Shown here one piece after another: positions 1-64,000 of a stretch of 64,000 nt of DNA (positions are counted from its first letter, which is position 1; every line of letters begins with the position of its first letter). The stretch comes from Limisphaerales bacterium (GTDB lineage: Bacteria; Verrucomicrobiota; Verrucomicrobiia; Limisphaerales; UBA1100): NCBI GenBank assembly GCA_965659445.1, contig CBFHWX010000002.1, positions 9,243 through 73,242 of the forward strand. Direction: 5' to 3'. The position numbers and the translations under genes are program-made. Below the pieces are notes generated by a model. That model did no database searches and was not told the DNA's origin. It saw only the letters and a program-made list of their open reading frames with translations.

Positions 1-940
1 TCAGGTTGCTGGCGAGGGAGTTGATTTGATCCCGTAAATCCTGAATTACACCATCACGTACATCAATCAGACCCTTTACTGAACCGGATTGTAGTGCGAG
101 TACTTCGCCGGTTCTGTTGTCGGCAATAAAATTCATGCCATCACTGTCGGTGTGCAGTTTCACTGAGCCGGTCATGGCATTGTCAGTTATCATTTCATAG
201 CCATCGATAAACACGCTGAGCTTGCCATCCTCATTTGTGGTCGTGGTGATATTGACTAACTCGGAGAGATTTTCCAGGGCCGCCTGCATGGCATCCCGAA
301 TCTCGTTAGCCGCGCCTTCGACAATCTCCGTATTGCCGACGGAGGCAGCATGAATGGCGACTGACTCAAGTTTCGCGTTTACGTTGTCAACCTCGTAACC
401 CTCCTCGTCATTGATGGATGATTGTAAATCACTCAGTCTGCGATCTACGATGTTCATCTTGTCAGTAAGCTTTTGTGCATTGAATACAACGGTCTGCCGT
501 TCGGCGGTTGAAGTGGGGTTTGCGCTTAACGACTGCAACGAACTGAAGAGACCTGTGAGGCCTTCGGCCACACCATAACTACCATATGATTCTCCCGCAT
601 CAATGCTCTGCCGATCCAAGGTTTGACCTAGGGAAGCCTCAGCGCGACGCAGATGGCGTTGCTTGGTTTCGAGATATTTGGTGATGCTCTTTTCCGAAGT
701 GATCGCCTGATCGACAGCATAATCACGTAATTGCTCTATCCGCGCCACCTCGCTACCGGAACCTTGCGGTCCCTGTTCGGTGGGGATCGCCACTGCGGCA
801 GAAATTTTAACGCGTTGACGTGCGTAAATCGGATTGGCGGCGTTGGCGAGGTTGTGACCGGAAACCTCAGCACCCTGGCGTGCGGTCTGCATCGCATTCC
901 GCGCCATCTCCATGGTTCCCATTATGCCTAGTCCGCCCAT
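1..940 (-). CDS. flgK: Flagellar hook-associated protein 1 FlgK (N-terminal ~313 aa; 3' end runs off the window)
   Basis: The ORF is open to the window edge, so it is absent from the ORF track. The reverse complement from 940 reads MGGLGIMGTMEMARNAMQTARQGAEVSGHNLANAANPIYARQRV..., the conserved rod/hook-family N-terminus. GGAG lies 8 nt upstream of the ATG. The gene follows flgI directly. Confidence 0.8.
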   Translation of the reverse strand, partial: MGGLGIMGTMEMARNAMQTARQGAEVSGHNLANAANPIYARQRVKISAAVAIPTEQGPQGSGSEVARIEQLRDYAVDQAITSEKSITKYLETKQRHLRRAEASLGQTLDRQSIDAGESYGSYGVAEGLTGLFSSLQSLSANPTSTAERQTVVFNAQKLTDKMNIVDRRLSDLQSSINDEEGYEVDNVNAKLESVAIHAASVGNTEIVEGAANEIRDAMQAALENLSELVNITTTTNEDGKLSVFIDGYEMITDNAMTGSVKLHTDSDGMNFIADNRTGEVLALQSGSVKGLIDVRDGVIQDLRDQINSLASNL

Positions 941-978
941 CTTTTTATCTCCGTTCTAAATCGATTTTATTTCGCACT

Positions 979-2178
979 TTATTGCACAATCAATTCCGCC
1001 TGCAGTGCTCTTGCTTTCTTGAGCTCCTGAAAAATAGACATCATATCACGTGGTGTTGCGCCGAGGCTGTTTAGGGCCATGGCCACTTCCTGGACCGTGG
1101 GAAGTTCCGGGAATACCTGCATAGCTTTGCCGCTCTCGGTAATATCCACCGTGGTACGCGGTAAGATGGCCGTTGTCCCTTGCGCTAATGGTGCGGGTTG
1201 TACGGCTTCCGGTGTTTGGGTAATTGCGAAGAAAATGTTTCCGTGTGCAATCGCGCAGCTTAGAATACGCACGCGTGAGGTGGCTACGATGGTGCCCGTC
1301 TTTTCGTTCATTACCACCAGCGCCCTGGAGTCAGGGACCACTGTGATGGCATGCAACTGCGCAATAAAATCAATCGGAGAGGCACGGAATTGGTCGGGCA
1401 CAATCACACGAACGGAATTGCCATCAAGCGCCTCTGCAATGAGACCGCGACCCCCAAGACGTTGGGAGTGCCGATTGATCGCCTCCTTCATTCGAGCCGC
1501 CAGTGTGAAATCTGAATCGCGCAGGACTATGTTGATCTGGTTATTCCTCACTAAGGTGACATTGACTTCCTTTTCCACCAGTGCACCATTCACGATTTGG
1601 CCGGCGGTGGGATGATTCTTCGTGACGGCTGCAGCTCCATCACCGAGTGAGAAGGCGTTGTTGCTCACCGGGCCTTGTGCGACAGCATACACTCTGCCGT
1701 CTAGGCCCATCAACGGGGTGACGACCAGCTGGCCGCCCGTCAATGAGGTGGCATCCCCGACGGCGGCCACGGTCACGTCAATTGTTGAACCGCTCTTCAT
1801 GAACGGAGGCAATGAAGCGGTGAGCATCACGGCAGCGGAGTTCTTAGAAGAAACCGAGGTTGCCGGTACGTTGATGCCGAATTGCTTGAACATGTTGGCG
1901 AGCGATTGCTTCGAGTAAACAGTGTCCTTGTCGCCGGTGTTGTTCAAGCCAACGACCACACCGAACCCGGTAAGTTGGTTGGGACGTGCGCCGGCAACGA
2001 ATCCGAGATCCTTGATCCGTACGCCTCCGCCCACGGCATTAGCGCGGAGCGGGTTGATTGGCATGAGATTAGCGCGGATGGCAGTGGGATTTGGGAGTGG
2101 CCGTGGAGCCGTTGCCGGTTGGCCAAACGCTAGCATTGGCACTAATGCCCAGAATGGAATGCGAAGTCGCTTAAACAT
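979..2178 (-). CDS. flgI: Flagellar P-ring protein FlgI
   Basis: 399 aa with a signal peptide (MFKRLRIPFWALVPMLAFGQPATA). It carries the FlgI-typical IKDLGFVAGARPNQLTGFGVVVGLNNTGD and the C-terminal PRDMMSIFQELKKARALQAELI. Confidence 0.95.
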   Translation of the reverse strand: MFKRLRIPFWALVPMLAFGQPATAPRPLPNPTAIRANLMPINPLRANAVGGGVRIKDLGFVAGARPNQLTGFGVVVGLNNTGDKDTVYSKQSLANMFKQFGINVPATSVSSKNSAAVMLTASLPPFMKSGSTIDVTVAAVGDATSLTGGQLVVTPLMGLDGRVYAVAQGPVSNNAFSLGDGAAAVTKNHPTAGQIVNGALVEKEVNVTLVRNNQINIVLRDSDFTLAARMKEAINRHSQRLGGRGLIAEALDGNSVRVIVPDQFRASPIDFIAQLHAITVVPDSRALVVMNEKTGTIVATSRVRILSCAIAHGNIFFAITQTPEAVQPAPLAQGTTAILPRTTVDITESGKAMQVFPELPTVQEVAMALNSLGATPRDMMSIFQELKKARALQAELIVQ

Positions 2179-2201
2179 TGTTGTTACCTTTGATTAATTG
2201 T

Positions 2202-2816
2202 TTAAAATGGGTTAATTTTGTCCCAGAAATTCATGAACCAACCTTTTTCCTTGGCCGAGGTGATCACCCCAGAGGATTTGAAGCGAATGTTCAGGTCCGA
2301 GATGAGATAACTGTAAATCGTGTTGTCTGACTGAATGTCGAAGGGCCGGACCGCTCCACGCATTACGATTGTTTGCGACTCACCCCCATATGTTGCGCTT
2401 CGGATGCCTTCTACGATGAGATTACCATTGGGCAACACATCCACCACGCGTACACTGAAGCGGGAGGTGATGCTGTCCGAATTATCGATGGTCCCCGTGC
2501 CCTTGTGACTGGTGGTGTTCGAGAGCTTCATCGCGGGATATGCTCCCCCGCTTTTGAAGGCTCCGCTACCGCCGGTGGATGTACCAAACAGAAAGGAACT
2601 GATGCTTGCATCGGTTTCGCTATCCCGGGATGTTTCAGTCTTTGCGGCGCGCTTGGCTGCGTTACTTTCCTGCACGCGAACGTTGAGGACGTCGCCCACG
2701 AACCGCGCCTTCTTGTCGGCAAACGGACTGCGGCTGACATCGTCCTTCCAAAGTGAATCTGCCCTGACCCAAAATGTCAGGAGCAGGCTGGTAATGAATA
2801 TAGTTACGGTTTTCAT
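2202..2816 (-). CDS. flgH: Flagellar L-ring protein FlgH (no cysteine, so apparently not lipidated)
   Basis: 204 aa with a signal peptide. It has the FlgH-like ARFVGDVLNVRVQE and LPNGNLIVEG...IVMRGAVRP motifs. It lies between flgA and flgI. Confidence 0.9.
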   Translation of the reverse strand: MKTVTIFITSLLLTFWVRADSLWKDDVSRSPFADKKARFVGDVLNVRVQESNAAKRAAKTETSRDSETDASISSFLFGTSTGGSGAFKSGGAYPAMKLSNTTSHKGTGTIDNSDSITSRFSVRVVDVLPNGNLIVEGIRSATYGGESQTIVMRGAVRPFDIQSDNTIYSYLISDLNIRFKSSGVITSAKEKGWFMNFWDKINPF

Positions 2817-2821
2817 AAAAT

Positions 2822-3523
2822 TTATAGGCTCAGTTGCACGGTTCGGTCATTGATGATTCTGCCGCGAATTTCCTTATAGGAGGAATTGTTACGGAGGCGG
2901 ATCACGTCGCCAGGGGCGCCTTCCTCTAGTGCCAACAGATTGCGTAATTCAATCCGTAACGCCTTGTAGAGCAGCACACCGGTTACCACCTGATTGCGCA
3001 AGATCACTGGGGTACGGCGTACGTGGCGGGGTAGCAGCACCATGCCCGTGCTCATGCTCTGGGTGAGTTGCAAAGTGCTGTCGGGTTTGCCTTCCCACAC
3101 GCCGGTGCGGAGGTTAATGACGTCCACCTTTTTACGGACGAGCTTTACCTTGTCCAGCAGTGCGTGGCGTGAGGCAATTTTTCCCGTAAGCCAAACTTCC
3201 TTAATGAGTTGCGCCTTAAAAAAACCGGTCCACTCCCCCACGCGTCGGCCATCCACGAGTAGCGCGTATTGCGTTCGCATAAATGCGGCTGGGCCGGTGG
3301 GCGGGTGGGAGACGATTTGCACTTCCACGAGGGCGTTGGCCGGAACCGGCACTGCGGGCAAAGGGCGGGTTGATGACAACACCAGTTTGGCGTCGCTAAT
3401 TTCAAATGCCTTTTGCAGGGCCTCGGTTACCATGGGAAGCAATTGGCTGCTGGTAATTTCCTTGGTGGCCGCAGGCAGCGCAGTGGTGCTGGCGAGTAGC
3501 AGAAAGATGAAAAAGCGTATCAT
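2822..3523 (-). CDS. flgA: P-ring assembly chaperone FlgA
   Basis: 233 aa with a signal peptide. The C-terminal SAF-like segment is PGDVIRLRNNSSYKEIRGRIINDRTVQL. It occupies the canonical flgA position between flgG and flgH. Confidence 0.8.
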   Translation of the reverse strand: MIRFFIFLLLASTTALPAATKEITSSQLLPMVTEALQKAFEISDAKLVLSSTRPLPAVPVPANALVEVQIVSHPPTGPAAFMRTQYALLVDGRRVGEWTGFFKAQLIKEVWLTGKIASRHALLDKVKLVRKKVDVINLRTGVWEGKPDSTLQLTQSMSTGMVLLPRHVRRTPVILRNQVVTGVLLYKALRIELRNLLALEEGAPGDVIRLRNNSSYKEIRGRIINDRTVQLSL

Positions 3524-3542
3524 ATCAGTATTGTGTCAGTGT

Positions 3543-4331
3543 TTATCCGCGCAGACGATTGCTCATGCTCATCATTTCATCGGCGGCCTGGATGGATTTG
3601 GAGTTTATTTCATAAGCGCGCTGGGCCTTGATCAGGTTCACCATTTCCTCAATCACCTTCACGTTGGAAAGCTCGAGCCACCCCTGTTGCACCTGGCCCA
3701 TGCCAGCGAGGCCGGGAGTACCGGTTTCTTCAGTGCCCGAAGCGAGAGTTGCGCGGTAAAGGCTGCTGCCAAGGCTTTCCATGCCGGCTGGATTGGCGAA
3801 ACGGGATAGGGTGATTTGCCCCACAGTGGAGGTGACGCCTTGATCGGTGAGTGACACTGTACCATCCGGCGAGATTGAAACATTCGTGGCCGTGGAAGGA
3901 ATGGTCACACCGGCAAAGCTTGTGACCGGCATGCCGTCATTGGTGACGATACCGCCGGAGTTGTTGAACTTAAAGCCGCCATCGCGGGTAAAGGCGTCGC
4001 TGCCATCCGCCATGGTCACCTTGAAAAATCCGTTGCCGTGGATGGCGAGGTCCATTTTCTCACCCGTTTGGTACAGCTCTCCGCCTTCGAAATTCTTGGC
4101 GGTGGCCACCGGACGTGAACCGTGGCCGACCTGCAGTGAGGTGGGTATTTGATTGCCAGCGCCTGCCTCTGAACCGGCTGCTCGGCTGGTCTGGTAAAGC
4201 AAATCCTGAAATTCAACCTTGGATTTCTTGAATCCCGTCGTGTTCACGTTCGCCAGGTTATTGGCGATCACGTCCAGGTTCATTTGCTGGGCCTGCATGC
4301 CCGAGGCTGAGGTATATAGTGCGCGTAACAT
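3543..4331 (-). CDS. flgG: Distal rod protein FlgG
   Basis: 262 aa. The N-terminus MLRALYTSASGMQAQQMNLDVIANNLANVNTTGFKKS and C-terminus GWLELSNVKVIEEMVNLIKAQRAYE are classic FlgG. Confidence 0.95.
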   Translation of the reverse strand: MLRALYTSASGMQAQQMNLDVIANNLANVNTTGFKKSKVEFQDLLYQTSRAAGSEAGAGNQIPTSLQVGHGSRPVATAKNFEGGELYQTGEKMDLAIHGNGFFKVTMADGSDAFTRDGGFKFNNSGGIVTNDGMPVTSFAGVTIPSTATNVSISPDGTVSLTDQGVTSTVGQITLSRFANPAGMESLGSSLYRATLASGTEETGTPGLAGMGQVQQGWLELSNVKVIEEMVNLIKAQRAYEINSKSIQAADEMMSMSNRLRG

Positions 4332-4340
4332 GGTGTATTC

Positions 4341-5108
4341 CTATTGTGTGTTCCCGAGTTCCCTAATCAGTTTACCCATTTGTTCGTCATGGATTTTCAT
4401 GATCTTCTGGTTTGCTTCAAAATGTCGAAGGGAGGTCATAAGCTCGCCCATTTCAACCATAGGTGTGGTGTTCGAGCTTTCCAAAAATCCCTGCGCAATT
4501 CTTGTCTGCTCCGGATCAGTCGGTATCGGCGTTGCGCCGTTGGGGGTGAAATATCCCCCGCCGATCCGTTTCAGGATTTTCAAATCTTTTTCTTCGAAAT
4601 TCATTATTTCAATTTTCCCCAGAGACGCCCCGCCTTGGGACACCATGCCATCAGAACTAACCGTGACGGGGGATGCGGTGTCGGTGGCGACGGTGATCGG
4701 GCCGCCTCCGCCGGCTAGCCTCATGAGATATCCATCATTGGTCATCAATTGGCCGGCGGCGTTCACTTGAAAAGACCCGTTGCGGGTGTAAATCGTCTCG
4801 TTATTCGGGCCCGTTATACCGAAGAAGCCGGGGCCATCAATGGCCAGACTGTTGATGTCGCCGGTACGGACAAGAGAGCCCTGGTCGAAATTGATGTAGC
4901 CGACCATCTTTGGCAGCATGAATTGTAGTTGCGTCTTGTCCGCAGCCTGCATCGCATCATTGAACATAGCCGCACTTACCGAATGAAAGCCCACATTGTG
5001 CCGCTTGAAGCCGGGATTGTTCGCAGCCGCGAGATTAGCGGCGATCACATTCTGACGTTGCTGCGTTCCTTCAAGAGCGGCGGCTGCTTGGTATAAACTG
5101 ACATTCAT
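4341..5108 (-). CDS. flgF: Proximal rod protein FlgF
   Basis: It has the rod-family N-terminus MNVSLYQAAAALEG...NLAAANNPGFKR and C-terminus GFLESSNTTPMVEMGELMTSLRHFEANQK. I prefer the ATG at 5108 over the track start at 5129, which overlaps the putative promoter. Confidence 0.85.
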   Translation of the reverse strand: MNVSLYQAAAALEGTQQRQNVIAANLAAANNPGFKRHNVGFHSVSAAMFNDAMQAADKTQLQFMLPKMVGYINFDQGSLVRTGDINSLAIDGPGFFGITGPNNETIYTRNGSFQVNAAGQLMTNDGYLMRLAGGGGPITVATDTASPVTVSSDGMVSQGGASLGKIEIMNFEEKDLKILKRIGGGYFTPNGATPIPTDPEQTRIAQGFLESSNTTPMVEMGELMTSLRHFEANQKIMKIHDEQMGKLIRELGNTQ

Positions 5109-5121
5109 ACGGCCTTCGACG

Positions 5122-5138
5122 CAGCACATAGTATGCCA
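5122..5138 (-). promoter_or_regulatory. Sigma-54-type -24/-12 element (TGGCATactatGTGCTG) upstream of flgF
   Basis: GG and GC are present at exact consensus spacing. It lies immediately downstream of an intrinsic terminator and upstream of the flgF ATG. It shares the TGCTGC extension with the flgB and fliO sites. Confidence 0.45.
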
Positions 5139-5173
5139 TAGATTTATAATAACAATTTAGAGCCAAAATAAAC

Positions 5174-5199
5174 AAAAACAGCCTTAAAAAGGCTGTTTT
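5174..5199 (-). terminator. Rho-independent terminator after the FliT-like gene
   Basis: On the minus strand a 9-bp stem (AAAACAGCC/GGCTGTTTT) with a 7-nt loop is followed by TTTGTTTATTTT. It lies about 60 nt past the stop at 5261. Confidence 0.6.
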
Positions 5200-5260
5200 A
5201 TTGCTGGAAGATTAATAGTAGACGGGATTGCTCGGGTAGATTTGTCCTGTATTTTTGAGA

Positions 5261-5611
5261 TCAGGTGTAGGTTTGCCAGTAGTTCTCCCCTGCCTTGCCA
5301 CCGTAGGCCTGATTAACTTTGCGGATGTTACTGGCCGCTTGATCTTCGGACTGGATTTGTGTGCGAACCGATTTCATTTCCGTATCCAAACGGGCGTGGT
5401 TGAGTTCGGTCATGTTCAGCAAATTGCTTACTAGATCTTGATCTTCATCGGTGAAATCTTCGCCCTGATAATCTTCCAGCAATCCTTGAAGCTGGGATTT
5501 TTCATCCAGCAACCGATTTAGCTCGCTCCAATCGCGTAGGGTGATGGCGGTGGATTCCACCTCGGAAAGCCGTTTCCATTCCTTTAACAAAGTGGTGGTA
5601 GGAGCGGTCAT
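5261..5611 (-). CDS. Small acidic helical protein; FliT/FlgN-like export chaperone candidate by position
   Basis: 116 aa, starting 4 nt after the fliS stop, which matches the fliD-fliS-fliT order of other bacteria. No diagnostic motif was recognised. Confidence 0.3.
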   Translation of the reverse strand: MTAPTTTLLKEWKRLSEVESTAITLRDWSELNRLLDEKSQLQGLLEDYQGEDFTDEDQDLVSNLLNMTELNHARLDTEMKSVRTQIQSEDQAASNIRKVNQAYGGKAGENYWQTYT

Positions 5612-5615
5612 AGTA

Positions 5616-6134
5616 TTATCCCATCACCGAGAAACTGGGCCGTTCACCTGGCGAGGGCCCCGGATTGGGTGCGGGCGTCGGAGTAGGTGGAGTGGTATTC
5701 GGCGCGTAGGCCTGCGTGGGCGTAGGCACTACCGTAGAGGCCTCCTCATCGGTTTTGTTGAAGGACTCACTCCAGGCATCGCGCAATTCACCAATGCGTT
5801 TGAGAATTTCCTCGAGGATCGCTTTGTCTTTGCGGATGTTTGCATCCTGCAAACGCGTATCAAAATAGTCGTACAGACTGATCAGGCTATGCCCGAGTTC
5901 ACCCGCTTTTTCCACATCCAGACTGCGGCTCAATTCACGGATGATGGCTTGGGTTTTGGTGATATTGGTGTGAACGGTGAGGTTGAAATCCAACGGGTCG
6001 TCCTTTTCAAAAGCACGAATGGCCGTACCCAAAAAACGAATCGCGCCATCGTAGAGCATCACCACGAGGTTTTCCGCCGAGGCAGTCCTCACCGCATTCA
6101 CGCGATACGCGTTTAGCTTGTTAGCGCTATTCAT
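5616..6134 (-). CDS. fliS: Flagellin-specific chaperone FliS with a Pro/Thr-rich C-terminal tail
   Basis: AYRVNAVRTASAENLVVMLYDGAIRFL is the FliS signature. I prefer the ATG at 6134 (MNSANKLNAY); the track start at 6179 is a TTG. The roughly 45-aa tail (...PTPTQAYAPNTTPPTPTPAPNPGPSPG...) is atypical. Confidence 0.9.
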   Translation of the reverse strand: MNSANKLNAYRVNAVRTASAENLVVMLYDGAIRFLGTAIRAFEKDDPLDFNLTVHTNITKTQAIIRELSRSLDVEKAGELGHSLISLYDYFDTRLQDANIRKDKAILEEILKRIGELRDAWSESFNKTDEEASTVVPTPTQAYAPNTTPPTPTPAPNPGPSPGERPSFSVMG

Positions 6135-6202
6135 CAATCCACTCACAGCACTTTTCGTGCCGTGCAGTGGAGGAAGCAAAGGGGTTCAGCCGTAACTGAA
6201 CG

Positions 6203-6496
6203 TTAATCCTGATTCTCCGCAATCTCACCCGCGATGAGTTTTGAGAACTGATCGATCGCATCCTGGGGGGGGTAACGATCGGTTTGAACCTCTTCCCGCA
6301 GGCGGTTTTTTACTTGGTCGAAATGGGCCTCAACATCGGCCTCTACTTGGGTGAAATCCGGGGAACGCGTGAGATTGGCGTCCATTGCATCCGTCGGCGC
6401 AACCATATCCACGGAGGCAGTCTGATCTCCCTGCGCTTGGGCAATTTTTTGCGGCCCTTGCGCTTGGCTAGATGCGTTTAAATTAACTTCTCTCAT
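6203..6496 (-). CDS. Small acidic protein; possible FlgM-like anti-sigma-28 factor (weak)
   Basis: 98 aa from the ATG at 6496, with GGAG 6 nt upstream. The N-terminal half is low-complexity and the C-terminal half is helical (DQVKNRLREEV...IDQFSKLIAGEI). Size, composition and location next to fliS and fliD fit FlgM, but the motif match is poor. Confidence 0.3.
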   Translation of the reverse strand: MREVNLNASSQAQGPQKIAQAQGDQTASVDMVAPTDAMDANLTRSPDFTQVEADVEAHFDQVKNRLREEVQTDRYPPQDAIDQFSKLIAGEIAENQD

Positions 6497-6553
6497 GGTC
6501 ACTCCGACTCTGCACTCTCTGCCATAAATGGGCAAAAAGCAACTATTTTTTCG

Positions 6554-7384
6554 TCAAAACGTGCCTGGACGGGCGGCTGGAGACGTCGGGTTTTCCTGTT
6601 TTTCCAGCGAATCCGCCTCATCCGAGTCTGGCGTTTCCGAAGCCTCTTCTGGTATTTCGGAACTGCTTTGACTATTAGTACTATCGGCAGATTTGAGCAT
6701 AACTTTAGGGTTTTTCTGCGTAAAAGTTCCAATCAGTTCACCCAAGGAAAACCGGGCCATTTCACGGGGCGAATCAAGTACTAATAATTGTGTGGCGGCC
6801 ACGTTATTCTGGGATAATCTCTCTCGAATATGACGGCGTAGGGCGTTGGCTACAGTGGCTTGGCCGGCGTCAAACACCTCATCTGCTGCCCAAACCAATT
6901 CCTCTGTTTCTAAGTCGAACAAATACAGTTTCCAGCCCACGGCCATGGGAGGGTAGGCACGGAAGGTTGTCAATTCTGAAAAGAGCACGGCTTGACATCC
7001 AGTTTCTTCTTTGATTTTGGAGATGAATTCAACGGGCAACCGTGAATCAGCATAAAGTCCCCGCATTCCTATTAGGGTGTCGAGTCTCTTCGGAGTTACG
7101 GTGACTATGTCAAAAACCCGTGCCCGAGATAGTTCCTCGGTGAATACTTGTCTGATCAGAGGCACACCTCGCTCGGCGGCTCGGTTGCCACGGCCGGGCA
7201 CCAGCGGCATTACTGCCACGCGCTGAAGATTGGCCGAGGGACCGTCTGGACTGGTGTATACATTGCCCACCTTGTGGAATGGGCCTACATACGAGGGATC
7301 CCAATTTTTTGCGATCTGTGCACAGCCGATGGATCCTAGGGTTAGGGCGCCGAACAGTATGGATACTAGTATTTTTGATTTCAT
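6554..7384 (-). CDS. Probable lipoprotein of unknown function inside the fliD-fliS operon
   Basis: 276 aa. The signal sequence MKSKILVSILFGALTLGSIGC ends in Cys. The core RVAVMPLVP...FTEELSRARVFDIV...GCQAVLFSELT resembles the LpoB/CsgG/FlgO-type alpha/beta lipoprotein pattern. The C-terminal tail is acidic and Ser-rich. It starts 6 nt after the fliD stop. Confidence 0.7.
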   Translation of the reverse strand: MKSKILVSILFGALTLGSIGCAQIAKNWDPSYVGPFHKVGNVYTSPDGPSANLQRVAVMPLVPGRGNRAAERGVPLIRQVFTEELSRARVFDIVTVTPKRLDTLIGMRGLYADSRLPVEFISKIKEETGCQAVLFSELTTFRAYPPMAVGWKLYLFDLETEELVWAADEVFDAGQATVANALRRHIRERLSQNNVAATQLLVLDSPREMARFSLGELIGTFTQKNPKVMLKSADSTNSQSSSEIPEEASETPDSDEADSLEKQENPTSPAARPGTF

Positions 7385-7390
7385 TATGAA

Positions 7391-9346
7391 TTATTTTACG
7401 TTGTTAAAGCGTGAAGCGAGAAAAGACATTTGTTGATTAATTTTGGCTTGCGCTGATTCCATGGCGACAAAGCTTCTGATGAGGGCTTCACGATTAGATT
7501 TTACGCGACGTTCGTGATCGGCGATTTGTTTATCGATACTCGTTATTTGGTCGGTCATATTTTCCTGCGTGGTGGCCAGTGACCCATCGTCGTCCAGCAG
7601 GTTATCCAGGTATGTGTAAATTGAATTGGCAAGGCCATATGTGGTGGTCGTGAATAGTGTCTTCACCTGTCCAAGATTGTCGCGCAGCGCCGAATCCAGC
7701 TTGGACGAATCACTTAGCTCGATTTGATTGGTGTAACCGCTGGTGGCGTAGCCGATGGATTCTAGCCGCTTGATCGTGCTGGTGATTCCGGAAACGTCCT
7801 CGGTACCTTTGGAGCGGAGCTCACGGGAGATTTCCGCTGACAGGGGTTCGCCGGCCAAAATCCCCAAACTTACCTTCCCGTCAGCGTCTGTGCTACTGGC
7901 GGTAAGTGCAGTGATCATTGACTGGACTTTGTTCAACTCACTCACAAGCGTACCGATTGTATTCTTGATTTTTCCGGTGTCGGACTGAATCGAAACGGTT
8001 GCAGTGGTCGGTTTGTTATTCAGAAAATACACATCACCGGACTGTGCACCTGTTAAATCCACCGAGCTGGTGCCTGCCTCAGAGTCAGCCTGTGTGGTGT
8101 GCAGCGAGAATGTCGTGTTGGAGGTCACCCTTACGTAGTAGGTGGTGTCAGAGGACAGTCCCCCTGGGATCGTGCCCGGGCTGTAAAGGGTAACGGTATC
8201 ACCGGTGGAGTAGCCGTGGGAGTTCTCGGTGGTGACGGTTTCCCCGGAGGTATCCACGCTGCTGATTCGGGCGGCGCCGTTGGCTTTGGTTGCTGTGACG
8301 CTCAAACCCTGGATGCCCGAACTGTTCTGATCGATCGCGTTGCTTCGGCTTACCAAAGGGCCGGTATCGTTGACTTTGTAAATCAGGTTGTTGCCGCGCG
8401 ACAGGCTACCGCTATTGGCGGTGAGCAGGCGAGTTTTGGCTAGAAAATCACCACTGGTATCTGATAACGTAATACCCACGTCTCCCTCGGTTTTGTTGGT
8501 AAGTAGAAAGCGGTCATTCACCGGATCGTAGTTGGCGTAAACACTGGCTTCGGAGTTGTTGATCGTATCCAAGATATTGATGATCGAATCACTACTGGCG
8601 TAAGTGATACTGGTGCCATTGATACTGAATTCACCACTGGCCGAGCCGGCCCCGTCCGTCAGGTTTGCCTCATCCATCGTCTTGGAAAGATCAATGCCAC
8701 CCAGTTTATCTGAGCTGGTGATGCTGGTCGTGCCATTGGCTGTAAGACGCAGGGATTGCAGGAAATTACTTGTGTCCGAGGCGCTACCCAGAACGATGGA
8801 GCTAGAGTCGGTCAGGGTCACCTTGTCTCCGCTTACGGAGTAGTCAAAGCTGCCTCCCACTGCGGTCTTGATGGCACTCAAAGTAGTAGTAAGCGAATTG
8901 TCTGTATCAATGGTAACCTGTGCGCCTTGCACCGTAACCGTGCCGGCTGTAATCGGGATGGACAATCCAGCGGAACTAATCGCTGCACTGGTGCTTACTG
9001 CCGCCCCCACATCTGTGGCCCCCAATTGCTTGGCTGACGTTGCCATCTGATAAATCTCAAACCGATAATCTCCAGAAGAAGTGCCTGCATCTGCAGTCGC
9101 GGTCGCGTGAGATGCACTGGAGGTGACCGTGCGGCTGTCATAAAGATCCGTATCTTTAAGTGTTTCAGAGGTTGTCTTGATCGAAGTGAGTTGAGATTTC
9201 AGGGATGTGTAGGCACTGTTTTTCTTGTAAATAGTGTTCTGCTCCACGCGCATGCGTCGCTGCGGTGCTCGTTCCACGTCGGAGAGCTGATCTACCATCG
9301 ATTTCCAGTCAAAGCCGGAAACCAAGCCTGATACATTTAATTCCAT
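7391..9346 (-). CDS. fliD: Filament cap protein FliD
   Basis: 651 aa. The N-terminus is VSGLVSGFDWKSMVDQLSDVERAPQ. The C-terminus is a coiled coil (ITSIDKQIADHERRVKSNREALIRSF). The central region is Ser/Thr-rich and variable. Confidence 0.9.
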   Translation of the reverse strand: MELNVSGLVSGFDWKSMVDQLSDVERAPQRRMRVEQNTIYKKNSAYTSLKSQLTSIKTTSETLKDTDLYDSRTVTSSASHATATADAGTSSGDYRFEIYQMATSAKQLGATDVGAAVSTSAAISSAGLSIPITAGTVTVQGAQVTIDTDNSLTTTLSAIKTAVGGSFDYSVSGDKVTLTDSSSIVLGSASDTSNFLQSLRLTANGTTSITSSDKLGGIDLSKTMDEANLTDGAGSASGEFSINGTSITYASSDSIINILDTINNSEASVYANYDPVNDRFLLTNKTEGDVGITLSDTSGDFLAKTRLLTANSGSLSRGNNLIYKVNDTGPLVSRSNAIDQNSSGIQGLSVTATKANGAARISSVDTSGETVTTENSHGYSTGDTVTLYSPGTIPGGLSSDTTYYVRVTSNTTFSLHTTQADSEAGTSSVDLTGAQSGDVYFLNNKPTTATVSIQSDTGKIKNTIGTLVSELNKVQSMITALTASSTDADGKVSLGILAGEPLSAEISRELRSKGTEDVSGITSTIKRLESIGYATSGYTNQIELSDSSKLDSALRDNLGQVKTLFTTTTYGLANSIYTYLDNLLDDDGSLATTQENMTDQITSIDKQIADHERRVKSNREALIRSFVAMESAQAKINQQMSFLASRFNNVK

Positions 9347-9388
9347 CGTATCGTCGTTGTGAGCACATTACACGTGCCCACGAAAACA

Positions 9389-9405
9389 CAGCAGGATAAA
9401 TGCCA
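9389..9405 (-). promoter_or_regulatory. Sigma-54-type -24/-12 element (TGGCATttatcCTGCTG) upstream of fliD
   Basis: It sits in the 73-nt gap between the 142-aa ORF and fliD. The predicted start is about 33 nt upstream of the fliD ATG. Confidence 0.5.
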
Positions 9406-9419
9406 GAAAGGCGAAGGGA

Positions 9420-9848
9420 TCAGTAATCGCAATCCAAATGAATGGACTGGCCACAGGAGCAATTGACGATGACCCGTCGTACCACGTCATCTTCGCGCTC
9501 GTATTCAAGAACAGGTGGGGTGGTTGAGGCGGATTCACCCTCATTTTCCATCTCCCCTTCTGGTGCGGGGGTAGGGGTCAGCTTAATCTCTGGTAGGGCC
9601 ACCCGAGCTGGAGCGGCCGCAACAGCAGACCGAATGGCATCGGTGACATTTTCCAGTGATTCGCCGGTAAGATGATCCTGTAAAATCTGATGGATCTGGC
9701 CGGGTAAATCATTGGCTTCAGCCGGGGTGACCGGCGCGATTTCCGAGGGAGTATTGTCCACAGGAGTCCCGGTACTGGTATGCACAAAGGAAGTTGTGCT
9801 CTGGTTTCCTAAATCACCGCCAAATGGAACAAAATTTCCGGATGTCAT
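9420..9848 (-). CDS. Hypothetical protein (142 aa) between motB and fliD, with a Cys-containing C-terminus
   Basis: The ORF starts 3 nt after the motB stop. The N-terminal two thirds are low-complexity and Pro/Thr/Glu-rich. The C-terminus is VVRRVIVNCSCGQSIHLDCDY. No family was recognised. Confidence 0.55.
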   Translation of the reverse strand: MTSGNFVPFGGDLGNQSTTSFVHTSTGTPVDNTPSEIAPVTPAEANDLPGQIHQILQDHLTGESLENVTDAIRSAVAAAPARVALPEIKLTPTPAPEGEMENEGESASTTPPVLEYEREDDVVRRVIVNCSCGQSIHLDCDY

Positions 9849-9851
9849 GAG

Positions 9852-10592
9852 CTATTGAGATTGTCCGGCGCGAACCATGATGCTCACGCGGTTATGATAA
9901 GGATGGTCCGGTTTGGGTTGGTCCTTCAATGGTCTGGTGGCACCGAAGCCAACCATCTTATGAAATTGAGCTTCCTTTACACCTTCATCTTCCATGTGCT
10001 TGCGCACCACAAGGGCGCGCTTCGTTGAAATAGACCAGTGATCATCATCTTTGTCGTCCGTTTTCGCTTTGAAATTTCGCCCTGTGTGGCCTTCAACCTC
10101 AATGGATGTGGTGCTCAAAGTATCGGTGTGTTTGGCCAGCGTCCAAGCCACAATGCCAAAGAGCAGCTTGCCATAACTAGTCATCTCCGCTCCTCCCTCA
10201 CCAAACAAGCGGCGGCTGGGATCATTGAAAAACTCAAGCAACAGTCCTTCGTCGGTCATATTAACCCGTAGCGTCTTCATGTCGATGTAGTTCGGATTTT
10301 GGATGAAGGCCACGACCAAGTCTTGATTCAACCGACGCACATGATCGAGAGGGATGGCCGATTGATTATCAAAATGCGCGCGCTTGGATTTAATCAAATC
10401 CGCGTTCTCGATGGGGATAATGCCCACCGATTGCTTGGTGATCGACTTGAACCGAGTTTTGAAATGTGCTGACACATCACCCTTAATTTTTTCATCCTGG
10501 TTGATGATCCAAAGCACAAGGAAAAGGGCCATCATCGCGGTCACAAAGTCCGCGTAGGCTACTTTCCATGCTCCTCCTCCGCCACCTGCCAT
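9852..10592 (-). CDS. motB: Stator protein MotB
   Basis: The N-terminus is GAWKVAYADFVTAMMALFLVLWII, with the conserved Asp. The C-terminal half is OmpA-like (VEGHTG...WSISTKRALVVRKHM...GFGATRP). Confidence 0.9.
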   Translation of the reverse strand: MAGGGGGAWKVAYADFVTAMMALFLVLWIINQDEKIKGDVSAHFKTRFKSITKQSVGIIPIENADLIKSKRAHFDNQSAIPLDHVRRLNQDLVVAFIQNPNYIDMKTLRVNMTDEGLLLEFFNDPSRRLFGEGGAEMTSYGKLLFGIVAWTLAKHTDTLSTTSIEVEGHTGRNFKAKTDDKDDDHWSISTKRALVVRKHMEDEGVKEAQFHKMVGFGATRPLKDQPKPDHPYHNRVSIMVRAGQSQ

Positions 10593-10627
10593 AGTGCTTG
10601 CTTCGTTTTCTTTCGGTTAATTGTCGG

Positions 10628-11512
10628 TTATTTTGAGGATTTCAGCAGAGTCTCCAGATCGCCGGAGCTCATGCGCACATCTTCGCCTAATTCGCGGCGG
10701 CCCACTTCGCATGCCACTAGTGGCGGCAGACCGTTGGCAAAACTTACGACTGAAGACTTGATGCATTTCATATAGGACATCTCAACGTGCCCGTTAAATT
10801 CACAGTTGGTCGCGATCGGGCCAACAACACAATAGGAACCGAAAATTCCGAAAAACGTGCCGGCCAACGCCGTCGCAATACCCTGACCCACAACGGTTGT
10901 GTCACCACCGATCTTGAACATCATCACTACAATAATACCTAACACCGCCGCCACAATGCCGAAGGCCGGCAGGGCGTCCGACACTTTTGTCATCACTAGA
11001 ATCGGTTGGTGGTGCTCCTCTTCCATCGTGTGAAGGCTTCTGTTCATCAAGGGCTCCAGCTGGTCAGGCTTGATCCGTCCGTCTACTATTGGTTTCAAGC
11101 CGTCGGCCAGATATTCCACGGCATGATGGTTTCCATGAAACTTGGGATATTTCTGGAACAACGCGCTGGCCTCCGGATTCATCACGTGCTCTTCCAGCGC
11201 AATCATGCCGCCGCGGCGGCCAAGTTGGAAGAGCTCGTACATACATTTTAGAAGCTCCTCATGGTCTGCTTTGTTGAATGGAGCTCCTTTCAGGGTGCCC
11301 AAGGCTTGCGCAACCACGCCTTTGAGCACCTTGATGGGCGACATTACTATCATGCTGCCAAAGACCATTCCGCCGAGTGCTATAAACTCATTAAGGTGGA
11401 ATAGTCCGCCGATGGCGCCAAAATTCATCCCGCCGCCATGACCGCCTGCCGCCATGGCAAAGCCGACCGCTACGCCGCCGAAGATGACTACAAACCCAAT
11501 TATAACTAGCAT
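10628..11512 (-). CDS. motA: Stator protein MotA
   Basis: 294 aa with four predicted TM segments and a MotA/ExbB-type C-terminal pair (GIVAAVLGII...LAGTFFGIF). It lies directly upstream of motB. Confidence 0.9.
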   Translation of the reverse strand: MLVIIGFVVIFGGVAVGFAMAAGGHGGGMNFGAIGGLFHLNEFIALGGMVFGSMIVMSPIKVLKGVVAQALGTLKGAPFNKADHEELLKCMYELFQLGRRGGMIALEEHVMNPEASALFQKYPKFHGNHHAVEYLADGLKPIVDGRIKPDQLEPLMNRSLHTMEEEHHQPILVMTKVSDALPAFGIVAAVLGIIVVMMFKIGGDTTVVGQGIATALAGTFFGIFGSYCVVGPIATNCEFNGHVEMSYMKCIKSSVVSFANGLPPLVACEVGRRELGEDVRMSSGDLETLLKSSK

Positions 11513-11530
11513 TTTTCTTCTCCTTGTTAA

Positions 11531-12346
11531 TTAGACTCGCTCGCGCCGCTGCAGAAAGGATCGCAACGACAAAACTGCCTCGGTATTGATCTGGCATACG
11601 CGAGATTCACTTACGTTTAGTAACTCTGCGATATCCTTCATGCGTAAGCCTTCGTAATAAAAAAGTAGCAGTACTTTCTGTTGCTGTAGGTTGAGTTGCT
11701 TGATGCGGTCGCGAATCAGCTCATGCAACTCATGCCGGATGGCCCGCTCGGAGGGATCTTCTTGGTTCAGGTCTGCTGCATGCTTCTCATTGCTGCTACC
11801 CCCGAAATCATCCTCACCCTCCAGAAGTTGGTGCAGCGGCACAAAAATCACCGGCCGTAACTTATCTAGCAGTTGGCGGTATTGGCTGACCCCGATGCCC
11901 ATACGCGCGGCAATTTCTTCTTCCGTGGGCTGCCTATTCAGTTCAACTCGCAGGGTTTCAATCGTGGATTCCAGTTCCTTACGGCGTGAATAGACGGTGC
12001 GCGAAAGGGGTTGGGACTTCCGAATTTCATCCAGGATCGATCCACGAATGCGCATGCGTGCATAGTTTTCAAATGACATGCCTTGGCCGGGATCGTAGCC
12101 ATGGGCCGCTTGAATTAGTGCCAAGCTGGCTATATTTTTTAGGTCATCCACATCCACCGTAACGCGGACCAGTGGTGCAAAACGATGCACCATTTGGCTA
12201 ATTACCGGCGCGTAAGAATGTAGCAGTTCCTCCTCGTTACCTTCGGTGAGGTTCGTTTTCTGGTAGGCACGCGCCGCCCTCACCCGCTGCGGACGGGAGT
12301 CCTGCTGGGCGGCTTGCTGATCGGGATTGGCGGTGGTTTGTGCCAT
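11531..12346 (-). CDS. fliA: Flagellar sigma factor sigma-28 FliA
   Basis: Region 2 reads ASLALIQAAHGYDPGQGMSFENYARMRIRGSILDEIR. Region 4.2 HTH reads LRMKDIAELLNVSESRVCQINTEAV. Confidence 0.9.
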   Translation of the reverse strand: MAQTTANPDQQAAQQDSRPQRVRAARAYQKTNLTEGNEEELLHSYAPVISQMVHRFAPLVRVTVDVDDLKNIASLALIQAAHGYDPGQGMSFENYARMRIRGSILDEIRKSQPLSRTVYSRRKELESTIETLRVELNRQPTEEEIAARMGIGVSQYRQLLDKLRPVIFVPLHQLLEGEDDFGGSSNEKHAADLNQEDPSERAIRHELHELIRDRIKQLNLQQQKVLLLFYYEGLRMKDIAELLNVSESRVCQINTEAVLSLRSFLQRRERV

Positions 12347-12366
12347 TTTGTTCGTTTTAAATTATT

Positions 12367-12639
12367 TTATGAGACAGGGGCTTCAGAGGTGGGTTCAATC
12401 TCGGTATGAGCGGCAGCTTCCTGCATTTGTGCAGCTTGTTGACGGGCTTGTTCTTGCTGTGCGGATCTCAAGCTGACCAACCACAAGGTCATCCACCAAT
12501 GCGCCAGTAAACCGAAAGCTAGGGCGGCGAGGGATGCGCTGATCGTGGTGTGACCCCAATCGCGGTCTAAAGACATGCCTAGGCCGAACACAAATAGAAA
12601 TCCGGCTGCACCGGCAATACTGGTGCCAAAGCGTATCAT
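12367..12639 (-). CDS. Small membrane protein (90 aa, two predicted TM helices, Gln/Ala-rich tail)
   Basis: Its start overlaps the stop of the upstream 1090-aa ORF (ATGA at 12636-12639). It ends 20 nt before fliA. Confidence 0.6.
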   Translation of the reverse strand: MIRFGTSIAGAAGFLFVFGLGMSLDRDWGHTTISASLAALAFGLLAHWWMTLWLVSLRSAQQEQARQQAAQMQEAAAHTEIEPTSEAPVS

Positions 12640-15600
12640 GGTTGGTTTCCTCCATCTGTCTTTGGCGGCGACTTGGGTAGTTCGCCAGCCACCTGCACTA
12701 ATACCATGGATGAGTTGGCTTTGGCGAGCAAGTAGGCATCACGAGTTGATTTTTGTGTGGCTTCGCCTTCATTAGACACCAATTTCGGCAGCTCCGGCAG
12801 GCGGGTGGTGTAGTTCACATCGGGCAATCGATTCAGGAAGGCCATAAGGTGATCGCTCTTGAGTACATACCGATGGTATGAGCTAAAGTTCTGAAACACA
12901 TCCGGCGTGCGGCCGCGAAAGCTTGGGAAAAACAAGCCTATGGCTTGGCCTTGACGATTCAGCAGGGCGGTTCCACGAAAGCCAGGGGTCATGGAAACCT
13001 TTTCGAATTCCGCGTCCTTTATGATATTTTCGAGCGATGTTTTGGTGTGATGTCCGGGTGTGTCCTTGGTTAACATATCCTCGGCTAGTTGATACAGGCG
13101 AAGGTAATGATTGTGGATGGTTTGCCACTGCGCTGCGCTGCGCTTGTTCGCCGCTACCTTTAAGGCTAACCGCACGTCGGTCGGGAGGTTCTGGCCGCCG
13201 TCGCGTTGTACCACGCCGGGGACCACGGATATCCGAATCAGCGCCTGACCTTCTCGAACCTCCTCTAACGGTGGGGCGTTATGAACCCTTCGTCCGTCGA
13301 GTTCCACCCAACTTCCTTTGGGGTAGGAGAGATCTTGTGGTTGAGTTTTGTTATACGTCTGCCATTCCCGTTTCATGAAATTATCCTCCTGATTGTTTTT
13401 TTGGTGGTCATACTTCTGCCATTTCCGATTCACGGCATTATACCTCACCCATACCCGATTCACGGAATCATACCAGAGCTCTTCCTCCAGTTGATAACCC
13501 AGTATGACGTGGGCGTTGCCTAGCAAAATATGATGGGCGCGCAGGGCTCCCTTCAAACGGTTCAACGTCTCCACCTGCAACTCACGTAAATCACTGGGAC
13601 TGAGAGTTTCCTCGATTGGCTTGCTGGTCTTCACCCGCTGACTGCGTTCGTCCAGGTATTTTTCAAATTTTAGTACCAGTTGATCGCCCAATATCGGTTG
13701 CTGTAGAGTGAAAAATCGCGGATCCGCTTGAGCTCCGAGCACGGAGTGAATCTGGGTGGTGGCTTGTGCGGCTCGCGGCAGTGTGCCCTGAACATTTTGC
13801 GGCAACTGATATCCCAAAACATGCACATCCTGGTGCTGGCGTGTACTGTGGCTGGCGCTGAAGGAGAGGGCGGGGAATTTGTAACCGCCATCTACTTTCA
13901 ACAACAGAAATTGATCCAGATCTCCCGGTAAATTAAGTGCACGCGCTGGGAACGCTCCGTTTTCAGTGACCACTTGAAACCGTGTCCCGCTCCGAATCAG
14001 GTGCTTGCCGGTGATCACATATCCATCTTCCGAAACAAAGAAACCGGAGCTCCAGTCTTCAGCTTGGAAGGAATTTTGCGCTTTCTCTTGCACCATTGGG
14101 TTGGGCTTCTTGGGAGCGTTGATGCTGGCTTCCAACTTGAGGGTCTGGGCTTCGGCGCGTTGCCTTTGATCCGGAGTTAGGATTCGCTTGAGCAGTTCTA
14201 GTCCGGTAATGGCGGCCTGTTGTTGTCGGTTCGCAGCCAATTTCCACCATATGTAGGCCTGAGTTGCGTCATTCCCACCGAGCTTTTCAACCTGTGCCCA
14301 GTCCTGCTGAGTCAGTTCAGCGGGAGATTTTCCAAGCACTGTACCGATCGCTTTCTTGGCTAAACGTTCCTGTCCGTCGGGATCTGGAATCAACAATTCA
14401 AGATTCCAGTTGTTCATGCCCTCATTGGGGCGATACAGAGCTACTACATTAGCAAGAATGGCGTTTTCTTCAGGGTCCAACTGCACCAATTCACCCGGTA
14501 ATGTCTTTGCCGGATGTTGGTCACGAAACTCTCCGGACACCTGTAAGCTTAATTGAGCACCGGCACTGCGCCCCTGATAATAAAAGAGTCCCAGATTATA
14601 TTGACTGGGGGCATGGCCCAAGTCGGCGGCGTCTCGATACAGCGTGAAGGCACGGGGCAGGTTCGGCCGAACCCCAATGCCGTTTTCAAAAAGTTGCGCG
14701 AGATTATAAAGGGAATCGGGCAATTTATGAGTGATCGCTTTCTCCAGCCATTGCACCGATGTCTCGGGTTTGGCGGTAACGCCATGACCCTGCAAATACA
14801 TTACGCCCAAGGCGTGTTGAGCCGGACCATGATCCTGCTTTGCGGCGAGTAGGAAGTGATCGTGTGCATCCTGAAGGAGGAGGTTTTCATCCGGAGTAAT
14901 ATTCTTATCCTTGTTTTTATCCCACTTGGTAAACTCCTCCTCCTTGAGATTTGCCGGATTGACTTGCACACCAAGAGTGTAATAGAGGACGCCAAGTTGA
15001 TGATAAGCCGCCACAATGCCTTGGGTCGCAGCGCGTTGCAAAAACTGTTCAGCTTTTTGATGGTCCGGTCGAATGACTTGGATGCCATGCTTAAGGCCGT
15101 TCTGGTAAATCCGCCCCAGATTATATTGTGCCACGGCGTGACCCTGCTTGGCGGCCAATTGATAATACTTCATGGCTTTGTCCAAATCCCGGGACACGCC
15201 CTGACCGGTTTCGTACAGATATGCCAAACTCGCTTGGGCCTTAGCGTGTCCGGTGCGGATAGCGCGTTCGTACATCTTGGCGGCTTTGTCATAAGTGCCC
15301 ACCTTTTGGCACATCAAGCCGAGGTTGTAATAATCCGTGGACGAATTCGCCATCGAGTTACGTGCGTAGGGATTGCGGCTTTGGCCCGCTTTCAGTGAGT
15401 CCAGATTAAGTGGATCATCTTTGACCAGAGGTTCATAAATATGGATTTTATCGTCGAAGAGTTTTCTTGCGAGGCCGTAAGATTGGGTCTCAGAAAAGCC
15501 GCGACTCTGAAAATAGTATCGAAGATCAGCCATTATTTTATGGTAACGGGCCTTTTGTTTTGGTTTAGCATGAAATTCGAGCCATGGATAAAATCCTGTG

Positions 15601-15908
15601 GAATTCGGTTGCAACTCTAATCCTGTGCCCAAGGCTAGTGTGAATGAAAGTGGGCCGGTAACGGGTGGAGTATTCAGGAACGGTAAATTCATCCGTGGCT
15701 CAAACGAGCTAACTCCTCTATTGGCACGATGCATCACGGGTTCGTGAGGCATGGCAAAACGTTTTCGCAGATCACCTAACCACTGCCTGGCCCATTCGCG
15801 TCCGGCCTTCTCGGCCGCCGTGGGGGCCACTTTTTGCTCGGCATAACTTGCCGTGCAAAGGAGAAGCCCAGTGCTTAACAGCCAAATTGTGAGTTGGCTG
15901 ACTTTCAT
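12636..15908 (-). CDS. Secreted Sel1-repeat protein with a C-terminal split trypsin-like (S1C/HtrA-type) domain lacking the catalytic Ser
   Basis: The signal peptide is MKVSQLTIWLLSTGLLLCTASYA. Several Sel1 repeats occupy about 14570-15345 (AQASLAYLYETGQGVSRDLDKAMKYY..., AQYNLGRIYQNG..., SQYNLGLFYYQG). The protease-like domain spans about 12880-14060 with SSGFFVSEDGYVITGKHLI (His), DQFLLLKVD (Asp) and PGFRGTALLNRQGQAIGLF in place of GxSGGxLxN. Confidence 0.8.
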   Translation of the reverse strand: MKVSQLTIWLLSTGLLLCTASYAEQKVAPTAAEKAGREWARQWLGDLRKRFAMPHEPVMHRANRGVSSFEPRMNLPFLNTPPVTGPLSFTLALGTGLELQPNSTGFYPWLEFHAKPKQKARYHKIMADLRYYFQSRGFSETQSYGLARKLFDDKIHIYEPLVKDDPLNLDSLKAGQSRNPYARNSMANSSTDYYNLGLMCQKVGTYDKAAKMYERAIRTGHAKAQASLAYLYETGQGVSRDLDKAMKYYQLAAKQGHAVAQYNLGRIYQNGLKHGIQVIRPDHQKAEQFLQRAATQGIVAAYHQLGVLYYTLGVQVNPANLKEEEFTKWDKNKDKNITPDENLLLQDAHDHFLLAAKQDHGPAQHALGVMYLQGHGVTAKPETSVQWLEKAITHKLPDSLYNLAQLFENGIGVRPNLPRAFTLYRDAADLGHAPSQYNLGLFYYQGRSAGAQLSLQVSGEFRDQHPAKTLPGELVQLDPEENAILANVVALYRPNEGMNNWNLELLIPDPDGQERLAKKAIGTVLGKSPAELTQQDWAQVEKLGGNDATQAYIWWKLAANRQQQAAITGLELLKRILTPDQRQRAEAQTLKLEASINAPKKPNPMVQEKAQNSFQAEDWSSGFFVSEDGYVITGKHLIRSGTRFQVVTENGAFPARALNLPGDLDQFLLLKVDGGYKFPALSFSASHSTRQHQDVHVLGYQLPQNVQGTLPRAAQATTQIHSVLGAQADPRFFTLQQPILGDQLVLKFEKYLDERSQRVKTSKPIEETLSPSDLRELQVETLNRLKGALRAHHILLGNAHVILGYQLEEELWYDSVNRVWVRYNAVNRKWQKYDHQKNNQEDNFMKREWQTYNKTQPQDLSYPKGSWVELDGRRVHNAPPLEEVREGQALIRISVVPGVVQRDGGQNLPTDVRLALKVAANKRSAAQWQTIHNHYLRLYQLAEDMLTKDTPGHHTKTSLENIIKDAEFEKVSMTPGFRGTALLNRQGQAIGLFFPSFRGRTPDVFQNFSSYHRYVLKSDHLMAFLNRLPDVNYTTRLPELPKLVSNEGEATQKSTRDAYLLAKANSSMVLVQVAGELPKSPPKTDGGNQP

Positions 15909-16194
15909 AAATTTCGTTCCATTTCAACGCCCGCCGGTTGGCTCGGGCAATGTTGTCCGGCCCCACAGCAGCAATTGTCGGGCCAAATTCTACCAGCACC
16001 GCAATAAGTTAAAAATTAGCTGCTTCCTAGATAAAATAGCACATATTACGTTTTTCCCGAGAAAATGAATTTTTTGCCTAGTGGTAGGAATTGTTTTACC
16101 AAATATGACTCATAAAATGAGATAAATTGCAAAAAACGTCAAAAAAACACCAATTATTAACAAAAATGTGAATTTTTGGTTTTTCTGCCTGTCA

Positions 16195-16211
16195 TGGCAC
16201 GATGATTGCTG
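16195..16211 (+). promoter_or_regulatory. Sigma-54-type -24/-12 promoter (TGGCACgatgaTTGCTG) upstream of flgB
   Basis: It is a full 10/10 match to TGGCAC-N5-TTGC, at the end of the AT-rich divergent intergenic region and on the flgB strand. Confidence 0.6.
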
Positions 16212-16221
16212 CTCGCGATGC

Positions 16222-16599
16222 ATGATTGACGGCCTTTTTGCCAGCGCCAACTACCAAGGCGTGAAGAGAATGCTCGATGCCACTGTACTGCGGCAGGAGG
16301 CAATTGCTAGTAATTTAGCGAATGTGGAAACGCCACATTACAAGCGCGTGGACGTATCTCCGACCTTTGCTTCCGAGTTATCACAGGCCATCAGTTCAGG
16401 ATCGCCTGTGGCCGTGAGTGGCCTCAAGCCGACCATCGCCGTGGATGATAATGCCGTGGCCCAAAGCCGCGACGGCAACTCTGTGCAACTGGAGGAGGAA
16501 ATGATGCATTTGCAGAAGAATATGGTGGCTCATCACCTACAGACTCAAATGTTAACCGGTACTTTTGATAAACTGCGGGCCGCAATCAGGATGGGATAA
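16222..16599 (+). CDS. flgB: Proximal rod protein FlgB
   Basis: MIDGLFASANYQGVKRMLDATVLRQEAIASNLANVETPHYKRVDV is a FlgB-type N-terminus. The track start at 16168 (GTG) covers the promoter element and is unlikely. An alternative ATG lies at 16270. Confidence 0.9.
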   Translation: MIDGLFASANYQGVKRMLDATVLRQEAIASNLANVETPHYKRVDVSPTFASELSQAISSGSPVAVSGLKPTIAVDDNAVAQSRDGNSVQLEEEMMHLQKNMVAHHLQTQMLTGTFDKLRAAIRMG

Positions 16600-16611
16600 G
16601 GAGATTAATTG

Positions 16612-17043
16612 ATGTTGAATATAAACATAATGCCGGGAGCCGCCAGTGCCGCCTCTGCCTTGCAGGCAGAAAAAGTGCGCATGGAGGTTATTTCCCAAAA
16701 CATTGCCAACGCCAGTACAACCAGCACTCCCGAAGGCGGCCCCTACCGCCGTCAAGTCGTGCGGTTTGAAACGGTCATGGCCAATCAATTTGATCCCAAT
16801 AGCGCCGTGCAGGAAGTACGTGTAGCGGGCATTGAAAATGCCACCGGGGAGAGTCGTTTGATTTTTCAGCCAGGCCATCCGGATGCTGATAAGAGTACGG
16901 GCATGGTGAAATACCCGAACGTAAGTGTACACGAGGAGATGGCGGACCTGATAGCCTCATCTCGTGCCATGGAGGCTAACCTCACCATCATTCGCACCGC
17001 GCGGCAGATGGCAATGCAAACATTGTCCATCGGCAAAAAATAA
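16612..17043 (+). CDS. flgC: Rod protein FlgC
   Basis: Motifs SALQAEKVRMEVISQNIANASTT and YPNVSVHEEMADLIASSRAMEANL are present. AAGGAG lies 8 nt upstream of the ATG at 16612. Confidence 0.95.
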   Translation: MLNINIMPGAASAASALQAEKVRMEVISQNIANASTTSTPEGGPYRRQVVRFETVMANQFDPNSAVQEVRVAGIENATGESRLIFQPGHPDADKSTGMVKYPNVSVHEEMADLIASSRAMEANLTIIRTARQMAMQTLSIGKK

Positions 17044-17059
17044 ACGAGAACACTGAGCA

Positions 17060-17467
17060 ATGATCCCGGTCCAAATGAACTCAATGGCAACGCAGGGACT
17101 GGCGGACATGTACCGCCAGCAACGTGCCATTATGCAGCAGTCGCAGCAGGTAAGTGAAGCGGCTCGCACAGGGGATGTGGATGCCTTGCAGGGCACGCAG
17201 GCGGCTCAGGGCACACAGGCGGCTCAGGGCACACAGGCGGTGCAGGGTGTGGGCTTTGGTGATTTGCTCAATCAATTTGTAGGCGAGGTAAACGACAAGC
17301 AGATTGCCTCCGGTCAGGCGGTGAACGATCTGCTAGCCGGCAAGGATATTCCTCTGCATCAGGCGATGATCGCCATGCAGGAGGCCGGTGTTGCCTTCCA
17401 GTTGATGGTAGAGGTGCGCAACAAGCTACTGGAAGGATATAAGGAACTGATGCGCATGCAGGTTTAG
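17060..17467 (+). CDS. fliE: Hook-basal body protein FliE
   Basis: The C-terminal HQAMIAMQEAGVAFQLMVEVRNKLLEGYKELMRMQV is the FliE signature. Confidence 0.9.
   Translation: MIPVQMNSMATQGLADMYRQQRAIMQQSQQVSEAARTGDVDALQGTQAAQGTQAAQGTQAVQGVGFGDLLNQFVGEVNDKQIASGQAVNDLLAGKDIPLHQAMIAMQEAGVAFQLMVEVRNKLLEGYKELMRMQV
17192..17245 (+). repeat. 18-bp in-frame tandem repeat x3 inside fliE (GTQAAQ GTQAAQ GTQAVQ)
   Basis: The units are ggcacgcaggcggctcag, ggcacacaggcggctcag and ggcacacaggcggtgcag, read directly from the sequence. Confidence 0.9.
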
Positions 17468-17504
17468 TGTGAACTTATTTTTGTAACCCCAACAAACTGA
17501 GACG

Positions 17505-19424
17505 ATGGAAAAATTAAAAGCATTAGGCGTGCAACTGCTGACCATATGGCAGCAACTGGGCGTGAACCAGAAAGTGACCGTGGCCGCCTCCGGCATGCTG
17601 GTTGCCGGTACACTGGCGGCGGTGGTATTTTTCACCAGTCGCACGGATTTCGCCCTGTTGTACGGTGGAATGGATCCGAAAGATGCCGGTCAAGTGGTTG
17701 CTGTTTTGGAGGAGGCAAGCATTCCTTACGAGGCAGGTGCCGGAGGTACCAGTATCCGTGTGCCGCGTGAACAGGTGCACAAGTTGCGCATGACGCTCGC
17801 GCGCCAAGGTTTGCCCAAGGCCTCCGGTCAAGGAATAGGTTATGAGATTTTTGACGAAAAAAACACAATCAGTATGTCTGACTTTGTCCAGCAGGTGAAT
17901 AAGAAGCGTGCAATTCAGGGCGAACTCGCCCGTAGCATCTCTATGATAGCCGGTGTGGAAAGCGCTCATGTGATGGTGGTGATGCCCGAGACACGGCTGA
18001 TTATCGATGATTCACGCAAGCCAACCGCCGCGGTGCGGCTGAATCTCCGGCAGGAAGGGATGCTCCGCAAGGAGGCCGTCAATTCCATTCGTTTTTTGGT
18101 GGCCAATTCCGTGCCCGGCTTAAGTCATGGTAATGTTTCGGTGGCCGATAATTTTGGTAATGTCTTAGCCGCCAATGATGAAGCTGGTTCTTTTACTGGA
18201 ATGTCGGACAAGCGCTTGGAGGCGCAGGCAAATCTGGAAAAATATCTCGCGCACAAGGTGGAGACGATGCTCACCAGCGTGCTTGGCCCGGACCAGGTGC
18301 GTGTGGAAGTGGGCGCGGAGATTGATCATGATCAGATCACCCATATGACCGAGAAATACGATCCGGATGGGTCAGTGACCAACACCGTCACGGAGAAAAT
18401 TGAAATCAACGGTAGCGCCCGCCCGAGCCCCGGTGGGGTGCCGGGCACGCCTGCCAACACGAACGTGAGCGATGCCAACGGCACGGGCGGCGGTTTGACT
18501 CCCAACAATCAGGACAAGCGCGAAAAGATTTATTCCATGAATAATAGCCGTTCCACCACCAACGTGGTGAAAGCTGCTGGGACCGTGAAGCGAGTCACCG
18601 CCTCGGTGCTGGTGAATGCCGGCACTGATCCGCGCGACAACGCCGCGATGACTCAGCTAACGAATATTGTCCAGAACGCCCTGGGCCTTCATATGGAGGA
18701 CAGCACAACCCGCAAGGATAAAATCATCGTGGCGGAGATGCCCTTCAATCGAGAGCATATCGTTGCGGCTCAAGCACAACTTTCCTCGGCGGCTACCAAA
18801 AGCATGATCAGTGACATTTTACGCAATGCACTTTACGTTTTGCTGGGTGCAGGCGCATTATGGGCCTTTGTGAGGCTGGTGAAAGGCACCAAGGACGAAG
18901 TGATCCAAACCGGCGTGCCGGTGGGTCAATTGCTTGCTGGAGCGCCAATGATGGCTGCGCCGGCAGGAGCCTCCGCCGTTAGTGCAGCCGCCGCTGCTGC
19001 GCCCGGAATAGCACAGCCAGCCGCCAGCAGAATAACCACTGCCGATGCCGACGCGCAGATGGCGATCTCGGCCAATACATTAGAAGAAATTGAAGCAGCC
19101 TTGAAGGATCCGTCCAAACTAACAACCGCTGAAATCGAACAGCTTATGGCTCGTCGCAAGGAAGAACGTGAGCGCCGCAAGATGCTTGAGGCCATGGCTG
19201 AAGACGAGGATGAGGATGATGTTGAGGTAGTCGAGGAGGCGAAGCAGAAGCTGCTCATGGACTTCGGCCTTGGCAAGAAACAGCCTGAGCGCGTGAACCT
19301 TGAGGTGTTGCGCGACATGATCACGAAAAACCCAGAATCTATGGCGGTGGCAGCTCGTCGCTGGCTTGGTCAGAAGTCAGGCACGGAAGGAGATTCAGGC
19401 CCGGGGGATGATTCTGGAGCATAA
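17505..19424 (+). CDS. fliF: MS-ring protein FliF
   Basis: 639 aa. The N-terminal TM is followed by LYGGMDPKDAGQVVAVLEEASIPYE. A second TM lies near residue 460. The C-terminus is acidic, consistent with FliG binding. Confidence 0.95.
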   Translation: MEKLKALGVQLLTIWQQLGVNQKVTVAASGMLVAGTLAAVVFFTSRTDFALLYGGMDPKDAGQVVAVLEEASIPYEAGAGGTSIRVPREQVHKLRMTLARQGLPKASGQGIGYEIFDEKNTISMSDFVQQVNKKRAIQGELARSISMIAGVESAHVMVVMPETRLIIDDSRKPTAAVRLNLRQEGMLRKEAVNSIRFLVANSVPGLSHGNVSVADNFGNVLAANDEAGSFTGMSDKRLEAQANLEKYLAHKVETMLTSVLGPDQVRVEVGAEIDHDQITHMTEKYDPDGSVTNTVTEKIEINGSARPSPGGVPGTPANTNVSDANGTGGGLTPNNQDKREKIYSMNNSRSTTNVVKAAGTVKRVTASVLVNAGTDPRDNAAMTQLTNIVQNALGLHMEDSTTRKDKIIVAEMPFNREHIVAAQAQLSSAATKSMISDILRNALYVLLGAGALWAFVRLVKGTKDEVIQTGVPVGQLLAGAPMMAAPAGASAVSAAAAAAPGIAQPAASRITTADADAQMAISANTLEEIEAALKDPSKLTTAEIEQLMARRKEERERRKMLEAMAEDEDEDDVEVVEEAKQKLLMDFGLGKKQPERVNLEVLRDMITKNPESMAVAARRWLGQKSGTEGDSGPGDDSGA

Positions 19425-19447
19425 GCATGATTTTGGAGGAATGACGC

Positions 19448-20470
19448 ATGGCTGAAGCACGCGGAAATAAGAAAGCAACGGAGCCGCAGGATAAACTGGC
19501 CCCATCCCAAAAGCTGGCGGCTTTCCTCGTCATCATGGGCGAGGACTCTGCGGCGGAAATCATCAAGAAATTTGATGACAATGAGCGTGAGCTCATTTGT
19601 GCAGAAATGGCGAACCTGCCATTGCTCGACGCTGCCGATCAGGGCGCGGTACTTCAGGAGTTCACCATCATGGCCGTGGAAGCCCAGAGCGCTGTGAGCG
19701 GTTCCGTGGATTTCACCCGGAAGGTGCTGGAAAAATCTGTGGGCTTATTCAAGGCGGCCGAGATCATTGGCCGTGTGGGTACTGCGCGGACCAGCGTGGC
19801 CACCATGCAGCAGATTATCGACCTGGATGCAGTCTCCATATGTAATTTACTGAGGGAAGAGGATGCGCAGACGATCGCCTTGGTCGTCAGTTATCTTTCT
19901 GCGGCGAAAGGTTCGGAAGTGCTAATGAGCCTTCCGGATAAAGTGCGCGAAGTCGTGATTGAAAAACTTGCCACCCTTGAGTCCACGCCGATTGAGGTGG
20001 TGGAGACGCTCGGCGAGGTGTTATCTGCGAAGGTGGGTAAACGCGTCAGCCGCGCCCTGAACCAAACCGGTGGTGAGAAATCCGCTGCCGCTGTGCTCAA
20101 TGCTATGCACAAGGACGAGCGCAAGAAGCTACTCGATAATATGGACGAGCGTGCTCCGGAGCTAGTGCGCTCCATACGCATGAAGATGTTTACCTTTGAG
20201 GACCTGCAGCAGCTCGATGTCAAGACGATGCAAAAGATCATGCGCGAAGTGGATGCCAGCAAGCTGGCCGTGGCCCTCAGCGCCGCCCCAGGAGAGCTGC
20301 AGGATGCGATGCTCGGCGCTCTTTCCAAGCGTGCTGCGGAAAACGTTGTGGATGAGATCGAAAACATGGGCAAAGTTTCACTGCGCGAAGTCGAGACCAA
20401 CCAAAACTCTATTATCGACGTGGTGCGCCAGCTCGAATCCGAAGGGGAAATCTCACTGGAAGCGGAATAA
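19448..20470 (+). CDS. fliG: Rotor/switch protein FliG
   Basis: 340 aa with LAAFLVIMGEDSAAEIIKKF, MFTFEDLQQLDVKTMQKIMREV and EVETNQNSIIDVVRQLESEGEI. Confidence 0.95.
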   Translation: MAEARGNKKATEPQDKLAPSQKLAAFLVIMGEDSAAEIIKKFDDNERELICAEMANLPLLDAADQGAVLQEFTIMAVEAQSAVSGSVDFTRKVLEKSVGLFKAAEIIGRVGTARTSVATMQQIIDLDAVSICNLLREEDAQTIALVVSYLSAAKGSEVLMSLPDKVREVVIEKLATLESTPIEVVETLGEVLSAKVGKRVSRALNQTGGEKSAAAVLNAMHKDERKKLLDNMDERAPELVRSIRMKMFTFEDLQQLDVKTMQKIMREVDASKLAVALSAAPGELQDAMLGALSKRAAENVVDEIENMGKVSLREVETNQNSIIDVVRQLESEGEISLEAE

Positions 20471-20473
20471 TTT

Positions 20474-21127
20474 ATGGTCAAGGCAATCGACAACATCATT
20501 ACCGGCGCGCCTCTGCGCGATATTCGCTTGGCCATCGGTCCTGCCGAGGCTCTGCTACAGGATTCTGACCGCCCAGAGGAGTCCGCTGCGTTGTCGCTGG
20601 AAGACCAACTTCACGAAAGCGAGGAACGAGGCTACAGTCGCGGACGCGACGAGACCGTTGTGAAGTACGAGGAGAAACTGCAGGCCCTGCGCCAGGAGCT
20701 GGAGGAAACCCAGCACAAAACCGTGGGGGAAAGATTGGACACGCTTGAAAACAACGTGCAGGAACAGGTGCAGAAACGCTTGCGCGAACTGGAAGGAGAG
20801 CTGGTTGAATTCGCCGCAGAAGCCGCCATTCGATTGGTGAACGACCTGCCCATCAGTACCGAGATTCTTGAGGCATCCATTTTGGATGCGCTGAAACATT
20901 GCGAAAATGATATCGAGGTGTCCGTGCACTTGAATCCGGCGGACTTAAAGATGCTCAAGGAAAGCGAATCTGAACTACTCTCCGATTCCCCGCATCAGCG
21001 TCGGGTGAGATACCTAAAGGATGAGGAAGTTTCGCGTGGTGGCTGTCTCGTGGAAACCCGTTGCGGCGTCATTGATGGTCGTCGCGAAACCCGTGAAAAA
21101 CTACTGATGGAAACGGTGAAGGCATGA
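20474..21127 (+). CDS. fliH: Export apparatus regulator FliH
   Basis: 217 aa with a coiled-coil middle and a C-terminal GGCLVETRCGVIDGRRETREKLL. Its stop overlaps the fliI start (ATGA). Confidence 0.8.
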   Translation: MVKAIDNIITGAPLRDIRLAIGPAEALLQDSDRPEESAALSLEDQLHESEERGYSRGRDETVVKYEEKLQALRQELEETQHKTVGERLDTLENNVQEQVQKRLRELEGELVEFAAEAAIRLVNDLPISTEILEASILDALKHCENDIEVSVHLNPADLKMLKESESELLSDSPHQRRVRYLKDEEVSRGGCLVETRCGVIDGRRETREKLLMETVKA

Positions 21128-22560
21128 TTGCCAAGGATATAATCGAAAACCCGCGCAGTACCGTCAAGCCCGGACTGGCTCAGGCGCGTTCGCGCCTTTC
21201 CGGCACACGCCTTGTGCAAAACCGAGGGCGTGTAACGCAGATGATCGGGTTGGTGATCGAGTCGCAGGGACCGATGGCGTCGGTGGGCGAAATTTGTCGC
21301 ATCGAGTCACAAGTCACCGGCACAACAACCAAGGCTGAGGTGGTGGGGTTTCGGGATCGTAATTTACTGCTGATGCCATTGGGTGATGTGCAGGGAATTT
21401 GCCCCGGCAGTGAAGTGGTGGCTACTGGTCAATCACTTCGCGTGCCGGTTGGCGAGGAATTGCTCGGCCGTGTGATTGACGGCATGGGTCAACCTCTGGA
21501 TGAACTGGGCGCCATCCCCAAGCAGCCGCTGGCTGAGTTGGATCTCAGCATGCCGCATCCACTCAAGCGTGAGCGTATTACCGAAACGTTTGAGACTGGC
21601 ATCAAGGCAATAGACACCTTTACCCCGTTGGGCCGCGGTCAGCGCCTGGGCATTTTTGCCGGTAGTGGTGTGGGCAAATCCACGCTCATGGGCATGATGG
21701 CCAGCAAGGCTGAGGCCGATGTGAATGTGATTGCCTTGATCGGCGAACGGGGCCGAGAGGTGCGTGAATTTTTGGAGTGCGATCTCGATGAGGAAGGCCG
21801 TCGAAAATCGGTAGTAGTAGTGGCCGCCTCCAACGAACCTGCGTTGACCAGAGTGAAAGGCACATTTCTGGCGATGACCATTGCTGAGCATTTCCGTTCA
21901 CAAGGAAAGAATGTCCTGTTGATGATGGATTCAATCACCCGTTTTGCCATGGCGCAGCGTGAGATTGGCTTGGCCATCGGGGAACCGCCGAGCTCACGTG
22001 GCTATACCCCATCGGTTTTTTCACTGCTGCCGCAACTGTTGGAACGTGCCGGAAATAATGAGCACGGTTCCATTACGGGCTTTTTCAATGTGCTGGTGGA
22101 GGGCGATGACATGAACGATCCCGTGGCTGACGCTTCGCGCTCCGTGTTGGACGGTCACCTTGTGCTTTCCCGGGAATTGGCCACGCAAAACCAATACCCG
22201 GCCATCGACGTGTTGGAAAGTGTGAGCCGCTTGGCGCCCGATCTGCTTTCGACGGAGGATTGCCAGCTCATGGGATCGGCCCGCGAATGCATGGCGGTCT
22301 ATCGCAAGAGTTGCGATTTGGTTTCCATCGGTGCCTATCAGGCAGGAACTAATCCGCAGATTGACCGGGCAATTCAGCTGCACGAGCCGATTAATGGATT
22401 TTTAAAGCAGAACGTTGACGAAACATGCGGCCACGATGCCAGTTGGCAGGCGCTGCGCGAGATCATGCAAGGCGCTGAGGCTGCGGAGAATGTGCCAGCC
22501 CATCAGGATTCACCGATGCAGCAATCCGGGCTGCCACAAACAGATAACCTAATGCCATGA
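21124..22560 (+). CDS. fliI: Flagellar export ATPase FliI
   Basis: The Walker A motif is GSGVGKST and the Walker B region is VLLMMDSITRFAMAQREI. The architecture is F1/T3SS-ATPase-like. Confidence 0.95.
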   Translation: MIAKDIIENPRSTVKPGLAQARSRLSGTRLVQNRGRVTQMIGLVIESQGPMASVGEICRIESQVTGTTTKAEVVGFRDRNLLLMPLGDVQGICPGSEVVATGQSLRVPVGEELLGRVIDGMGQPLDELGAIPKQPLAELDLSMPHPLKRERITETFETGIKAIDTFTPLGRGQRLGIFAGSGVGKSTLMGMMASKAEADVNVIALIGERGREVREFLECDLDEEGRRKSVVVVAASNEPALTRVKGTFLAMTIAEHFRSQGKNVLLMMDSITRFAMAQREIGLAIGEPPSSRGYTPSVFSLLPQLLERAGNNEHGSITGFFNVLVEGDDMNDPVADASRSVLDGHLVLSRELATQNQYPAIDVLESVSRLAPDLLSTEDCQLMGSARECMAVYRKSCDLVSIGAYQAGTNPQIDRAIQLHEPINGFLKQNVDETCGHDASWQALREIMQGAEAAENVPAHQDSPMQQSGLPQTDNLMP

Positions 22561-23012
22561 AACCCTTTCAATTTTCGCTAAACACCGTGCTGGATGTGCG
22601 TTCCAATGAGGAACAAATCGCAAGTGAGGCCTATGCAGTCGCGCAGGAGGCGTTGGAGGCAATCTTGATGCAGCGCCGCTTGGTGGAACAGGCGATTGAA
22701 AGCAACTTGTCCGCTTGCCGTCAGGCGTTTGATGGCCAGGTGAAGTCAGGCACCATTGCGCAATTGCAATCGGCTCTCCGCGAATTGCGCGCGCAACTCG
22801 AGATGCTGGAGCCGGAGGTACAGCGCTTGCAGGAGGAGGCGGACGCCAAGTGGCAGGTCCAGCTTCAGGCTCGTCAGCGACGCGAGGCTTTGGATAAATT
22901 AAAAGAGAAACAACATGCGGCGCATCTCAAGGAAGGGGCGCGCACCGAGCAAAAGGCCATTGATGAGATGGTGCTACTGCGGGTTGCGGCCGGCCATAAT
23001 CAGAAATTATAA
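22557..23012 (+). CDS. fliJ: Export chaperone/stalk protein FliJ
   Basis: 151-aa coiled-coil protein, overlapping the fliI stop (ATGA). Position and composition are typical of FliJ. Confidence 0.75.
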   Translation: MKPFQFSLNTVLDVRSNEEQIASEAYAVAQEALEAILMQRRLVEQAIESNLSACRQAFDGQVKSGTIAQLQSALRELRAQLEMLEPEVQRLQEEADAKWQVQLQARQRREALDKLKEKQHAAHLKEGARTEQKAIDEMVLLRVAAGHNQKL

Positions 23013-23018
23013 CGACCG

Positions 23019-23846
23019 ATGAAAAAGATATTTAGTTCACGTTGGATTCCCGTGCTGGTGGGCGGGATGTTGTTTATGGGTACCCTGGTCGCCCTCATGT
23101 TTGTGACCATAAACATGATTAAAAAGGACGAAGAGATTGATAAGTTGGTCGGGGACTTGGAAGTTGCGAAATTGAAGAAGGAACAGCAGGCCGATATCAA
23201 TGGCACCAACAAGCTCCCGACGTTAATGGATGCTGTCAAAACAGATGATCAGGAACAACATGATGCGGGGGAAGAGGAACGGACCGCGGTTGTTGACAAT
23301 TCTTTCAAGACAATTAACGACATTTCCGATCCGGGTGAGCTAAAATTTAACAATCCTGCACTACCCCCGTTAATGGAAGCCTTGGCTCAGCAACGTGATT
23401 ACCTGCGCAATCGTGAGCGGAATTTGATCGAGTTGGAGGTGCACATCGACGAGCAACTACAGGAACTTCACTGGCAGACCAACCGCCTCACACGCAGCCA
23501 GGCAGAGTTGGATAAGCTGTTTGAAAATCGTGTCACTTTCATCAAGCAACAGGAAGTCGAGCAGTTGAAAAATCTGGCTCGTATTTACGAGAGCATGATG
23601 GGGCCGGACCAGCCAGACCCCGGCCCGGCAATCCAAGCATACTTGAAAGCCAATCAGTCGTTGGATCCAACTCTGAACGCCAAGATTTTTCATTTCATCA
23701 CGCCCACCAATCAAGCCCGGATCATCAACGAGCTGGTTGTGGGTGAAGGTGCGGATGTGCCGCTTTATCAGGATATTATTAGGAGCATCCGGAACACAGT
23801 GCCCTCTCCGGATCTAACACCTCCTGCTCCAACACCGACACCATAA
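23019..23846 (+). CDS. Membrane-anchored coiled-coil protein, YlxF/MotE-like by position
   Basis: 275 aa with an N-terminal TM (IPVLVGGMLFMGTLVALMFVTI), a coiled coil and a C-terminal NAKIFHFITPTNQARIINEL. It occupies the fliJ-X-fliK slot, as ylxF does in Bacillus-type operons. Confidence 0.5.
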   Translation: MKKIFSSRWIPVLVGGMLFMGTLVALMFVTINMIKKDEEIDKLVGDLEVAKLKKEQQADINGTNKLPTLMDAVKTDDQEQHDAGEEERTAVVDNSFKTINDISDPGELKFNNPALPPLMEALAQQRDYLRNRERNLIELEVHIDEQLQELHWQTNRLTRSQAELDKLFENRVTFIKQQEVEQLKNLARIYESMMGPDQPDPGPAIQAYLKANQSLDPTLNAKIFHFITPTNQARIINELVVGEGADVPLYQDIIRSIRNTVPSPDLTPPAPTPTP

Positions 23847-23848
23847 CC

Positions 23849-25288
23849 ATGACTCCGATTTTACAAACTACACCCACTCCCAAGTCGCAGGATCCAATCA
23901 TGAACCTAGCGCCCAAGGCGAGGGAAGTTGAGGATAACCCCCACTTTGACAAGGTCTTTGAACAAACCACGCAAGAAGAAGCTCAGGAAAAAGAAGCTCG
24001 GAAAAATAAGGAAAATGAAAAACAAGAGAAGGGTCCCGGTTCGACGGCACACGAAACAGTATCAGATCGCACCAACGACAAGCTGAAAGCCAGGATACTC
24101 TGTTTTGAAAAAGCTCGGAAACCAATCACGGGTGAAGTTCGCGAAAATCATACTGCAAAGTCCGCCAAAATTGGCCAAGCCAAAATCGATGTGGTTGAAT
24201 CTGACAATGCAACCAAGGCTAAAAGGTCGGAGCTTCAATCAGCCGAGACTATTGAAGCGAAAAAATCCAGCAAGGTGACGGCTCAAAAACAGACGGTGGA
24301 TTCCGATCAGACGAAGGGCTTTCCACGGGAAAAAATTTCTAATGAACAAAAAGCTCAAGGAGATTTGAAACAGAAACAATTGAGACAAGCGGCCAAGGCT
24401 AAAGCGCAGAAAGAAGCACGACAGGAACTTAAATTGGAGGATAAAGCCAAAGCCGCGGAATTACGCACCCGAAACGCTCCGGCCAAGGTTTTGGTAAGCA
24501 ATTTGCAGAACGCGACAAAAACGACGGTTCAAGCTCAAAATTCTACGGTGAGTGAAAGAGAAACTTCAAACGGCACACAAGTTGCTGTGAACAGTGACAA
24601 GATGGTCATGCAGGCAAAGCAATCCGCCCCGAATGAGGCGTCGAAACCCGCCTTGGTGGAGGAGCTCCGCCCGGCTACGTCTGCCGAGATGTCCAGCCAA
24701 GCCGGTAATCAACAGCAGGATTTGCCGCGTGAAGAGGCCAAGGAAAACACTTTACCCCCCGCTCCCGTAGTGGCCGTGACTTCGGCTGCCACCGGTACGG
24801 CCGTCCAGGCATTTACTCCTTCAGCGGGTGTCATCACTCCGCTGATGGAAAAGATTTGGAATGCCGTTTCCACTTTTCGCGCCCGAGGTGGAGATGAGTT
24901 GGTGGTGAAGCTGCAACCGGACAGCAAAACCGAGATCCAACTCACCATCAAATATGGTAATGCTGGTGTGGAGATTCAGGCCCGCATGCAGCAGGGTGGT
25001 AGTCAGCAACTGGCCTCAGGCTGGAGTGAATTACAACAGTCACTGACTGATCGCGGCGTGAGCTTGGGCGACCTAGCTCGGGAGCGTTCGGCTGAGTCGG
25101 ATTTTGAACAAACTGCGCGTAATTTTGATAAAAACAACCAAAACCAAGCCGAAAACAAGGATCTGAACATCGGCGATGATCAAGAGGATTGGTCGACTTT
25201 GGGAATGAAACCGAAAGTGGAAAATACGACCCAGACCCGCCGCGAAAAGGCACTGCCCGTGCACGACGGCTGGCAAAGCTGGGCCTAA
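23849..25288 (+). CDS. fliK: Hook-length control protein FliK
   Basis: 479 aa. The N-terminal region is Lys/Gln/Glu-rich and looks disordered. The C-terminal Flg_hook-type domain reads DELVVKLQPDSKTEIQLTIKYGNAGVEIQARMQQGGSQQLASGWSELQQSLTDRGVSLG. Confidence 0.8.
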   Translation: MTPILQTTPTPKSQDPIMNLAPKAREVEDNPHFDKVFEQTTQEEAQEKEARKNKENEKQEKGPGSTAHETVSDRTNDKLKARILCFEKARKPITGEVRENHTAKSAKIGQAKIDVVESDNATKAKRSELQSAETIEAKKSSKVTAQKQTVDSDQTKGFPREKISNEQKAQGDLKQKQLRQAAKAKAQKEARQELKLEDKAKAAELRTRNAPAKVLVSNLQNATKTTVQAQNSTVSERETSNGTQVAVNSDKMVMQAKQSAPNEASKPALVEELRPATSAEMSSQAGNQQQDLPREEAKENTLPPAPVVAVTSAATGTAVQAFTPSAGVITPLMEKIWNAVSTFRARGGDELVVKLQPDSKTEIQLTIKYGNAGVEIQARMQQGGSQQLASGWSELQQSLTDRGVSLGDLARERSAESDFEQTARNFDKNNQNQAENKDLNIGDDQEDWSTLGMKPKVENTTQTRREKALPVHDGWQSWA

Positions 25289-25300
25289 GTAGGACAACCC

Positions 25301-25729
25301 ATGATTACTGAAGCACAAAGTGTCAACGCATTCACCGGTGCCGCGCCGGATAAACTGGAACGGTTGCCCATGAAGACACTCGGCCAGAATGAATTTTTAG
25401 AGCTGCTCGTCACCCAAATGCGCAATCAGGACCCGATGAAGCCGGTGGCTGACACCGAGTTTATCGCGCAGATGGCACAGTTTAGCAACCTAGAGCAGAC
25501 CAAGGAAATGAGCAGCGACATTTCGCAGCTCCGCCAAAGCGGCGCCTTCACACAGGCCGCGGCCTTAATGGGTAAGCAGGTGAGCCTGCTCTCAGGCGAA
25601 AATACTTTTACGAAGGGAATCGTGACGGACCTCGCAGTCAAGGATGGCGAAGTGAGACTCATCATAAACGGCAAGCCCTACGAACTGGGCCAAGTTGTTT
25701 CGGTGAACTCGGAGGAAACCATAAACTAA
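25301..25729 (+). CDS. flgD: Hook cap/scaffold protein FlgD
   Basis: LGQNEFLELLVTQMRNQDPMKPVADTEFIAQMAQFSNLEQ is the FlgD signature. Confidence 0.9.
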   Translation: MITEAQSVNAFTGAAPDKLERLPMKTLGQNEFLELLVTQMRNQDPMKPVADTEFIAQMAQFSNLEQTKEMSSDISQLRQSGAFTQAAALMGKQVSLLSGENTFTKGIVTDLAVKDGEVRLIINGKPYELGQVVSVNSEETIN

Positions 25730-25750
25730 ACCGCAAAAAACTGACAAGTC

Positions 25751-26998
25751 ATGATCCGATCACTGAACACCGCCGTCTTGGGCATCAAGCAGTTTCAAAC
25801 CAGCCTGGATGCCATTGGTAATAATCTGGCCAACATCAATACCGTTGCCTATAAGGGAGCCCGGGTCGATTTTTCCGACACGCTTGCACAAACCCTGCGT
25901 GCCCCTACGCCTGACACCGCCGCAGCGAGTGGTACTGCTGGCATGCAATTGGGTAATGGTGTGAAGGTTGCCTCCATCAAGAATGAATTTACTCAGGGTG
26001 CCATCAAGCAGACCGGTGTGCGCACGGACTTAGCCGTCACTGGTGAGGGCTTTTTTCTAGTGAGAGACTCTTTCACTGACCAGATGTATGCCACACGCGC
26101 CGGTGATTTCCGCGAAGATAAGAATGGCTATCTTGTGACAAATGACGGTTATCGTGTCCTTGGAAAACCAAATATGGCACCTGCCTATGATATATCCATA
26201 AAGGACAAGCCTGGGGATATACAGCTTGATGTTGGCTTGTATACGAAAGATCGACTTGGAGTTGCTGTTGATGCAGCTACCGATATATTCACAAAAGTTG
26301 ATCACGGGTATACTACAGGCAATCAAGTGAAATTTGGTAGGGATTCCAGTTTGACCACACTGGAACAAGCTGCCCAGACAGCGGACGATTATTTGCCGTA
26401 TGTGACTCAAACTGTAGATGCAAACGGAAATGAAACTAGTAAAAAGCAGGTTACGGATTCCGATGTGTTTTTTGTCGCCACGCACGCTACTGATGTTACT
26501 AAATTTACTCTTCATACCTCTGCAGCTGATGCAGCTGCGGGCACCAATGCGGTAAATTTTAATACTGATAAAACAACTGACCTCACGTTGAAAGGAGGTG
26601 GTAGCATCTCTTCCTATAGCGTGGGAGCGGATGGCAAGATCAACATGCTTCTGACCGATGGCACGCAGTATGTGCGCGGCCAAATATTCTTACAGAATTT
26701 CAAGAACCCTCAAGCGCTCCTCAAGCAGGGATCCAACCTATACGCGAACTTAGCCACTGCTGGACCAATTGGGGTCTCAGATAGTAGTGTCAATGACACG
26801 ATGATTAAAGAGAATGCTCAGGCGCCAGGATCCTCGGGCGTGGGACGCATTGCCGCGGGCGCGTTGGAGTTGTCAAATGTTGACATGGCCCGGGAATTCT
26901 CTAATATGATCACAACTCAAAGGGCCTTTCAGGCAAACGCACGGATGGTCACCACCAGTGACGAGATTCTCAAGGAAATGATGGCCCTGAAGCGCTAG
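25751..26998 (+). CDS. flgE: Hook protein FlgE
   Basis: The N-terminus is MIRSLNTAVLGIKQFQTSLDAIGNNLANINTVAYKG. The C-terminus is GALELSNVDMAREFSNMITTQRAFQANARM. The central region is variable and lower in GC. Confidence 0.95.
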   Translation: MIRSLNTAVLGIKQFQTSLDAIGNNLANINTVAYKGARVDFSDTLAQTLRAPTPDTAAASGTAGMQLGNGVKVASIKNEFTQGAIKQTGVRTDLAVTGEGFFLVRDSFTDQMYATRAGDFREDKNGYLVTNDGYRVLGKPNMAPAYDISIKDKPGDIQLDVGLYTKDRLGVAVDAATDIFTKVDHGYTTGNQVKFGRDSSLTTLEQAAQTADDYLPYVTQTVDANGNETSKKQVTDSDVFFVATHATDVTKFTLHTSAADAAAGTNAVNFNTDKTTDLTLKGGGSISSYSVGADGKINMLLTDGTQYVRGQIFLQNFKNPQALLKQGSNLYANLATAGPIGVSDSSVNDTMIKENAQAPGSSGVGRIAAGALELSNVDMAREFSNMITTQRAFQANARMVTTSDEILKEMMALKR

Positions 26999-27029
26999 GA
27001 CTGATTTTTAACAGAATAAGGAGAACATT

Positions 27030-27758
27030 ATGGCTGAAGAAGAAGCACAACCCACAGAAGAGAATGCCGAGGCCACTGAAGCTACGGAAGCTACCGCAGA
27101 TGCTGCGGCTGAAGCGCCGGCTGAGGCAGCAGAAGCTCCCAAGCCACAAAGTGTGTGGTTGCCCATCATGGCATCGAGTATTATCAGTATCGGTGGTGCA
27201 TTTGCGCTCTTTCACTTTGTGCTCGCAGACAAGCTCGTCTCAGGTGTGGCAAGCGTCCTGAAGGCGGAAGGATCCCACCATGCTGGCAGCAGTGGCGGAG
27301 GAGATAAGAAGGGTGATCACAAAGAAGATGATCACAAAGAAAAAGGTGACGACCACAAAGAAGATGACCACGGTGATCACGGCGGAGAGACAACAGATGG
27401 TGCAACCACGGATCCAAACGTGGACGATTCCAAGGGGCCCATCCCGATTGTAGGTGAAGAGGAAACCATCGTGATCAACCCTGCCGGCTCCGGCGGTACA
27501 CGTTATCTACTCGTGGAGATCTATCTCGTCCGCGACAATGAAAAAGACAAGAAGTTCAAGGCAGCGATTGATGCCAATTCGAAGAAATTGCAATCGATAA
27601 CCAGGCAAAATTTGATGGAACATGATATTAAGGCATTGACCAACCCGAATACTCAACATCTGATCCAGAATAAATTAAAGAAAGAATATCAATCCGTTCT
27701 TGGATTCCAAGAGCATCCGATCAAGGAACTCGTAGTCACCAGGTGGATTATGCAATAA
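27030..27758 (+). CDS. fliL: Basal-body-associated protein FliL with a His/Asp/Lys-rich insertion
   Basis: A TM segment (LPIMASSIISIGGAFALFHFVL) is followed by RYLLVEIYLVRDNEKDKKFKAAIDANSKKLQSITRQNL...IKELVVTRWIMQ, a FliL-type C-terminal domain. Confidence 0.85.
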   Translation: MAEEEAQPTEENAEATEATEATADAAAEAPAEAAEAPKPQSVWLPIMASSIISIGGAFALFHFVLADKLVSGVASVLKAEGSHHAGSSGGGDKKGDHKEDDHKEKGDDHKEDDHGDHGGETTDGATTDPNVDDSKGPIPIVGEEETIVINPAGSGGTRYLLVEIYLVRDNEKDKKFKAAIDANSKKLQSITRQNLMEHDIKALTNPNTQHLIQNKLKKEYQSVLGFQEHPIKELVVTRWIMQ

Positions 27759-27770
27759 TGGGGAAGATAT

Positions 27771-28856
27771 ATGTCCTGGCACCCGGATCCTAATTCAGAA
27801 GTGCGGCTCTTTAGGGATATGACCTCCCCCGTGGGAGGTGCGCCCAAGACGTTATTGGGCTTTGCTGATGATCCCATGGCCGAAGAAGGCGTGGATGCGC
27901 CTGAAGGAGGTTCGCCCGAGGAGACCACTCACATGCATCGCCCGGAAGGAGTGCAGGATGATGTGCCGGCCAGTGTAATAAGGGAGTTCACAGTCGGTAA
28001 ACAGGCGGCTCTTTCCTCCACGGAGGTTCACCGATTCAAACAGCACAACGACAAATTAATCCGTTCGTTGGGTGCTCGCTTATCCTTGTTTTTACGGACT
28101 GAACTGATGATGGAGCAAGTCTCCTTGGAGGTGGTGGACTTGGCAAAATATGTCAAACTATTCCCTGGTCAACGGCACATGATGCTCTTTAAGATTCAGC
28201 CGTTTGAGGCCGTTGGGGCCATGGATATCTCCAAGCCGCTGGCCCTCACAATTGCTGATCGCATGCTGGGAGGCAAAGGGTTTGCCGTAAACCCCGATCG
28301 CATCATCCGGGAAGTGGAGACGGCAATGATCGATCAGATCGGCCAGATTGCCCTGCGGGAATGGGCCAACTTCTGGAAGTTTGAGGAACAACTGCGTGTG
28401 GTCATGTTGGGACATGAATCGGATCCCAGCCACATCCCAGCGGCTGGCGCCGACGATACTTTTTATCACATCTGTATTGATGCCGAGATAGGAGATTGCA
28501 TGGATCAAATGCAGATGCTCTTTCCTGTTCGCGGACTGGAGCCCTTGTTGCGCAATCTGGCTCACGAAGCGCACAGTGTGACGGGTGAAGAGGATGAAGA
28601 CCAATGGAAAGAGGAAAAACAGCAATGGAATACCGCCTATGACAAGGTGAAGCTGCCACTAGTGGCGCAATGGTCTGACCTCAGAATTTTGGCCAGAGAA
28701 TTGTTGGAGCTGAAAAAAGGGGACATCATCCCATTGGATCCAAAACGCCTGAACCAGGTGGAAGTGCTACTTGCCGATCAAACCAAGTACATTGGCAGCT
28801 TGGGCAGTCGGGACCAAAAGACTGCCGTGCAAATGAACGAACGATTTAAACCTTAA
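27771..28856 (+). CDS. fliM: Switch protein FliM
   Basis: The middle domain reads LFKIQPFEAVGAMDISKPLALTIADRMLGGKG. The C-terminal SpoA-type domain reads LELKKGDIIPLDPKRLNQVEVLLADQTKYIGSLG. Confidence 0.9.
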   Translation: MSWHPDPNSEVRLFRDMTSPVGGAPKTLLGFADDPMAEEGVDAPEGGSPEETTHMHRPEGVQDDVPASVIREFTVGKQAALSSTEVHRFKQHNDKLIRSLGARLSLFLRTELMMEQVSLEVVDLAKYVKLFPGQRHMMLFKIQPFEAVGAMDISKPLALTIADRMLGGKGFAVNPDRIIREVETAMIDQIGQIALREWANFWKFEEQLRVVMLGHESDPSHIPAAGADDTFYHICIDAEIGDCMDQMQMLFPVRGLEPLLRNLAHEAHSVTGEEDEDQWKEEKQQWNTAYDKVKLPLVAQWSDLRILARELLELKKGDIIPLDPKRLNQVEVLLADQTKYIGSLGSRDQKTAVQMNERFKP

Positions 28857-28871
28857 ACAGGGAACCGAACC

Positions 28872-29249
28872 ATGAGTGATACCGAAGATACCGAAGCAAC
28901 ACCCGAAGCTCAAACAGAAGAAACAGTTGCGACCGAGTCATCCGCTCCAGCTGCCACAGCAACCGCTGAGGTTCCGAAAGCCCCTGCGACTGATGAGGAA
29001 AAACACGCAAACCTTGATTTTCTGCTCGATGTACCGGTGAAACTCACCGCCGAACTCGGTAATTGCCAAATGACCATGCAAGAATTGCTTGAACTGGACC
29101 TCGGCTCAGTAGTGCAACTCGACAAGCCGGCCAATGCCAGTGTGGATGTGTATGTGAACCAAAAACTCGTCGCCCGCGGCGAAGTGGTGGTGGCTGAAGA
29201 CAATTTTGGGATTCGGATCAAGGAGATTGTTGCCAAACCTGCCAGTTGA
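28872..29249 (+). CDS. fliN: Switch protein FliN
   Basis: NLDFLLDVPVKLTAELGNCQMTMQELLELDLGSVVQLDKPANASVDVYVNQKLVARGEVVVAEDNFGIRI is a canonical SpoA domain. Confidence 0.95.
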   Translation: MSDTEDTEATPEAQTEETVATESSAPAATATAEVPKAPATDEEKHANLDFLLDVPVKLTAELGNCQMTMQELLELDLGSVVQLDKPANASVDVYVNQKLVARGEVVVAEDNFGIRIKEIVAKPAS

Positions 29250-29347
29250 TTTTCTGCTTTTAAGCAATAGTAGGCCAAAACTTCTATAATATGGTCTAAA
29301 TATGGGCTTTTTAAACGAATAGCCTAATAAATATGTTTTTCATCAAA

Positions 29348-29364
29348 TGGCACGCCATGTGCTG
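29348..29364 (+). promoter_or_regulatory. Sigma-54-type -24/-12 element (TGGCACgccatGTGCTG) upstream of fliO
   Basis: It sits in the 230-nt AT-rich fliN-fliO gap. It matches 9/10 consensus positions with exact spacing and the same TGCTGC extension as the flgB site. Confidence 0.5.
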
Positions 29365-29479
29365 CACGTAGGGAGTGTTGGCGTTTTTTTCCGGGCCACT
29401 CGGGTGCGAGGAGCCGCTAGGGAAGGCGGGGCCGGAGGGAGCCAACCGCAACGGAATGCATCAACCCGCAAGGTTGAAT

Positions 29480-30055
29480 ATGATGAAAAATCGCACGTGC
29501 AAATTGTGGCTAATCGGCTTGGTGGCCGGCTGGCTTTTCGTGGGGCAGGGATTGGCCGCAGAGCCGACTCCTGCTGACATCAATGCATCTTTGGACATCA
29601 ATGCCACGGAGGCCAAGGTCTCGCCCCGTCCAGGTTTGGAATCTGCTGCTTCACAGAGAATTTACGGTCTTTCAACACCCACCGAGCAATATGAACCCAA
29701 GCCGGTGAATCTCATGGCGGTGGTGATCCGAATTTTAGGAGCTCTGCTGGTGGTGGTGGCCATCCTGCTGGGAGGGGCCTGGTGGTTCCGTAAGTCCCGC
29801 TTGTTCGGGTTGGTGCCTGCCAGCCAATCGAATCTAAAAATTATTGAAACAAAAGCGCTTGCCTCGCGCCACGCCTTGCATGTGGTGGAATACGGTGAGA
29901 AACGCTTCCTGATCGCAGACTCGCCCGCGGGTACAAATTTTCTCACCAATCTTGACGGCCTTGCCGATGAACTTTTGGACGGTGAGGAAGCCTCGGAGCC
30001 GGAGCCCGGCTCTTTTGCTGCAAAACTGAAATCTTTTCTCGATCGAAAATCATGA
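29480..30055 (+). CDS. fliO: Export gate accessory protein FliO
   Basis: Starts at the ATG at 29480 (MMKNRTCKLWLIGLVAGW...). The single-TM core VIRILGALLVVVAILLGGAWWF is followed by LKIIETKALASRHALHVVEYGEKRFLIADSP, the FliO pattern. The stop overlaps the fliP start. The track start at 29375 (GTG) is probably 5' UTR. Confidence 0.75.
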   Translation: MMKNRTCKLWLIGLVAGWLFVGQGLAAEPTPADINASLDINATEAKVSPRPGLESAASQRIYGLSTPTEQYEPKPVNLMAVVIRILGALLVVVAILLGGAWWFRKSRLFGLVPASQSNLKIIETKALASRHALHVVEYGEKRFLIADSPAGTNFLTNLDGLADELLDGEEASEPEPGSFAAKLKSFLDRKS

Positions 30056-30858
30056 GCACTGCAACCATGTCCCATACAACTCAAACCCGTCAGCCAGCGC
30101 GTCGTTGGAGATGGCTGGTGCTGGCCTTGTTGATCATCACCGCTGAAGGACTCTTTGCGCAGGCGACTGGGGGCTCTACGACCAACGCCTTTAATTTCAA
30201 TATTGGAATGAATCTGCCGGAAGAGCCGAAGAAAGTGGATGTCGCCATTCGCATTGTGTTTCTCATCACGTTGCTGACCGTGGCACCTTCGCTGGTGATG
30301 TTGACGACGTGTTTCACTCGGATCATCATCGTGTTCTCTTTCTTGCGAAACGCACTTTCGTTGCAGGGAGTGCCGGCCAACCAGATCTTAGTTGGGTTTG
30401 CCTTGTTTATGACTTTTTTCATTATGCAGCCGGTTTATCAGCGTATTGATGCGGATGCGATCCAGCCCTACTCGGCTGGTGCCATTACCGGTGGGCAGGC
30501 GCTGGATGAGGCGAAAGGGCATGTGAAGGATTTTATGCTACGCCAAGCCCGCCCCAAGGATGTGGAATTTTTTGTAGGCCTCGCCAAGATGGGCCCCACC
30601 AAGGTGGAGGATTTGCCCATGAGCGTGGTGATTCCGGGCTTTATCCTCAGTGAATTGAGAACTGGTTTCCAGATGGGGTTCCTGTTGTTTATCCCGTTTA
30701 TTCTAGTCGATTTTGTAGTGGCGATTGTCTTGATGAGTCTCGGCCTGCTGTTCCTGCCACCGGTGACCATCTCGATGCCGCTTAAGATTCTCCTGTTTGT
30801 GCTCGTGGACGGTTGGACTCTGGTGGTTCGGTCGCTGGCCTTGAGTTTTGGAGTCTGA
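30052..30858 (+). CDS. fliP: Export gate protein FliP
   Basis: 268 aa with TLLTVAPSLVMLTTCFTRIIIVFSFLRNALSLQGVPANQILVGFALFMTFFIM and FLLFIPFILVDFVVAIVLMSLG. Confidence 0.95.
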   Translation: MSTATMSHTTQTRQPARRWRWLVLALLIITAEGLFAQATGGSTTNAFNFNIGMNLPEEPKKVDVAIRIVFLITLLTVAPSLVMLTTCFTRIIIVFSFLRNALSLQGVPANQILVGFALFMTFFIMQPVYQRIDADAIQPYSAGAITGGQALDEAKGHVKDFMLRQARPKDVEFFVGLAKMGPTKVEDLPMSVVIPGFILSELRTGFQMGFLLFIPFILVDFVVAIVLMSLGLLFLPPVTISMPLKILLFVLVDGWTLVVRSLALSFGV

Positions 30859-30871
30859 CAAAGGAAAAATT

Positions 30872-31141
30872 ATGAGCCCTGATTATGTAGTTGAACTGAT
30901 GAAAGGACTGATGACCCACATCATGATGATCGCCCTGCCGTTGCTGCTCACCGGTATGGCAGTAGGATTGTCGGTGAGTCTCTTTCAGGCCGTCACCTCG
31001 TTGCAGGAGCAGACACTGACCTTCGTGCCCAAGGCGTTGGCGGTGGCATTACTGCTCTTCTTAATCATGCCCTGGATGGTGCGGACGTTGATGGACTACA
31101 CCACAAATATTTTCGACAAAATGCCTTCGATGGTGATGTAG
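30872..31141 (+). CDS. fliQ: Export gate protein FliQ
   Basis: 89 aa from the ATG at 30872, with AAGGA upstream. It contains LPLLLTGMAVGLSVSLFQAVTSLQEQTLTFVPK. Confidence 0.95.
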   Translation: MSPDYVVELMKGLMTHIMMIALPLLLTGMAVGLSVSLFQAVTSLQEQTLTFVPKALAVALLLFLIMPWMVRTLMDYTTNIFDKMPSMVM

Positions 31142-31149
31142 GAAAAACG

Positions 31150-31917
31150 ATGCAGGAGTTTTTCCTCACTTGGTTCATGGTGTTCATTCGTGCGGGCGCC
31201 ATGCTTTCCATTTTTCCAATCTTCTCGGCGGTCGCCATGCCGATGCGTATTCGGATCGCCTTGGCGGGTTTTCTCGCCATGCTGTGCATGCCGGGTGTCA
31301 GTTTGCCGGAAGGATTTATTCAGAGTGACTCGATCAATTTCGTGGGCCTTATTGCCAAGGAGGTAGCCTTCGGATTGTTGCTTGGATTTGTGTGTCGACT
31401 CATCCTCTTCATGGTGGCGTTGGCGGGTCACCACATCGGTGGACAATTGGGATTGCAGCTTTCCAGCCTCATAGCACCAGGCGAAACAACTCCCTCGTCG
31501 ACCCCATCGGTGATGCTTCAAATGATCACGGTGATGCTAATATTTTCACTGGATATTCATTTCGAGCTATTGATGGGCTTCCAGCAATCCTACAACGTGC
31601 TAGCCATTGGGGGGGGGCATCTTTCCGACGCGTTGTTTGACGAAATCACAAGCCTGTGTGCTAGGACATTCGTTGTGGCGTTGCGCATCGCGGCACCGAT
31701 AATCGCGGTGGGCATCGTGGTGAACCTATTGATGATGGTGCTGGGGCGCACGATTCCAGAAGTAAACGTTTTTATTTTGAGCTTCTCAATTCGTATTTTG
31801 GTGGGGGTCTTCCTTTTCGGGTTCACCCTATCGTTAGCTGCCCGTGAAATCTCAAATTATTTGAACCAATTGCCAGATGACTTTGTGGTGGTCACTCGTT
31901 TACTAGCCGGAGGATAA
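31150..31917 (+). CDS. fliR: Export gate protein FliR
   Basis: 255-aa polytopic membrane protein beginning FLTWFMVFIRAGAMLSIFPIFS. It is in the canonical position. Confidence 0.9.
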   Translation: MQEFFLTWFMVFIRAGAMLSIFPIFSAVAMPMRIRIALAGFLAMLCMPGVSLPEGFIQSDSINFVGLIAKEVAFGLLLGFVCRLILFMVALAGHHIGGQLGLQLSSLIAPGETTPSSTPSVMLQMITVMLIFSLDIHFELLMGFQQSYNVLAIGGGHLSDALFDEITSLCARTFVVALRIAAPIIAVGIVVNLLMMVLGRTIPEVNVFILSFSIRILVGVFLFGFTLSLAAREISNYLNQLPDDFVVVTRLLAGG

Positions 31918-31920
31918 ATT

Positions 31921-33018
31921 ATGGCAGAAAGCCAATCAGGACAGGAAAAAACGGAACAGGCAACGCCAAAAAAGTTGGAACAGCGGATGGAGTCCGGCCA
32001 GTTTGCGCGTAGCACAGAAGTCAACACGCTAGTACTCATGACTGCTGCCATATTGGTCCTTACCATGGTAGCTCCAAAAATGATGCAGACCTTCCAGTTG
32101 TTTACGACGAATGTTTTTCAGCAGCTGGGAACCCTTCGAATGACACCCGATTCATTCATAGGACACTTTGAGCATTTTATGATGACGGCTGGCACGCTGA
32201 TTTTGCCAGTGATGATTACGGTGTTATTTGCCGGTCTCCTGGCTTCTGGCGCCCAAAGTGGAATGCGAATTTCGCCCAAGGCGATTGAGCCAAAATTTAA
32301 CAAGCTCAGCCCGTTGTCGGGTTTTAAACGAATTTTCAGCAGTGAGTCATTCGCCAAGCTGGGGGTAAGCCTGATGAAGTTTGTGGTGATATTTGGGTTC
32401 ACGTATCCGGTCATCAAGGAAGTATTAAAAGATCCAATTTTTTATACCTCCACCGATATCTGGCATTTAATTATCTTCATGGGGCAGACCATCCAAGGAG
32501 TTGGAATTCGCGTGATTGCCGGCATGGTGGTAATTGCGGCGGCGGATTATGCCTATAAGCAATGGAAGAATGAACAAGACAGCATGATGACCAAGCAGGA
32601 GGTGAAGGAAGAAGGCAAGCAGGCTGAAGGCAACATGATGCAAAAGGGGGAGATGCGCCGTCGCCGCCGCCAAATGCTGATGGACACATTGAATGAGGAG
32701 GTGCCACAGGCCGATGTAATAGTGACCAACCCGACACACCTTGCCATTGCGCTCAAGTACGAGCGCGGCCAAATGAGCGCTCCGCGCGTGTTGGCCAAGG
32801 GCGCGCGTTACAACGCGTTGCGAATTCGGGAGATTGCCAAAAAACATGACATACCCATTGTGGAAAATAAGCCGGTGGCCCGGTTGCTCTTCAGGCACTG
32901 CAAAGTGGGCAAGGAAATCATCCCCGATTTATTTGCCGCCGTAGCGGAAATCCTAGCCTATGTCTACCGTACCAATCGCTACAAATACTATATGAACGGC
33001 CATCGAGCGATGGCCTGA
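31921..33018 (+). CDS. flhB: Export switch protein FlhB
   Basis: The N-terminus is EKTEQATPKKLEQRMESGQFARSTEV. The NPTH autocleavage site is present (VIVTNPTHLAIALKY). Confidence 0.95.
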   Translation: MAESQSGQEKTEQATPKKLEQRMESGQFARSTEVNTLVLMTAAILVLTMVAPKMMQTFQLFTTNVFQQLGTLRMTPDSFIGHFEHFMMTAGTLILPVMITVLFAGLLASGAQSGMRISPKAIEPKFNKLSPLSGFKRIFSSESFAKLGVSLMKFVVIFGFTYPVIKEVLKDPIFYTSTDIWHLIIFMGQTIQGVGIRVIAGMVVIAAADYAYKQWKNEQDSMMTKQEVKEEGKQAEGNMMQKGEMRRRRRQMLMDTLNEEVPQADVIVTNPTHLAIALKYERGQMSAPRVLAKGARYNALRIREIAKKHDIPIVENKPVARLLFRHCKVGKEIIPDLFAAVAEILAYVYRTNRYKYYMNGHRAMA

Positions 33019-33071
33019 AAACGTGATTTTCCCCAAAAAAATGTCAATAAACACCCATTTTAATGATTCAC

Positions 33072-33088
33072 TGGCATTTAAAATGCTG
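33072..33088 (+). promoter_or_regulatory. Sigma-54-type -24/-12 element (TGGCATttaaaATGCTG) upstream of flhA
   Basis: It sits in the 168-nt flhB-flhA gap. The predicted start is about 89 nt upstream of the flhA ATG. Confidence 0.5.
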
Positions 33089-33186
33089 TGTAAAACACGG
33101 TATGCAAGGATGCGTGCCCGTTTGGATATCCTAAAAATGAGCTTCGACCAGCCATCTGGCATTGAACGGGGAGGGAAATTTCCTGC

Positions 33187-35307
33187 ATGAGTGCTGCCCC
33201 CGCCCAACCTGAAGCCCGGTGGTCTGAGCTAGGGCTCGTGGCCTTCGTGTTTGGGGTGCTGATGTGCATGATCCTGCCAATGCGGCCGTGGATGCTGGAC
33301 ATCATGCTGGCACTGAGCATCTCCACTGGCCTGCTCGTGATGCTGGTGATCATCTACCTTCGTGATCCCGCAGGCTTCACAAGCTTTCCGACGCTCCTGC
33401 TTATCGTCACCCTGTTTCGATTGGGGCTTAATATAGCAACGACGCGGCTCATTCTCGGTGAAGCTCAGGCTGGCCAGATCATTCAGAAGTTCGGTGAGGT
33501 GGTAGTGCAAAATAACTATGTGGTTGGTTTTGTGGTGTTTGTCATTCTTACGGTGATCAACTTCGTGGTCATCACCAAGGGAGCTGGTCGCATCGCGGAG
33601 GTGGCGGCTAGATTCACCTTGGATGCGATGCCTGGTAAACAAATGGCGATCGACGCTGAGCTTAACGCGGGTCTCATCAAGGAAGAACAGGCCCGCAAAC
33701 GGCGTGATGAGCTCTCTAAGGAAGCAGATTTTTACGGTTCGATGGATGGTGCCAGCAAGTTTGTGCGCGGTGATGCTATCGCCGGTATCATCATCACTCT
33801 GGTGAATATCATTGGCGGTATTGGCATTGGGGTGATGCAACGCAGCATGGAAGTAGGCCAAGCACTACAAACCTACACTATTCTGAGTATTGGTGATGGT
33901 CTTGTGTCCCAGATTCCGGCGCTGGTGATCTCTACGGCAGCCGGTATCCTGGTAACGCGATCTGCGGAAAAACAAAGCCTCGGAACCACGCTTACCAAGC
34001 AGCTATTTTTGCAGCCCAAAGTTTTGAAAGTGCTTTCAATCTCCATGCTTCTGCTGTCCCTTTTCTCGTTACTCACAAGCATGCTGCCGTGGTTCCCGTT
34101 CATGTGTATGGGAGCATTGTTTGGTTTCATGCATCGCAACTTTCAGGAACGCGGCCTGTTGGTTGAACAGCCGGTGGGGCCGGATTTTGATGATGGATCT
34201 TCTCCGGATGGCGGCTCCGAAGGAGGGAGTGATGATCCTACGGACGGCACACCTGGCAGTCCGGAAAAAATGGAAGAACTGCTCAATCTCGATACGTTGC
34301 AAATTGAACTGGGATACGGCCTGCTTTCACTGGCGGACCCGAAGAAGGGTGGTGATGTGTTGGAGCGTGTGACCAGTGTGCGCCGTAATTTTGTTCAGGA
34401 AATGGGTTTTATCATTCCCGCAGTGCGCTTACGTGATAATCTAGAACTGCAGCCCAACGAATACCGCTTTGTGTTCCGTGGCCAACTCATAGCCACCGGT
34501 GAAGTGATGCCCGGCTATTCGCTCGCGATGAACACGAACAACAGTACTGAGGTGTTGCCTGGAGTGCAGACCACCGAGCCGGTCTTTGGCTTGCCGGCCA
34601 CGTGGATCACGGAGGTCGAACGCAAAAACGCTGAGATGGCCGGTTACACCGTGGTGGATCCGGCGTCTGTGCTCGTCACGCATTTCAGTGAGACCATCAA
34701 ACGTCATTGTCACCAGATTCTCAGCCGACAGGATGTGCAGGTGTTGCTGGACAATCTCAAGGAAAACAATCCAGCACTCGTGAACGAGTTGGTGCCGGCT
34801 CTTCTCAGCGTAGGTCAGGTGCAACGCGTTCTACAAAATCTCCTTTCTGAGGGCGTTTCCATTCGGAATCTCGTGGGTGTCCTCGAGCGCGTGGCCGATT
34901 ATGCGGCAACAACAAAGAACCCTGACGAGCTTTCCGAGCAGGCGCGAAAATCCATCGGCGCGCAAGTGGTGAAGCCGTACCTTGACGATAACAATAATCT
35001 CCCCGCAATCACCCTTGATCCATGGCTTGAGGAGGAAATGGTTAAAGGGATTCGCCCGTCGCAAAATGAGACGGTTCTGCTGATCGATCCAAAGATTGCC
35101 GAGCACCTGTCACATCATCTGCATCAAAACATCCAGCCGATGATTGCCGAGGGTCGCACGCCTGCTGTGATTTGTTCGTCAATGATTCGAGCTGGACTGC
35201 GCCGTTTCTTTGCGGCGAAGTTCCCTGAGCTGGCATTTCTAAGCTACGAAGAATTGCCACCCAAAATTGAAATCGTGCCGGTTGCCACCGTGCCGTCCAT
35301 GCAATAA
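33187..35307 (+). CDS. flhA: Export gate protein FlhA
   Basis: 706 aa with FPTLLLIVTLFRLGLNIATTRLIL, RFTLDAMPGKQMAIDAELNAG and GSMDGASKFVRGDAIAGIIITLVNIIGG. Confidence 0.95.
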   Translation: MSAAPAQPEARWSELGLVAFVFGVLMCMILPMRPWMLDIMLALSISTGLLVMLVIIYLRDPAGFTSFPTLLLIVTLFRLGLNIATTRLILGEAQAGQIIQKFGEVVVQNNYVVGFVVFVILTVINFVVITKGAGRIAEVAARFTLDAMPGKQMAIDAELNAGLIKEEQARKRRDELSKEADFYGSMDGASKFVRGDAIAGIIITLVNIIGGIGIGVMQRSMEVGQALQTYTILSIGDGLVSQIPALVISTAAGILVTRSAEKQSLGTTLTKQLFLQPKVLKVLSISMLLLSLFSLLTSMLPWFPFMCMGALFGFMHRNFQERGLLVEQPVGPDFDDGSSPDGGSEGGSDDPTDGTPGSPEKMEELLNLDTLQIELGYGLLSLADPKKGGDVLERVTSVRRNFVQEMGFIIPAVRLRDNLELQPNEYRFVFRGQLIATGEVMPGYSLAMNTNNSTEVLPGVQTTEPVFGLPATWITEVERKNAEMAGYTVVDPASVLVTHFSETIKRHCHQILSRQDVQVLLDNLKENNPALVNELVPALLSVGQVQRVLQNLLSEGVSIRNLVGVLERVADYAATTKNPDELSEQARKSIGAQVVKPYLDDNNNLPAITLDPWLEEEMVKGIRPSQNETVLLIDPKIAEHLSHHLHQNIQPMIAEGRTPAVICSSMIRAGLRRFFAAKFPELAFLSYEELPPKIEIVPVATVPSMQ

Positions 35308-35340
35308 ACCGGACCGCCGCGCCCGGGACATTTTCCACGC

Positions 35341-36456
35341 ATGAACGCTGTCAAGATCATCGCCGCCTCAGCGCAGGAAGCTCTTGAACAGGTGCAAGCT
35401 CAAGTCGGTCCTGATGCAGTCATTCTCAATGTGCGCAAGTTACCCGTAGGTGGCATGAAAAAACTGTGGGTCAAACCGCAGGTTGAGGTACTTGCCACTG
35501 CGCCGGAGCAAGAGATTAGCGAGCAGGAATCGCTAAGGCAGCTCACCGTCAAAGTGAAGCAACTTGAGGGCGAACTCCATGCCCGGGGAATCACTCCGAC
35601 AGAGACGTTGCCTAGCCCCGATGCCAAGCTACCGCCCAAGGTGATGCAGATGATCCGCGCCGCGCAGGGTGACAAGCTGGAAGAGGCGCTGTTGCCCGCA
35701 GTACAAGTGCTGGAGCAGATCGGCCTACTGCCTTCGCATGCCCGCTGGCTTTCCTCACAATCAATCAATTTCCTTGGGGCCACCAAGCCGCGCAATCTAC
35801 CCGAAGAAATGGAGCTGCTGCGCGAGGTGCTTTCTGAATACTGGCATCAATTGGCGCGGCGTTTGGAAAAGCCAGGTAATCCCGTCCGTGTGCTTGTGGG
35901 TACACCCGGATCCGGCAAGACCACGGTGCTGGCTAAGTGGGCCACTCAGGAAACCTTTCTTCGCCAGCGCCCCTCACGTATTTGGCGTCTGGATGCGGAT
36001 CGGCCGAACACTGCGGAATTTCTGAGCCTTCACGGAGAACTATTGCAAGTACCCGTGGAACGCGTGTGGGATCCGGATGAGCAGCCGCCGGAAGATACAT
36101 TGCGCTTGGTGGATTTTCCCGGGGTGCCGGCTGATCAAGCAGACTCACTTGAGGCATTGGCTCGGCAGGTGAAAGATCTCGGTGAATCAGAAATCCACCT
36201 TGTGCTCAATGCGGCATATGATCTGGGCTTATTATTGCGTCAGGCCAAGGCGTTTTCGCTGCTTCGACTGTCCGGGGTGATCCTCACCCATGTCGATGAA
36301 GCGGATCGATGGAGTAAAGTGTGGAACATAATGCTTGCCACTCAATTGCCCATCACCTACCTCTCCGGCGGGCAGGATATCCCCGGCGATTTTCATCCGG
36401 CCATCCCGGAGTCCCTCTTTGATGCCTGGGTTTCCTCAGCGATGGCACGGGACTAG
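35341..36456 (+). CDS. flhF: SRP-type GTPase FlhF
   Basis: The G1 motif is VLVGTPGSGKTT. DTLRLVDFPG and LTHVDE resemble the FlhF/FtsY G-domain. It follows flhA. Confidence 0.85.
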   Translation: MNAVKIIAASAQEALEQVQAQVGPDAVILNVRKLPVGGMKKLWVKPQVEVLATAPEQEISEQESLRQLTVKVKQLEGELHARGITPTETLPSPDAKLPPKVMQMIRAAQGDKLEEALLPAVQVLEQIGLLPSHARWLSSQSINFLGATKPRNLPEEMELLREVLSEYWHQLARRLEKPGNPVRVLVGTPGSGKTTVLAKWATQETFLRQRPSRIWRLDADRPNTAEFLSLHGELLQVPVERVWDPDEQPPEDTLRLVDFPGVPADQADSLEALARQVKDLGESEIHLVLNAAYDLGLLLRQAKAFSLLRLSGVILTHVDEADRWSKVWNIMLATQLPITYLSGGQDIPGDFHPAIPESLFDAWVSSAMARD

Positions 36457-36458
36457 TA

Positions 36459-37892
36459 TCAGGACGATGTTACCACGCCACCTGCGAGGCGTGAGGTGGA
36501 AAACTGCGCGCAGTGGTTGAAGAGGCAGTGGTTTATTTCTTCCATCAAGTCATCCCAGTGACCTGGTTTATCCTGTCGAAATAGACGCATGGATGGGTAC
36601 CAAGGAGTGTCAGTGCGATGCAGTCGCCATCGCCAGTCAGCAGCGAAGGGGAGAAGTGTCCAGGTAGGTTTGCCGAGGGCTCCGGCCAAGTGTGCGACGG
36701 CAGTGTCTACGGAGATTACCAGATCGGTTTGGCTGATAATTTTGGCGGAGTCGGCAAAATCGCTGATGGAATCCTGCAAGTCATGCACGTTTGAGCGCCG
36801 GTTCATGTCGGCCACCGCTGTGGCGTCCGCATTAATCTGCAAGGAATAGAACGTACAGTTTGGAGTGTTGAAAAGTTTACAAAATTTCGTATAGGGCACT
36901 GTTTTCTTCTCTTTAATCTCACTGTGCGGTGCGCTGGTCCAGGTGACAGCTACTTTCTTGTGGCCTGGTTTTGCTTCCGGAATGGACGCGATAGAAAGTT
37001 CATCAGGCGAGAGATAGGCTTGGGAGTGGAAATCGTTTTCGCGCGTGACCTTGAGCAAGTGAGGCAGGCTCATAAGTGGAGCCTGCAGGTCATAGCTTGG
37101 CAGTTTTTCCCCGTTGGCCACCACATGTTCCAACCCAGGTTGAGTGCTGAAGAGGCGCTTGAGTTGAGGCTGGCACTCTAGGAAGATACGGTTGTGGCCT
37201 TGGCCCATTTGCTGGGCGAAACGCAGGAACATGATTGTGTCCCCAAAGCCTTGTTCGGTGTAAAGGAGCAGGGAGCGTCCATCGAGTGCGTCGCCCTTCC
37301 ACTCGGGTTTTTTGTAGGTGGGTTTCTGTTTGTTTCTCGCTTTCCACCGGAACTCATAATCGCGCCATCCTCGGGTGTAGTCGCCCAGCATCAAGCAAGT
37401 GAGTCCGTGATTCCACCGCAAATCAGGATGATTGGGGTTGTAATAAAGCGCCTTTCGATATTGCATGAGCGCCTCGGGCGCACGATTTTGTTCCTCCAAA
37501 ATCCAACCAAGGTTTACAGCGGCTTGCGCGGAATCCGGACTCACCATCAGTTCCTTTTCCAAGCACGCCTCAGCGGAGGCAATATCGCCCAACAGCTGGT
37601 GTGAATTAGCCATACCCAAGTGGATGCCGGGCTCTTCAGGTTTGCGGCGGGCGGCTGCCTTAAAGTGATTGAGCGCTTCTGTGGGGCGGATTTGTTTGAG
37701 GCGAGCGGCGCCGTAATTGTACCGCAGATCGGGGGAATCGGCACCAAGGTCAAGGACCCGTTGGTATACGGATACAGCAAGGTCTAGCTCTCCCATTTTC
37801 TGGAAGAACAGTCCAAATTTCTGCAGCGCTTCAGCCTTGGACAAGTCCTGAGCTGAGTGGCTGGATTCAACGTCCGTGTTGATTCTCATCAT
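36459..37892 (-). CDS. TPR-repeat protein fused to a GT9 (heptosyltransferase-like) glycosyltransferase domain
   Basis: The N-terminal ~190 aa are TPR-like (LQKFGLFFQKMGELDLAVSVYQRVL...). The C-terminal part has LLLYTEQGFGDTIMFLRFAQ and ISVDTAVAHLAGALGKPTWTLLPF, the GT9 DTGxxHLAxAxGxP motif. Confidence 0.75.
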   Translation of the reverse strand: MMRINTDVESSHSAQDLSKAEALQKFGLFFQKMGELDLAVSVYQRVLDLGADSPDLRYNYGAARLKQIRPTEALNHFKAAARRKPEEPGIHLGMANSHQLLGDIASAEACLEKELMVSPDSAQAAVNLGWILEEQNRAPEALMQYRKALYYNPNHPDLRWNHGLTCLMLGDYTRGWRDYEFRWKARNKQKPTYKKPEWKGDALDGRSLLLYTEQGFGDTIMFLRFAQQMGQGHNRIFLECQPQLKRLFSTQPGLEHVVANGEKLPSYDLQAPLMSLPHLLKVTRENDFHSQAYLSPDELSIASIPEAKPGHKKVAVTWTSAPHSEIKEKKTVPYTKFCKLFNTPNCTFYSLQINADATAVADMNRRSNVHDLQDSISDFADSAKIISQTDLVISVDTAVAHLAGALGKPTWTLLPFAADWRWRLHRTDTPWYPSMRLFRQDKPGHWDDLMEEINHCLFNHCAQFSTSRLAGGVVTSS

Positions 37893-38023
37893 TTACCGCT
37901 TTCTAAGGTGTCTCCACCTGTTTTGGTCCATCCTTGGGCGCGGTATCGCCATTGCCATTTCTGGCTAGTATTTTCCGAGTATTACTCGGCAGTTTTTGCC
38001 GTTGGCTTTAGCAAAAACTGCCT

Positions 38024-38071
38024 GAAAAAAGAAAAAAGACCGCTGATTAGAGGAAACCCTCCATTCAGCGG
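38024..38071 (-). terminator. Rho-independent terminator after the 635-aa lipoprotein gene
   Basis: On the minus strand CCGCTGA...TCAGCGG, with an inner GAGG/CCTC pairing, is followed by TCTTTTTTCTTTTTTC. Confidence 0.6.
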
Positions 38072-38104
38072 CCAAATTTGAGAAAAACTACCGTTTTTAG
38101 CGAT

Positions 38105-40012
38105 TTACTTATCTTCCCTTGCACCTTCAACAGGTGCTATCTCAATAGCCTCCTGTGCTTCTTCGCCAGGGAACGACGCATCTAATTCACCGGCCATGGA
38201 AGCGATCTGCATGCTCAAATCTACGAGTTGCTTTAGGCCGTTGGCTTTCTTGTCTTTGAAGGTCAATTTTGCAAGCATTCCCTGCTCATTATCACCCATG
38301 GTGCCTGTGAAGGATGCTTCATCTAGTTTGCCCAATATCTGCGCGATCCTCTGCGCCTCCTCCTCACCTTCTCCGAGTTTTTGTATCAATGCCCTCACGG
38401 CATCAATCTGGATGTAGCCACCCATGTCTCCACTGAGCATTTTTTGGTGCCTCTTGGCGGCTGGGTTTTGTGCCTGGCCTCCATTTACGGCAGGTCCATG
38501 GTTTTGGCTGCAGATGAAAAAGGCATTTTCATTCTGCGCAATCTGCATGCCAAAGGCATTGAGGCTGGGTAGGAAGCCCTGTATGGCTGGGTTGTTCAAG
38601 AGTTTGTTGAAGTTGGCCTTGTTGTCGATGGTCATCCCGAGCAGGAACTGTGGCATCACCCCTAAATCACCTCCCATTTCGAGGCCGTCAAACACAGCAA
38701 GGAAATCGCCCTTAGGAATGGTGAGCACATCCTCAATCGTCAGGCCCATCATATTTTCAATCTCCTGAGTCATCTCGGCGGCCTCTCCATTCTTAAGCAA
38801 AGGGAGCAACTGCTTGATCATTATATCGCGGAGAGGTTTCATGTTGATCGCCTCTGCCCCGGCCAAGATTGCGTTGTTGGGGACGAGCTTGAGAAAGCTT
38901 TTATCCAAGCCACCCTTGCTTAAACCCTTGTAGAGTTCGCTATCGGTATAGGAGATCATGTCCATGTCTATGCTGCCCGGTTCAAAACGTACGGCAATGG
39001 TGTACTCCATGTCTTTGGCCATGTCTTTGGTCAATGCAGTTAGAGGGTCGCCGCCTGGAAGTCCACCGGCGGCATCGAAGGCCATGTTCATGAAGCTTTC
39101 ATAATCCATCCAAGCGGCTACATCATATTTACTCTGCAGTAGCACCGCTGCTTTTGAGTCTTTGGCCAACGCTTTCTTGCTGGCAAAACGGTCGGCCAAT
39201 TGGCCGGGCATCTTGGCAACATCTTCAGGATTACTGCTGGCAACAAAGATGAAGGCATCCTTTGAGTAACCCAATGCTGCGGCAACGCCTTCGCCATCCG
39301 GAGGCATCATGCTCTTGTAGCCTTCGCCCTTGCCGCGCTTCACATCATCACCTCCCAATGCGAATAACTTGTTCAAAGCGGTCTCTAATGCATCGGCATT
39401 TTTCACCGAGGCCACTAGGCCGCCACTGACCAATGGCTCGCCAAATGGATCATCAGCTGCTGGGGCTGCAACCTTCACATAAATATGGATAGGCTGGGCA
39501 ACATCAATTCCACTCGCAGCCGGATTCTTGATGATGGCTTGCAAAAGTTCATCGTCCAACTCACTGGCCATCGCCTCGAAGATCGGTGATTCCAACAGCT
39601 TCCTATAGCCGCCTTTTTGCAGCATTTGGCCCACGTTGACGGAAAAAATCGCGTGGGAGTCAGACGGTAGATATTTGGCGTTGGCGGGGAGAGGTTGTGC
39701 TGGAGCCTTCTTGGCCACCGGAGTCACCGCAACTGGGATCGCCACGGGTGGCTCGACCGCAGTTGGTGCAGAGGTATCTTCCACATTGGGCACTAGACCG
39801 GCAGTGGTTTCACCACCTTTCGTTGCCTCATTATTGGCTGCGGCGATGGGTTGGGCAGTGCTCGGGGGTGAAAATTCTCCACCAGTTTGTTTTGTCTCAT
39901 CGGCGGATTTGTTGCAGCCCATCCAGAGAACGGCTGTGAGCATGGCGACCGGAAGACACCAAATAAATGTATGGGCAGAGAGTCCAGTCTTGTATAAGCG
40001 GGGAATTTGCAT
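38105..40012 (-). CDS. Probable lipoprotein, 635 aa, function unknown
   Basis: The signal sequence ends in LWMGC. A Pro/Ala/Thr-rich linker precedes a large globular region. No catalytic motif was recognised. Confidence 0.65.
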   Translation of the reverse strand: MQIPRLYKTGLSAHTFIWCLPVAMLTAVLWMGCNKSADETKQTGGEFSPPSTAQPIAAANNEATKGGETTAGLVPNVEDTSAPTAVEPPVAIPVAVTPVAKKAPAQPLPANAKYLPSDSHAIFSVNVGQMLQKGGYRKLLESPIFEAMASELDDELLQAIIKNPAASGIDVAQPIHIYVKVAAPAADDPFGEPLVSGGLVASVKNADALETALNKLFALGGDDVKRGKGEGYKSMMPPDGEGVAAALGYSKDAFIFVASSNPEDVAKMPGQLADRFASKKALAKDSKAAVLLQSKYDVAAWMDYESFMNMAFDAAGGLPGGDPLTALTKDMAKDMEYTIAVRFEPGSIDMDMISYTDSELYKGLSKGGLDKSFLKLVPNNAILAGAEAINMKPLRDIMIKQLLPLLKNGEAAEMTQEIENMMGLTIEDVLTIPKGDFLAVFDGLEMGGDLGVMPQFLLGMTIDNKANFNKLLNNPAIQGFLPSLNAFGMQIAQNENAFFICSQNHGPAVNGGQAQNPAAKRHQKMLSGDMGGYIQIDAVRALIQKLGEGEEEAQRIAQILGKLDEASFTGTMGDNEQGMLAKLTFKDKKANGLKQLVDLSMQIASMAGELDASFPGEEAQEAIEIAPVEGAREDK

Positions 40013-40090
40013 GAGCCGAGTATAGATATGTGAAATATTTCAGCCAGTCCTTTTTTTGACAAAAAATGTCATACGGCTTTCCCACAGACA

Positions 40091-41164
40091 ATGGGATGGT
40101 ACACTGTGGGAATGCGTTGGCTGATGATCACGATGCTGATAGTGGCTTGGGGATGTGGCAAATCGCCGGTTTCGGAGTTGCAGCCGGAAGTTACGTTTGA
40201 TTTGGCAAAGCCTGCGCGGATTGAGTTGAGGGTACTAGGAGAGCCGGGGTTGTGGAAGCAGGACAACATGCTGATCTTTCCCAATGCGGAAACCAACCTC
40301 AATCAAACCAATCGCTTCACTGCGACAACACAGGAGAGCTGGGCGCTCAGGGGAAATCTGCTATTATTGGAAACCGAAATTAGCGGAGAGCAGCCGGGGT
40401 ACGAGTTGGTGGTTAAAAATTATAACGCCGCCGCTGCAACCAACCGGTATCGCTGCACTTGGTTTTATGATGATGGACTAGTGCGTGGGTATGCCGGTCA
40501 GTGGCGGCCGAAACAGGCACGCATGGACTGGCTTCCTCTGTACCTGTCAGGTGCGGCGAAGGGGTTTGATATTCAAATGACCGAAATTTCAACCGGTCCA
40601 ATGGAAAAGCAGCTCGATTTTCAAATCACTATTAATGGGAAGGTTACCTTGAGTGGACTTTTCAAGGCAAAACATGCTGGTAATAATGTCCGGTCCAAAG
40701 AGGGTTCGGATCCCGCCAGCAAGGAACTTGGGCGATTGGGACGAGGCGGAATATGGAAGGAGACGCAAACGGTTTCCGAGGGAGGAGCCACCAAGAATCT
40801 GGAGTTGTTGAACCGTATGCGATGGTCGCGCGGTGGGAAATTTCTTATCAACGAAGGCGTGGTCAATCAGGAGGGTGCTTCAGAATATTTCATGTGGGTG
40901 AAGACGTGGGATGCCGAGGATGATGTATATCGGTGGGCCTATTTTTTCCAGAATGGATGGATCGAACATTTTACAGGCCGCTGGGATGCATCCAAGCAGC
41001 TGATTACCTGGCGTCTTGTCTGGCCAGTCTCGAACTTGGGCAAAGTGCTCCGTGAACGCTTCCTTGGCCCCGAGAAGCGTTCCTGGACATTCGAAGTACA
41101 AAACGCGTCCGGCATCATTGCGACCGGCTCAGGTGGAAGCCAGTTCAAAGGTAATGCCGAGTAG
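40091..41164 (+). CDS. Probable lipoprotein with an internally duplicated domain
   Basis: The signal is MRWLMITMLIVAWGC (alternative ATG at 40112). The two halves share YRCTWFYDDGLVRGYAGQWRPKQARMDW and YRWAYFFQNGWIEHFTGRWDASKQLITW. Confidence 0.6.
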   Translation: MGWYTVGMRWLMITMLIVAWGCGKSPVSELQPEVTFDLAKPARIELRVLGEPGLWKQDNMLIFPNAETNLNQTNRFTATTQESWALRGNLLLLETEISGEQPGYELVVKNYNAAAATNRYRCTWFYDDGLVRGYAGQWRPKQARMDWLPLYLSGAAKGFDIQMTEISTGPMEKQLDFQITINGKVTLSGLFKAKHAGNNVRSKEGSDPASKELGRLGRGGIWKETQTVSEGGATKNLELLNRMRWSRGGKFLINEGVVNQEGASEYFMWVKTWDAEDDVYRWAYFFQNGWIEHFTGRWDASKQLITWRLVWPVSNLGKVLRERFLGPEKRSWTFEVQNASGIIATGSGGSQFKGNAE

Positions 41165-41172
41165 TGGGGAAC

Positions 41173-44100
41173 TTAACTTTCAGTCGACATTGCTTCAATC
41201 AGCATCATGGTCGCAGTGGGTAGCACGGGTTCGAGGGCATCAATGTTTTTCGCTAAACGATTTGCCGCCTCGTTCTGACCGCGCTCCAAGAGGCGACGGT
41301 ACCATTCCATAAAAGCGGTGCTGATCAGTTGCTCCTTGTCAGGATCACTCAACTGCGCCGTTTGTCCGATGGCAATACGGCACAAGATTCGCGCGCCCTC
41401 GTTCAACGGATGTTGAGGGATCTTTTCAAATAACGCCAGTGCGTCCTTGAAATTTCCAACAGTAAGCAGAGCAACGCCGCGTTGTTTACGTATCTCTGGA
41501 TGTTCCGGGAATTCATCTATAGCGCAATCGGTCCAATGAAGGGCGACTTCAGAATCCTTTAGATGGCCATTGACAATATGACAACCGAGCGACCAGAGGC
41601 GCGCGTCGATGGAGCCGTTTTCAATAGCGTCAAATAGGAGTTTGACAGCTTTTTCCGGTTGTCCCAACTCGGTTAAGTATTGGGCATACCCATGACGAAC
41701 ACTGGTGGCTTCCGGGGCCATGCCCAAGGCTTGTTCATACTCTGTAATGGCTGAGTCTTCTTGGCCGGTCTTAGCCAGGCAATCGGCCAGCAAATGATGA
41801 GGGCCGTGTCCTTCTACACCCATAAATCGTGCAGTGAATGCTGGCTCATCCCGCTTGGTAATGCATTCACGGAAAGGCTCAATCGCCTCCTCAAATCGTT
41901 GCTGTTTCAACAATGCCAAGCCGTGTACGTAATGTATGGATGCAGTTGGTCCGCAATCAATGGCTAGCGTGCTGGTCGCGATCTCCACCAGTTCATCGTA
42001 GAGCTCGGCTTGCAACAAATGATAGCAGTATACACTTACTAATCGTTCGCGCACTTCCGGTAGAATGTCTTCTCGTGTGTGTTTGGAAAGCAGAGCAAAG
42101 GCCTCTTGATCCTTTTCGAGAGCCGCCTCAAACTGCCCGTCATTGAATAGATCCAGGGCGTAATTCATTAGGAGCGTGGGTTCCGGCGGCTGTTCTTTGA
42201 TGGACATTTCAAGAAGTTTCAAGTTGCGCCTCACTTTGTCGCGTTCCTTTTTCACTTCCGGCGCGTAGCCAAAGTGATGCAGGCAGGAGGTGCCTATGCC
42301 CGAGTCCATTTGCCAATCGATCTGACGCGCCAGCACTGAGGAATAAATCTGCTCATGCACGCGGCCCACAAAATGAAGGCTTGGCGCATTGCGGAACAGC
42401 CTCGGTACATAGCATATACCATCGGCGGTTTCATTGTCATCTTGGTCTACCTTGATTTTGTTCACCAGTGGTAAGCGATAGCCGAGATGGTTGGGGCGGG
42501 ACAAATCGTCACACAAGTGGTCGATTTCGCCTGTGGGCAGGATTTCATCGGCGTCCAGCACGAGCACCCAGTCTCCTCGGGCGTGTTCCAGTGCAAAGTT
42601 ACGAGCCGCGGAGAAATCATCGCACCATTCAAATTGATGAACCTCAGCGCCATGTTCTTCGGCAATTGCTACGGTCCGATCGGTAGAGCCTGTGTCGACC
42701 ACGACTACTTGATGGGCAATGTTTGTTATGGATTGCAACGCGTTGCCGAGAAATTTCTCTTCATCCTTGGCAATGAGACAAACGCTCAGGCGTAGACTTG
42801 TAGGGTTTTCGGGTAATGCGGGCCAGTTGATTCCCGGAGATTGTCCGGGTGATTGCTGTTTGATAGCCTCAAGAGCTCGCTGCGGAATCTCCCAGTTGGG
42901 AGTTAATCCCTTCAGCACCTCTAGACATTTCACCGCCTGTTGCGTATCACCGGATTCGAGAGCGATCTCGGCCAGATGCAGGTAAGCCTCGGGGTGGAAA
43001 GGGCGTTGCCCAATGGATTTCAGAGTCTCCTGCCATGATTCGATGTGCAGTCCTTGGTCAAGCAGTTCCTGAGCATGATCCAGATTTCCGACCAATGCTG
43101 TCGCGGGCAAATTTGCAGGATCATTTGTTGTTTTGTTTTGGACATGGCTACAAAGGTTATCCAACACATCGGCGCTGATATGACCGTTCGGTTGAGTTGA
43201 CATCTCGGGTTGAGTGGTTGTGTTGGCAAGTGCCTTCAAGTTCTCGGCGGCCACGGTATTATTTGGATCAATTTCCAAGGCGCGCTTGAAGCAGTCTTCA
43301 GAGGTGTCCTTGTCGTTTAGATTGTGGAAACAAACTCCCAGAGCGAGAATGATCTCAATGTCCTCCGGCAAGTCGGGCAGGGCTTGGCGGTAGAGATCAG
43401 CAGCTTCCTTATATTGTTTCGCCCTAAAATTGGCCGTTGCCAGCAGTTTCAGGCCATGAGAGTTCTCAGGCTCTAACTCGAGCGAGCGTTCCATGTAGAT
43501 TTCAAAGGTTTCATAATCTTTGACAAGCAATGCCGTTGTGGCCGCTTGTAATTGAACAGCGACTTCATTGGGTTGCAAATCGGAGTTTCGTCGAAAATAT
43601 TCCAGTGCCTCCTCTAGTTGTCCTTCACTGAAGTAAAGGTTGCCCAATGCCGTGAGTAGAGCCACTTCACTGGGTTGTTGCGACAGCATATTTTCCAACA
43701 ACGCAATCGCGCGTTGGGGTTCTTTCTGTTCGAGAGCAGCCTGCGCCTCCTGTAATAATTCACTTAGCGGTTGTGATTCTGATTCTTGAGCCTCAGTTTT
43801 CGTTTCGGTGAGTGAGTCACCTTGTTTAATTGCCAAGAGGTTGGTTTGGGCAATTTCGTTTTCCGGCTCCAACTGAAGGGCGCGCTCGTACGTGTCTTGC
43901 GCGGCTTCTGTTTGACCACCCCGATACAGGCACATCGCCAGAGCTAAGAGGTTTTGGACATTGTGTGGTTCCAGTTCCACCAGTTTGCCAAAGATGCGAC
44001 CGGCATCATAGTGGCGCTCCTGGTCGAGATTCATTTTACCCATGAAATGGAGCATCTCTGGCAATTCCGGATCTATCTCCATTGCCAAACCAAGGGCGGA

Positions 44101-47100
44101 TTCAAATTCATCATAACGATCTGTCTCGTAACTGGTCATCGCTAAGCGTGTGTATGCCATGGCGTTACGCGGTTGCAACTCGATGAGATGGCGGAAATGC
44201 CTCCGTGCTTCCTCAAAGCGTTCCTGTTGAAATAGCCCTGATCCCAATGCCTCTATTAGTCGAGGGTTCTTGGGATCGAGTTCCAATGCGCGTTCTAGTT
44301 CTGCAAAGGCCGCTTCCATGTTGCCTGCCTGTTGAAAGAAATCCGCTTGTTCCAGAAACTCATTCACAGGTGCTGTTTCCAAATTGGAATTCACTTGAGC
44401 GGGTGCAGGCGGGTGTTTGCGCAAGGTGTTTTCAGTGACACTCAAGTTGTGTTTTGTCAGTTCATTTTCAGGATCGTGAGTAAGCAACTGTTTGTACGTA
44501 TCCTGAGCACGTTCTACTTCTCCGGTTTTGAATTGGCAAAACGCCAAGGCCTGTAGTGCCTCTACCGTGATACCACCTTGTTCGGCAACTTGATCATATT
44601 TGCGTCGTGCCTCGACATAGCGTTCGGCGCGCACATCTAAATCGGCCAACAACTTAAGTGCCTCAGGATGGTTTGGTTCCATAATGAGCGCTTGCTGCAG
44701 AGCAGTAGTACAGGCCTCCTCGTCGCCGTCGTGAAAGGCAGCTAAGCCGTGCTGTACATGACCCGTGGCATCGTTTGGACACGCGGTTGTAAACTCTTCA
44801 AAAAGTGTTCGCGCCTTATCATACTGTGTTACAAGAAACTGCTGTGTGGCCAAGGCGCGAAGGAGGACTGGATGGCGGTCGCCAAGTTCCAGAGCCTGTT
44901 CTAAAGCCTGGATGGCTCCCGCTCGATCCTCGCGTTCGTTGCAGGCCTCTGCTTGATTCAAGGCCTTTTCAAGTGTTTTCGGTTGAGGTAGGGTATTTTT
45001 GTCCATAACTATTTCAGGTTGTTTTGTTTCAGTCAAAAAATCTGTGTTTTCACCGTAATTCGGCTCGGTACCGTACTCGATCCAGTCGAGGATCTGCCGC
45101 ACACGGATTTCAGCGGTGTGATGGCACAGCACTTTGCGCCGCGCGGTCTCGGCCATTTGCCGGGCTTGATTCGGGTTCGACTGCAGCCAACGGATTTGCT
45201 CGGCCAACTGTTCCGGTTTGTCGCGATCAAACCATAGGATTTCCTTGCCTGGGATGAACAAGGCCTGAGTCCTATCTCGTGGCGGTTTCCAGGAAATTAC
45301 CGGTCTACCGGCTGCCATGCTTTCCACCACGCGTCCGCCGTAAGATTTAAAAATGGATGGCAGATTTACTTGAGCATAACTCTGGCGTAGCCCCCTTTGC
45401 CACAGGTCATTGAGCTGTCGGCGCGTACGGCGAAGTTCCTCTAAATATTCATCCAGCAAATTCAGAGTGATCGTTTCACCTTCGAGGAGTTGCTTAATGG
45501 AAAGGGTTTGGATGTTGTCAAACCGGGTTGGTAGATTGGTACCAGTTTCCACCGGTTTCGGCCGTTGCAGCAGCCCGTGCAGGGCGGGGTGATGCAAAAG
45601 TACCTGTCGTTCCTCGCTATAAAGGGAGCCCTGAAAACTGGCAGCCGCAGCTTCGGGCAAGTGGATATTGCCGCACACATCGCGCCAACTTACAACCGGC
45701 GGGCACCATAAAGTCCTTATGGGTAAATCATTCGGAAGTGTTTCGGCGTCTCGTTCATCAAATGTGAGGACGTGTGTGCAATGTTTCAGATGACCCAAAA
45801 CCTTTTCCCGGCGTGATCTGAGTTTTGCATAGTGTGTTTCTTCCTCTGTGGAATGTTCTAAGGATTCCATGACCACTCCAACACGCACTGGCGCGATAGT
45901 TTCCAGCCATTCCATGAATTTCGGGTCGTAATCGTTGTGAGTGACCCAAATCCATACTTGGTCAAAAGTGTTGTCTTGCGTGAAAATCTCCGCCTGTCGA
46001 AGCCAGGAGCCGCGGTGGTTGGAGGGCACCCCAGCGATGGCCGGCAGCGTGAGGTGTTTGACATCGTGTGTACCTAGCGCATCTTCCAGCGCGTAAAAAC
46101 CGTTGTACGACCAAGTGTGAGCATGCTCCCAGTTTCCGCATTCAAACGAGATGAGTAGAACTTTTTTGGGATCATTCTGTTCACCCGTAGGGCAGGCCAA
46201 ATGGGAGGATGTCACTCGGCCAGATGTGAGCCGTTCTTTACCCGCAAAAGGATCTTCCGAAAGCGCCAGTTTGGTTATACCTGAGGGCAAAACTAGCGTG
46301 TCATTCTCGAAGAGACTGCTGGAGTGAGTGGAGGCAAACGTGATGCGTTGTAGATTGCGGAACCGATTTTCATAAGTTTCCCACTCGGGGATGGAAACAT
46401 TGCAGTGTTCTTGAATGTTGGTCAGAAGCCGAAAGGATGGAGTGATCAGGATACTGGAATTGAAAAGCACCTCCAGCAACGAAGTCGCTCGTTCGGCATC
46501 GCCTACGTTATTTCTTAACAGCAGTGAACGGGCGAGTGAATATTGATAACGCGGGAATTCCGGATCCCAATTTACGGCCTGTTCCAAGTGCTCAACCTCA
46601 CCGGTGTACTGGCCCAAATAATGAGCGAGAGAGGCAAGAATCAGATTTTTCAACTTGTCCGTGTCCAAGCAATTATTACCGAGTCCCAGTGTGAGAGTGT
46701 CCAGGTAGCTCCGATAATTGAAGAAGGCGCCGTGATAATCCCACGGCATGATGTCTTCGTGCGGATCAATTACACCAAAGCTCTCCGTGTTGTTTAGGAT
46801 TGACCGAACGTGGTCTAGCACCTCCTGAATGTATTCGGGTTCGCCTAAGTGCAGATCATGTCGGATTCCATTAAATCGTAAAGCCAGCGAGTCAGGGTGT
46901 GTGTCCCAACCGTGCCGATAAATCCGGTTGGCATCTTCGTTTAGCTCTGTTTGCATCCGGTTAATTTTTTTGTATTCGTCGGGATTCCTCATCAGCCTTT
47001 GGATGTCAGGTATGTCGCTCGACAAATACAAATCTACTTCCCTTGCTGCATCAATGATTTGACTAGCCCTGGGATTGACTGATTCCTTCTCTTCACACTC

Positions 47101-48504
47101 TTTCCAAGTATGTTTAAGTTGGCATTGATTAATCGTCGGTGGATAAACCCAACCTTTTTTGGCAATGACACGTTTTTGATGCGGGGCATCAGGCGATTGG
47201 CGCCACCGGCTTTGTCCAGCATTGGCAGTTTGTACGGTCAGGAAACGTAGAAATTGAGAGATGCACCGGCTTTGTTGGAATTCGCGGCGCATGATTTGAG
47301 ATCCCCGCTGGGCCTGAGGGCCAACGGTTTGCCAGTTTTCAACAAGATCGTTTATACGATTTGCCAGTTGATCGGGCTCGTAAATATAGACGCCTTCATC
47401 TTGACCGACATAAAGCCCCAGAGCGCTTCCAGCCTGTGTTAGTACTGCGCAGCCGGCGGCCAATGATTCTACTCCCCGGGAAGGCATGCTGCCAGGATGG
47501 CGAATATAGGTGAAAGAGACCTTGGATCGCATTAATTCACTCGCATAACTCAAAGGGGCAAGAAACCCATCCATGGAACGAATGTGCAGCGAGGTATCTC
47601 CCAGCAATGCCTGAAGGAGTCGGGCTTTGTCTGGATGATAATGACTGCTCATGGTTCCCGAGATGAAAACATCTACCTCACGGTTTTCTGGTGCAGTGAT
47701 GGTTTGGAAATGATTCGGGTTAATGCCGAACAGTTTTGGAAAAGTGCAAACTGGACCGTGACGCAATGAACGAACCTTTGCCCACTCCTCGGGTCCGAGT
47801 GTGATTACTTGGTCAAACGCGGGCAGCCAGGGAGCGTTGTTTTGAATATGGATATCCGTGTCCGATGTAACACCGAAAGTTGGACAATCGAGTTCCGTAA
47901 GGTCGTAGGGCAAGTATTGCCACTCGATCATATGGGCAAAATAAAAGTCCGGTTTGATGGTCAGTTCCTCCCGAATGCCGAGGAATGGCTTTTCCGGTAT
48001 ACGGCAATCAGGAACCCATAGTCCCTCACTATTTCGGCGGGTGCGTTTGATGCCCGCATGTTGCACGTGGAAATGATCGTCCTCAAAAACGTCTTCTTCC
48101 CAGACCGTTTGAGTCAGTACATTGATTTGCGGCTTCCGGATTAGCGCCAGCAAGCGCTTGGCTTCCGGCAAATTAGAATGGGACAAGACATCCGTCGCCT
48201 CCGCTTCGTTGCCATCAATCCATAATGCGGCCCCAAGGTAAAATCTTGCTTCATCGGAATTCTCTTTTTCTAGGCCAGCGACGGCGGAGTGTACTTGGCC
48301 GATCAGGCCCATTGCGGCAGAGATCTGCTGTCCATCCACTTGGGAAGAACCCGCCACGCCACAGAAGTTCCCGGCAGTAAACCAATCCTCCGGCGTGCCG
48401 AGGGAAGCATCCGTGTACGAATAAATCTCAATATCCCGGTCTGGGAATTGACTTTTCACATCCATGTTACCCAAAACAAAGCAACTTCCGGGCCAAAGGT
48501 GCAA
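41173..48504 (-). CDS. Giant (2443 aa) multi-glycosyltransferase/TPR protein: two GT-B-like modules, a TPR array, a GT2 module and a second TPR array
   Basis: This is a single uninterrupted 7.3-kb ORF. GT-B-like module 1 lies at about 47300-48465 (DVFISGT...RGVESLAAGCAVLTQ). Module 2 lies at about 45070-46175 (GGRVVESMAAGRPVISW). The first TPR array spans about 42800-44990. The GT2 module lies at about 42100-42790 (LSVCLIAKDEEKFLGNALQS...VVVVDTGSTDRT...WVLVLDADE). More TPR-like helices follow at 41173-42100. The track start at 48504 is a TTG; an alternative ATG lies at 48465. Confidence 0.85.
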   Translation of the reverse strand: MHLWPGSCFVLGNMDVKSQFPDRDIEIYSYTDASLGTPEDWFTAGNFCGVAGSSQVDGQQISAAMGLIGQVHSAVAGLEKENSDEARFYLGAALWIDGNEAEATDVLSHSNLPEAKRLLALIRKPQINVLTQTVWEEDVFEDDHFHVQHAGIKRTRRNSEGLWVPDCRIPEKPFLGIREELTIKPDFYFAHMIEWQYLPYDLTELDCPTFGVTSDTDIHIQNNAPWLPAFDQVITLGPEEWAKVRSLRHGPVCTFPKLFGINPNHFQTITAPENREVDVFISGTMSSHYHPDKARLLQALLGDTSLHIRSMDGFLAPLSYASELMRSKVSFTYIRHPGSMPSRGVESLAAGCAVLTQAGSALGLYVGQDEGVYIYEPDQLANRINDLVENWQTVGPQAQRGSQIMRREFQQSRCISQFLRFLTVQTANAGQSRWRQSPDAPHQKRVIAKKGWVYPPTINQCQLKHTWKECEEKESVNPRASQIIDAAREVDLYLSSDIPDIQRLMRNPDEYKKINRMQTELNEDANRIYRHGWDTHPDSLALRFNGIRHDLHLGEPEYIQEVLDHVRSILNNTESFGVIDPHEDIMPWDYHGAFFNYRSYLDTLTLGLGNNCLDTDKLKNLILASLAHYLGQYTGEVEHLEQAVNWDPEFPRYQYSLARSLLLRNNVGDAERATSLLEVLFNSSILITPSFRLLTNIQEHCNVSIPEWETYENRFRNLQRITFASTHSSSLFENDTLVLPSGITKLALSEDPFAGKERLTSGRVTSSHLACPTGEQNDPKKVLLISFECGNWEHAHTWSYNGFYALEDALGTHDVKHLTLPAIAGVPSNHRGSWLRQAEIFTQDNTFDQVWIWVTHNDYDPKFMEWLETIAPVRVGVVMESLEHSTEEETHYAKLRSRREKVLGHLKHCTHVLTFDERDAETLPNDLPIRTLWCPPVVSWRDVCGNIHLPEAAAASFQGSLYSEERQVLLHHPALHGLLQRPKPVETGTNLPTRFDNIQTLSIKQLLEGETITLNLLDEYLEELRRTRRQLNDLWQRGLRQSYAQVNLPSIFKSYGGRVVESMAAGRPVISWKPPRDRTQALFIPGKEILWFDRDKPEQLAEQIRWLQSNPNQARQMAETARRKVLCHHTAEIRVRQILDWIEYGTEPNYGENTDFLTETKQPEIVMDKNTLPQPKTLEKALNQAEACNEREDRAGAIQALEQALELGDRHPVLLRALATQQFLVTQYDKARTLFEEFTTACPNDATGHVQHGLAAFHDGDEEACTTALQQALIMEPNHPEALKLLADLDVRAERYVEARRKYDQVAEQGGITVEALQALAFCQFKTGEVERAQDTYKQLLTHDPENELTKHNLSVTENTLRKHPPAPAQVNSNLETAPVNEFLEQADFFQQAGNMEAAFAELERALELDPKNPRLIEALGSGLFQQERFEEARRHFRHLIELQPRNAMAYTRLAMTSYETDRYDEFESALGLAMEIDPELPEMLHFMGKMNLDQERHYDAGRIFGKLVELEPHNVQNLLALAMCLYRGGQTEAAQDTYERALQLEPENEIAQTNLLAIKQGDSLTETKTEAQESESQPLSELLQEAQAALEQKEPQRAIALLENMLSQQPSEVALLTALGNLYFSEGQLEEALEYFRRNSDLQPNEVAVQLQAATTALLVKDYETFEIYMERSLELEPENSHGLKLLATANFRAKQYKEAADLYRQALPDLPEDIEIILALGVCFHNLNDKDTSEDCFKRALEIDPNNTVAAENLKALANTTTQPEMSTQPNGHISADVLDNLCSHVQNKTTNDPANLPATALVGNLDHAQELLDQGLHIESWQETLKSIGQRPFHPEAYLHLAEIALESGDTQQAVKCLEVLKGLTPNWEIPQRALEAIKQQSPGQSPGINWPALPENPTSLRLSVCLIAKDEEKFLGNALQSITNIAHQVVVVDTGSTDRTVAIAEEHGAEVHQFEWCDDFSAARNFALEHARGDWVLVLDADEILPTGEIDHLCDDLSRPNHLGYRLPLVNKIKVDQDDNETADGICYVPRLFRNAPSLHFVGRVHEQIYSSVLARQIDWQMDSGIGTSCLHHFGYAPEVKKERDKVRRNLKLLEMSIKEQPPEPTLLMNYALDLFNDGQFEAALEKDQEAFALLSKHTREDILPEVRERLVSVYCYHLLQAELYDELVEIATSTLAIDCGPTASIHYVHGLALLKQQRFEEAIEPFRECITKRDEPAFTARFMGVEGHGPHHLLADCLAKTGQEDSAITEYEQALGMAPEATSVRHGYAQYLTELGQPEKAVKLLFDAIENGSIDARLWSLGCHIVNGHLKDSEVALHWTDCAIDEFPEHPEIRKQRGVALLTVGNFKDALALFEKIPQHPLNEGARILCRIAIGQTAQLSDPDKEQLISTAFMEWYRRLLERGQNEAANRLAKNIDALEPVLPTATMMLIEAMSTES

Positions 48505-48638
48505 AAAAAAGCCGTGGGATTAGTAAATATCAACTAAAATGCCTATTTTACCTTTTTATCAATAAAAATCAGATTTTAGTTTGAATTCTCAAATAACCAC
48601 TTTGCAGGTGAGAAAGGCGACAAAAAAACTGATGGTCA

Positions 48639-48655
48639 CGGCATATTAACTGCTG
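48639..48655 (+). promoter_or_regulatory. Degenerate sigma-54-like element (CGGCATattaaCTGCTG) upstream of the radical SAM gene
   Basis: GG and GC are retained at consensus spacing and the TGCTG extension is shared with the flagellar sites. The first consensus T is a C. Confidence 0.3.
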
Positions 48656-48776
48656 TGACATGGCCATGGTTTCAACGATTGAAACGACAGATTTACCGAC
48701 CAAAGCAAAGAAAAACGCTCCCATAAAAAGGGGTGTGGACGGCGGTGATTTAGTCGTTTAGCATCATATTCGCGTT

Positions 48777-50396
48777 ATGCGTGTTCTATTCGTAGTTTAT
48801 GATAATGGGTCGTATGATCACATTTTCCCAATGGGACTTGGGGCAATTGGGGCTATCTTAAAGAGAGATGGGCACGAAATTAGTGTCTGGAATCAAGATA
48901 TGCATCATTGGCCAGATGAGTACTTAACAGAGTATTTAGATAAAAATAAATTTGATTTGGTTATCGTGAGTTTGATAGCTGGTTATTACCAATATAGAAG
49001 AATGTTGGGACTATCTAAAGCAATCAATAAATCTAAACAACGGCCAACTTATGTAATCGGAGGTTACGGACCAACACCTGAGCCAGAATATTGGCTCAGG
49101 AAACTAGAATGCGACATAGTAGGGCTAGGAGAGGGAGAAATTACAATATCTGAGCTAACAAAAACGCTAGATAATAATGAACCATTGGAACAGGTTCCCG
49201 GAATTGCGTGGATAGATGTAAGTGGCAAATTTCAGGAAACACCAAGGCCTCCACAAATCGAAGATTTAGATTCTCTTCCGTGGTATCCGTATGAATTGTT
49301 CCCAATGGAGTATTACAGGCTCATGGAACTTCCCAGAGCTTCAGCAACTGATTTTCGCATGCCAATGATGTCTGCAAGAGGTTGCACTTTTAAATGTACG
49401 TTTTGTTACAGGATGGACCCTGGCTACAGAAAGCGTGATCCAGTAGCATTACTTGATGAGGTGGAGTTTCTTTATAAGGATTACGGTATAACAAGAATTA
49501 CATTTCAGGATGATTTATTAATGTCATCTGTTGAACATACAATTGAGGTTTGCCGCGAGTTTGAAAAGCGCAAACTGCCAATTACATGGGATTGTAATGG
49601 ACGGTTAAATTATTGCAGCAAAGAATTGTTGGAGTATATGAGTAAGGTGGGATGTGTTTATATTAATTATGGAATTGAATCAATGGATCCCAATGTGCTT
49701 AACAGCATGAAAAAGGGCTTGTCCCCTAAAACGATTACTCAAGGAATAGAATGGACATTGGATGTTGGAATAAGCCCAGGCCTTAATTTTATATTTGGTT
49801 ATCCTGATGATAATATGGATACCATAAAAAAATCAGTGAACTTTTTACTGAAGTACGATGATTTTTCAGAAAAAAGAACTATTCGACCTGTAACTCCATA
49901 TCCGGGATCGCCCATTTATTATGACGCTATCAATAAGGGTTTACTGGATAAAGATAATCCCGCAGCGGATTTCTACGAAAACAAACATCTTAATTCTGAT
50001 CTGATATCCGTAAATTTAACAAAACTTCCCGATGAAGAATTCTATAAGTGTATTCAATGGGCAAACAAAACACTTATGGAGAATTACTTCAATAATCAGC
50101 GCGAGAACACCCTTGCCCAAATAGACTATTTATATACTACAAAAGACACTTCTTTTAGGGGTTTTAGGGGCATGCATGATGACACGACAATGGAACATGC
50201 CAAGGGGAAAAATAATGATTTAAAAAACTGGGAGGGGTCTAAAAAATCTGATGGTGACAGATTTTCAACTCATGGGCTTGGTAAATCTAGGCTTAAGAAA
50301 GAAATTAAAGTAAAAGATGGAAATGCGGGGAATGCCAGTAAAAAGTTTAAACATGAATATAAAAAAATAATATCAAGAGAAAAAGTGTTGAAATGA
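48777..50396 (+). CDS. B12-binding (class B) radical SAM enzyme
   Basis: The N-terminal cobalamin-binding-like Rossmann segment reads FDLVIVSLIAGYY...VIGGYGPT. The CxxxCxxC cluster motif is ARGCTFKCTFCY (49382-49405). The C-terminal tail is Lys-rich. The gene is visibly AT-rich. Confidence 0.9.
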   Translation: MRVLFVVYDNGSYDHIFPMGLGAIGAILKRDGHEISVWNQDMHHWPDEYLTEYLDKNKFDLVIVSLIAGYYQYRRMLGLSKAINKSKQRPTYVIGGYGPTPEPEYWLRKLECDIVGLGEGEITISELTKTLDNNEPLEQVPGIAWIDVSGKFQETPRPPQIEDLDSLPWYPYELFPMEYYRLMELPRASATDFRMPMMSARGCTFKCTFCYRMDPGYRKRDPVALLDEVEFLYKDYGITRITFQDDLLMSSVEHTIEVCREFEKRKLPITWDCNGRLNYCSKELLEYMSKVGCVYINYGIESMDPNVLNSMKKGLSPKTITQGIEWTLDVGISPGLNFIFGYPDDNMDTIKKSVNFLLKYDDFSEKRTIRPVTPYPGSPIYYDAINKGLLDKDNPAADFYENKHLNSDLISVNLTKLPDEEFYKCIQWANKTLMENYFNNQRENTLAQIDYLYTTKDTSFRGFRGMHDDTTMEHAKGKNNDLKNWEGSKKSDGDRFSTHGLGKSRLKKEIKVKDGNAGNASKKFKHEYKKIISREKVLK

Positions 50397-50484
50397 TTTT
50401 ACATGCACTTATCTAGCTTAAGCCTATACCATGCAGATTTGTGTAAAATCCAAATATGTTACTTAATAGTAAATTACGTAAACA

Positions 50485-51654
50485 ATGCGGAAAAAAGTGT
50501 TCTTGTTAGTTGGGTTTGAAGGTTTGCCCGAACTGTTGACTCAATACAATCCAGACGAACCGTCTGCATTTATTTTTCAAAACAATCCAGGCAATCGTTT
50601 TTTTGTTGAAAAGATCCTCAAGAAAAAAGAGTGTAGCCTGTCTGTTAATGGTTTCCCTTCTAATGTAGTAGTTTTTGATAAGGACCCGGAAAGCAATAAA
50701 GGTCAATCATTGGCCTTCCAAGATTTCACCCCTAATCAATGGTCTTCTTTTTTGGGAATCCCTGAGTTTGTGAAACAAATCAGGGATTACATCAATAAGC
50801 TGCAGCCAATATCGGAAATAGTTTGGTACAATCGCCAGGACCTTTGGGTGTCGTTAGTACTGAGTATTGCTAAGGATATGAAAATCCCAACTTTACTAAT
50901 ACAATCAGAACGCAATTCACAAATAAAATTTAATTATTGGAACAATGAGAAATTGAGAGAAATCAATCCGAAAACGGCGGGATTTATTGATCAACTGAAT
51001 AGCGCGCTTTCTCAGAAACTGTTATTAGCGGACATATACTTGGATAACATTGATGATTGCATGCTCTATTCAGGGTTAAGCCCGGCGTTAGAGGGGCATA
51101 GGCAATTGGATGTATCTTTGGATGAAGTTGCAGAAAATATAAATAAATTAAAAAGAGAATTAAATTATTCATGTGATGTGAAACCCAACAAATCAAACTC
51201 TGAAATATTATTTGTTGATGATGGAATGTCATTTGATGATCACGGGTATAACTGGGAAAAGACTCGTGATAATCTCAAGAGATATTTTATTGATTTGCCC
51301 ACTGATGTCCCTGTAACAATAAAGATGAGGCAAGTCAGGGATGAAGATGAAGGCACAAAGAATCAACTTGTTGAGTTATTCCCGGCGCGGTCAAAAATTA
51401 GATTTGCCCAATCTTTTATGCCCTTAGAGTTTATGATTAGCGATTTTGATATGGTCTTTTACATGCTTACCTCCTCTATGCTGTATCCATTCAAAACCAG
51501 ACGTATAAGTTTATTCAAATTATTAGCTGTGGAAAAAGAAAGTTTTCACGCCCGTTGGAAAATCTATATGAAATATATTAAATCATTATCTTCTGGTGAT
51601 TCTCTAATTATCACAGAAAGTAAATCAAGGGTAGAAGACCTGGTTCCTCATTAG
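50485..51654 (+). CDS. Hypothetical protein (389 aa), AT-rich; possible GT-B-type transferase (weak)
   Basis: It is a clean ORF in the same AT-rich islet as the radical SAM gene. N-terminal KKVFLLVGFEG and C-terminal DFDMVFYMLTSSMLY loosely resemble GT-B or capsule-type transferases. No firm motif was found. Confidence 0.5.
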   Translation: MRKKVFLLVGFEGLPELLTQYNPDEPSAFIFQNNPGNRFFVEKILKKKECSLSVNGFPSNVVVFDKDPESNKGQSLAFQDFTPNQWSSFLGIPEFVKQIRDYINKLQPISEIVWYNRQDLWVSLVLSIAKDMKIPTLLIQSERNSQIKFNYWNNEKLREINPKTAGFIDQLNSALSQKLLLADIYLDNIDDCMLYSGLSPALEGHRQLDVSLDEVAENINKLKRELNYSCDVKPNKSNSEILFVDDGMSFDDHGYNWEKTRDNLKRYFIDLPTDVPVTIKMRQVRDEDEGTKNQLVELFPARSKIRFAQSFMPLEFMISDFDMVFYMLTSSMLYPFKTRRISLFKLLAVEKESFHARWKIYMKYIKSLSSGDSLIITESKSRVEDLVPH

Positions 51655-51895
51655 GCTACTTCCAAAGAATTTGATATTGAATTCAGAAAGTCAAAGTGAG
51701 TTGATCTGCGAATCGACGGGCGCGAAGCGTTTAATGCATATATCGTTGTCCTTTTCGTATGGTCCACCGGAAAAAGGGGGGGGCAAAGCGCGCACTTAGT
51801 CGCGGTGAAAGCTACATCAAGTATATCCCAACAGCGCAATGCAGGCGCAACTCGAAAGTGGCCAGATTTGATCAGTTATCGGAAGGAATAATTGC

Positions 51896-52429
51896 ATGTG
51901 TGGACTGAACTTGGAGAGATTGGAATCGATTGTTTGTGATTTTGATGGTGTGCTGACAGACAATCGCGTGTGGACGGATGCTGAGGGGCGTGAAATGGTA
52001 GTGTGTCATCGGGGTGATGGTTTGGCATTCGATGTGTTGCGAGCGATGCCCGTGAAAGTATTTATTCTTTCCACTGAAACGAACCCGGTAGTTGCGCGAC
52101 GGGCACAAAAGCTGTGTGTGCCTTGCTTGCAGTCGGTTGGTTGCAAAGCGGAGGCATTGCGCGAGTTATCGGCAGAACATCAATTTTCATTGGGGCACAC
52201 GTTGTTTATAGGTAACGATTTAAATGATCTGGCAGCAATGGATTTATGTGGGTACCGTGCGTGTCCGGCGGACGCGCATCCGGTAGTTCGATCGCGCGCG
52301 CATATAGTCACCGGTGTGGTGGGCGGTAATGGGGTGGTCCGGGAATTAGTGGAGAAACACTTGAGCATAGACATGGACAAGGCGTTGCGGAAAGGCGCTG
52401 GTGGGGAAGAAGGGCGAGAATGTTCATAA
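51896..52429 (+). CDS. HAD-IIIA phosphatase of the KdsC / ulosonate-phosphate phosphatase family
   Basis: The HAD motif I is IVCDFDGVLTDNRVW. Also present are GDGLAFDVLR, FIGNDLNDLAAM and GGNGVVRELVE, as in KdsC and KDN-9-P phosphatase. It overlaps the NeuB-like gene by 10 nt. Confidence 0.85.
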   Translation: MCGLNLERLESIVCDFDGVLTDNRVWTDAEGREMVVCHRGDGLAFDVLRAMPVKVFILSTETNPVVARRAQKLCVPCLQSVGCKAEALRELSAEHQFSLGHTLFIGNDLNDLAAMDLCGYRACPADAHPVVRSRAHIVTGVVGGNGVVRELVEKHLSIDMDKALRKGAGGEEGRECS

Positions 52430-53262
52430 TCGCTGAGATCGGAATTAATCACAATGGGGATGTAGACATTGCGCAGGCGTTAATCTGTACGGCCAAGGAA
52501 GCGGGATGTGACGCGGTGAAATTTCAGAAGCGAACCTTGGAGGTGGTGTATCCGGCGGAGGTGCTTGACGCGCCACGGGAGAGCCCTTGGGGTACAACCA
52601 ATCGCCAGCAGAAAGAAGCACTTGAGTTTGGCCGAAAGGAGTATGAGCAGATCGATGCGTTTTGCCGCGAACTAAACATTGAATGGTTTGCTTCGGCCTG
52701 GGACAAGGAGAGCCAAATTTTTCTGCGGCAGTTTAATCTTAAGTACAACAAGATTGCCTCGGCGATGATTGTAGATGAATCGCACTTGCGCCAAGTGGCG
52801 GAGGAAGGGAAGCATACCTTCATTTCCACAGGGATGAGCCAGATGACGGACATTGAACGGGCGGTGACGGTGTTTCGTGAATTGGGCTGTTCCTTTGAGT
52901 TGATGCATACCATCTCGACATATCCTATGAAAGATGAAGACGCTAACCTGAACTGCATACCCATGCTTCGTAAAAAATTCCAATGTGATGTGGGCTACAG
53001 CGGTCATGAGTCGGGACTGGCAGTATCTTATGCGGCTGCGGCGTTGGGGATCAGTTCGTTGGAACGGCACATTACTTTGGATCGAGTGATGTACGGGTCC
53101 GATCAGGCGGCTTCTGTAGAGCCAGTCGGCCTGCGCATGCTGGTGGGTGCGGTGCGCAAGATTGAGGAGGCGATGGGCGACGGGGAGAAATGCCTGCTGG
53201 AAAGCGAGAGACCTATCGCCCAAAAGTTGCGGTTGCATTTGCCTTGGGAGTCTGGTGAATGA
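52420..53262 (+). CDS. NeuB-family (sialic/ulosonic acid) synthase, TIM-barrel only, without the C-terminal SAF/AFP-like domain
   Basis: MFIIAEIGINHNGDVDIAQALICTAKEAGCDAVKFQKRT is the NeuB N-terminal signature. GYSGHESG and LERHITLD are also present. At 280 aa it is about 60-70 aa shorter than canonical NeuB, PseI or LegI. Confidence 0.85.
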   Translation: MFIIAEIGINHNGDVDIAQALICTAKEAGCDAVKFQKRTLEVVYPAEVLDAPRESPWGTTNRQQKEALEFGRKEYEQIDAFCRELNIEWFASAWDKESQIFLRQFNLKYNKIASAMIVDESHLRQVAEEGKHTFISTGMSQMTDIERAVTVFRELGCSFELMHTISTYPMKDEDANLNCIPMLRKKFQCDVGYSGHESGLAVSYAAAALGISSLERHITLDRVMYGSDQAASVEPVGLRMLVGAVRKIEEAMGDGEKCLLESERPIAQKLRLHLPWESGE

Positions 53263-53514
53263 AATTACACAAACGAAAGCCCGTCGGTTGTGGCTCGAGC
53301 GCATGTAGGGGTGGTTGCTGCTCAAGCATAAAAAGGCCGGTATCAGACGCATTCGACGAGGTGCTGGCGTGATGAGCTTCCCAAGGCATAGCAGATTTAC
53401 CGGATATATTTTTCCGACGGCGGGATTTGGATTTTAATGGCGTGATGACCAGACAGGCTTATAAGGAAGACGAAGGGGTCGCGGTTTTTTGCGAACAGGT
53501 TGAACTGGGGGGGA

Positions 53515-54285
53515 ATGTTTGGAATGCCTGACGCTGCGCATGATTCCACGGTGGCCATCATTCCCGCCAGATCGGGATCGAAATCCGTTCCTGATAAGAA
53601 CATCGCTGATCTTGCTGGCCATCCTGTGTTGGCTTACAGCATTGCCGTGGCGAGATTGAGTCAGGAAATCGATCGAGTGTTGGTTTCAACTGACAGTAAT
53701 GACTATGCCGACCTTGCCCGGGAATATGGAGCGGAAGCTCCATTTTTGCGACCGGCGGAGTTGGCTTCTGACACTGCGGGGGATTTGGAAGTCCTACGCC
53801 ATGTCATGGACTGGATGAGCGACCATGAACATCATGTGCCGGAGTACTGGGTGTATCTTCGACCGAGTACTCCGCTGCGGGATCCCGTGTTGGTGGACCA
53901 AGCCATCCGGCAGTTCAAAGATACCGGCGAAGCAGTATCTCTGCGCTCGGCGCATCCCGCTCCAGAAAGTCCTAGGAAGTGGTTTCGCAAATTGGGTAAT
54001 AACTTTTTTCCCCTGATGGACGGCGTTACCATGGCGGAAACCGACCAGCCAAAAGAGGCCTTTGCCACGGCTTTTGTTCCGGATGGTTATGTGGATGTTT
54101 TCAAAACCTCCCACGTGCGCGGCCGAGGAGCACTGCACGGTGATCGTATCATGGCGTTTGTCTCACCTGTTAACACGGAAATCGACAGTGCCGAAGAGTT
54201 GGACTATCTGCGCCACCAACTGGAGAGTAACGGATCGCCGTTGTTGGAGTTCTTAAATAAACTAGAGAGAGGAGGAACGCCGTAG
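53515..54285 (+). CDS. CMP-ulosonic acid (acylneuraminate-type) cytidylyltransferase
   Basis: AIIPARSGSKSVPDKNIADLAGHPVLAYSI...RVLVSTDS...FLRPAELASD is the NeuA/KdsB-family N-terminal pattern. The start is uncertain: the track gives a TTG at 53500, and ATGs lie at 53515 and 53524. Confidence 0.85.
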   Translation: MFGMPDAAHDSTVAIIPARSGSKSVPDKNIADLAGHPVLAYSIAVARLSQEIDRVLVSTDSNDYADLAREYGAEAPFLRPAELASDTAGDLEVLRHVMDWMSDHEHHVPEYWVYLRPSTPLRDPVLVDQAIRQFKDTGEAVSLRSAHPAPESPRKWFRKLGNNFFPLMDGVTMAETDQPKEAFATAFVPDGYVDVFKTSHVRGRGALHGDRIMAFVSPVNTEIDSAEELDYLRHQLESNGSPLLEFLNKLERGGTP

Positions 54286-55667
54286 TGGCTGAATCTACCA
54301 TGGTCGCCGCGCCGGTGGAGGTGCCTCAAGTGGACACGCCGCATCGCCGCATCGTCACGCCGCTTCCAGTTCCGGAAAGTATAGCCCTGTTTGAAAGGCT
54401 TGAACGGACGGAGGCGCGCTCCATGCACGGTCAGCTGCCAGTGATCTGGGATCGGGCTGATGGTATTCATGTTTACGATCCCTGGGGCAACATGTGGCTG
54501 GATTTCACCAGCACCATTTGTGTCGCTAACGCCGGCCACGGTCACCCAGCGGTGGTGGAGGCCATCCGTCACCAGATAGATCGGCCGCTTCTGCACACCT
54601 ACACCTTTGCCCATGCCGAACGAGTGGCGTTTCTGGAATACCTGATTGCCCACACCCCTTCCCAATTTGAAAAGGCGTTTCTGGTATCTGCTGGATCGGA
54701 GGCGGTGGAGGCTTCGCTGAAGCTGATGCGCCTACACGGCCAAGCAGCCGGCAAGCGCCGAGGGGGCGTGCTCTGTATTGAGGGCAACTGGCATGGCCGC
54801 ACGCTGGGCGCACAGATGATGGCTTCCAACCCGGTCCAGCGCGAATGGATTGGCTACCATGATCCCAACCTGCATCACTTGCCCTTTCCGTTTCCTTGGG
54901 TGACAGAGATCGCCAACGATCCCGTGGCCTTTTTCCGGAAGAGCCTGGAGGAACTGGAGCAGACCCACGGTCTGGATCCGACACGGGATTTATGCGGCGT
55001 GATGCTTGAAACCTACCAAGGATGGGGCGGTTTTTTTTACCCCCCCGAATTCGTGCTGGAGTTGGTCCGCTTCGCCCGAGAGCATGATCTGCTGGTCACT
55101 TTTGATGAAGTGCAATCCGGTTTTGGGCGGACCGGTGAGCTATTCGGTTACATGCATTATGGCGTGGAGCCGGACATCATCTGTTGCGGCAAGGGCGCCA
55201 GCTCCAGCGTGCCGTTGGCATTTGTAATGGGATCGCGGAAGATCATGGACCTACCCGAATTTGGCTCCATGAGTTCCACGCACTCAGCCAACCCCTTGGC
55301 CTGTGCCGCAGGACGGGCCAGTTTTGAGGTGTTGCTTAACGAGGGGTTGATTGACAATTCCCGCAGTCTGGGTGCTCAAATGCACGAGCGCTTGCAGGCA
55401 CTTCCGCTGCGCCACCCCCAACACATCCGTTCAGTGGAAGGGCGAGGCCTTATGGCCGGGATTATCTTTTACAATGAAGATGGCTCCAGCGGCACGGACC
55501 TATGCAACCAGATGTGTGAGCGGGCTATGCAGCGCGGATTGCTGGTGGTGAAGACAGGGCGCGAATCTATAAAGCTAACGCCGCCCCTGAACATCGATGA
55601 GGCGGCTTTGTTTGAAGGAATCGAAGTGCTGGAGGAAGTGGTGAACCAGGTGATCGCCGATGATTAG
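54285..55667 (+). CDS. Class III PLP-dependent aminotransferase
   Basis: Motifs are SAGSEAVEASLKLMR, FDEVQSGFGRTGELFG and the Lys motif DIICCGKGASS. The GTG start overlaps the upstream stop; an alternative ATG lies at 54300. Confidence 0.9.
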   Translation: MAESTMVAAPVEVPQVDTPHRRIVTPLPVPESIALFERLERTEARSMHGQLPVIWDRADGIHVYDPWGNMWLDFTSTICVANAGHGHPAVVEAIRHQIDRPLLHTYTFAHAERVAFLEYLIAHTPSQFEKAFLVSAGSEAVEASLKLMRLHGQAAGKRRGGVLCIEGNWHGRTLGAQMMASNPVQREWIGYHDPNLHHLPFPFPWVTEIANDPVAFFRKSLEELEQTHGLDPTRDLCGVMLETYQGWGGFFYPPEFVLELVRFAREHDLLVTFDEVQSGFGRTGELFGYMHYGVEPDIICCGKGASSSVPLAFVMGSRKIMDLPEFGSMSSTHSANPLACAAGRASFEVLLNEGLIDNSRSLGAQMHERLQALPLRHPQHIRSVEGRGLMAGIIFYNEDGSSGTDLCNQMCERAMQRGLLVVKTGRESIKLTPPLNIDEAALFEGIEVLEEVVNQVIADD

Positions 55668-56094
55668 CGCCCTGCGTCATACCGGGCTGGTGGTGCAAGA
55701 TCTAGAGTCCGCCATCGGATTTTACGAGGGTTTGGGGCTGCGTCTTTGGCGGCGTGAGACAGAGACAGGGCCATTTATTGAGCAGGTTACCGGTTTGTCT
55801 GGTGTACGTCTCGAATGGGCAAAACTCAAGGCCCCAGACGATTCGCTTTTGGAACTACTGCAATATCATTCACACCCCGCAAACGCTCTGCATGAAATTG
55901 CCCCCGTCCAAACTCATGGCTGTTCGCATGTCGCTTTCACCGTGGCAGATGTGGAAGCCACCTGTGCGCGTGTTAAAGAACTTGGAGGCACGGTGACCAA
56001 CCCTCCCGCACTATCATCTGATAAATGCGTGTGTGTGGCCTACGGGCACGATGTAGATGGGGTTCTAATCGAACTGGTGGAGGAACTGTCTTGA
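55660..56094 (+). CDS. VOC (glyoxalase/bleomycin-resistance/epimerase fold) family protein
   Basis: 144 aa. LRHTGLVVQDLESAIGFYEGLGL and GCSHVAFTVADVEATCARVKELGG are typical paired beta-alpha-beta-beta-beta modules. It overlaps the aminotransferase stop. Confidence 0.75.
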   Translation: MISALRHTGLVVQDLESAIGFYEGLGLRLWRRETETGPFIEQVTGLSGVRLEWAKLKAPDDSLLELLQYHSHPANALHEIAPVQTHGCSHVAFTVADVEATCARVKELGGTVTNPPALSSDKCVCVAYGHDVDGVLIELVEELS

Positions 56095-56978
56095 ACAGTA
56101 CTCTGTGTTGTATCGTTTGTGGTGGGAAACAATTTGAAACAGTTTATTGCGGGGCCATTCGTGCTGGATCGTATGGTAAGATTACTGAGGATGTGCATGA
56201 GGTAGTAGAGTGTAACGGATGTGGTTTTCGACACTTGAAGGAGTTTGTTCAGATAAATTATGAGACTGACTCCTACCGTGAGAATTATAACAATTCTGCC
56301 GAAGTGGAGGATTACTTGTCTACGCATACTTCCGAACAGGAATTGCGCCTGAAACGCATTGGCCTCAACCGGTTTCGTGAAAAAAAGGTACTCGATTTTG
56401 GCTGTGGAGGCGGTGCGTTTTTGGATGCCGTCAAAGACGTTGCCTACGCCACGATAGGCATTGAGCCCATGACCAGTTTCCACTCAAGCCTCCTCGAACG
56501 AGGCCATCAAGTAGTGGTGTCTGCTAATGACCCGGATTTGACTGACGGTATGGCGGATGTGGTAGTGTCTTTTGGAGTCATTGAACACGTCGAGGATCCA
56601 CTGGCTCACCTATTCGACATTCATCGCTTCCTTACCCCCGGCGGAGTAGCATTCCTGGAAACCGACAACCTGAAGGAGATTCTTATGTGTTTGGCGCTCC
56701 CGGAATTTGAGCGGTTCTTCTATCGCACAGCGCATGCTTGGTACTTCTCCTCTGGGACTCTGGAAACTTTGTGCCACAAGGCTGGTTTTGCGACCGTACT
56801 TCCGGGCCATCGGCATGGCTACGATTTGTCGAACTTTATTCTTTGGCTGCGTGATCGAGAACCCACGGGGATAGGTCGTTTACGGTTGCTGAGTGGAGCT
56901 TCTGACCAGGAATGGAAGGCGACCTTGGAAAAGGCCGGCTTGGCTGATTTGCTTTTATTTGAACTTACCAAGGATTGA
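56091..56978 (+). CDS. Class I SAM-dependent methyltransferase with an N-terminal Cys4 ribbon
   Basis: The SAM motif I is VLDFGCGGGAFLD. The N-terminus has CCIVCGG...ECNGCGF. The proposed TTG start at 56091 overlaps the VOC stop (tTGA). The track start at 56025 would overlap the VOC gene by 70 nt. Confidence 0.8.
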   Translation: MNSTLCCIVCGGKQFETVYCGAIRAGSYGKITEDVHEVVECNGCGFRHLKEFVQINYETDSYRENYNNSAEVEDYLSTHTSEQELRLKRIGLNRFREKKVLDFGCGGGAFLDAVKDVAYATIGIEPMTSFHSSLLERGHQVVVSANDPDLTDGMADVVVSFGVIEHVEDPLAHLFDIHRFLTPGGVAFLETDNLKEILMCLALPEFERFFYRTAHAWYFSSGTLETLCHKAGFATVLPGHRHGYDLSNFILWLRDREPTGIGRLRLLSGASDQEWKATLEKAGLADLLLFELTKD

Positions 56979-57063
56979 AGTGTATTTGGGGTTTTGTGAC
57001 AAAAGTCTGATGGTGACCGTGCTTGGTGTAGTATTTATGGCTGAAGGCTTCCAAGTTTAGCAT

Positions 57064-57918
57064 ATGATCTGTAATTTGAATAAGCGCATTGGATTCATAC
57101 AGGGCCGGTTATCTCCGTTAGTGAATGGCCGAATTCAAGCTTTTCCAAAAGATTATTGGTGTGAAGAGTTTTCTTTGGCACAGGGACAAGGCATTTGTCT
57201 GATGGAGTGGACATTGGATCATGACGCACTTCACGAAAACCCCCTCCTCACGACTGATGGACGAACAGAGATGCAAAGGCTTTCTGATATTCACCAGGTA
57301 TCTATCCCTTCTCTTACGGGTGATTGTTTTATGCAGTTTCCATTTTGGAAGGCTCCAAAGGCTCAACGGGAAAGTTTGGAGCATGACTTTCTGGCGGTTA
57401 TTGATGCTTGCTCTATTGTGGGGATTGAATTTGTAGTTGTTCCTTTGGTGGATAATGGAAGTCTTGAGGCAACAAAAGAAGAGAATGTTCTGGTTGAGTT
57501 TATGGAACGGCATGCTGAGGTTTTTCGAGCGAGAAAGGTATCTATTTTATTTGAGTCAGATTTCGTTTCTGCCGAGCTCAAACGTTTAATTAAAACATTT
57601 CCGGCGGGAGTTTTTGGCATTAACTACGACACGGGAAACAGCGCATCTCTCGGTTATCAGTTTCAGGATGAAATTGAAGCATACGGAGATCGAATCCTGA
57701 ATGTGCATATTAAGGACCGACTTCTTGGTGGGACGACGGTACCTTTGGGTACTGGTAACGCGAAATTGCCAGAGACAATTTCTGCGTTAGAACGGCAAGG
57801 GTATGAGGGTAATTATATTCTTCAGACGGCCCGTGCTCTTGATAATGACCATGTTGGTGCGATACACCGTTACCGCGAAATGGCAAAGGATTGGATAAGT
57901 CAGGCCAGATGGAATTAG
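57064..57918 (+). CDS. Xylose-isomerase-like TIM-barrel protein (sugar or sugar-phosphate isomerase/epimerase)
   Basis: 284 aa. IGFIQGRLSP...EWTLD, FESD and LNVHIKDRL resemble the UlaE/SgbU/hexulose-phosphate isomerase type. Confidence 0.7.
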   Translation: MICNLNKRIGFIQGRLSPLVNGRIQAFPKDYWCEEFSLAQGQGICLMEWTLDHDALHENPLLTTDGRTEMQRLSDIHQVSIPSLTGDCFMQFPFWKAPKAQRESLEHDFLAVIDACSIVGIEFVVVPLVDNGSLEATKEENVLVEFMERHAEVFRARKVSILFESDFVSAELKRLIKTFPAGVFGINYDTGNSASLGYQFQDEIEAYGDRILNVHIKDRLLGGTTVPLGTGNAKLPETISALERQGYEGNYILQTARALDNDHVGAIHRYREMAKDWISQARWN

Positions 57919-58691
57919 GACTCGAAAATTCACGAGTGTTAATTACCGGTTCATCGCGTGGAATAGGTCATGGGATTGCTGCCTCTTTTATGGAAGAAGG
58001 AGCAATCGCGGTCTTGACCGGCAGAGATGAGAAAGATTTAACTGCTGCTCAAGAAATTCTTATCGGTGAGCATGGTGCAGATCATGTGGAGGCATACGCA
58101 GGAAACCTCGGTGAGCCTGCAGTCCGATCTGGATTGTATGAATATTTAGCTCCTCGTGGATTAGATCATCTTGTGTGCAACATTGGCTCAGGTCGGTCGG
58201 TTCCGGCATTCCAGGAAAATGATGAAGAGTGGCGCCGTATGTTTGATGTAAATATTGTGCAAGCTGCTGGTGTATTGCGACAGCTGCGCGACCTTTTGGT
58301 TGCGAGTGCGCAACGTGGGCGGGATACAAGCGTTACATTTATTGGGTCGATTTGCGGGATGGAAGCACTGGGTTGCCCTTTGCCTTATGCATCTGCAAAA
58401 GCAGCGTTATGGGCATATGCAAAAAATCTGGTCCAACCACTGGCGAAAGATGGCATTCGGGTCAATCAGGTTACTCTGGGTAATATCTTGTTCCCAGGAT
58501 CGACATGGGAGAATAAGCTGGATGAGGGGGAGGCAAGTGTACAACAAATGCTGGAAAAGGAAGTAGCCATGCGTCGTCTTGGCACCGTGCAAGAAGTGTC
58601 GGCTGCCGTTGTTTTTCTCGCATCGAAGCAGGCAGCATTTATTACTGGTGCAAATCTGGTTGTCGACGGCGGCCAGACAAGGGGGTTATGA
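57909..58691 (+). CDS. Short-chain dehydrogenase/reductase (SDR)
   Basis: The cofactor motif is VLITGSSRGIGHGIA and the catalytic motif is YASAKAAL. The ATG at 57909 overlaps the upstream stop. Confidence 0.85.
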   Translation: MELGLENSRVLITGSSRGIGHGIAASFMEEGAIAVLTGRDEKDLTAAQEILIGEHGADHVEAYAGNLGEPAVRSGLYEYLAPRGLDHLVCNIGSGRSVPAFQENDEEWRRMFDVNIVQAAGVLRQLRDLLVASAQRGRDTSVTFIGSICGMEALGCPLPYASAKAALWAYAKNLVQPLAKDGIRVNQVTLGNILFPGSTWENKLDEGEASVQQMLEKEVAMRRLGTVQEVSAAVVFLASKQAAFITGANLVVDGGQTRGL

Positions 58692-58706
58692 ATATAGGGG
58701 GAGAAA

Positions 58707-59540
58707 ATTAGGGTTCGTGATCAGTTTGACCTAACCGGCAGGCATGCGGTCATAACCGGTGGTGCGGGAATGTTGGGGGTTAAGCATGCCGAAGCCATTG
58801 CTGAACTGGGGGGAATCCCTGTCATCGTCGATATCGACATGGAGCGATGCGATCAGGTGGCGGAGCAAATCAGGAAAGAATTCAAGGTAAACTGCATTGC
58901 AGCTCCTGCGGATATAACAGACCCACAACAGGTCGTTAAATTGTGTGATAGCCTCTTAGAGGATTGCGGTCACCTCGATATCCTCATCAATAATGCCGCC
59001 AACAATCCGTCAGTTGGTTTAGGCGGTATGGATCAAGTTCATGGTTCCCGGATGGAGGTATTTCCCTTGGAGGTTTGGAATCAGGATATTGCGGTTGGCT
59101 TAACCGGAGCTTTCCTCTGTGCACGTACCTTTGGCCAGTTAATGGCTAAACAGGGTAAGGGAGTGATTCTGAATATTGCTTCTGATCTCGCCCTAATTTC
59201 ACCCGATCAACGTCTCTATCATAAGTCAGGTTTGCCTGAACAGGCTCAATCCGTGAAGCCCGTAACTTACTCTGTGGTAAAGAGCGGACTGATTGGCTTG
59301 ACCCGTTATTTGGCTACCTACTGGGCAGATCGCGGGGTGCGTTGTAATGCCCTATCTCCCGGTGGTATTTATGTCGATCAAGAAGAGGGTTTTGTGCAAC
59401 GCCTAAGCCAACTGATTCCGATGGGGCGCATGGCCACCAAGGATGAATATAAAGCCGCTGTGGCTTTTCTGGTTTCTGATGCTTCCAGCTATATGAACGG
59501 CGCAAATCTGGTTATTGACGGCGGGCGAACGGCGTTGTGA
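58707..59540 (+). CDS. Short-chain dehydrogenase/reductase (SDR); start codon unresolved
   Basis: The catalytic motif is YSVVKSGL and NNAA is present. The cofactor motif VITGGAGMLG begins upstream of the first canonical start (ATG 58770). The only candidate in the open frame is ATT at 58707, which has GGAG 4 nt upstream. Confidence 0.7.
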   Translation: MRVRDQFDLTGRHAVITGGAGMLGVKHAEAIAELGGIPVIVDIDMERCDQVAEQIRKEFKVNCIAAPADITDPQQVVKLCDSLLEDCGHLDILINNAANNPSVGLGGMDQVHGSRMEVFPLEVWNQDIAVGLTGAFLCARTFGQLMAKQGKGVILNIASDLALISPDQRLYHKSGLPEQAQSVKPVTYSVVKSGLIGLTRYLATYWADRGVRCNALSPGGIYVDQEEGFVQRLSQLIPMGRMATKDEYKAAVAFLVSDASSYMNGANLVIDGGRTAL

Positions 59541-59740
59541 AACGGTCTCTGGTTACTGCAACAATCGAGCAGCCTTGGCCTAAGGATGGCTGTATTTTGT
59601 TCCAAATGTTGAGTGTGGAAAGCGAGAGCTCCCGTGCCTGCTTTAGCGCTTGAGTCAAGCACTGGAAATCCCTGTCCGTTGAATCACTGATTCTGTCGGA
59701 TGGAAAATCAGTCATCAAGAATTTGACGACTTAATTAGGG

Positions 59741-60607
59741 CTAAGCAATTGAGTTGGTTGTAAGATAATCCAAGCCAAACTCGCTGACGCATTTGCCGGA
59801 CAAATCCCCCGCGATAAGTTTATCAACCTGTTCTGAGTTTCCCTGTTCCATTGCATGGTGGATTTGGCAACAAACCTCAGGAGGGAGGGCTGGGAATTGA
59901 TCGGCGATCTGAGGCTTTACCGGCAATTGAATGCCACCAAAACTTCGACTACGAGCCTTGTGCCCATATAAGCTGTGCCAACGTTGGAAGAATAACTCCT
60001 GATCTTGTTCGAAATGCTCGGCTCTACGGTTGGTCTCAACTTCATCTTCTATATTGGCAAATTCCATCCAAGCGTCCGGGCAGGTGATTACCCTTCCACC
60101 GTAATGCCATGTCCGCAGTGAAAGATCCGGATCTCCGTAATAAGAATGAAAATAAGTGTCGTAAAATCCACCGAGCTGCGCCACGTGTTTGCGCTTTATG
60201 AACGGGAAACACGAATACAGAAACCCGTAGACACCCGGCTCCGTTCGTTCGCCAGTCACATCAAACGCCCTGAAATTGCCAATCATCAGACTGTCATCTT
60301 CCTTTTCCATAAAGGATAACATGTTTGAAGCCCATTGCGGGGTGACATACGTGTCATCGGCCAGTGCTACTACATATTCTCCGTCTGCATTTAAATACCC
60401 TTGAGTATTCGCATGGCACGATCCCTTGGGGGAGATTTCCTCAACATGCTTTACGCGTGGATGGTCTATTTTGAAAGGAGCAACCAATACCACTTCGTAA
60501 TCGACATCACCGGTCCATCGATCAATTCGATCTACGCAACGCCGTGCGCGATCCACCCGGAGTGAGGGAAGGATGATGCTCAGCTTTGGCTCGTTAGATG
60601 TGAGCAT
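59741..60607 (-). CDS. GT2-family (GT-A fold) glycosyltransferase
   Basis: LSIILPSLRVDRARRCVDRI...YEVVLVAP and ALADDTYV (DxD-like) are present. It is 288 aa. Confidence 0.7.
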   Translation of the reverse strand: MLTSNEPKLSIILPSLRVDRARRCVDRIDRWTGDVDYEVVLVAPFKIDHPRVKHVEEISPKGSCHANTQGYLNADGEYVVALADDTYVTPQWASNMLSFMEKEDDSLMIGNFRAFDVTGERTEPGVYGFLYSCFPFIKRKHVAQLGGFYDTYFHSYYGDPDLSLRTWHYGGRVITCPDAWMEFANIEDEVETNRRAEHFEQDQELFFQRWHSLYGHKARSRSFGGIQLPVKPQIADQFPALPPEVCCQIHHAMEQGNSEQVDKLIAGDLSGKCVSEFGLDYLTTNSIA

Positions 60608-60609
60608 GG

Positions 60610-61827
60610 CTAGGTGATAGCAAACTCCGTGGCCTGTGAGGGCCTTCCGGATTGTTCGCCTGAAAGCTTCATTAAGTTTACCTTGGCCTGTTCACTTGCC
60701 GGAAACCGGTTCAGCTCATCCATGAATAGTGTCTTAGCCTCATTTTCGGCACCGGCCGTTGCGAAGGCCACGCCAAGTTGATTGCGCACGCCGCGTGTAT
60801 TTGGCGCGGAATTCAAGACACACTGCAGGCTTGGGATGGCTGCTTGAGGCTGATTCATGAATAAATTCAAAAGACCCAGCATTTGGTGGGCATCCATATT
60901 GTTCGGGAATTGTTCTGTGATTACCTCCAGTTCACGAACCGCAGAATGGTGTTTGGTTTGTTCAATAGCTCCTTTTACGGTTTGCATCAGGATGCGCTCG
61001 AGGTCTTTCGAGGAGTGTCGCACTACATCGTTTCCTTCAATGGGTAAATCTGAGGAGATGTTTAAGGCAATGTTTCGCGCCTGATTTTTAACCATTGTTC
61101 GATAGAAATCGCCTGCTATAAAATCAAAATTCCATTTCCGATCACTATGCCATCGTTCGGATTGATCGGAGTCCACGGCCTCATGCAAGCGGCGATGAAT
61201 GAGAGGTTGGTCGGTAAACAGGGTTCGGTTGATGCCATGATGATGATGCAAATACCATTGCAGACACAGGGTCCAAGCATCGGTAAACGATACATGTCCC
61301 AGCCCTCCACAAATCTCAAGCAGTTTGCGACTCCAAAAAGGACCTTCATCAATCACCTCAATCGTGTCCATGTGGTCGAGAGAAAAATCGAGATAAAAAG
61401 GGGAGTTTTTATAATCAGGTCGATAGAAAGGAGGGTGTGGCAATTGATGGATAATATAAATGTCATCGTCAAATGCATTCGTCCGGCTCAAAACGGTCTC
61501 ATCCCATCCTTCCTTAACAATGATAAAATCGTCGGCAAAACACCCCATCACAGTACTGCGTGAATCTGCCAGGGACATGACTCGTGTGTAGCCGATGTGA
61601 ATGTCAATGTATCCGCGGCCCCGTGGCTCAATGAGGTACTTGATGGCAAAGGGATATTGATCCAGCGTCCTTACAAATTCCGGTACCAACCGGTCATCAG
61701 AATCAAATTTAACCAACACCTCAAAATTATCATAATTGGAACTCTTTTCCTTGAGGCCATCAAGAAGATTGGACAAACCCCAGTTTGGGTTGCCTTCGAT
61801 TCTTGAGGTTATTAGTAAACTAATCAT
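60610..61827 (-). CDS. GT-A-like domain fused to C-terminal TPR repeats
   Basis: The N-terminus has ISLLITSRIEGNP...FEVLVKFDSDD...CFADDF. The C-terminal ~110 aa are TPR-like (AHQMLGLLNLFMNQPQAAIPSLQCVLNSAPNTRGVRNQLGVAFATAG...). It ends 2 nt before the next gene. Confidence 0.6.
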   Translation of the reverse strand: MISLLITSRIEGNPNWGLSNLLDGLKEKSSNYDNFEVLVKFDSDDRLVPEFVRTLDQYPFAIKYLIEPRGRGYIDIHIGYTRVMSLADSRSTVMGCFADDFIIVKEGWDETVLSRTNAFDDDIYIIHQLPHPPFYRPDYKNSPFYLDFSLDHMDTIEVIDEGPFWSRKLLEICGGLGHVSFTDAWTLCLQWYLHHHHGINRTLFTDQPLIHRRLHEAVDSDQSERWHSDRKWNFDFIAGDFYRTMVKNQARNIALNISSDLPIEGNDVVRHSSKDLERILMQTVKGAIEQTKHHSAVRELEVITEQFPNNMDAHQMLGLLNLFMNQPQAAIPSLQCVLNSAPNTRGVRNQLGVAFATAGAENEAKTLFMDELNRFPASEQAKVNLMKLSGEQSGRPSQATEFAIT

Positions 61828-61887
61828 CTAATGTTTCAATCCACGACCGTATCAATACAGAATCTCACCGCCTCTTCGTCCGTCAAG

Positions 61888-61904
61888 CAGCATTTCCCGA
61901 GCCA
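61888..61904 (-). promoter_or_regulatory. Degenerate sigma-54-like element (TGGCTCgggaaATGCTG) upstream of the GT-A/TPR gene
   Basis: GG and GC are retained at consensus spacing and the TGCTG extension is shared. There is one mismatch in the -24 box. The predicted start is about 51 nt upstream of the ATG at 61827. Confidence 0.3.
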
Positions 61905-61935
61905 CTTTTGGTGAAAAATCGGTAATTTGACTTAA

Positions 61936-63981
61936 TCATAAAGCTGCCATTCTTTGATATTCATCCTCATAAAATTGAGATTTTTGAGGTTTTGAAAAAA
62001 TATTAGCAATTTCAAGGGTTGCTGAATCCTTTGCGCCCGTCAGATTTATGCATTGCTTTAGTGCCACAAAGGCGTTTTCACGATCGCCGGCGTTGGCCAT
62101 TTGAGTGATATTTTCCAATGCCGAATTGAGCAGTGTATCCAAGGCTGGTTTCAGTCTGTTTTGGAAAGGAAAAGAGACCATGACACACATGCCCTGTTCA
62201 GCCAGCTTTTGGATATCTTCTGGAGGATGGTGAGCCAATCGGAAATCTTCCCCCAAGGCTGGTGAGAGCGCATAAAATAATTCGCCCACTTGTGCGAGCT
62301 GGTAGCCGCGATATTCACCCAATGAGATAACCGTTTGCCCCGTGGAAACATCTTGGGTTAATAAGTCATACACTGGTGTATTTTCAGCATGTTGGCTAAG
62401 GAGTTGAGCAAATCGACGTCGAGTGATGTTGGCCGCCCTTGAGCGACATAGTTCATTATTAAAAATTCGGTGAGTCCAATCTGCCGCCGTCCGTTCTGCA
62501 AGTATGGAAAGTCGAAGATTTCCATCTTCTGCTCTCATCGCTTGTTCCAATAAACGTTGGCTCGCGATGGTCAGTTTGCCTAATTTTATGGCGTGTCGTA
62601 TTTTATCATCGTTTTCGGATAATAGTATCCTGTGTTTTTGACAATCAGATTGGCTTGTAGGTGCTGATTCATATCCCAACTGAGTTAACGCTTCATTTGC
62701 GATGTCGTGAAAGCAGGCGGCGTGGCTACCGTTGATTTGCGCTTGTGGCCTTGAGTTCTCAATAGAAAAGTTGGAAATAGCATCGTTAATGGCATTCGGT
62801 GTTCGGTGAACATTTAAAAATTTGAGAACTTCCTGTACCACCTGTACCGGGTGGGTTTGCATGTCTTCATACCGTATGACTTGCAAACGCATAATTTTGG
62901 CCATCTCCAGCCAATATAGGTTGAATAAACCCCAAGTCTCCGCAGGAGGTAATTTAAATAGTCCTGGGAAATGTTCCGGCCATTCCTCAGGGGTGAGAAG
63001 ATAATCCTTAAAAGACATGCTCTCTGAATGGTGTTGATGATAGTGGGAATGCACCGCGTCACGACCGTCCCGAGTTAGGAGGATGCTGGGCTGGTGTGTG
63101 TTCCTTGCAAAATCCAGACGATGGTTAATACGGCTTTTCAAGCCCATTGCGTGCAGCACATTTACCAACCACTCGGCTCCGCTGAGGAAGGGGGCAGATA
63201 CGATTTGAACTTCGGGATGGGCCTCCATATGGGTGTAGCCCCAGCGCTGCAGAAAGCAGTCAAAGTGTTCATGAAATGCTTTTATTACATTATCATCAAA
63301 CTGGTTCTTCCAATCGCCGCTAATGCCCTTACGGTACATGAAACTGGTTCGGATCGTCGGGCCATCCTCACCGCACTTCCGTCCGGCAACTGCCTCAAAA
63401 CTGTTCTGCTTACACACCTCTTGTAATTCTGGTTCTGGTAATTCTAATCCGAGAGAGTGTAGAATAGAATGTACGGCTGCTGGAATATCCCGCTTCATTT
63501 CTTCAAATGAAAGTGTGTGGACATTGGGTTGATCCAAATGAATCCACTCGTCTGCGTGATGAAACATTCCTCCAAACTCCGAGCTGATATAATCCAAATA
63601 TAATTGCTTTTCCGTATGACCCTCATGGAGTTCACGATGGATTAGATCTTTAACGTGTGATACAAGGACATCGCGTGGGTCACGGAATAAACAGATGAAT
63701 CGAAAATCTTCCCGGTCGAGAAATCGCTCAAAAACACTTGCTGGACTGTGGGTCCAATGAAAAATAGGTGCCTCTTCAGTGAATTGTTTTTCAAATTCAA
63801 TTGAGTCTCCAGGCCCCCCCAGCGCCGTGTATTGAAACTTTTCAGTCAGTAATTCGACAAGAATGGGCACGATGGCCGATGCACCCGCATTGTTCAGGTT
63901 ATAAAAAACCACATGCGGTCGTTTGGACCAATCAGATTCTCTTGTGCAATGTTGCCGATGCTTGTGGTGTGCTGATCTCAT
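61936..63981 (-). CDS. Tandem-domain sulfotransferase with a C-terminal helical region
   Basis: Domain 1 has LFRDPRDVLVSHV (3'-phosphate-binding motif) and YRKGISGDWKNQFD (Sulfotransfer_1 hallmark). The second, diverged domain has SAPFLSGAEW and ILLTRDGRDAVHSHY. It is 681 aa. Confidence 0.8.
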   Translation of the reverse strand: MRSAHHKHRQHCTRESDWSKRPHVVFYNLNNAGASAIVPILVELLTEKFQYTALGGPGDSIEFEKQFTEEAPIFHWTHSPASVFERFLDREDFRFICLFRDPRDVLVSHVKDLIHRELHEGHTEKQLYLDYISSEFGGMFHHADEWIHLDQPNVHTLSFEEMKRDIPAAVHSILHSLGLELPEPELQEVCKQNSFEAVAGRKCGEDGPTIRTSFMYRKGISGDWKNQFDDNVIKAFHEHFDCFLQRWGYTHMEAHPEVQIVSAPFLSGAEWLVNVLHAMGLKSRINHRLDFARNTHQPSILLTRDGRDAVHSHYHQHHSESMSFKDYLLTPEEWPEHFPGLFKLPPAETWGLFNLYWLEMAKIMRLQVIRYEDMQTHPVQVVQEVLKFLNVHRTPNAINDAISNFSIENSRPQAQINGSHAACFHDIANEALTQLGYESAPTSQSDCQKHRILLSENDDKIRHAIKLGKLTIASQRLLEQAMRAEDGNLRLSILAERTAADWTHRIFNNELCRSRAANITRRRFAQLLSQHAENTPVYDLLTQDVSTGQTVISLGEYRGYQLAQVGELFYALSPALGEDFRLAHHPPEDIQKLAEQGMCVMVSFPFQNRLKPALDTLLNSALENITQMANAGDRENAFVALKQCINLTGAKDSATLEIANIFSKPQKSQFYEDEYQRMAAL

Positions 63982-64000
63982 GGTCGTTCAGGCAATTGTT

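Follow-up and report, generated by a model that had tools for sequence, protein, structure and literature searches.

A putative CMP-ulosonic acid cassette with a SAF-less NeuB-type synthase in a flagellar region of a Limisphaerales bacterium

Gene content and organization of the cassette

Nine co-directional and mostly overlapping genes occupy positions 51896–59540, on the + strand, of the window (the whole 64,000 nucleotide stretch of DNA that was analysed). The gene set, places and strand given in a preliminary description of this DNA held for each gene, including in Pfam searches. The genes and the features on either side are as follows.

41173–48504, −, 2443-aa protein with TPR, GT1-like and GT2 parts (Pfam TPR families, Glyco_trans_1_2, Glycos_transf_2), by context a candidate glycosyltransferase
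48777–50396, +, B12-binding radical SAM enzyme (Pfam B12-binding and Radical_SAM), probable C-methylase or rearranging enzyme and possible cassette accessory
50485–51654, +, 389-aa ORF (GC 36 %), of uncertain membership in the system
51896–52429, +, KdsC-like HAD (C0/IIIA) phosphatase, putative ulosonate omega-phosphate phosphatase (NCBIfam, PDB matches)
52420–53262, +, SAF-less NeuB-family PEP-condensing synthase, 280 aa (Pfam NeuB only)
53524–54285 (ORF from TTG 53500), +, CMP-ulosonate synthetase (CTP_transf_3; Pfam, NCBIfam, PDB)
54285–55667, +, class III (GABA-AT/acetylornithine-AT-like) PLP aminotransferase (Pfam Aminotran_3)
55660–56094, +, VOC-fold (glyoxalase I/methylmalonyl-CoA-epimerase-like) metalloenzyme (Pfam Glyoxalase)
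56091–56978, +, class I SAM methyltransferase with an N-terminal Cys4 motif (Pfam Methyltransf_23)
57064–57918, +, UlaE-like xylose-isomerase-fold TIM barrel, putative epimerase next to a keto group (Pfam AP_endonuc_2)
57909–58691, +, classical SDR oxidoreductase 1 (SDR1; adh_short_C2)
58707–59540, +, classical SDR oxidoreductase 2 (SDR2; adh_short_C2), non-canonical ATT start
59537–59653, +, 38-codon stub of a LIC12162-family transferase gene, a deletion remnant (N-terminal match to a gene in locus L086)
59741–60607, −, GT2-family glycosyltransferase (Pfam Glycos_transf_2, 31.7 bits), by context a candidate user of the activated sugar

Read directly from the DNA, the phosphatase and synthase genes overlap by 10 nt as had been claimed (ATG 52420, TAA 52427–52429), and the further translational overlaps described at 54285, 55660, 56091 and 57909 are also present. 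They amount to 1 nt between the CMP-synthetase and aminotransferase genes (TAG ending and GTG beginning at 54285, with AGGAGG before the GTG start), 8 nt between the aminotransferase and VOC genes, 4 nt between the VOC and methyltransferase genes (TTG 56091 within TCTTGA) and 10 nt between the TIM barrel and SDR1 genes (ATG 57909). The TTG start of the methyltransferase agrees with the gene call in a close relative (L091), where the CMP-synthetase is called at 253 aa; here, the latter likely starts at ATG 53524 and not at the TTG (53500) that opens the ORF.

SDR2 begins at a conserved ATT codon. The start of the listed ORF, ATG 58770, was rejected as it leaves out the Rossmann TGxxxGxG motif, and no ATG, GTG or TTG lies upstream of that motif. 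The N-terminus, including ITGGAGMLG, aligns with those of orthologues only if the start precedes ATG 58770, and the start was therefore placed at ATT 58707, the sole in-frame ATG-like codon, which has a Shine-Dalgarno sequence 5 nt upstream. A LIC12162-type transferase gene usually follows the cassette and is here reduced to the stub, the first 22 codons of which share 73 % identity with the N-terminus of a 589-aa gene found after the two SDR genes in L086; the homologue in L088 reaches 520 bits on TIGR04331. Any use of the product by this bacterium is consequently only putative. The stub and the missing standard start codon of SDR2 could also be signs of a cassette that is in decay or silent here. 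However, this is very unlikely, as the nine reading frames are all intact with their catalytic residues kept, the same frames are open in relatives that are 94–99 % identical at the protein level as far as the contigs extend, the ATT and Shine-Dalgarno arrangement is the same in two independent assemblies with no indel, and other glycosyltransferases flank the operon.

Synthase, phosphatase and the condensation step

The synthase contains a Pfam NeuB domain only (residues 21–257, 225 bits) and scores 234.5 bits on the NCBIfam model NeuB_NnaB (cut-off 399.65) and 176.7 bits on PseI (cut-off 340.25). As it covers positions 1–273 of the 329-position NeuB_NnaB model, the 280-aa protein has no SAF domain, in agreement with the preliminary description. 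A structure model (pLDDT 88.9) fits 6NCS best (TM 0.85), and the counterparts of NmNeuB E6, K34, Q36, K111, S114, S136, H196, E215, H217 and D228 are kept. Family-specific features are a loop (residues 44–66) and a tail with K269, R271 and H273. The counterpart of NmNeuB E134 is an invariant M116, hence details of the condensation chemistry might be different, which counts against the reading preferred below.

The HAD protein has 88.9 bits on KdsC, 88.4 bits on the KDN-9-P phosphatase model and 69.9 bits on the KdsC subfamily model TIGR01670, all below the NCBIfam cut-offs. Its best PDB match is 3mmz (129 bits), followed by KdsC entries and 3e81, and at least 90 % of 22 homologues share its catalytic motifs D15xD17, S59, K84 and G106xD108xN110D111. 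The phosphatase had been taken earlier to imply a phosphorylated condensation product. This is supported by the same-strand adjacency of HAD and NeuB genes in 36 of 82 loci spread over many phyla, by a fusion of CTP_transf_3 to a KdsC-like HAD (43 % identical to the HAD of the window) beside a SAF-less NeuB in L089, and by a HAD and SIS_2 fusion in Roseburia (L037), whereas the dependence of the route on the phosphatase is something that we infer. Scores as high on the KdsC models as on the KDN-9-P phosphatase model would also suit a housekeeping KdsC or unrelated upstream phosphatase beside a synthase with ordinary NeuB chemistry and an unphosphorylated sugar, and approximately half of the loci with the SAF-less NeuB type, including L010, L012, L032 and L042, which carry the aminotransferase and VOC genes, have no adjacent HAD gene. 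That reading is nevertheless quite unlikely, given the 10 nt overlap, an adjacency that extends to Gram-positive lineages without Kdo, the fusion to a CMP-transferase, a score well below the KdsC equivalog cut-off of 208 and the absence from the window of precursor genes for an unphosphorylated hexosamine.

The claim that Neu, Pse and Leg precursor genes and a DegT-type aminotransferase are missing was upheld for the window: neither tblastn with representatives from related loci nor Pfam scans of almost every ORF of at least 150 aa revealed a DegT-type aminotransferase, an extended-SDR dehydratase/epimerase or a SIS isomerase in the 64 kb, and the Pfam scans found no family of the NeuC, PseG or PseH types. 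As to the substrate, Man-6-P and ManNAc-6-P had been named among the sugar phosphates to try, and GmhA-like genes in related loci suggest that heptose-7-P may take their place. D-glycero-D-manno-heptose-7-P is the C7 homologue of Man-6-P. If GmhA supplied it, the product would be a 3-deoxy-dec-2-ulosonic acid with ten carbons, one more than in Kdn, and loss of the SAF cap would make room for the longer phosphorylated tail. A GmhA-like SIS_2 gene (173–183 bits on GmhA models; 35–46 % identical to E. coli GmhA) is present in 33 of about 88 loci, often within a set of overlapping genes arranged SIS-HAD-NeuB, and in one case, in Roseburia, is fused to the HAD. In 32 of these 33 loci HddA-like kinase and GmhB genes are absent, leaving the synthase as the only evident consumer of heptose-7-P there, and in Laribacter the cassette is embedded among GmhA, HddA, GmhB and HddC genes. 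An isomerase without the other NDP-heptose genes thus hints at heptose-7-phosphate and a ten-carbon acid over Man-6-P. Even so, the heptose route is rather doubtful, since no SIS gene was found in the window, many polysaccharide loci contain gmhA for other reasons, the GmhA-like proteins fall below the GmhA cut-offs and might convert a different ketose phosphate (e.g. fructose-6-P to Man-6-P), and no paper in the literature searched mentions a ten-carbon ulosonic acid.

Activation and tailoring genes

The CTP_transf_3 protein scores 72.9 bits with Pfam and 116.8 bits on PseF (below the 205.7 cut-off), and its PDB matches are NeuA and CMP-Neu5Ac synthetases (76–90 bits). The aminotransferase (Aminotran_3, 297.7 bits; best NCBIfam match 307 bits against a cut-off of 552) is closest in the PDB to GABA transaminases (approximately 207 bits). 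The VOC protein (Glyoxalase, 52.6 bits) has metal-ligand positions H7, E65, H90 and E138, which at least 90 % of 11 homologues share, and its best PDB match is the uncharacterised 1ss4, followed by glyoxalase I and MMCE. The methyltransferase (Methyltransf_23, 81.7 bits) has an N-terminal CxxC...CxxC and, among PDB entries, weakly resembles UbiG (31 bits) as well as the Zn-ribbon sugar C-methyltransferases TcaB9, KijD1 and TylC3 (20–27 bits). For the TIM barrel (AP_endonuc_2, 68.3 bits), with more than 5,800 homologues, UlaE is the best family match, and an AlphaFold model (pLDDT 93.9) is nearest to UlaE (TM 0.81–0.85) and then to ketose 3-epimerases, which supports an epimerase role; E164, D189 and H215 are invariant, whereas Q takes the place of E at the fourth canonical metal-ligand position. 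SDR1 (adh_short_C2, 120.6 bits) follows the TIM barrel gene in most cassettes, and SDR2 scores 148.9 bits. None of the nine proteins reaches the curated cut-off of any named NCBIfam family, which also counts against the preferred reading.

Where present, the VOC gene is always paired with the aminotransferase gene, and ten of the 11 loci with this pair have the CMP-synthetase gene beside it. The synthetases encoded there are 40–51 % identical to that of the window, as against 28–36 % in most other loci, which fits tailoring before activation. In other variants a class IV aminotransferase replaces the pair at the same position, and amination thus appears to be a recurrent step. The aminotransferase, VOC, methyltransferase, TIM barrel and SDR genes might instead build a separate moiety, either a different sugar or an amino-acid-like group added at a later stage, as the TIM barrel with the two SDRs and the CMP-synthetase with the aminotransferase and VOC protein are separable modules that stand alone in some loci, and the aminotransferase is nearest to enzymes of amino-acid metabolism. 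This is unlikely, as the operon contains no second nucleotidyltransferase, ligase or acyltransferase, the modules nearly always adjoin the SAF-less NeuB type, the CMP-synthetase gene keeps its place beside the pair, and in Laribacter a NeuB with SAF is fused to an AP_endonuc_2 domain and followed by the genes from the CMP-synthetase to the second SDR in the order seen here.

Genomic setting, proposed pathway and distribution

Pfam scans identify the window as a flagellar region in which glycosyltransferase genes adjoin the cassette, with the gene for the 2443-aa protein separating it from the flagellar genes. By this adjacency, the cassette most likely sits in a flagellar glycosylation region, though related cassettes elsewhere adjoin ABC-transporter or O-antigen-type genes. 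The B12 radical SAM protein is far below the cut-off of every NCBIfam family that it matches, shares 51–52 % identity with radical SAM proteins encoded inside the cassettes of L010 and L012, and has a counterpart after the cassette in L088; the GC content of its gene is 37 % versus 44–58 % for the cassette genes. The 389-aa ORF has no Pfam or NCBIfam match and no homologue among the fetched loci. The flagellar context, the radical SAM gene, the ATT start and the truncated transferase were not part of the preliminary description.

We consider, with a probability of roughly 0.6, that the nine genes are a single translationally coupled operon for a CMP-activated, tailored 3-deoxy-2-ulosonic acid that would end up in a glycoconjugate of the cell surface, in this bacterium most likely a flagellar one; substrate, step order and product are what we infer. 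The SAF-less synthase would condense PEP with either D-glycero-D-manno-heptose-7-P or Man-6-P as the aldose phosphate, and the KdsC-like HAD would then remove the terminal phosphate. One SDR may oxidize a carbinol to a keto group, with the UlaE-like TIM barrel epimerising the adjacent carbon. From there, either the second SDR could reduce the keto intermediate or the class III aminotransferase could transaminate it, and the VOC protein may catalyse proton transfer (epimerisation or isomerisation) on the same intermediate. Methyl groups would come from the methyltransferase, and perhaps also from the B12 radical SAM enzyme, before the CTP_transf_3 enzyme forms the CMP-sugar. No paper found in the literature searched describes the sugar of this cassette, and no biochemical data were found for any member.

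The CMP-ulosonic acid route with amino, methyl and redox tailoring proposed earlier gains support from the recurrence of the whole cassette across phyla. Near-identical gene orders occur in Magnetococcales (L088, L086, L090 and L004), Mariprofundaceae (L013) and SAR86 (L014), and this recurrence of gene set and order among unrelated phyla indicates that the arrangement is more than chance. The cassette is widespread and hence not atypical in the sense of rare, as had been suggested. A genome scan gave at least 600 matches, and the best 120 database clusters are all NeuB-only proteins of 275–296 aa with 70–99 % identity. A SAF-less NeuB is already represented in the PDB by 6NCS, and in a published survey 30 % of 13,941 NeuB homologues were without SAF (PMC8208679).

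Gene content and setting of the operon

The operon consists of nine + strand ORFs at 51896–59540, and the domains named for them in the preliminary description were all confirmed using Pfam and NCBIfam.

Genes of the operon (51896–59540), with domains from Pfam and NCBIfam
+ strand, HAD: KdsC-like phosphatase, 177 aa
+ strand, NeuB: NeuB-only synthase, 280 aa
+ strand, CTP3: CTP_transf_3 protein, putative CMP-ulosonate synthetase
+ strand, AT3: Aminotran_3 protein
+ strand, VOC: Glyoxalase/VOC protein
+ strand, MT: Methyltransf_23 enzyme with an N-terminal CxxC...CxxC motif
+ strand, TIM: AP_endonuc_2 TIM barrel, top matches L-ribulose-5-P 3-epimerases
+ strand, SDR1 and SDR2: two classical SDRs, at the 3′ end of the operon

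HAD, NeuB and CTP3 are consecutive genes on one strand at one locus, an arrangement that recurs in many loci. The translational overlaps reported earlier were all present when the DNA was read directly, and the start sites agree with the gene calls of L091, a relative that is 94–99 % identical at the protein level (numbers with the prefix L denote database loci with related genes).

Translational overlaps in the operon
HAD/NeuB: 10 nt; ATG at 52420, TAA at 52427–52429
CTP3/AT3: 1 nt; TAG then GTG at 54285, AGGAGG 9 nt upstream
AT3/VOC: 8 nt
VOC/MT: 4 nt; TTG at 56091 within TCTTGA, GGAGGA upstream
TIM/SDR1: 10 nt; ATG at 57909

Canonical Pse, Leg or Neu5Ac genes (nucleotide-sugar dehydratase, N-acetyltransferase, hydrolysing epimerase/nucleotidase) had been described as missing, and none was found in the operon or in the rest of the 64 kb. 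Searches by tblastn with representative proteins, and Pfam scans covering almost every larger ORF, found no DegT aminotransferase in the 64 kb, as previously noted, nor any extended-SDR dehydratase/epimerase or SIS isomerase. A promoter and terminator scan of 48.4–60.7 kb gave counts no higher than in shuffled sequence, and direct reading of the two upstream intergenic regions revealed no obvious sigma-28 box.

Positions 1–36.5 kb form a flagellar region in which Pfam scans identified FlgI, H, A, G and F, FliS, FliD, MotA/B, FliA, FliF-J, FlgE, FliL, M, O, P and R, and FlhB, A and F. At 1–36456, none of the ORFs of ≥150 aa was recognised as a flagellin gene, and the window as a whole gave none either. 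Three ORFs in the flagellar region have no Pfam match, namely 6554–7384 (−), 23019–23846 (+) and 23849–25288 (+), and a further ORF between fliA and fliF (12636–15908, −) encodes a 1090 aa protein that combines Sel1 repeats with a trypsin-like peptidase domain. A TPR and GT9-like protein is encoded at 36459–37892 (−), and between the flagellar region and the operon lies a gene (41173–48504, −) for a 2443 aa protein with many TPR repeats and GT1-like and GT2 domains. The block at 48777–51654 has a low GC content (36–37 %, compared to 44–58 % in the operon genes) and includes a gene for a B12-binding radical-SAM protein and a 389 aa ORF that has no Pfam or NCBIfam match and no homologue in any fetched locus. 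On the opposite strand 3′ of the operon are genes for a GT2, a TPR protein and a 681 aa sulfotransferase-domain protein. The last of these (61936–63981, −) adjoins the glycosyltransferases, which hints at a glycan that is perhaps sulfated as well. A putative sugar pathway flanked by TPR-glycosyltransferases and a GT2 adjoins flagellar genes, as in an island for flagellar or surface glycosylation. Other cassettes of this kind are found in loci of the O-antigen or capsule type.

In the interval 58695–58775 near the 3′ end of the operon, SDR2 has no in-frame ATG, GTG or TTG upstream of its TGxxxGxG Rossmann motif, and its N-terminus aligns with orthologues only from approximately 58701 onward. 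The sole in-frame ATG-like codon is ATT at 58707, located 5 nt past a Shine-Dalgarno sequence, and the same layout, with AGGAGG and no indel, is found in two independent metagenome assemblies, which together argue for a real ATT start. The gene callers in both assemblies pick a later ATG and the cofactor motif is thereby lost. A homopolymer error in the G-run at 58697–58701 that would put ATG 58688 in frame with SDR2 was considered and rejected, as both assemblies have GGAGG with the same length and frame.

A LIC12162-family transferase of 589 aa (520 bits on TIGR04331) is encoded 3′ of the cassette in L086, L088 and L089. In the window this gene is a 38-codon stub (59537–59653), the first 22 codons of which are 73 % identical to the L086 gene before the sequences diverge, which places the junction of a deletion or recombination near 59603. 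With the dedicated transferase lost, another glycosyltransferase must use the product of the pathway, if it is used at all.

The SAF-less synthase and the KdsC-like phosphatase

The C-terminal SAF (antifreeze-like) domain of NeuB, PseI and LegI supplies an Arg314-type substrate contact. The synthase had been described as lacking this domain and this proved correct. Pfam found the NeuB domain alone (225 bits), with no match to SAF, and because the protein ends 23 residues past the NeuB domain and covers only positions 1–273 of the 329-position NeuB_NnaB model, no SAF domain is present. Its scores fall below the equivalog cut-offs for both NeuB_NnaB (234.5 versus 399.65 bits) and PseI (176.7 versus 340.25 bits). 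The hallmarks of the NeuB TIM barrel, two metal-binding His and the PEP-binding Lys/Ser, are present, and residues E6, K34, Q36, K111, S114, S136, H196, E215, H217 and D228 of the synthase family align with E25, K53, Q55, K129, S132, S154, H215, E234, H236 and D247, respectively, of the reference protein NmNeuB. The position of NmNeuB E134, which is E or D in the aligned PDB homologues, is an invariant Met116 in 24 family members. The family also has a loop insertion at 44–66 with invariant R53, W57, R62 and K65, and a C-terminal short helix and tail in which K269, R271 and H273 are invariant. The basic residues of the loop and tail are candidate phosphate binders.

The predicted structure of the synthase matches 6NCS, 1XUU and 8H2C (TM 0.85–0.86). 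Of these, 6NCS, a Leptospira borgpetersenii NeuB without SAF, ranks first by fold (TM 0.85) and, among PDB entries, also by sequence (138 bits). Though the two share the NeuB TIM barrel and both have no C-terminal antifreeze-like domain, they are only approximately 31 % identical, and 6NCS does not include the 44–66 loop insertion and has Asp at the Met116 position. The best 120 database clusters for the synthase are all NeuB-only, 275–296 aa long and 70–99 % identical. A scan of one genome per species gave at least 600 matches, the best 80 of which come from Spirochaetes, Omnitrophota, Desulfobacteraceae, Mariprofundaceae, SAR86, SAR11, Prochlorococcus, Planctomycetes, Acidobacteria, Chloroflexi, Firmicutes, one archaeon and others. 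In a published survey, 30 % of 13,941 NeuB homologues were without SAF, and it is these that were environmental (Vieira et al. 2021, PMC8208679). As a SAF-less Leptospira NeuB is also in the PDB, the lack of this domain is not in itself novel.

The phosphatase is capless and retains motifs I–IV (D15xD17, S59, K84 and GxDxND at 106–111). It matches structures of the KdsC family, among them a chain of 3e81, which we take to be BT1713, the KDN-9-P phosphatase of Bacteroides thetaiotaomicron. As with the synthase, it lies below the curated cut-offs, scoring 88.9 versus 208 bits for KdsC, 88.4 versus 180 bits for KDN-9-P phosphatase and 69.9 versus 106.95 bits for TIGR01670. We consider it a putative omega-phosphate hydrolase acting on a 3-deoxy-2-ulosonate, an assignment supported by its context, namely adjacency to the synthase gene in 36 of 82 loci and a fusion to CTP_transf_3. 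An assignment as GmhB was rejected, as there was no match to the GmhB model, whereas the true GmhB of Laribacter scores 190 bits.

Conserved modules, gene fusions and a proposed route

In order to examine conservation of the cassette, the window proteins were compared to those of 82 loci that hold the SAF-less NeuB type. Three modules were recognised. In the first, HAD and NeuB are same-strand neighbours (36 of the 82 loci; HAD precedes NeuB in 15 of these and follows it in 21), often with a gene for a GmhA-like SIS_2 isomerase 5′ of the pair. The second consists of TIM and the two SDRs, and the third of CTP3, AT3 and VOC. One or two methyltransferase genes often come 3′ of the third module, as does, in L010 and L012, a B12 radical-SAM gene that is 51–52 % identical to that of the window. 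The complete gene set in near-window order was found in an NCBI MAG (L004), Mariprofundaceae (L013), SAR86 (L014), a Magnetococcales MAG (L088), Laribacter hongkongensis (L085), and in L086 and L090. A Magnetococcales MAG is also the nearest named relative for several genes. Relative to L086, identities are 81 % for HAD, 76 % for NeuB, 51 % for CTP3, 64 % for AT3, 80 % for VOC, 27 % for MT, 72 % for TIM, 87 % for SDR1 and 91 % for SDR2, and this mosaic shows that modules have been exchanged. A class IV aminotransferase replaces AT3 and VOC, directly 5′ of TIM-SDR-SDR, in L007, L040, L054 and L089.

A separate context for the same NeuB type was seen in L058–L084 (mainly Acidobacteria and Verrucomicrobia), where HAD is downstream and is followed by genes for a TPP enzyme resembling acetolactate synthase, a GT2 and FkbM methyltransferases. 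Such loci suggest yet another uncharacterised ulosonic acid, one that is possibly branched-chain.

Three gene fusions were found. In L089 (3851–5017), a single 388 aa protein combines CTP_transf_3 with a KdsC-like HAD, the latter scoring 104.9 bits on KdsC and sharing 43 % identity with the window phosphatase, and the gene lies beside a SAF-less NeuB. A Roseburia MAG (L037, 12053–13129) encodes a HAD and SIS_2 fusion of 358 aa. In Laribacter hongkongensis (L085, 4003–5895; GCA_015024395.1), a 630 aa protein combines NeuB, SAF and AP_endonuc_2 and its gene is followed by SIS_2, CTP3, AT3, VOC, MT, TIM, SDR and SDR, with GmhB, HddC-like, HddA-like and GmhA-like genes flanking the fusion. Of all the evidence assembled, the fusions speak most strongly for a single pathway shared by the phosphatase, synthase, cytidylyltransferase and TIM barrel, and they indicate that the product of the phosphatase feeds the CMP-transferase.

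Of the tailoring enzymes, VOC has a complete H/E/H/E metal site (H7, E65, H90, E138) and only a distant likeness to glyoxalase I and methylmalonyl-CoA epimerase. The model of the TIM barrel (pLDDT 93.9) is nearest to UlaE (TM 0.81–0.85) and then to ketose 3-epimerases, with E164, D189 and H215 invariant and Q at the fourth ligand position. AT3 groups with GABA and acetylornithine transaminases, and MT is weakly similar to UbiG-type O-methyltransferases and to the Zn-ribbon sugar C-methyltransferases TcaB9, KijD1 and TylC3. The CTP3 gene is beside the AT3 and VOC pair in 10 of the 11 loci that have the pair, and the CTP3 proteins from these loci are 40–51 % identical to that of the window, compared to 28–36 % in most other loci, suggesting that the molecule is already aminated when it is activated.

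Cassette conservation, the fusions and the tailoring enzymes together lead us to propose an outline of the pathway, to which we assign a probability of about 0.6; as elsewhere in this work, the functions are inferred from homology, synteny and fusion. The NeuB-type synthase would condense PEP with an aldose phosphate to give a 3-deoxy-2-ulosonate omega-phosphate, from which HAD would remove the phosphate. Then, possibly in this order, an SDR would oxidise a carbinol and TIM epimerise the neighbouring carbon, the keto intermediate would be reduced by an SDR or transaminated by AT3 with VOC as proton-transfer partner, and MT, perhaps also the B12 radical-SAM enzyme, would methylate. Finally, CTP3 would form the CMP-sugar and neighbouring glycosyltransferases would transfer the sugar.

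Candidate substrates and comparison with known systems

The identity of the aldose phosphate bears on the size of the product. The GmhA-like isomerase in related loci points to a heptose phosphate at least as strongly as to Man-6-P or ManNAc-6-P. That the substrate is specifically D-glycero-D-manno-heptose-7-P, and the product a ten-carbon acid, appears unlikely. The isomerase is encoded in 33 of approximately 88 loci, typically in the order SIS-HAD-NeuB, and is 35–46 % identical to E. coli GmhA, with scores of 173–183 bits on GmhA models that are just under the cut-offs. Both an HddA-like kinase and GmhB are absent from 32 of the 33 loci with the isomerase, so that the isomerase product has no evident consumer there except the synthase. 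A full GDP-heptose set is found only in Laribacter, where GmhB is above its cut-off and HddA and HddC are best matches yet below theirs. D-glycero-D-manno-heptose-7-P is the C7 homologue of Man-6-P, which makes a ten-carbon product chemically reasonable, and such a product would suit the loss of the SAF cap. However, the window has no SIS gene in its 64 kb, the isomerase could produce Man-6-P instead, gmhA is frequent in polysaccharide loci, and the full-text literature searched, which takes in a minority of the subscription journals, makes no mention of a ten-carbon ulosonic acid. A doubtful but explicit form of this route would apply the logic of the Kdo pathway to sedoheptulose-7-phosphate: a GmhA-type isomerase would form heptose-7-P, NeuB would add PEP, and HAD would free a 3-deoxy-dec-2-ulosonic acid of ten carbons, which would go on to epimerisation, amination, methylation and CMP activation. 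If true, such sugars would form an undescribed class on bacterial surfaces, exceeding sialic acids by one carbon and spread over many environmental phyla, including SAR11, SAR86 and Magnetococcales.

Among surface sugars, nonulosonic and octulosonic acids, which include sialic, pseudaminic and legionaminic acids, Kdo and Kdn, have key roles in motility, immune evasion and phage recognition. The cassette represents a compact, highly conserved and very widespread pathway, the NeuB type of which has already been noted in surveys. Its carriers include abundant marine SAR11, SAR86 and Prochlorococcus as well as Laribacter, Alteromonas and Terasakiella in culture, and a single solved case would therefore allow thousands of genes to be annotated together. 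A new acid sugar could also come to light, perhaps one that has ten carbons and an amine, free or methylated. With its small size, the operon lends itself to reconstitution in E. coli, and Laribacter offers a cultured host for study. Full-text searches of a literature that takes in a minority of the subscription journals found no characterisation of the cassette.

The closest parallels are the KDN route of Bacteroides thetaiotaomicron (BT1714 synthase and BT1713 phosphatase) and the vertebrate Neu5Ac-9-P route, which share the NeuB-type condensation on a sugar phosphate, a KdsC-family HAD and CMP activation. In the vertebrate CMP-sialate synthetase a HAD is fused to the cytidylyltransferase, a layout that the L089 fusion resembles. 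The window differs in that its synthase has no SAF domain (BT1714 being compared by description), its HAD is under the equivalog cut-off of 180, and the cassette adds an aminotransferase, VOC, a methyltransferase, a TIM barrel and two SDRs. Unlike in the KDN route, the associated isomerase is GmhA-like, and the substrate may thus be a heptose phosphate.

The Kdo pathway (KdsD, KdsA, KdsC, KdsB) has the same four steps, ketose-phosphate isomerase, PEP aldol condensation, phosphatase and CMP activation, but a different family member or paralogue serves each step, with a GmhA-like SIS for KdsD and the NeuB fold-family for KdsA. HAD and CTP3 match the KdsC and KdsB models, all scores being under the Kdo-family cut-offs, and KdsA and DAHPS are distant structural matches of the synthase (TM approximately 0.65–0.70). 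In Shewanella, KdnB reportedly oxidises and KdnA transaminates free Kdo after KdsC and ahead of CMP activation, forming Kdo8N. This order, compared by description, is the one proposed for the cassette (dephosphorylation, oxidation, transamination, then CMP). Unlike the cassette, in which classical SDRs and a VOC-partnered class III aminotransferase would serve, Shewanella relies on a metal-dependent alcohol dehydrogenase (KdnB) and an aminotransferase of the DegT type (KdnA).

The Pse/Leg flagellin islands of Campylobacter, Aeromonas and Geobacillus likewise combine genes for a CMP-ulosonic acid and glycosyltransferases beside flagellar genes, and the Aeromonas islands also hold accessory class III aminotransferase and methyltransferase genes (PMC7874193). 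No Maf-type transferase was identified in the window, which also has no PseB/C/H/G or LegB/C/H/G-type genes, and its synthase is without SAF and is accompanied by a phosphatase. As the curated scores, the lack of SAF and the residue at the E134 position all exclude membership of a named family, the cassette is best described as a putative CMP-ulosonic acid pathway that runs through a phosphorylated intermediate and has a new set of tailoring enzymes.

What the first reader, a model, noticed from the sequence alone, without database searches (positions are those of the whole stretch)
61936..63981. A tandem sulfotransferase domain protein sits at the edge of the glycan island
Domain 1 has clear PAPS-dependent sulfotransferase hallmarks (RDPRDVLVSHV and RKGISGDWKNQFD). 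A second, diverged sulfotransferase-like domain follows (LLTRDGRDAVHSHY), then a helical tail. Sulfated bacterial protein glycans are rare. Two domains in one chain suggest double sulfation, or one catalytic and one binding or regulatory domain. The first domain's 5'-phosphosulfate loop reads NNAGASA rather than the common PKSGTT-like motif. No PAPS synthesis genes (cysDN, cysC) are in the window.
Basis: partly seen in the sequence, partly recalled or inferred. Interest (0 to 1): 0.6.

Follow-up and report, generated by a model that had tools for sequence, protein, structure and literature searches.

The report
Sulfotransferase-fold protein in a phosphoramidate operon
The two-domain "sulfotransferase" is real, but its conserved gene neighbourhood and altered donor site suggest it attaches a rare phosphorus-nitrogen (phosphoramidate) group, not sulfate, to a surface or flagellar sugar.

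Summary
The 681-aa ORF and every quoted motif are present. Domain 1 (aa 23-250) is a clear Sulfotransfer_1 domain. Domain 2 (aa 255-440) is a trimmed second copy. A helical region, a small beta unit and a helical tail follow.

The sulfation reading probably fails. Just beyond the window edge, the same gene string encodes homologues of Campylobacter jejuni Cj1418, Cj1417, Cj1416 and Cj1415. That pathway makes 3'-phospho-CDP-amidate, a cytidine analogue of PAPS. Methyltransferases and a 77%-identical single-domain paralogue lie there too.

Thirty loci from many phyla were chosen only for similarity to this protein. Twenty-four have the glutamine-kinase-like gene adjacent, and 27 have the cassette adjacent or in the genome. 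Natural kinase::domain-1 fusions exist. Neither domain has the canonical 5'-loop lysine, although both keep the 3'-phosphate motif. The genome's ordinary cysC is decayed.

Domain 2 has lost its RKG-type loop and evolves under weaker constraint, so domain 1 is probably the catalytic one.

Best reading (about 0.6): a phosphoramidate transferase in a flagellar glycan island of a marine verrucomicrobium. No biochemistry exists, and homology to Cj1421/Cj1422 could not be tested. Earlier AI notes of this scan report the same cassette-plus-sulfotransferase pairing in at least 33 other genomes. I found no paper that describes it.

The parts
61936..63981 (-). 681-aa tandem sulfotransferase-fold protein (P0001)
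   Evidence: ORF and translation; two Sulfotransfer_1 matches; AF2 model pLDDT 87; the top 50 Foldseek PDB matches listed are all sulfotransferase-fold enzymes
63232..63915 (-). Domain 1 (aa 23-250), SULT-like, probable catalytic domain
   Evidence: Pfam 91 bits alone. Best PDB matches are SULT2A8 and SULT2A1. dN/dS is 0.11-0.16. The same domain type is fused to the cassette kinase in P0017 and in G168.
63874..63900 (-). Domain 1 5'-donor loop, aa 28-36 (NLNNAGASA), in place of the canonical PKSGTTW
   Evidence: Strand 23-28, loop, helix 38-48 in the model. G33, S35 and P39 are invariant, and the Lys position is N, C or S in all 12 domain-1-type sequences. HMM alignments to solved SULTs mostly start only after this region.
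63748..63750 (-). His78, candidate catalytic base of domain 1 (invariant HWTH)
   Evidence: Aligned to the His of 'SSHLP' in SULT2A1 (4ifb). H75, W76, T77 and H78 are invariant.
63658..63684 (-). Domain 1 3'-phosphate-binding motif RDPRDVLVS (aa 100-108)
   Evidence: Invariant R100, D101, P102, R103, D104, V107, S108; aligned to RNPRDVLVS of SULT2A8
63310..63333 (-). Domain 1 RKGISGDW loop (aa 217-224), second 3'-phosphate and nucleotide contact
   Evidence: Invariant R217, G219, S221, G222, W224; aligned to RKGITGDW of SULT2A8
62662..63219 (-). Domain 2 (aa 255-440), trimmed sulfotransferase-like domain, probably non-catalytic here
   Evidence: Pfam 41.8 bits alone. It keeps H287 and RDGRDAVHS (aa 304-312). 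Compared with all relatives at 54% identity or less, it lacks about 50 aa after the P-loop helix and the 'RRGKVGEW' loop. The two ~92%-identical orthologues share the same deletions. dN/dS is 0.42-0.83.
62359..62607 (-). Helical region (aa 459-541), conserved with domain-2-type relatives
   Evidence: Model helices 459-541; many representatives are domain 2 plus this region
61939..62331 (-). Small beta unit (aa 551-603, 'RGYxLxQ...ALSPALG') plus helical tail (aa 607-681)
   Evidence: Model. The module also follows a domain-1-only paralogue next to P0008 (L042, 373 aa). No Pfam match.
60610..61827 (-). 405-aa ORF downstream (no Pfam N-terminal region, TPR-like C-terminus), same gene string
   Evidence: A 59%-identical homologue follows the ST gene in relative G168, ahead of the giant GT/TPR protein.
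59741..60607 (-). 288-aa GT2-like ORF, starts 2 nt after the 405-aa ORF ends
   Evidence: Glycos_transf_2, 31.7 bits
41173..48504 (-). 2443-aa GT/TPR giant; its homologues lie directly next to the ST genes in relatives
   Evidence: 55% identity to the 2418-aa neighbour of P0008; similar giants lie next to P0017 and in G168

Best explanation
The protein is the transferase component of a phosphoramidate (MeOPN-type) glycan-decoration module. Four upstream enzymes are homologues of Cj1418 (glutamine kinase), Cj1416 (cytidylyltransferase), Cj1417 (hydrolase) and Cj1415 (3'-kinase). They would build 3'-phospho-cytidine-5'-diphosphoramidate, which resembles PAPS with cytidine for adenosine and P(O)(O-)NH2 for sulfate.

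Domain 1 keeps the half of the sulfotransferase site that grips the 3'-phosphate (RDPRD..S and RKGxxGxW) and the catalytic His78. Its 5' loop is rebuilt and has no lysine. It would bind this donor and transfer the phosphoramidate group to a sugar hydroxyl, releasing 3'-phospho-CMP. The adjacent methyltransferase(s) would O-methylate the group.

Domain 2 has lost its RKG-type loop in this lineage and probably serves as a structural or acceptor-binding partner. The C-terminal region may dock the enzyme to its target. The likely target is the glycan built by the neighbouring flagellar glycosylation genes.

Shown: fold, motifs, operon content, cross-phylum linkage, fusions. Inferred: donor identity, acceptor, roles of domain 2 and the tail.
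For: (1) Operon content. On the same strand, with gaps of 171 nt or less, lie a PPDK-like 835-aa protein, a GATase (C26), an NTP_transf_3 protein, an APS-kinase-family protein, a MetE-like protein, a methyltransferase, a 271-aa ST, then this gene.
(2) NCBIfam. The 835-aa protein matches NF004508/PRK05849 at 895 bits (cut-off 501). The GATase's best hit is gamma-glutamyl-CDP-amidate hydrolase. The kinase passes PRK05541 (171.6 vs 127) but not the apsK equivalog (130.2 vs 138.7). JGI names homologues of the 835-aa protein 'glutamine kinase'.
(3) Linkage. Thirty loci were selected only by similarity to this protein. 24 have the GlnK-like gene within a few kb, 1 shows part of the cassette at a contig end, and 2 have it elsewhere in the genome. 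The same order occurs next to P0009, P0017 and in G168.
(4) Background. The marker is absent from 150 sampled phylum genomes and from 14 control genomes. This protein is absent from the same 150.
(5) Fusions. Kinase::domain-1 fusions exist, and the kinase half is 59% identical to the island's kinase.
(6) Each ST subtype alone accompanies the cassette: domain-1 type in L017, L018, L043 and G168; domain-2 type in actinomycetes and CPR.
(7) None of the 12 domain-1-type and about 18 domain-2-type sequences has Lys or Arg at the canonical 5'-loop position, while RDPRDxxxS is nearly invariant.
(8) Cassette kinases share GH[DS], [MI]S[IL]F, HxWNR and [VI]xG, where solved APS kinases have GFS, ISPY and LTG.
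(9) The genome's cysN is followed by a cysC remnant with three stops.
(10) The pathway chemistry is documented in PMC11800397.
Against: No biochemical data exist for any member. The fold and most motifs are those of true PAPS sulfotransferases. The genome has cysD and cysN, so APS is available, and the Cj1415-like kinase might also accept APS. Three of the 30 loci (L021, L038, L041) lie in genomes with no detectable GlnK-like gene, and two of these have a different kinase type, so the family is not strictly tied to the pathway. The GATase and the cytidylyltransferase do not reach any specific curated cut-off. I could not obtain Cj1421/Cj1422 sequences, so another gene in the island might be their homologue and the real transferase. 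The genome is only 86% complete, so an intact cysC may be unassembled.
Confidence: 0.6

Rival explanations
1. It is a genuine PAPS-dependent glycan sulfotransferase. The neighbouring kinase makes PAPS from APS supplied by CysDN, and the Cj1418/1417/1416-like genes serve a separate modification.
For: Strong Sulfotransfer_1 match, catalytic His and both 3'-phosphate motifs in domain 1. Only sulfotransferase-fold enzymes appear among the top fold matches. cysD and cysN are present. The kinase belongs to the APS-kinase family. Two relatives (L038, L041) have a kinase and a methyltransferase but no GlnK-like gene.
Against: The canonical 5'-loop Lys is missing family-wide. The kinase falls below the apsK equivalog cut-off and carries the cassette-specific signature. 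The kinase::domain-1 fusions sit inside the full cassette. 27 of 30 relatives lie in genomes that carry the otherwise rare cassette. The ordinary cysC is decayed.
Confidence: 0.2
2. Split chemistry: one ST subtype transfers phosphoramidate and the other transfers sulfate, so the tandem ancestor was a dual decorator.
For: Two clearly different ST subfamilies are fused here and in about 15 representatives. An earlier scan note on other DNA raised the same idea (lead only).
Against: Each subtype alone accompanies the cassette in different phyla. Both lack the 5'-loop Lys. Domain 2 has lost a donor-binding loop in this protein. No second, canonical APS kinase is intact in this genome.
Confidence: 0.1
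3. The protein does not transfer any group to a glycan. It might be a binding or regulatory protein for the nucleotide by-product, or an enzyme acting on a small molecule.
For: The acceptor is unknown. Domain 2 is degenerate. Actinomycete relatives sit in compact six-gene cassettes that could equally serve natural-product tailoring.
Against: The catalytic His and nucleotide motifs of domain 1 are invariant, with dN/dS of about 0.1. In this family of bacteria the module abuts glycosyltransferases and flagellar genes.
Confidence: 0.07

Closest known systems
Campylobacter jejuni O-methyl phosphoramidate (MeOPN) system: Cj1415-Cj1418 donor pathway, Cj1419/Cj1420 methyltransferases, Cj1421/Cj1422 transferases (PMC11800397, PMC3907429, PMC9561416)
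   Same: The same four donor-pathway enzyme types lie in one operon with class I methyltransferases. The module sits in a surface-glycan locus next to heptose-type sugar-nucleotide genes (GHMP kinase, nucleotidyltransferase, epimerase).
   Different: The host is a marine verrucomicrobium, and the island is flagellar rather than capsular. The candidate transferases have a sulfotransferase fold, whereas Cj1421/Cj1422 were first annotated as glycosyltransferases (PMC9561416). Homology between them was not testable here. There is an extra MetE-like gene, and kinase::transferase fusions occur in relatives.
Cytosolic PAPS sulfotransferases (Pfam PF00685; e.g. SULT2A1 4ifb/3f3y, SULT2A8 7d1x/7eov)
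   Same: Same fold (TM-score about 0.6 normalised to the target). Domain 1 keeps the catalytic His, the RxPRDxxVS motif and the RKGxxGDWKxxF motif.
   Different: The 5'-phosphosulfate loop PKSGTTW (established motif, from my own knowledge) is replaced by NNAGASA in domain 1 and PFLSGAEW in domain 2. The N-terminal 50-67 residues mostly fail to align to SULT profiles. The protein has a tandem architecture with a C-terminal extension, and its genomic partner is a CDP-amidate pathway rather than a PAPS pathway.
APS kinase CysC (TIGR00455; PDB 8a8h, 7yq0) compared with Cj1415, the cytidine diphosphoramidate kinase
   Same: The neighbouring 199-aa kinase has the APS-kinase fold and P-loop.
   Different: It scores below the apsK equivalog cut-off. 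It carries GHD, MSIF, HSWNR and IPG in place of GFS, ISPY and LTG/FTG, a signature shared by the kinases of all GlnK-linked loci examined.
Bacterial carbohydrate sulfotransferases such as NodH, Stf0 and RaxST (from my own knowledge, not tested here)
   Same: They are sulfotransferase-fold enzymes that decorate glycans or peptides, encoded next to an activating kinase.
   Different: As I recall, those enzymes keep a basic residue in the 5' loop (PRSGS- or PKSGT-type) and are linked to CysDN/CysC-type PAPS synthesis rather than to a glutamine-kinase cassette.

Membership tests
PAPS-dependent sulfotransferase (PF00685 Sulfotransfer_1) | Profile match above the Pfam gathering score, and the sulfotransferase fold | tested here: met
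   Domain 1 scores 91.1 bits and domain 2 scores 41.8 bits against a cut-off of 22. The top Foldseek matches are all sulfotransferase-fold enzymes.
PAPS-dependent sulfotransferase (PF00685 Sulfotransfer_1) | 5'-phosphosulfate-binding loop with a conserved Lys (PKSGTTW type) | tested here: not met
   The loop is NNAGASA in domain 1 and PFLSGAEW in domain 2. No Lys or Arg occurs at that position in 12 domain-1-type and about 18 domain-2-type relatives. Positional equivalence rests on the strand-loop-helix topology in the model.
PAPS-dependent sulfotransferase (PF00685 Sulfotransfer_1) | 3'-phosphate-binding motif (R...S) and the RKGxxGxWK loop | tested here: met
   Domain 1 has both: R100-S108 and R217-W224. 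Domain 2 keeps R304-S312 but has lost the second loop, so the feature is met for domain 1 only.
PAPS-dependent sulfotransferase (PF00685 Sulfotransfer_1) | Catalytic histidine | tested here: met
   H78 aligns to the His of SSHLP in SULT2A1. H287 of domain 2 is family-invariant, but no HMM aligned it.
PAPS-dependent sulfotransferase (PF00685 Sulfotransfer_1) | PAPS as donor, meaning the organism makes PAPS with a canonical APS kinase | tested here: inconclusive
   cysD and cysN are present. The cysC next to them is a remnant with three stops. The only intact kinase is of the cassette type. The genome is 86% complete. Donor use itself needs an assay.
MeOPN-type phosphoramidate modification system (C. 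jejuni Cj1415-Cj1422) | L-glutamine kinase (Cj1418) homologue | tested here: met
   NF004508/PRK05849 equivalog at 895 bits against a cut-off of 501, covering positions 9-787 of 789. JGI names homologues 'glutamine kinase'. That PRK05849 is the Cj1418 family comes from my own knowledge.
MeOPN-type phosphoramidate modification system (C. jejuni Cj1415-Cj1422) | gamma-glutamyl-CDP-amidate hydrolase (Cj1417) and phosphoglutamine cytidylyltransferase (Cj1416) homologues | tested here: inconclusive
   The GATase's best NCBIfam hit is NF045546 GCDPHdlase, aligned full-length, but at 103.8 bits against a cut-off of 250. The NTP_transf_3 protein matches no specific model. Both co-occur with the GlnK-like gene in 23 of the 24 GlnK-positive loci.
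MeOPN-type phosphoramidate modification system (C. jejuni Cj1415-Cj1422) | Cytidine diphosphoramidate 3'-kinase (Cj1415) homologue | tested here: inconclusive
   It passes the PRK05541 subfamily cut-off (171.6 vs 127) and fails the apsK cut-off. It carries the cassette-specific signature. No Cj1415 sequence was available for direct comparison.
MeOPN-type phosphoramidate modification system (C. jejuni Cj1415-Cj1422) | Transferase homologous to Cj1421/Cj1422 | not testable with these tools
   No Campylobacter sequence could be reached. The papers define these genes only by knockouts (PMC3907429, PMC11800397).
MeOPN-type phosphoramidate modification system (C. jejuni Cj1415-Cj1422) | A P-N bonded (methyl)phosphoramidate on a glycan | not testable with these tools
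   Needs 31P NMR or mass spectrometry.

The most novel reading that the evidence does not exclude
Sulfotransferase-fold proteins of two subfamilies, represented by domains 1 and 2 of this protein, are the general phosphoramidate transferases of a P-N glycan-decoration pathway that is widespread outside Campylobacter. In that case they would be the enzymes for the transfer step that has not been characterised biochemically. In marine Verrucomicrobia they would place (methyl)phosphoramidate on flagellar glycans. The tandem protein records a fusion of two such transferases, one of which has since become a pseudo-enzyme.
Probability: 0.5. Interest if true: 0.8.

Novelty: new variant of a known kind. 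Interest (0 to 1): 0.62.

Why it matters
A 2019 review describes MeOPN as known only from Campylobacter (PMC6429109). There it shapes phage recognition and host interaction. Papers from 2025 still describe the decoration (transfer) chemistry as awaiting elucidation (PMC12409886).

If this fold carries out the transfer, several things follow:
- The missing step gains small, soluble, testable candidates.
- It would be a clear case of a PAPS enzyme scaffold retuned to a cytidine P-N donor.
- Thousands of genes annotated as 'sulfotransferase' and 'adenylyl-sulfate kinase' in environmental genomes would be misnamed.
- P-N sugar decoration would extend to flagella of ocean bacteria.

For annotation of this window, the practical point is that the locus should not be read as evidence for sulfated glycans.

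Tried and rejected
(1) PDB sequence searches with the kinase, the cytidylyltransferase-like protein and the 835-aa protein, hoping for Campylobacter structures. None appeared, so the PDB cannot tell an APS kinase from a CDP-amidate kinase here.
(2) Reaching a Campylobacter capsule locus through homologues of the 835-aa protein. There were 3,467 hits, only the top 120 are listed, and none was identifiable as Campylobacter. Homology to Cj1421/Cj1422 therefore stays untested.
(3) The Cj1415 paper (PMC5938747) is not held.
(4) A single-sequence AlphaFold run of the C-terminal 236 aa gave pLDDT 39 and is unusable, so the tail's fold was not searched separately.
(5) L038 and L041 as a 'true sulfation' control. 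Their ST-like proteins carry the same non-canonical loop as cassette-linked relatives, so they are exceptions rather than controls.
(6) G153 as a counter-example (GlnK-like gene without an ST gene). Its contig ends inside the kinase gene.
(7) The three TAG stops in the cysC remnant as recoding. Rejected, because by my recollection of canonical CysC they fall at positions occupied by three different residues.
(8) NCBIfam gave no match for the 681-aa protein itself.
Full report
OBSERVATION. Pfam finds Sulfotransfer_1 twice. When scanned alone, aa 70-246 score 91.1 bits and aa ~300-415 score 41.8 bits against a cut-off of 22. The last 235 aa match nothing. The best solved relatives are cytosolic SULT2A8 and SULT2A1. 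The alignments run from about residue 68 and place H78 on the catalytic His, RDPRDVLVS on RNPRDVLVS, and RKGISGDW on RKGITGDW. An AlphaFold model built on 45 sequences is confident (pLDDT 87, pTM 0.82). It shows two alpha/beta domains (23-246 and 258-434), helices 459-541, a small beta unit 551-603 and helices 607-680. The top 50 Foldseek PDB matches are all sulfotransferase-fold enzymes.

WHAT LIES BEYOND THE WINDOW EDGE. The window is G000:C2:9243-73242. The minus-strand gene string continues upstream (L005), with overlaps or gaps of 171 nt or less. In order it contains an E1-like TPP pair, a DegT aminotransferase, an 835-aa PPDK_N/PEP-utilizer protein, a GATase (Peptidase_C26), an NTP_transf_3 protein, a 199-aa APS-kinase-family protein, a MetE-like protein, a class I methyltransferase, a 271-aa single-domain ST that is 77% identical to domain 1, and then the 681-aa gene. 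The 405-aa and GT2-like ORFs inside the window follow it. The statement 'no PAPS genes in the window' is therefore true only because the window ends about 2.3 kb short of the kinase.

IDENTITY OF THE UPSTREAM GENES. The four genes from the 835-aa protein to the kinase match, type for type, the C. jejuni Cj1418, Cj1417, Cj1416 and Cj1415 pathway. That pathway makes CDP-phosphoramidate 3'-phosphate from glutamine, ATP and CTP (PMC11800397). NCBIfam gives these results:
- The 835-aa protein is a full-length match to the NF004508/PRK05849 equivalog (895 bits against a cut-off of 501).
- The GATase's best hit is gamma-glutamyl-CDP-amidate hydrolase, although below its cut-off (103.8 against 250).
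- The kinase passes the PRK05541 subfamily (171.6 against 127) but not the apsK equivalog (130.2 against 138.7).
JGI annotates homologues of the 835-aa protein as 'glutamine kinase'.

I aligned the kinases from all linked loci with two solved APS kinases and with this genome's own cysC remnant. The cassette kinases share GH[DS], [MI]S[IL]F, HxWNR and [VI]xG, where the solved APS kinases have GFS, ISPY and LTG (the cysC remnant has ISPF and FTG). The window genome's kinase has all four cassette features. As I recall from APS-kinase structures, the two replaced aromatic positions stack on adenine, which would fit a change of base. That point is inference.

LINKAGE ACROSS BACTERIA. The search for related loci picked 30 loci from GTDB representative genomes using only two peptide patterns from this protein's 3'-phosphate motifs. 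They come from Burkholderiales, Rhodocyclales, Rhizobiales, Verrucomicrobia, two CPR phyla, many actinomycete genera, Planctomycetota, Acidobacteria and others.
- tblastn shows the GlnK-like gene within a few kb in 24 loci. In 22 of these the GATase, NTP-transferase, kinase and methyltransferase are all there too.
- L017 shows GATase and NTP at a contig end.
- Of the remaining five, two genomes carry the GlnK-like gene elsewhere, and three (L021, L038, L041) have none detected.

The same order is seen beside P0009, P0017 and in G168, a relative from another genus of the same family. For G168 I predicted the cassette from the ST hits and then found it about 2 kb away. The background frequency is low. 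The marker is absent from 150 sampled genomes of the phylum and from 14 control genomes, and the tandem protein is absent from the same 150. It was also not found in 14 other species of the genus, many of which are incomplete. One of them (G153) has the cassette on a 5.8-kb contig that ends inside the kinase gene.

FUSIONS AND SUBTYPES. Relatives P0017-P0022 fuse an APS-kinase-family domain to a domain-1-type ST. The kinase half of P0017 is 59% identical to the island's kinase, and the fusion sits between the NTP-transferase and the methyltransferase of a full cassette. G168 has the same fusion. A profile search of 1.84 billion representatives finds 263 family members at E<1e-30. Most are domain 2 plus the helical region, domain 1 alone, or kinase-domain-1 fusions. 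Tandem proteins are a minority. Each subtype occurs alone with the cassette: domain-1 type in L017, L018, L043 and G168, and domain-2 type in the actinomycete and CPR loci. This argues that both subtypes use the cassette's product. In the compact six-gene actinomycete cassettes, the ST-like gene is the only conserved candidate for a transferase.

DONOR SITE. In both subfamilies the RDPRDxxxS motif is invariant or nearly so. Domain-1 types keep RKGxSGxW, and domain-2 types keep RRGKVGEW. The 5' loop never carries the Lys of the classical PKSGTTW motif. Domain 1 reads [NCS]-[AS]-G-[AGS]-S at that point, and domain 2 reads P-x-[SC]-G-[AV]-x. HMM alignments to solved SULTs mostly begin only after this region. 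The half of the site that PAPS and 3'-phospho-CDP-amidate share is therefore kept, and the half where they differ is rebuilt. That is the pattern expected for a donor switch, but it is not proof of one.

PAPS SUPPLY. On contig C6 lie a sulfite reductase gene, a cysH-like gene, cysD and cysN. They are followed by a cysC-like stretch that has lost its P-loop region and contains three in-frame TAG stops. No ATP-sulfurylase of the Sat type was found. The only intact APS-kinase-family gene found in this 86%-complete genome is the cassette kinase.

DOMAIN 2 IN THIS PROTEIN. Compared with every relative at 54% identity or less, the window protein and its two ~92%-identical orthologues from other metagenomes lack about 50 residues between the P-loop helix and the invariant His. 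They also lack the whole RRGKVGEW loop. The model still folds domain 2 compactly. Nei-Gojobori estimates against the two orthologues give dN/dS of 0.42-0.83 for domain 2, 0.11-0.16 for domain 1 and 0.12-0.44 for the C-terminal parts. The excess is significant in one of three comparisons (Fisher p=0.019), so this is suggestive only. I conclude that domain 1 is the working transferase here and that domain 2 is a retained but probably non-catalytic partner.

CONTEXT AND ACCEPTOR. The window carries FliF, FliG, FliI, a rod/hook protein, FlhA and FliD. Flagellin-type genes lie just before the window and on contig C11. In relatives, the ST genes directly abut a GT/TPR giant of about 2,400 aa that is 52-55% identical to the window's 2443-aa protein. 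In this genome an ulosonic-acid operon (NeuB, a cytidylyltransferase, an aminotransferase and others) lies between them. Upstream genes for a GHMP kinase, a nucleotidyltransferase and an epimerase resemble heptose activation, and in C. jejuni a heptose carries MeOPN (PMC11800397). A flagellar glycan is the most likely acceptor, but this is inferred from neighbourhood only.

COMPARISON WITH WHAT IS KNOWN. The module works like the Campylobacter MeOPN system as far as the donor pathway goes. Whether the transferase belongs to the same family as Cj1421/Cj1422 could not be tested. Those proteins are defined by knockouts and were first annotated as glycosyltransferases (PMC3907429, PMC9561416). The protein is a member of Pfam Sulfotransfer_1 by profile and fold, but it fails one defining feature of PAPS sulfotransferases, the 5'-loop Lys. 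Full-text searches found no paper that links phosphoramidate transfer to a sulfotransferase-like protein. A 2019 review says MeOPN has only been identified in Campylobacter (PMC6429109), and a 2022 review calls the glutamine kinase C. jejuni-specific (PMC9561416).

EARLIER NOTES OF THIS SCAN. I formed the phosphoramidate reading. I then found that earlier AI notes report the same cassette-plus-ST-fold pairing on other DNA in at least 33 genomes. They also describe this genome as a flagellated marine verrucomicrobium. These notes agree with my reading but are not independent evidence. What is specific to this report is the tandem architecture, the degenerate second domain, the near-identical standalone paralogue, the kinase fusions of the domain-1 subtype, and the flagellar setting.

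VERDICT. The sulfation reading is probably wrong. The best reading is a phosphoramidate transferase (confidence about 0.6), with true sulfation as the main rival (about 0.2).

Noticed in passing
G000:C6, about 40150-40830 (L011:2650-3330, minus strand), outside the window: Directly after cysN lies a cysC-like stretch (ENIRRIGEV...FTGISSP) that lacks the P-loop part and has three in-frame TAG stops. It looks like a decayed kinase domain of a former CysNC fusion, which fits APS-based sulfate assimilation with no need for PAPS.
   Followed up: partly
L045 (ENA contig carrying P0002) compared with window 63200-63981 and L005:3396-4211: In this strain the methyltransferase directly abuts the tandem gene, and the 271-aa paralogue is missing. 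The first 60 nt of its tandem gene match the paralogue (98%) rather than the window's tandem gene (72%). dS jumps from about 0.03 to 0.34 along the gene. This points to recombination between the two domain-1 copies and to copy-number variation between strains.
   Followed up: partly
L005:4990-6171 (minus strand), outside the window: A 393-aa MetE-like protein (Meth_synt_2, 78 bits) sits between the kinase and the methyltransferase. It recurs beside P0009 and P0008 but not in the cassettes of other phyla. Its role in a phosphoramidate module is unexplained.
   Followed up: no
L038 (Acetobacteraceae chromosome) and L041 (Chloroflexia MAG): An ST-like gene with the same non-canonical 5' loop lies next to a methyltransferase and an APS-kinase-family gene that lacks the HxWNR signature. 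No GlnK-like gene was detected anywhere in these genomes. This may be a different donor route, or genuine sulfation by this family.
   Followed up: partly
window 60610-61827 (-): The 405-aa ORF with no Pfam match in its N-terminal 260 aa and a TPR-like C-terminus is conserved (59% identity) in the same position in relative G168, between the ST gene and the giant GT/TPR protein. It is not found in the cassettes of other phyla.
   Followed up: partly
L005:11968-13198 (minus strand), outside the window: A split pair of TPP-enzyme fragments (E1_dh 223 aa and Transket_pyr 211 aa, overlapping ORFs) lies next to a DegT aminotransferase, upstream of the cassette. They may build a side chain on an amino sugar.
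   Followed up: no
L042:1466-2584 and P0016: The small 'RGY...ALSP...' beta unit plus helical tail of the 681-aa protein also occurs directly after single domain-1 proteins. It therefore behaves as a mobile module that travels with either ST subtype.
   Followed up: no
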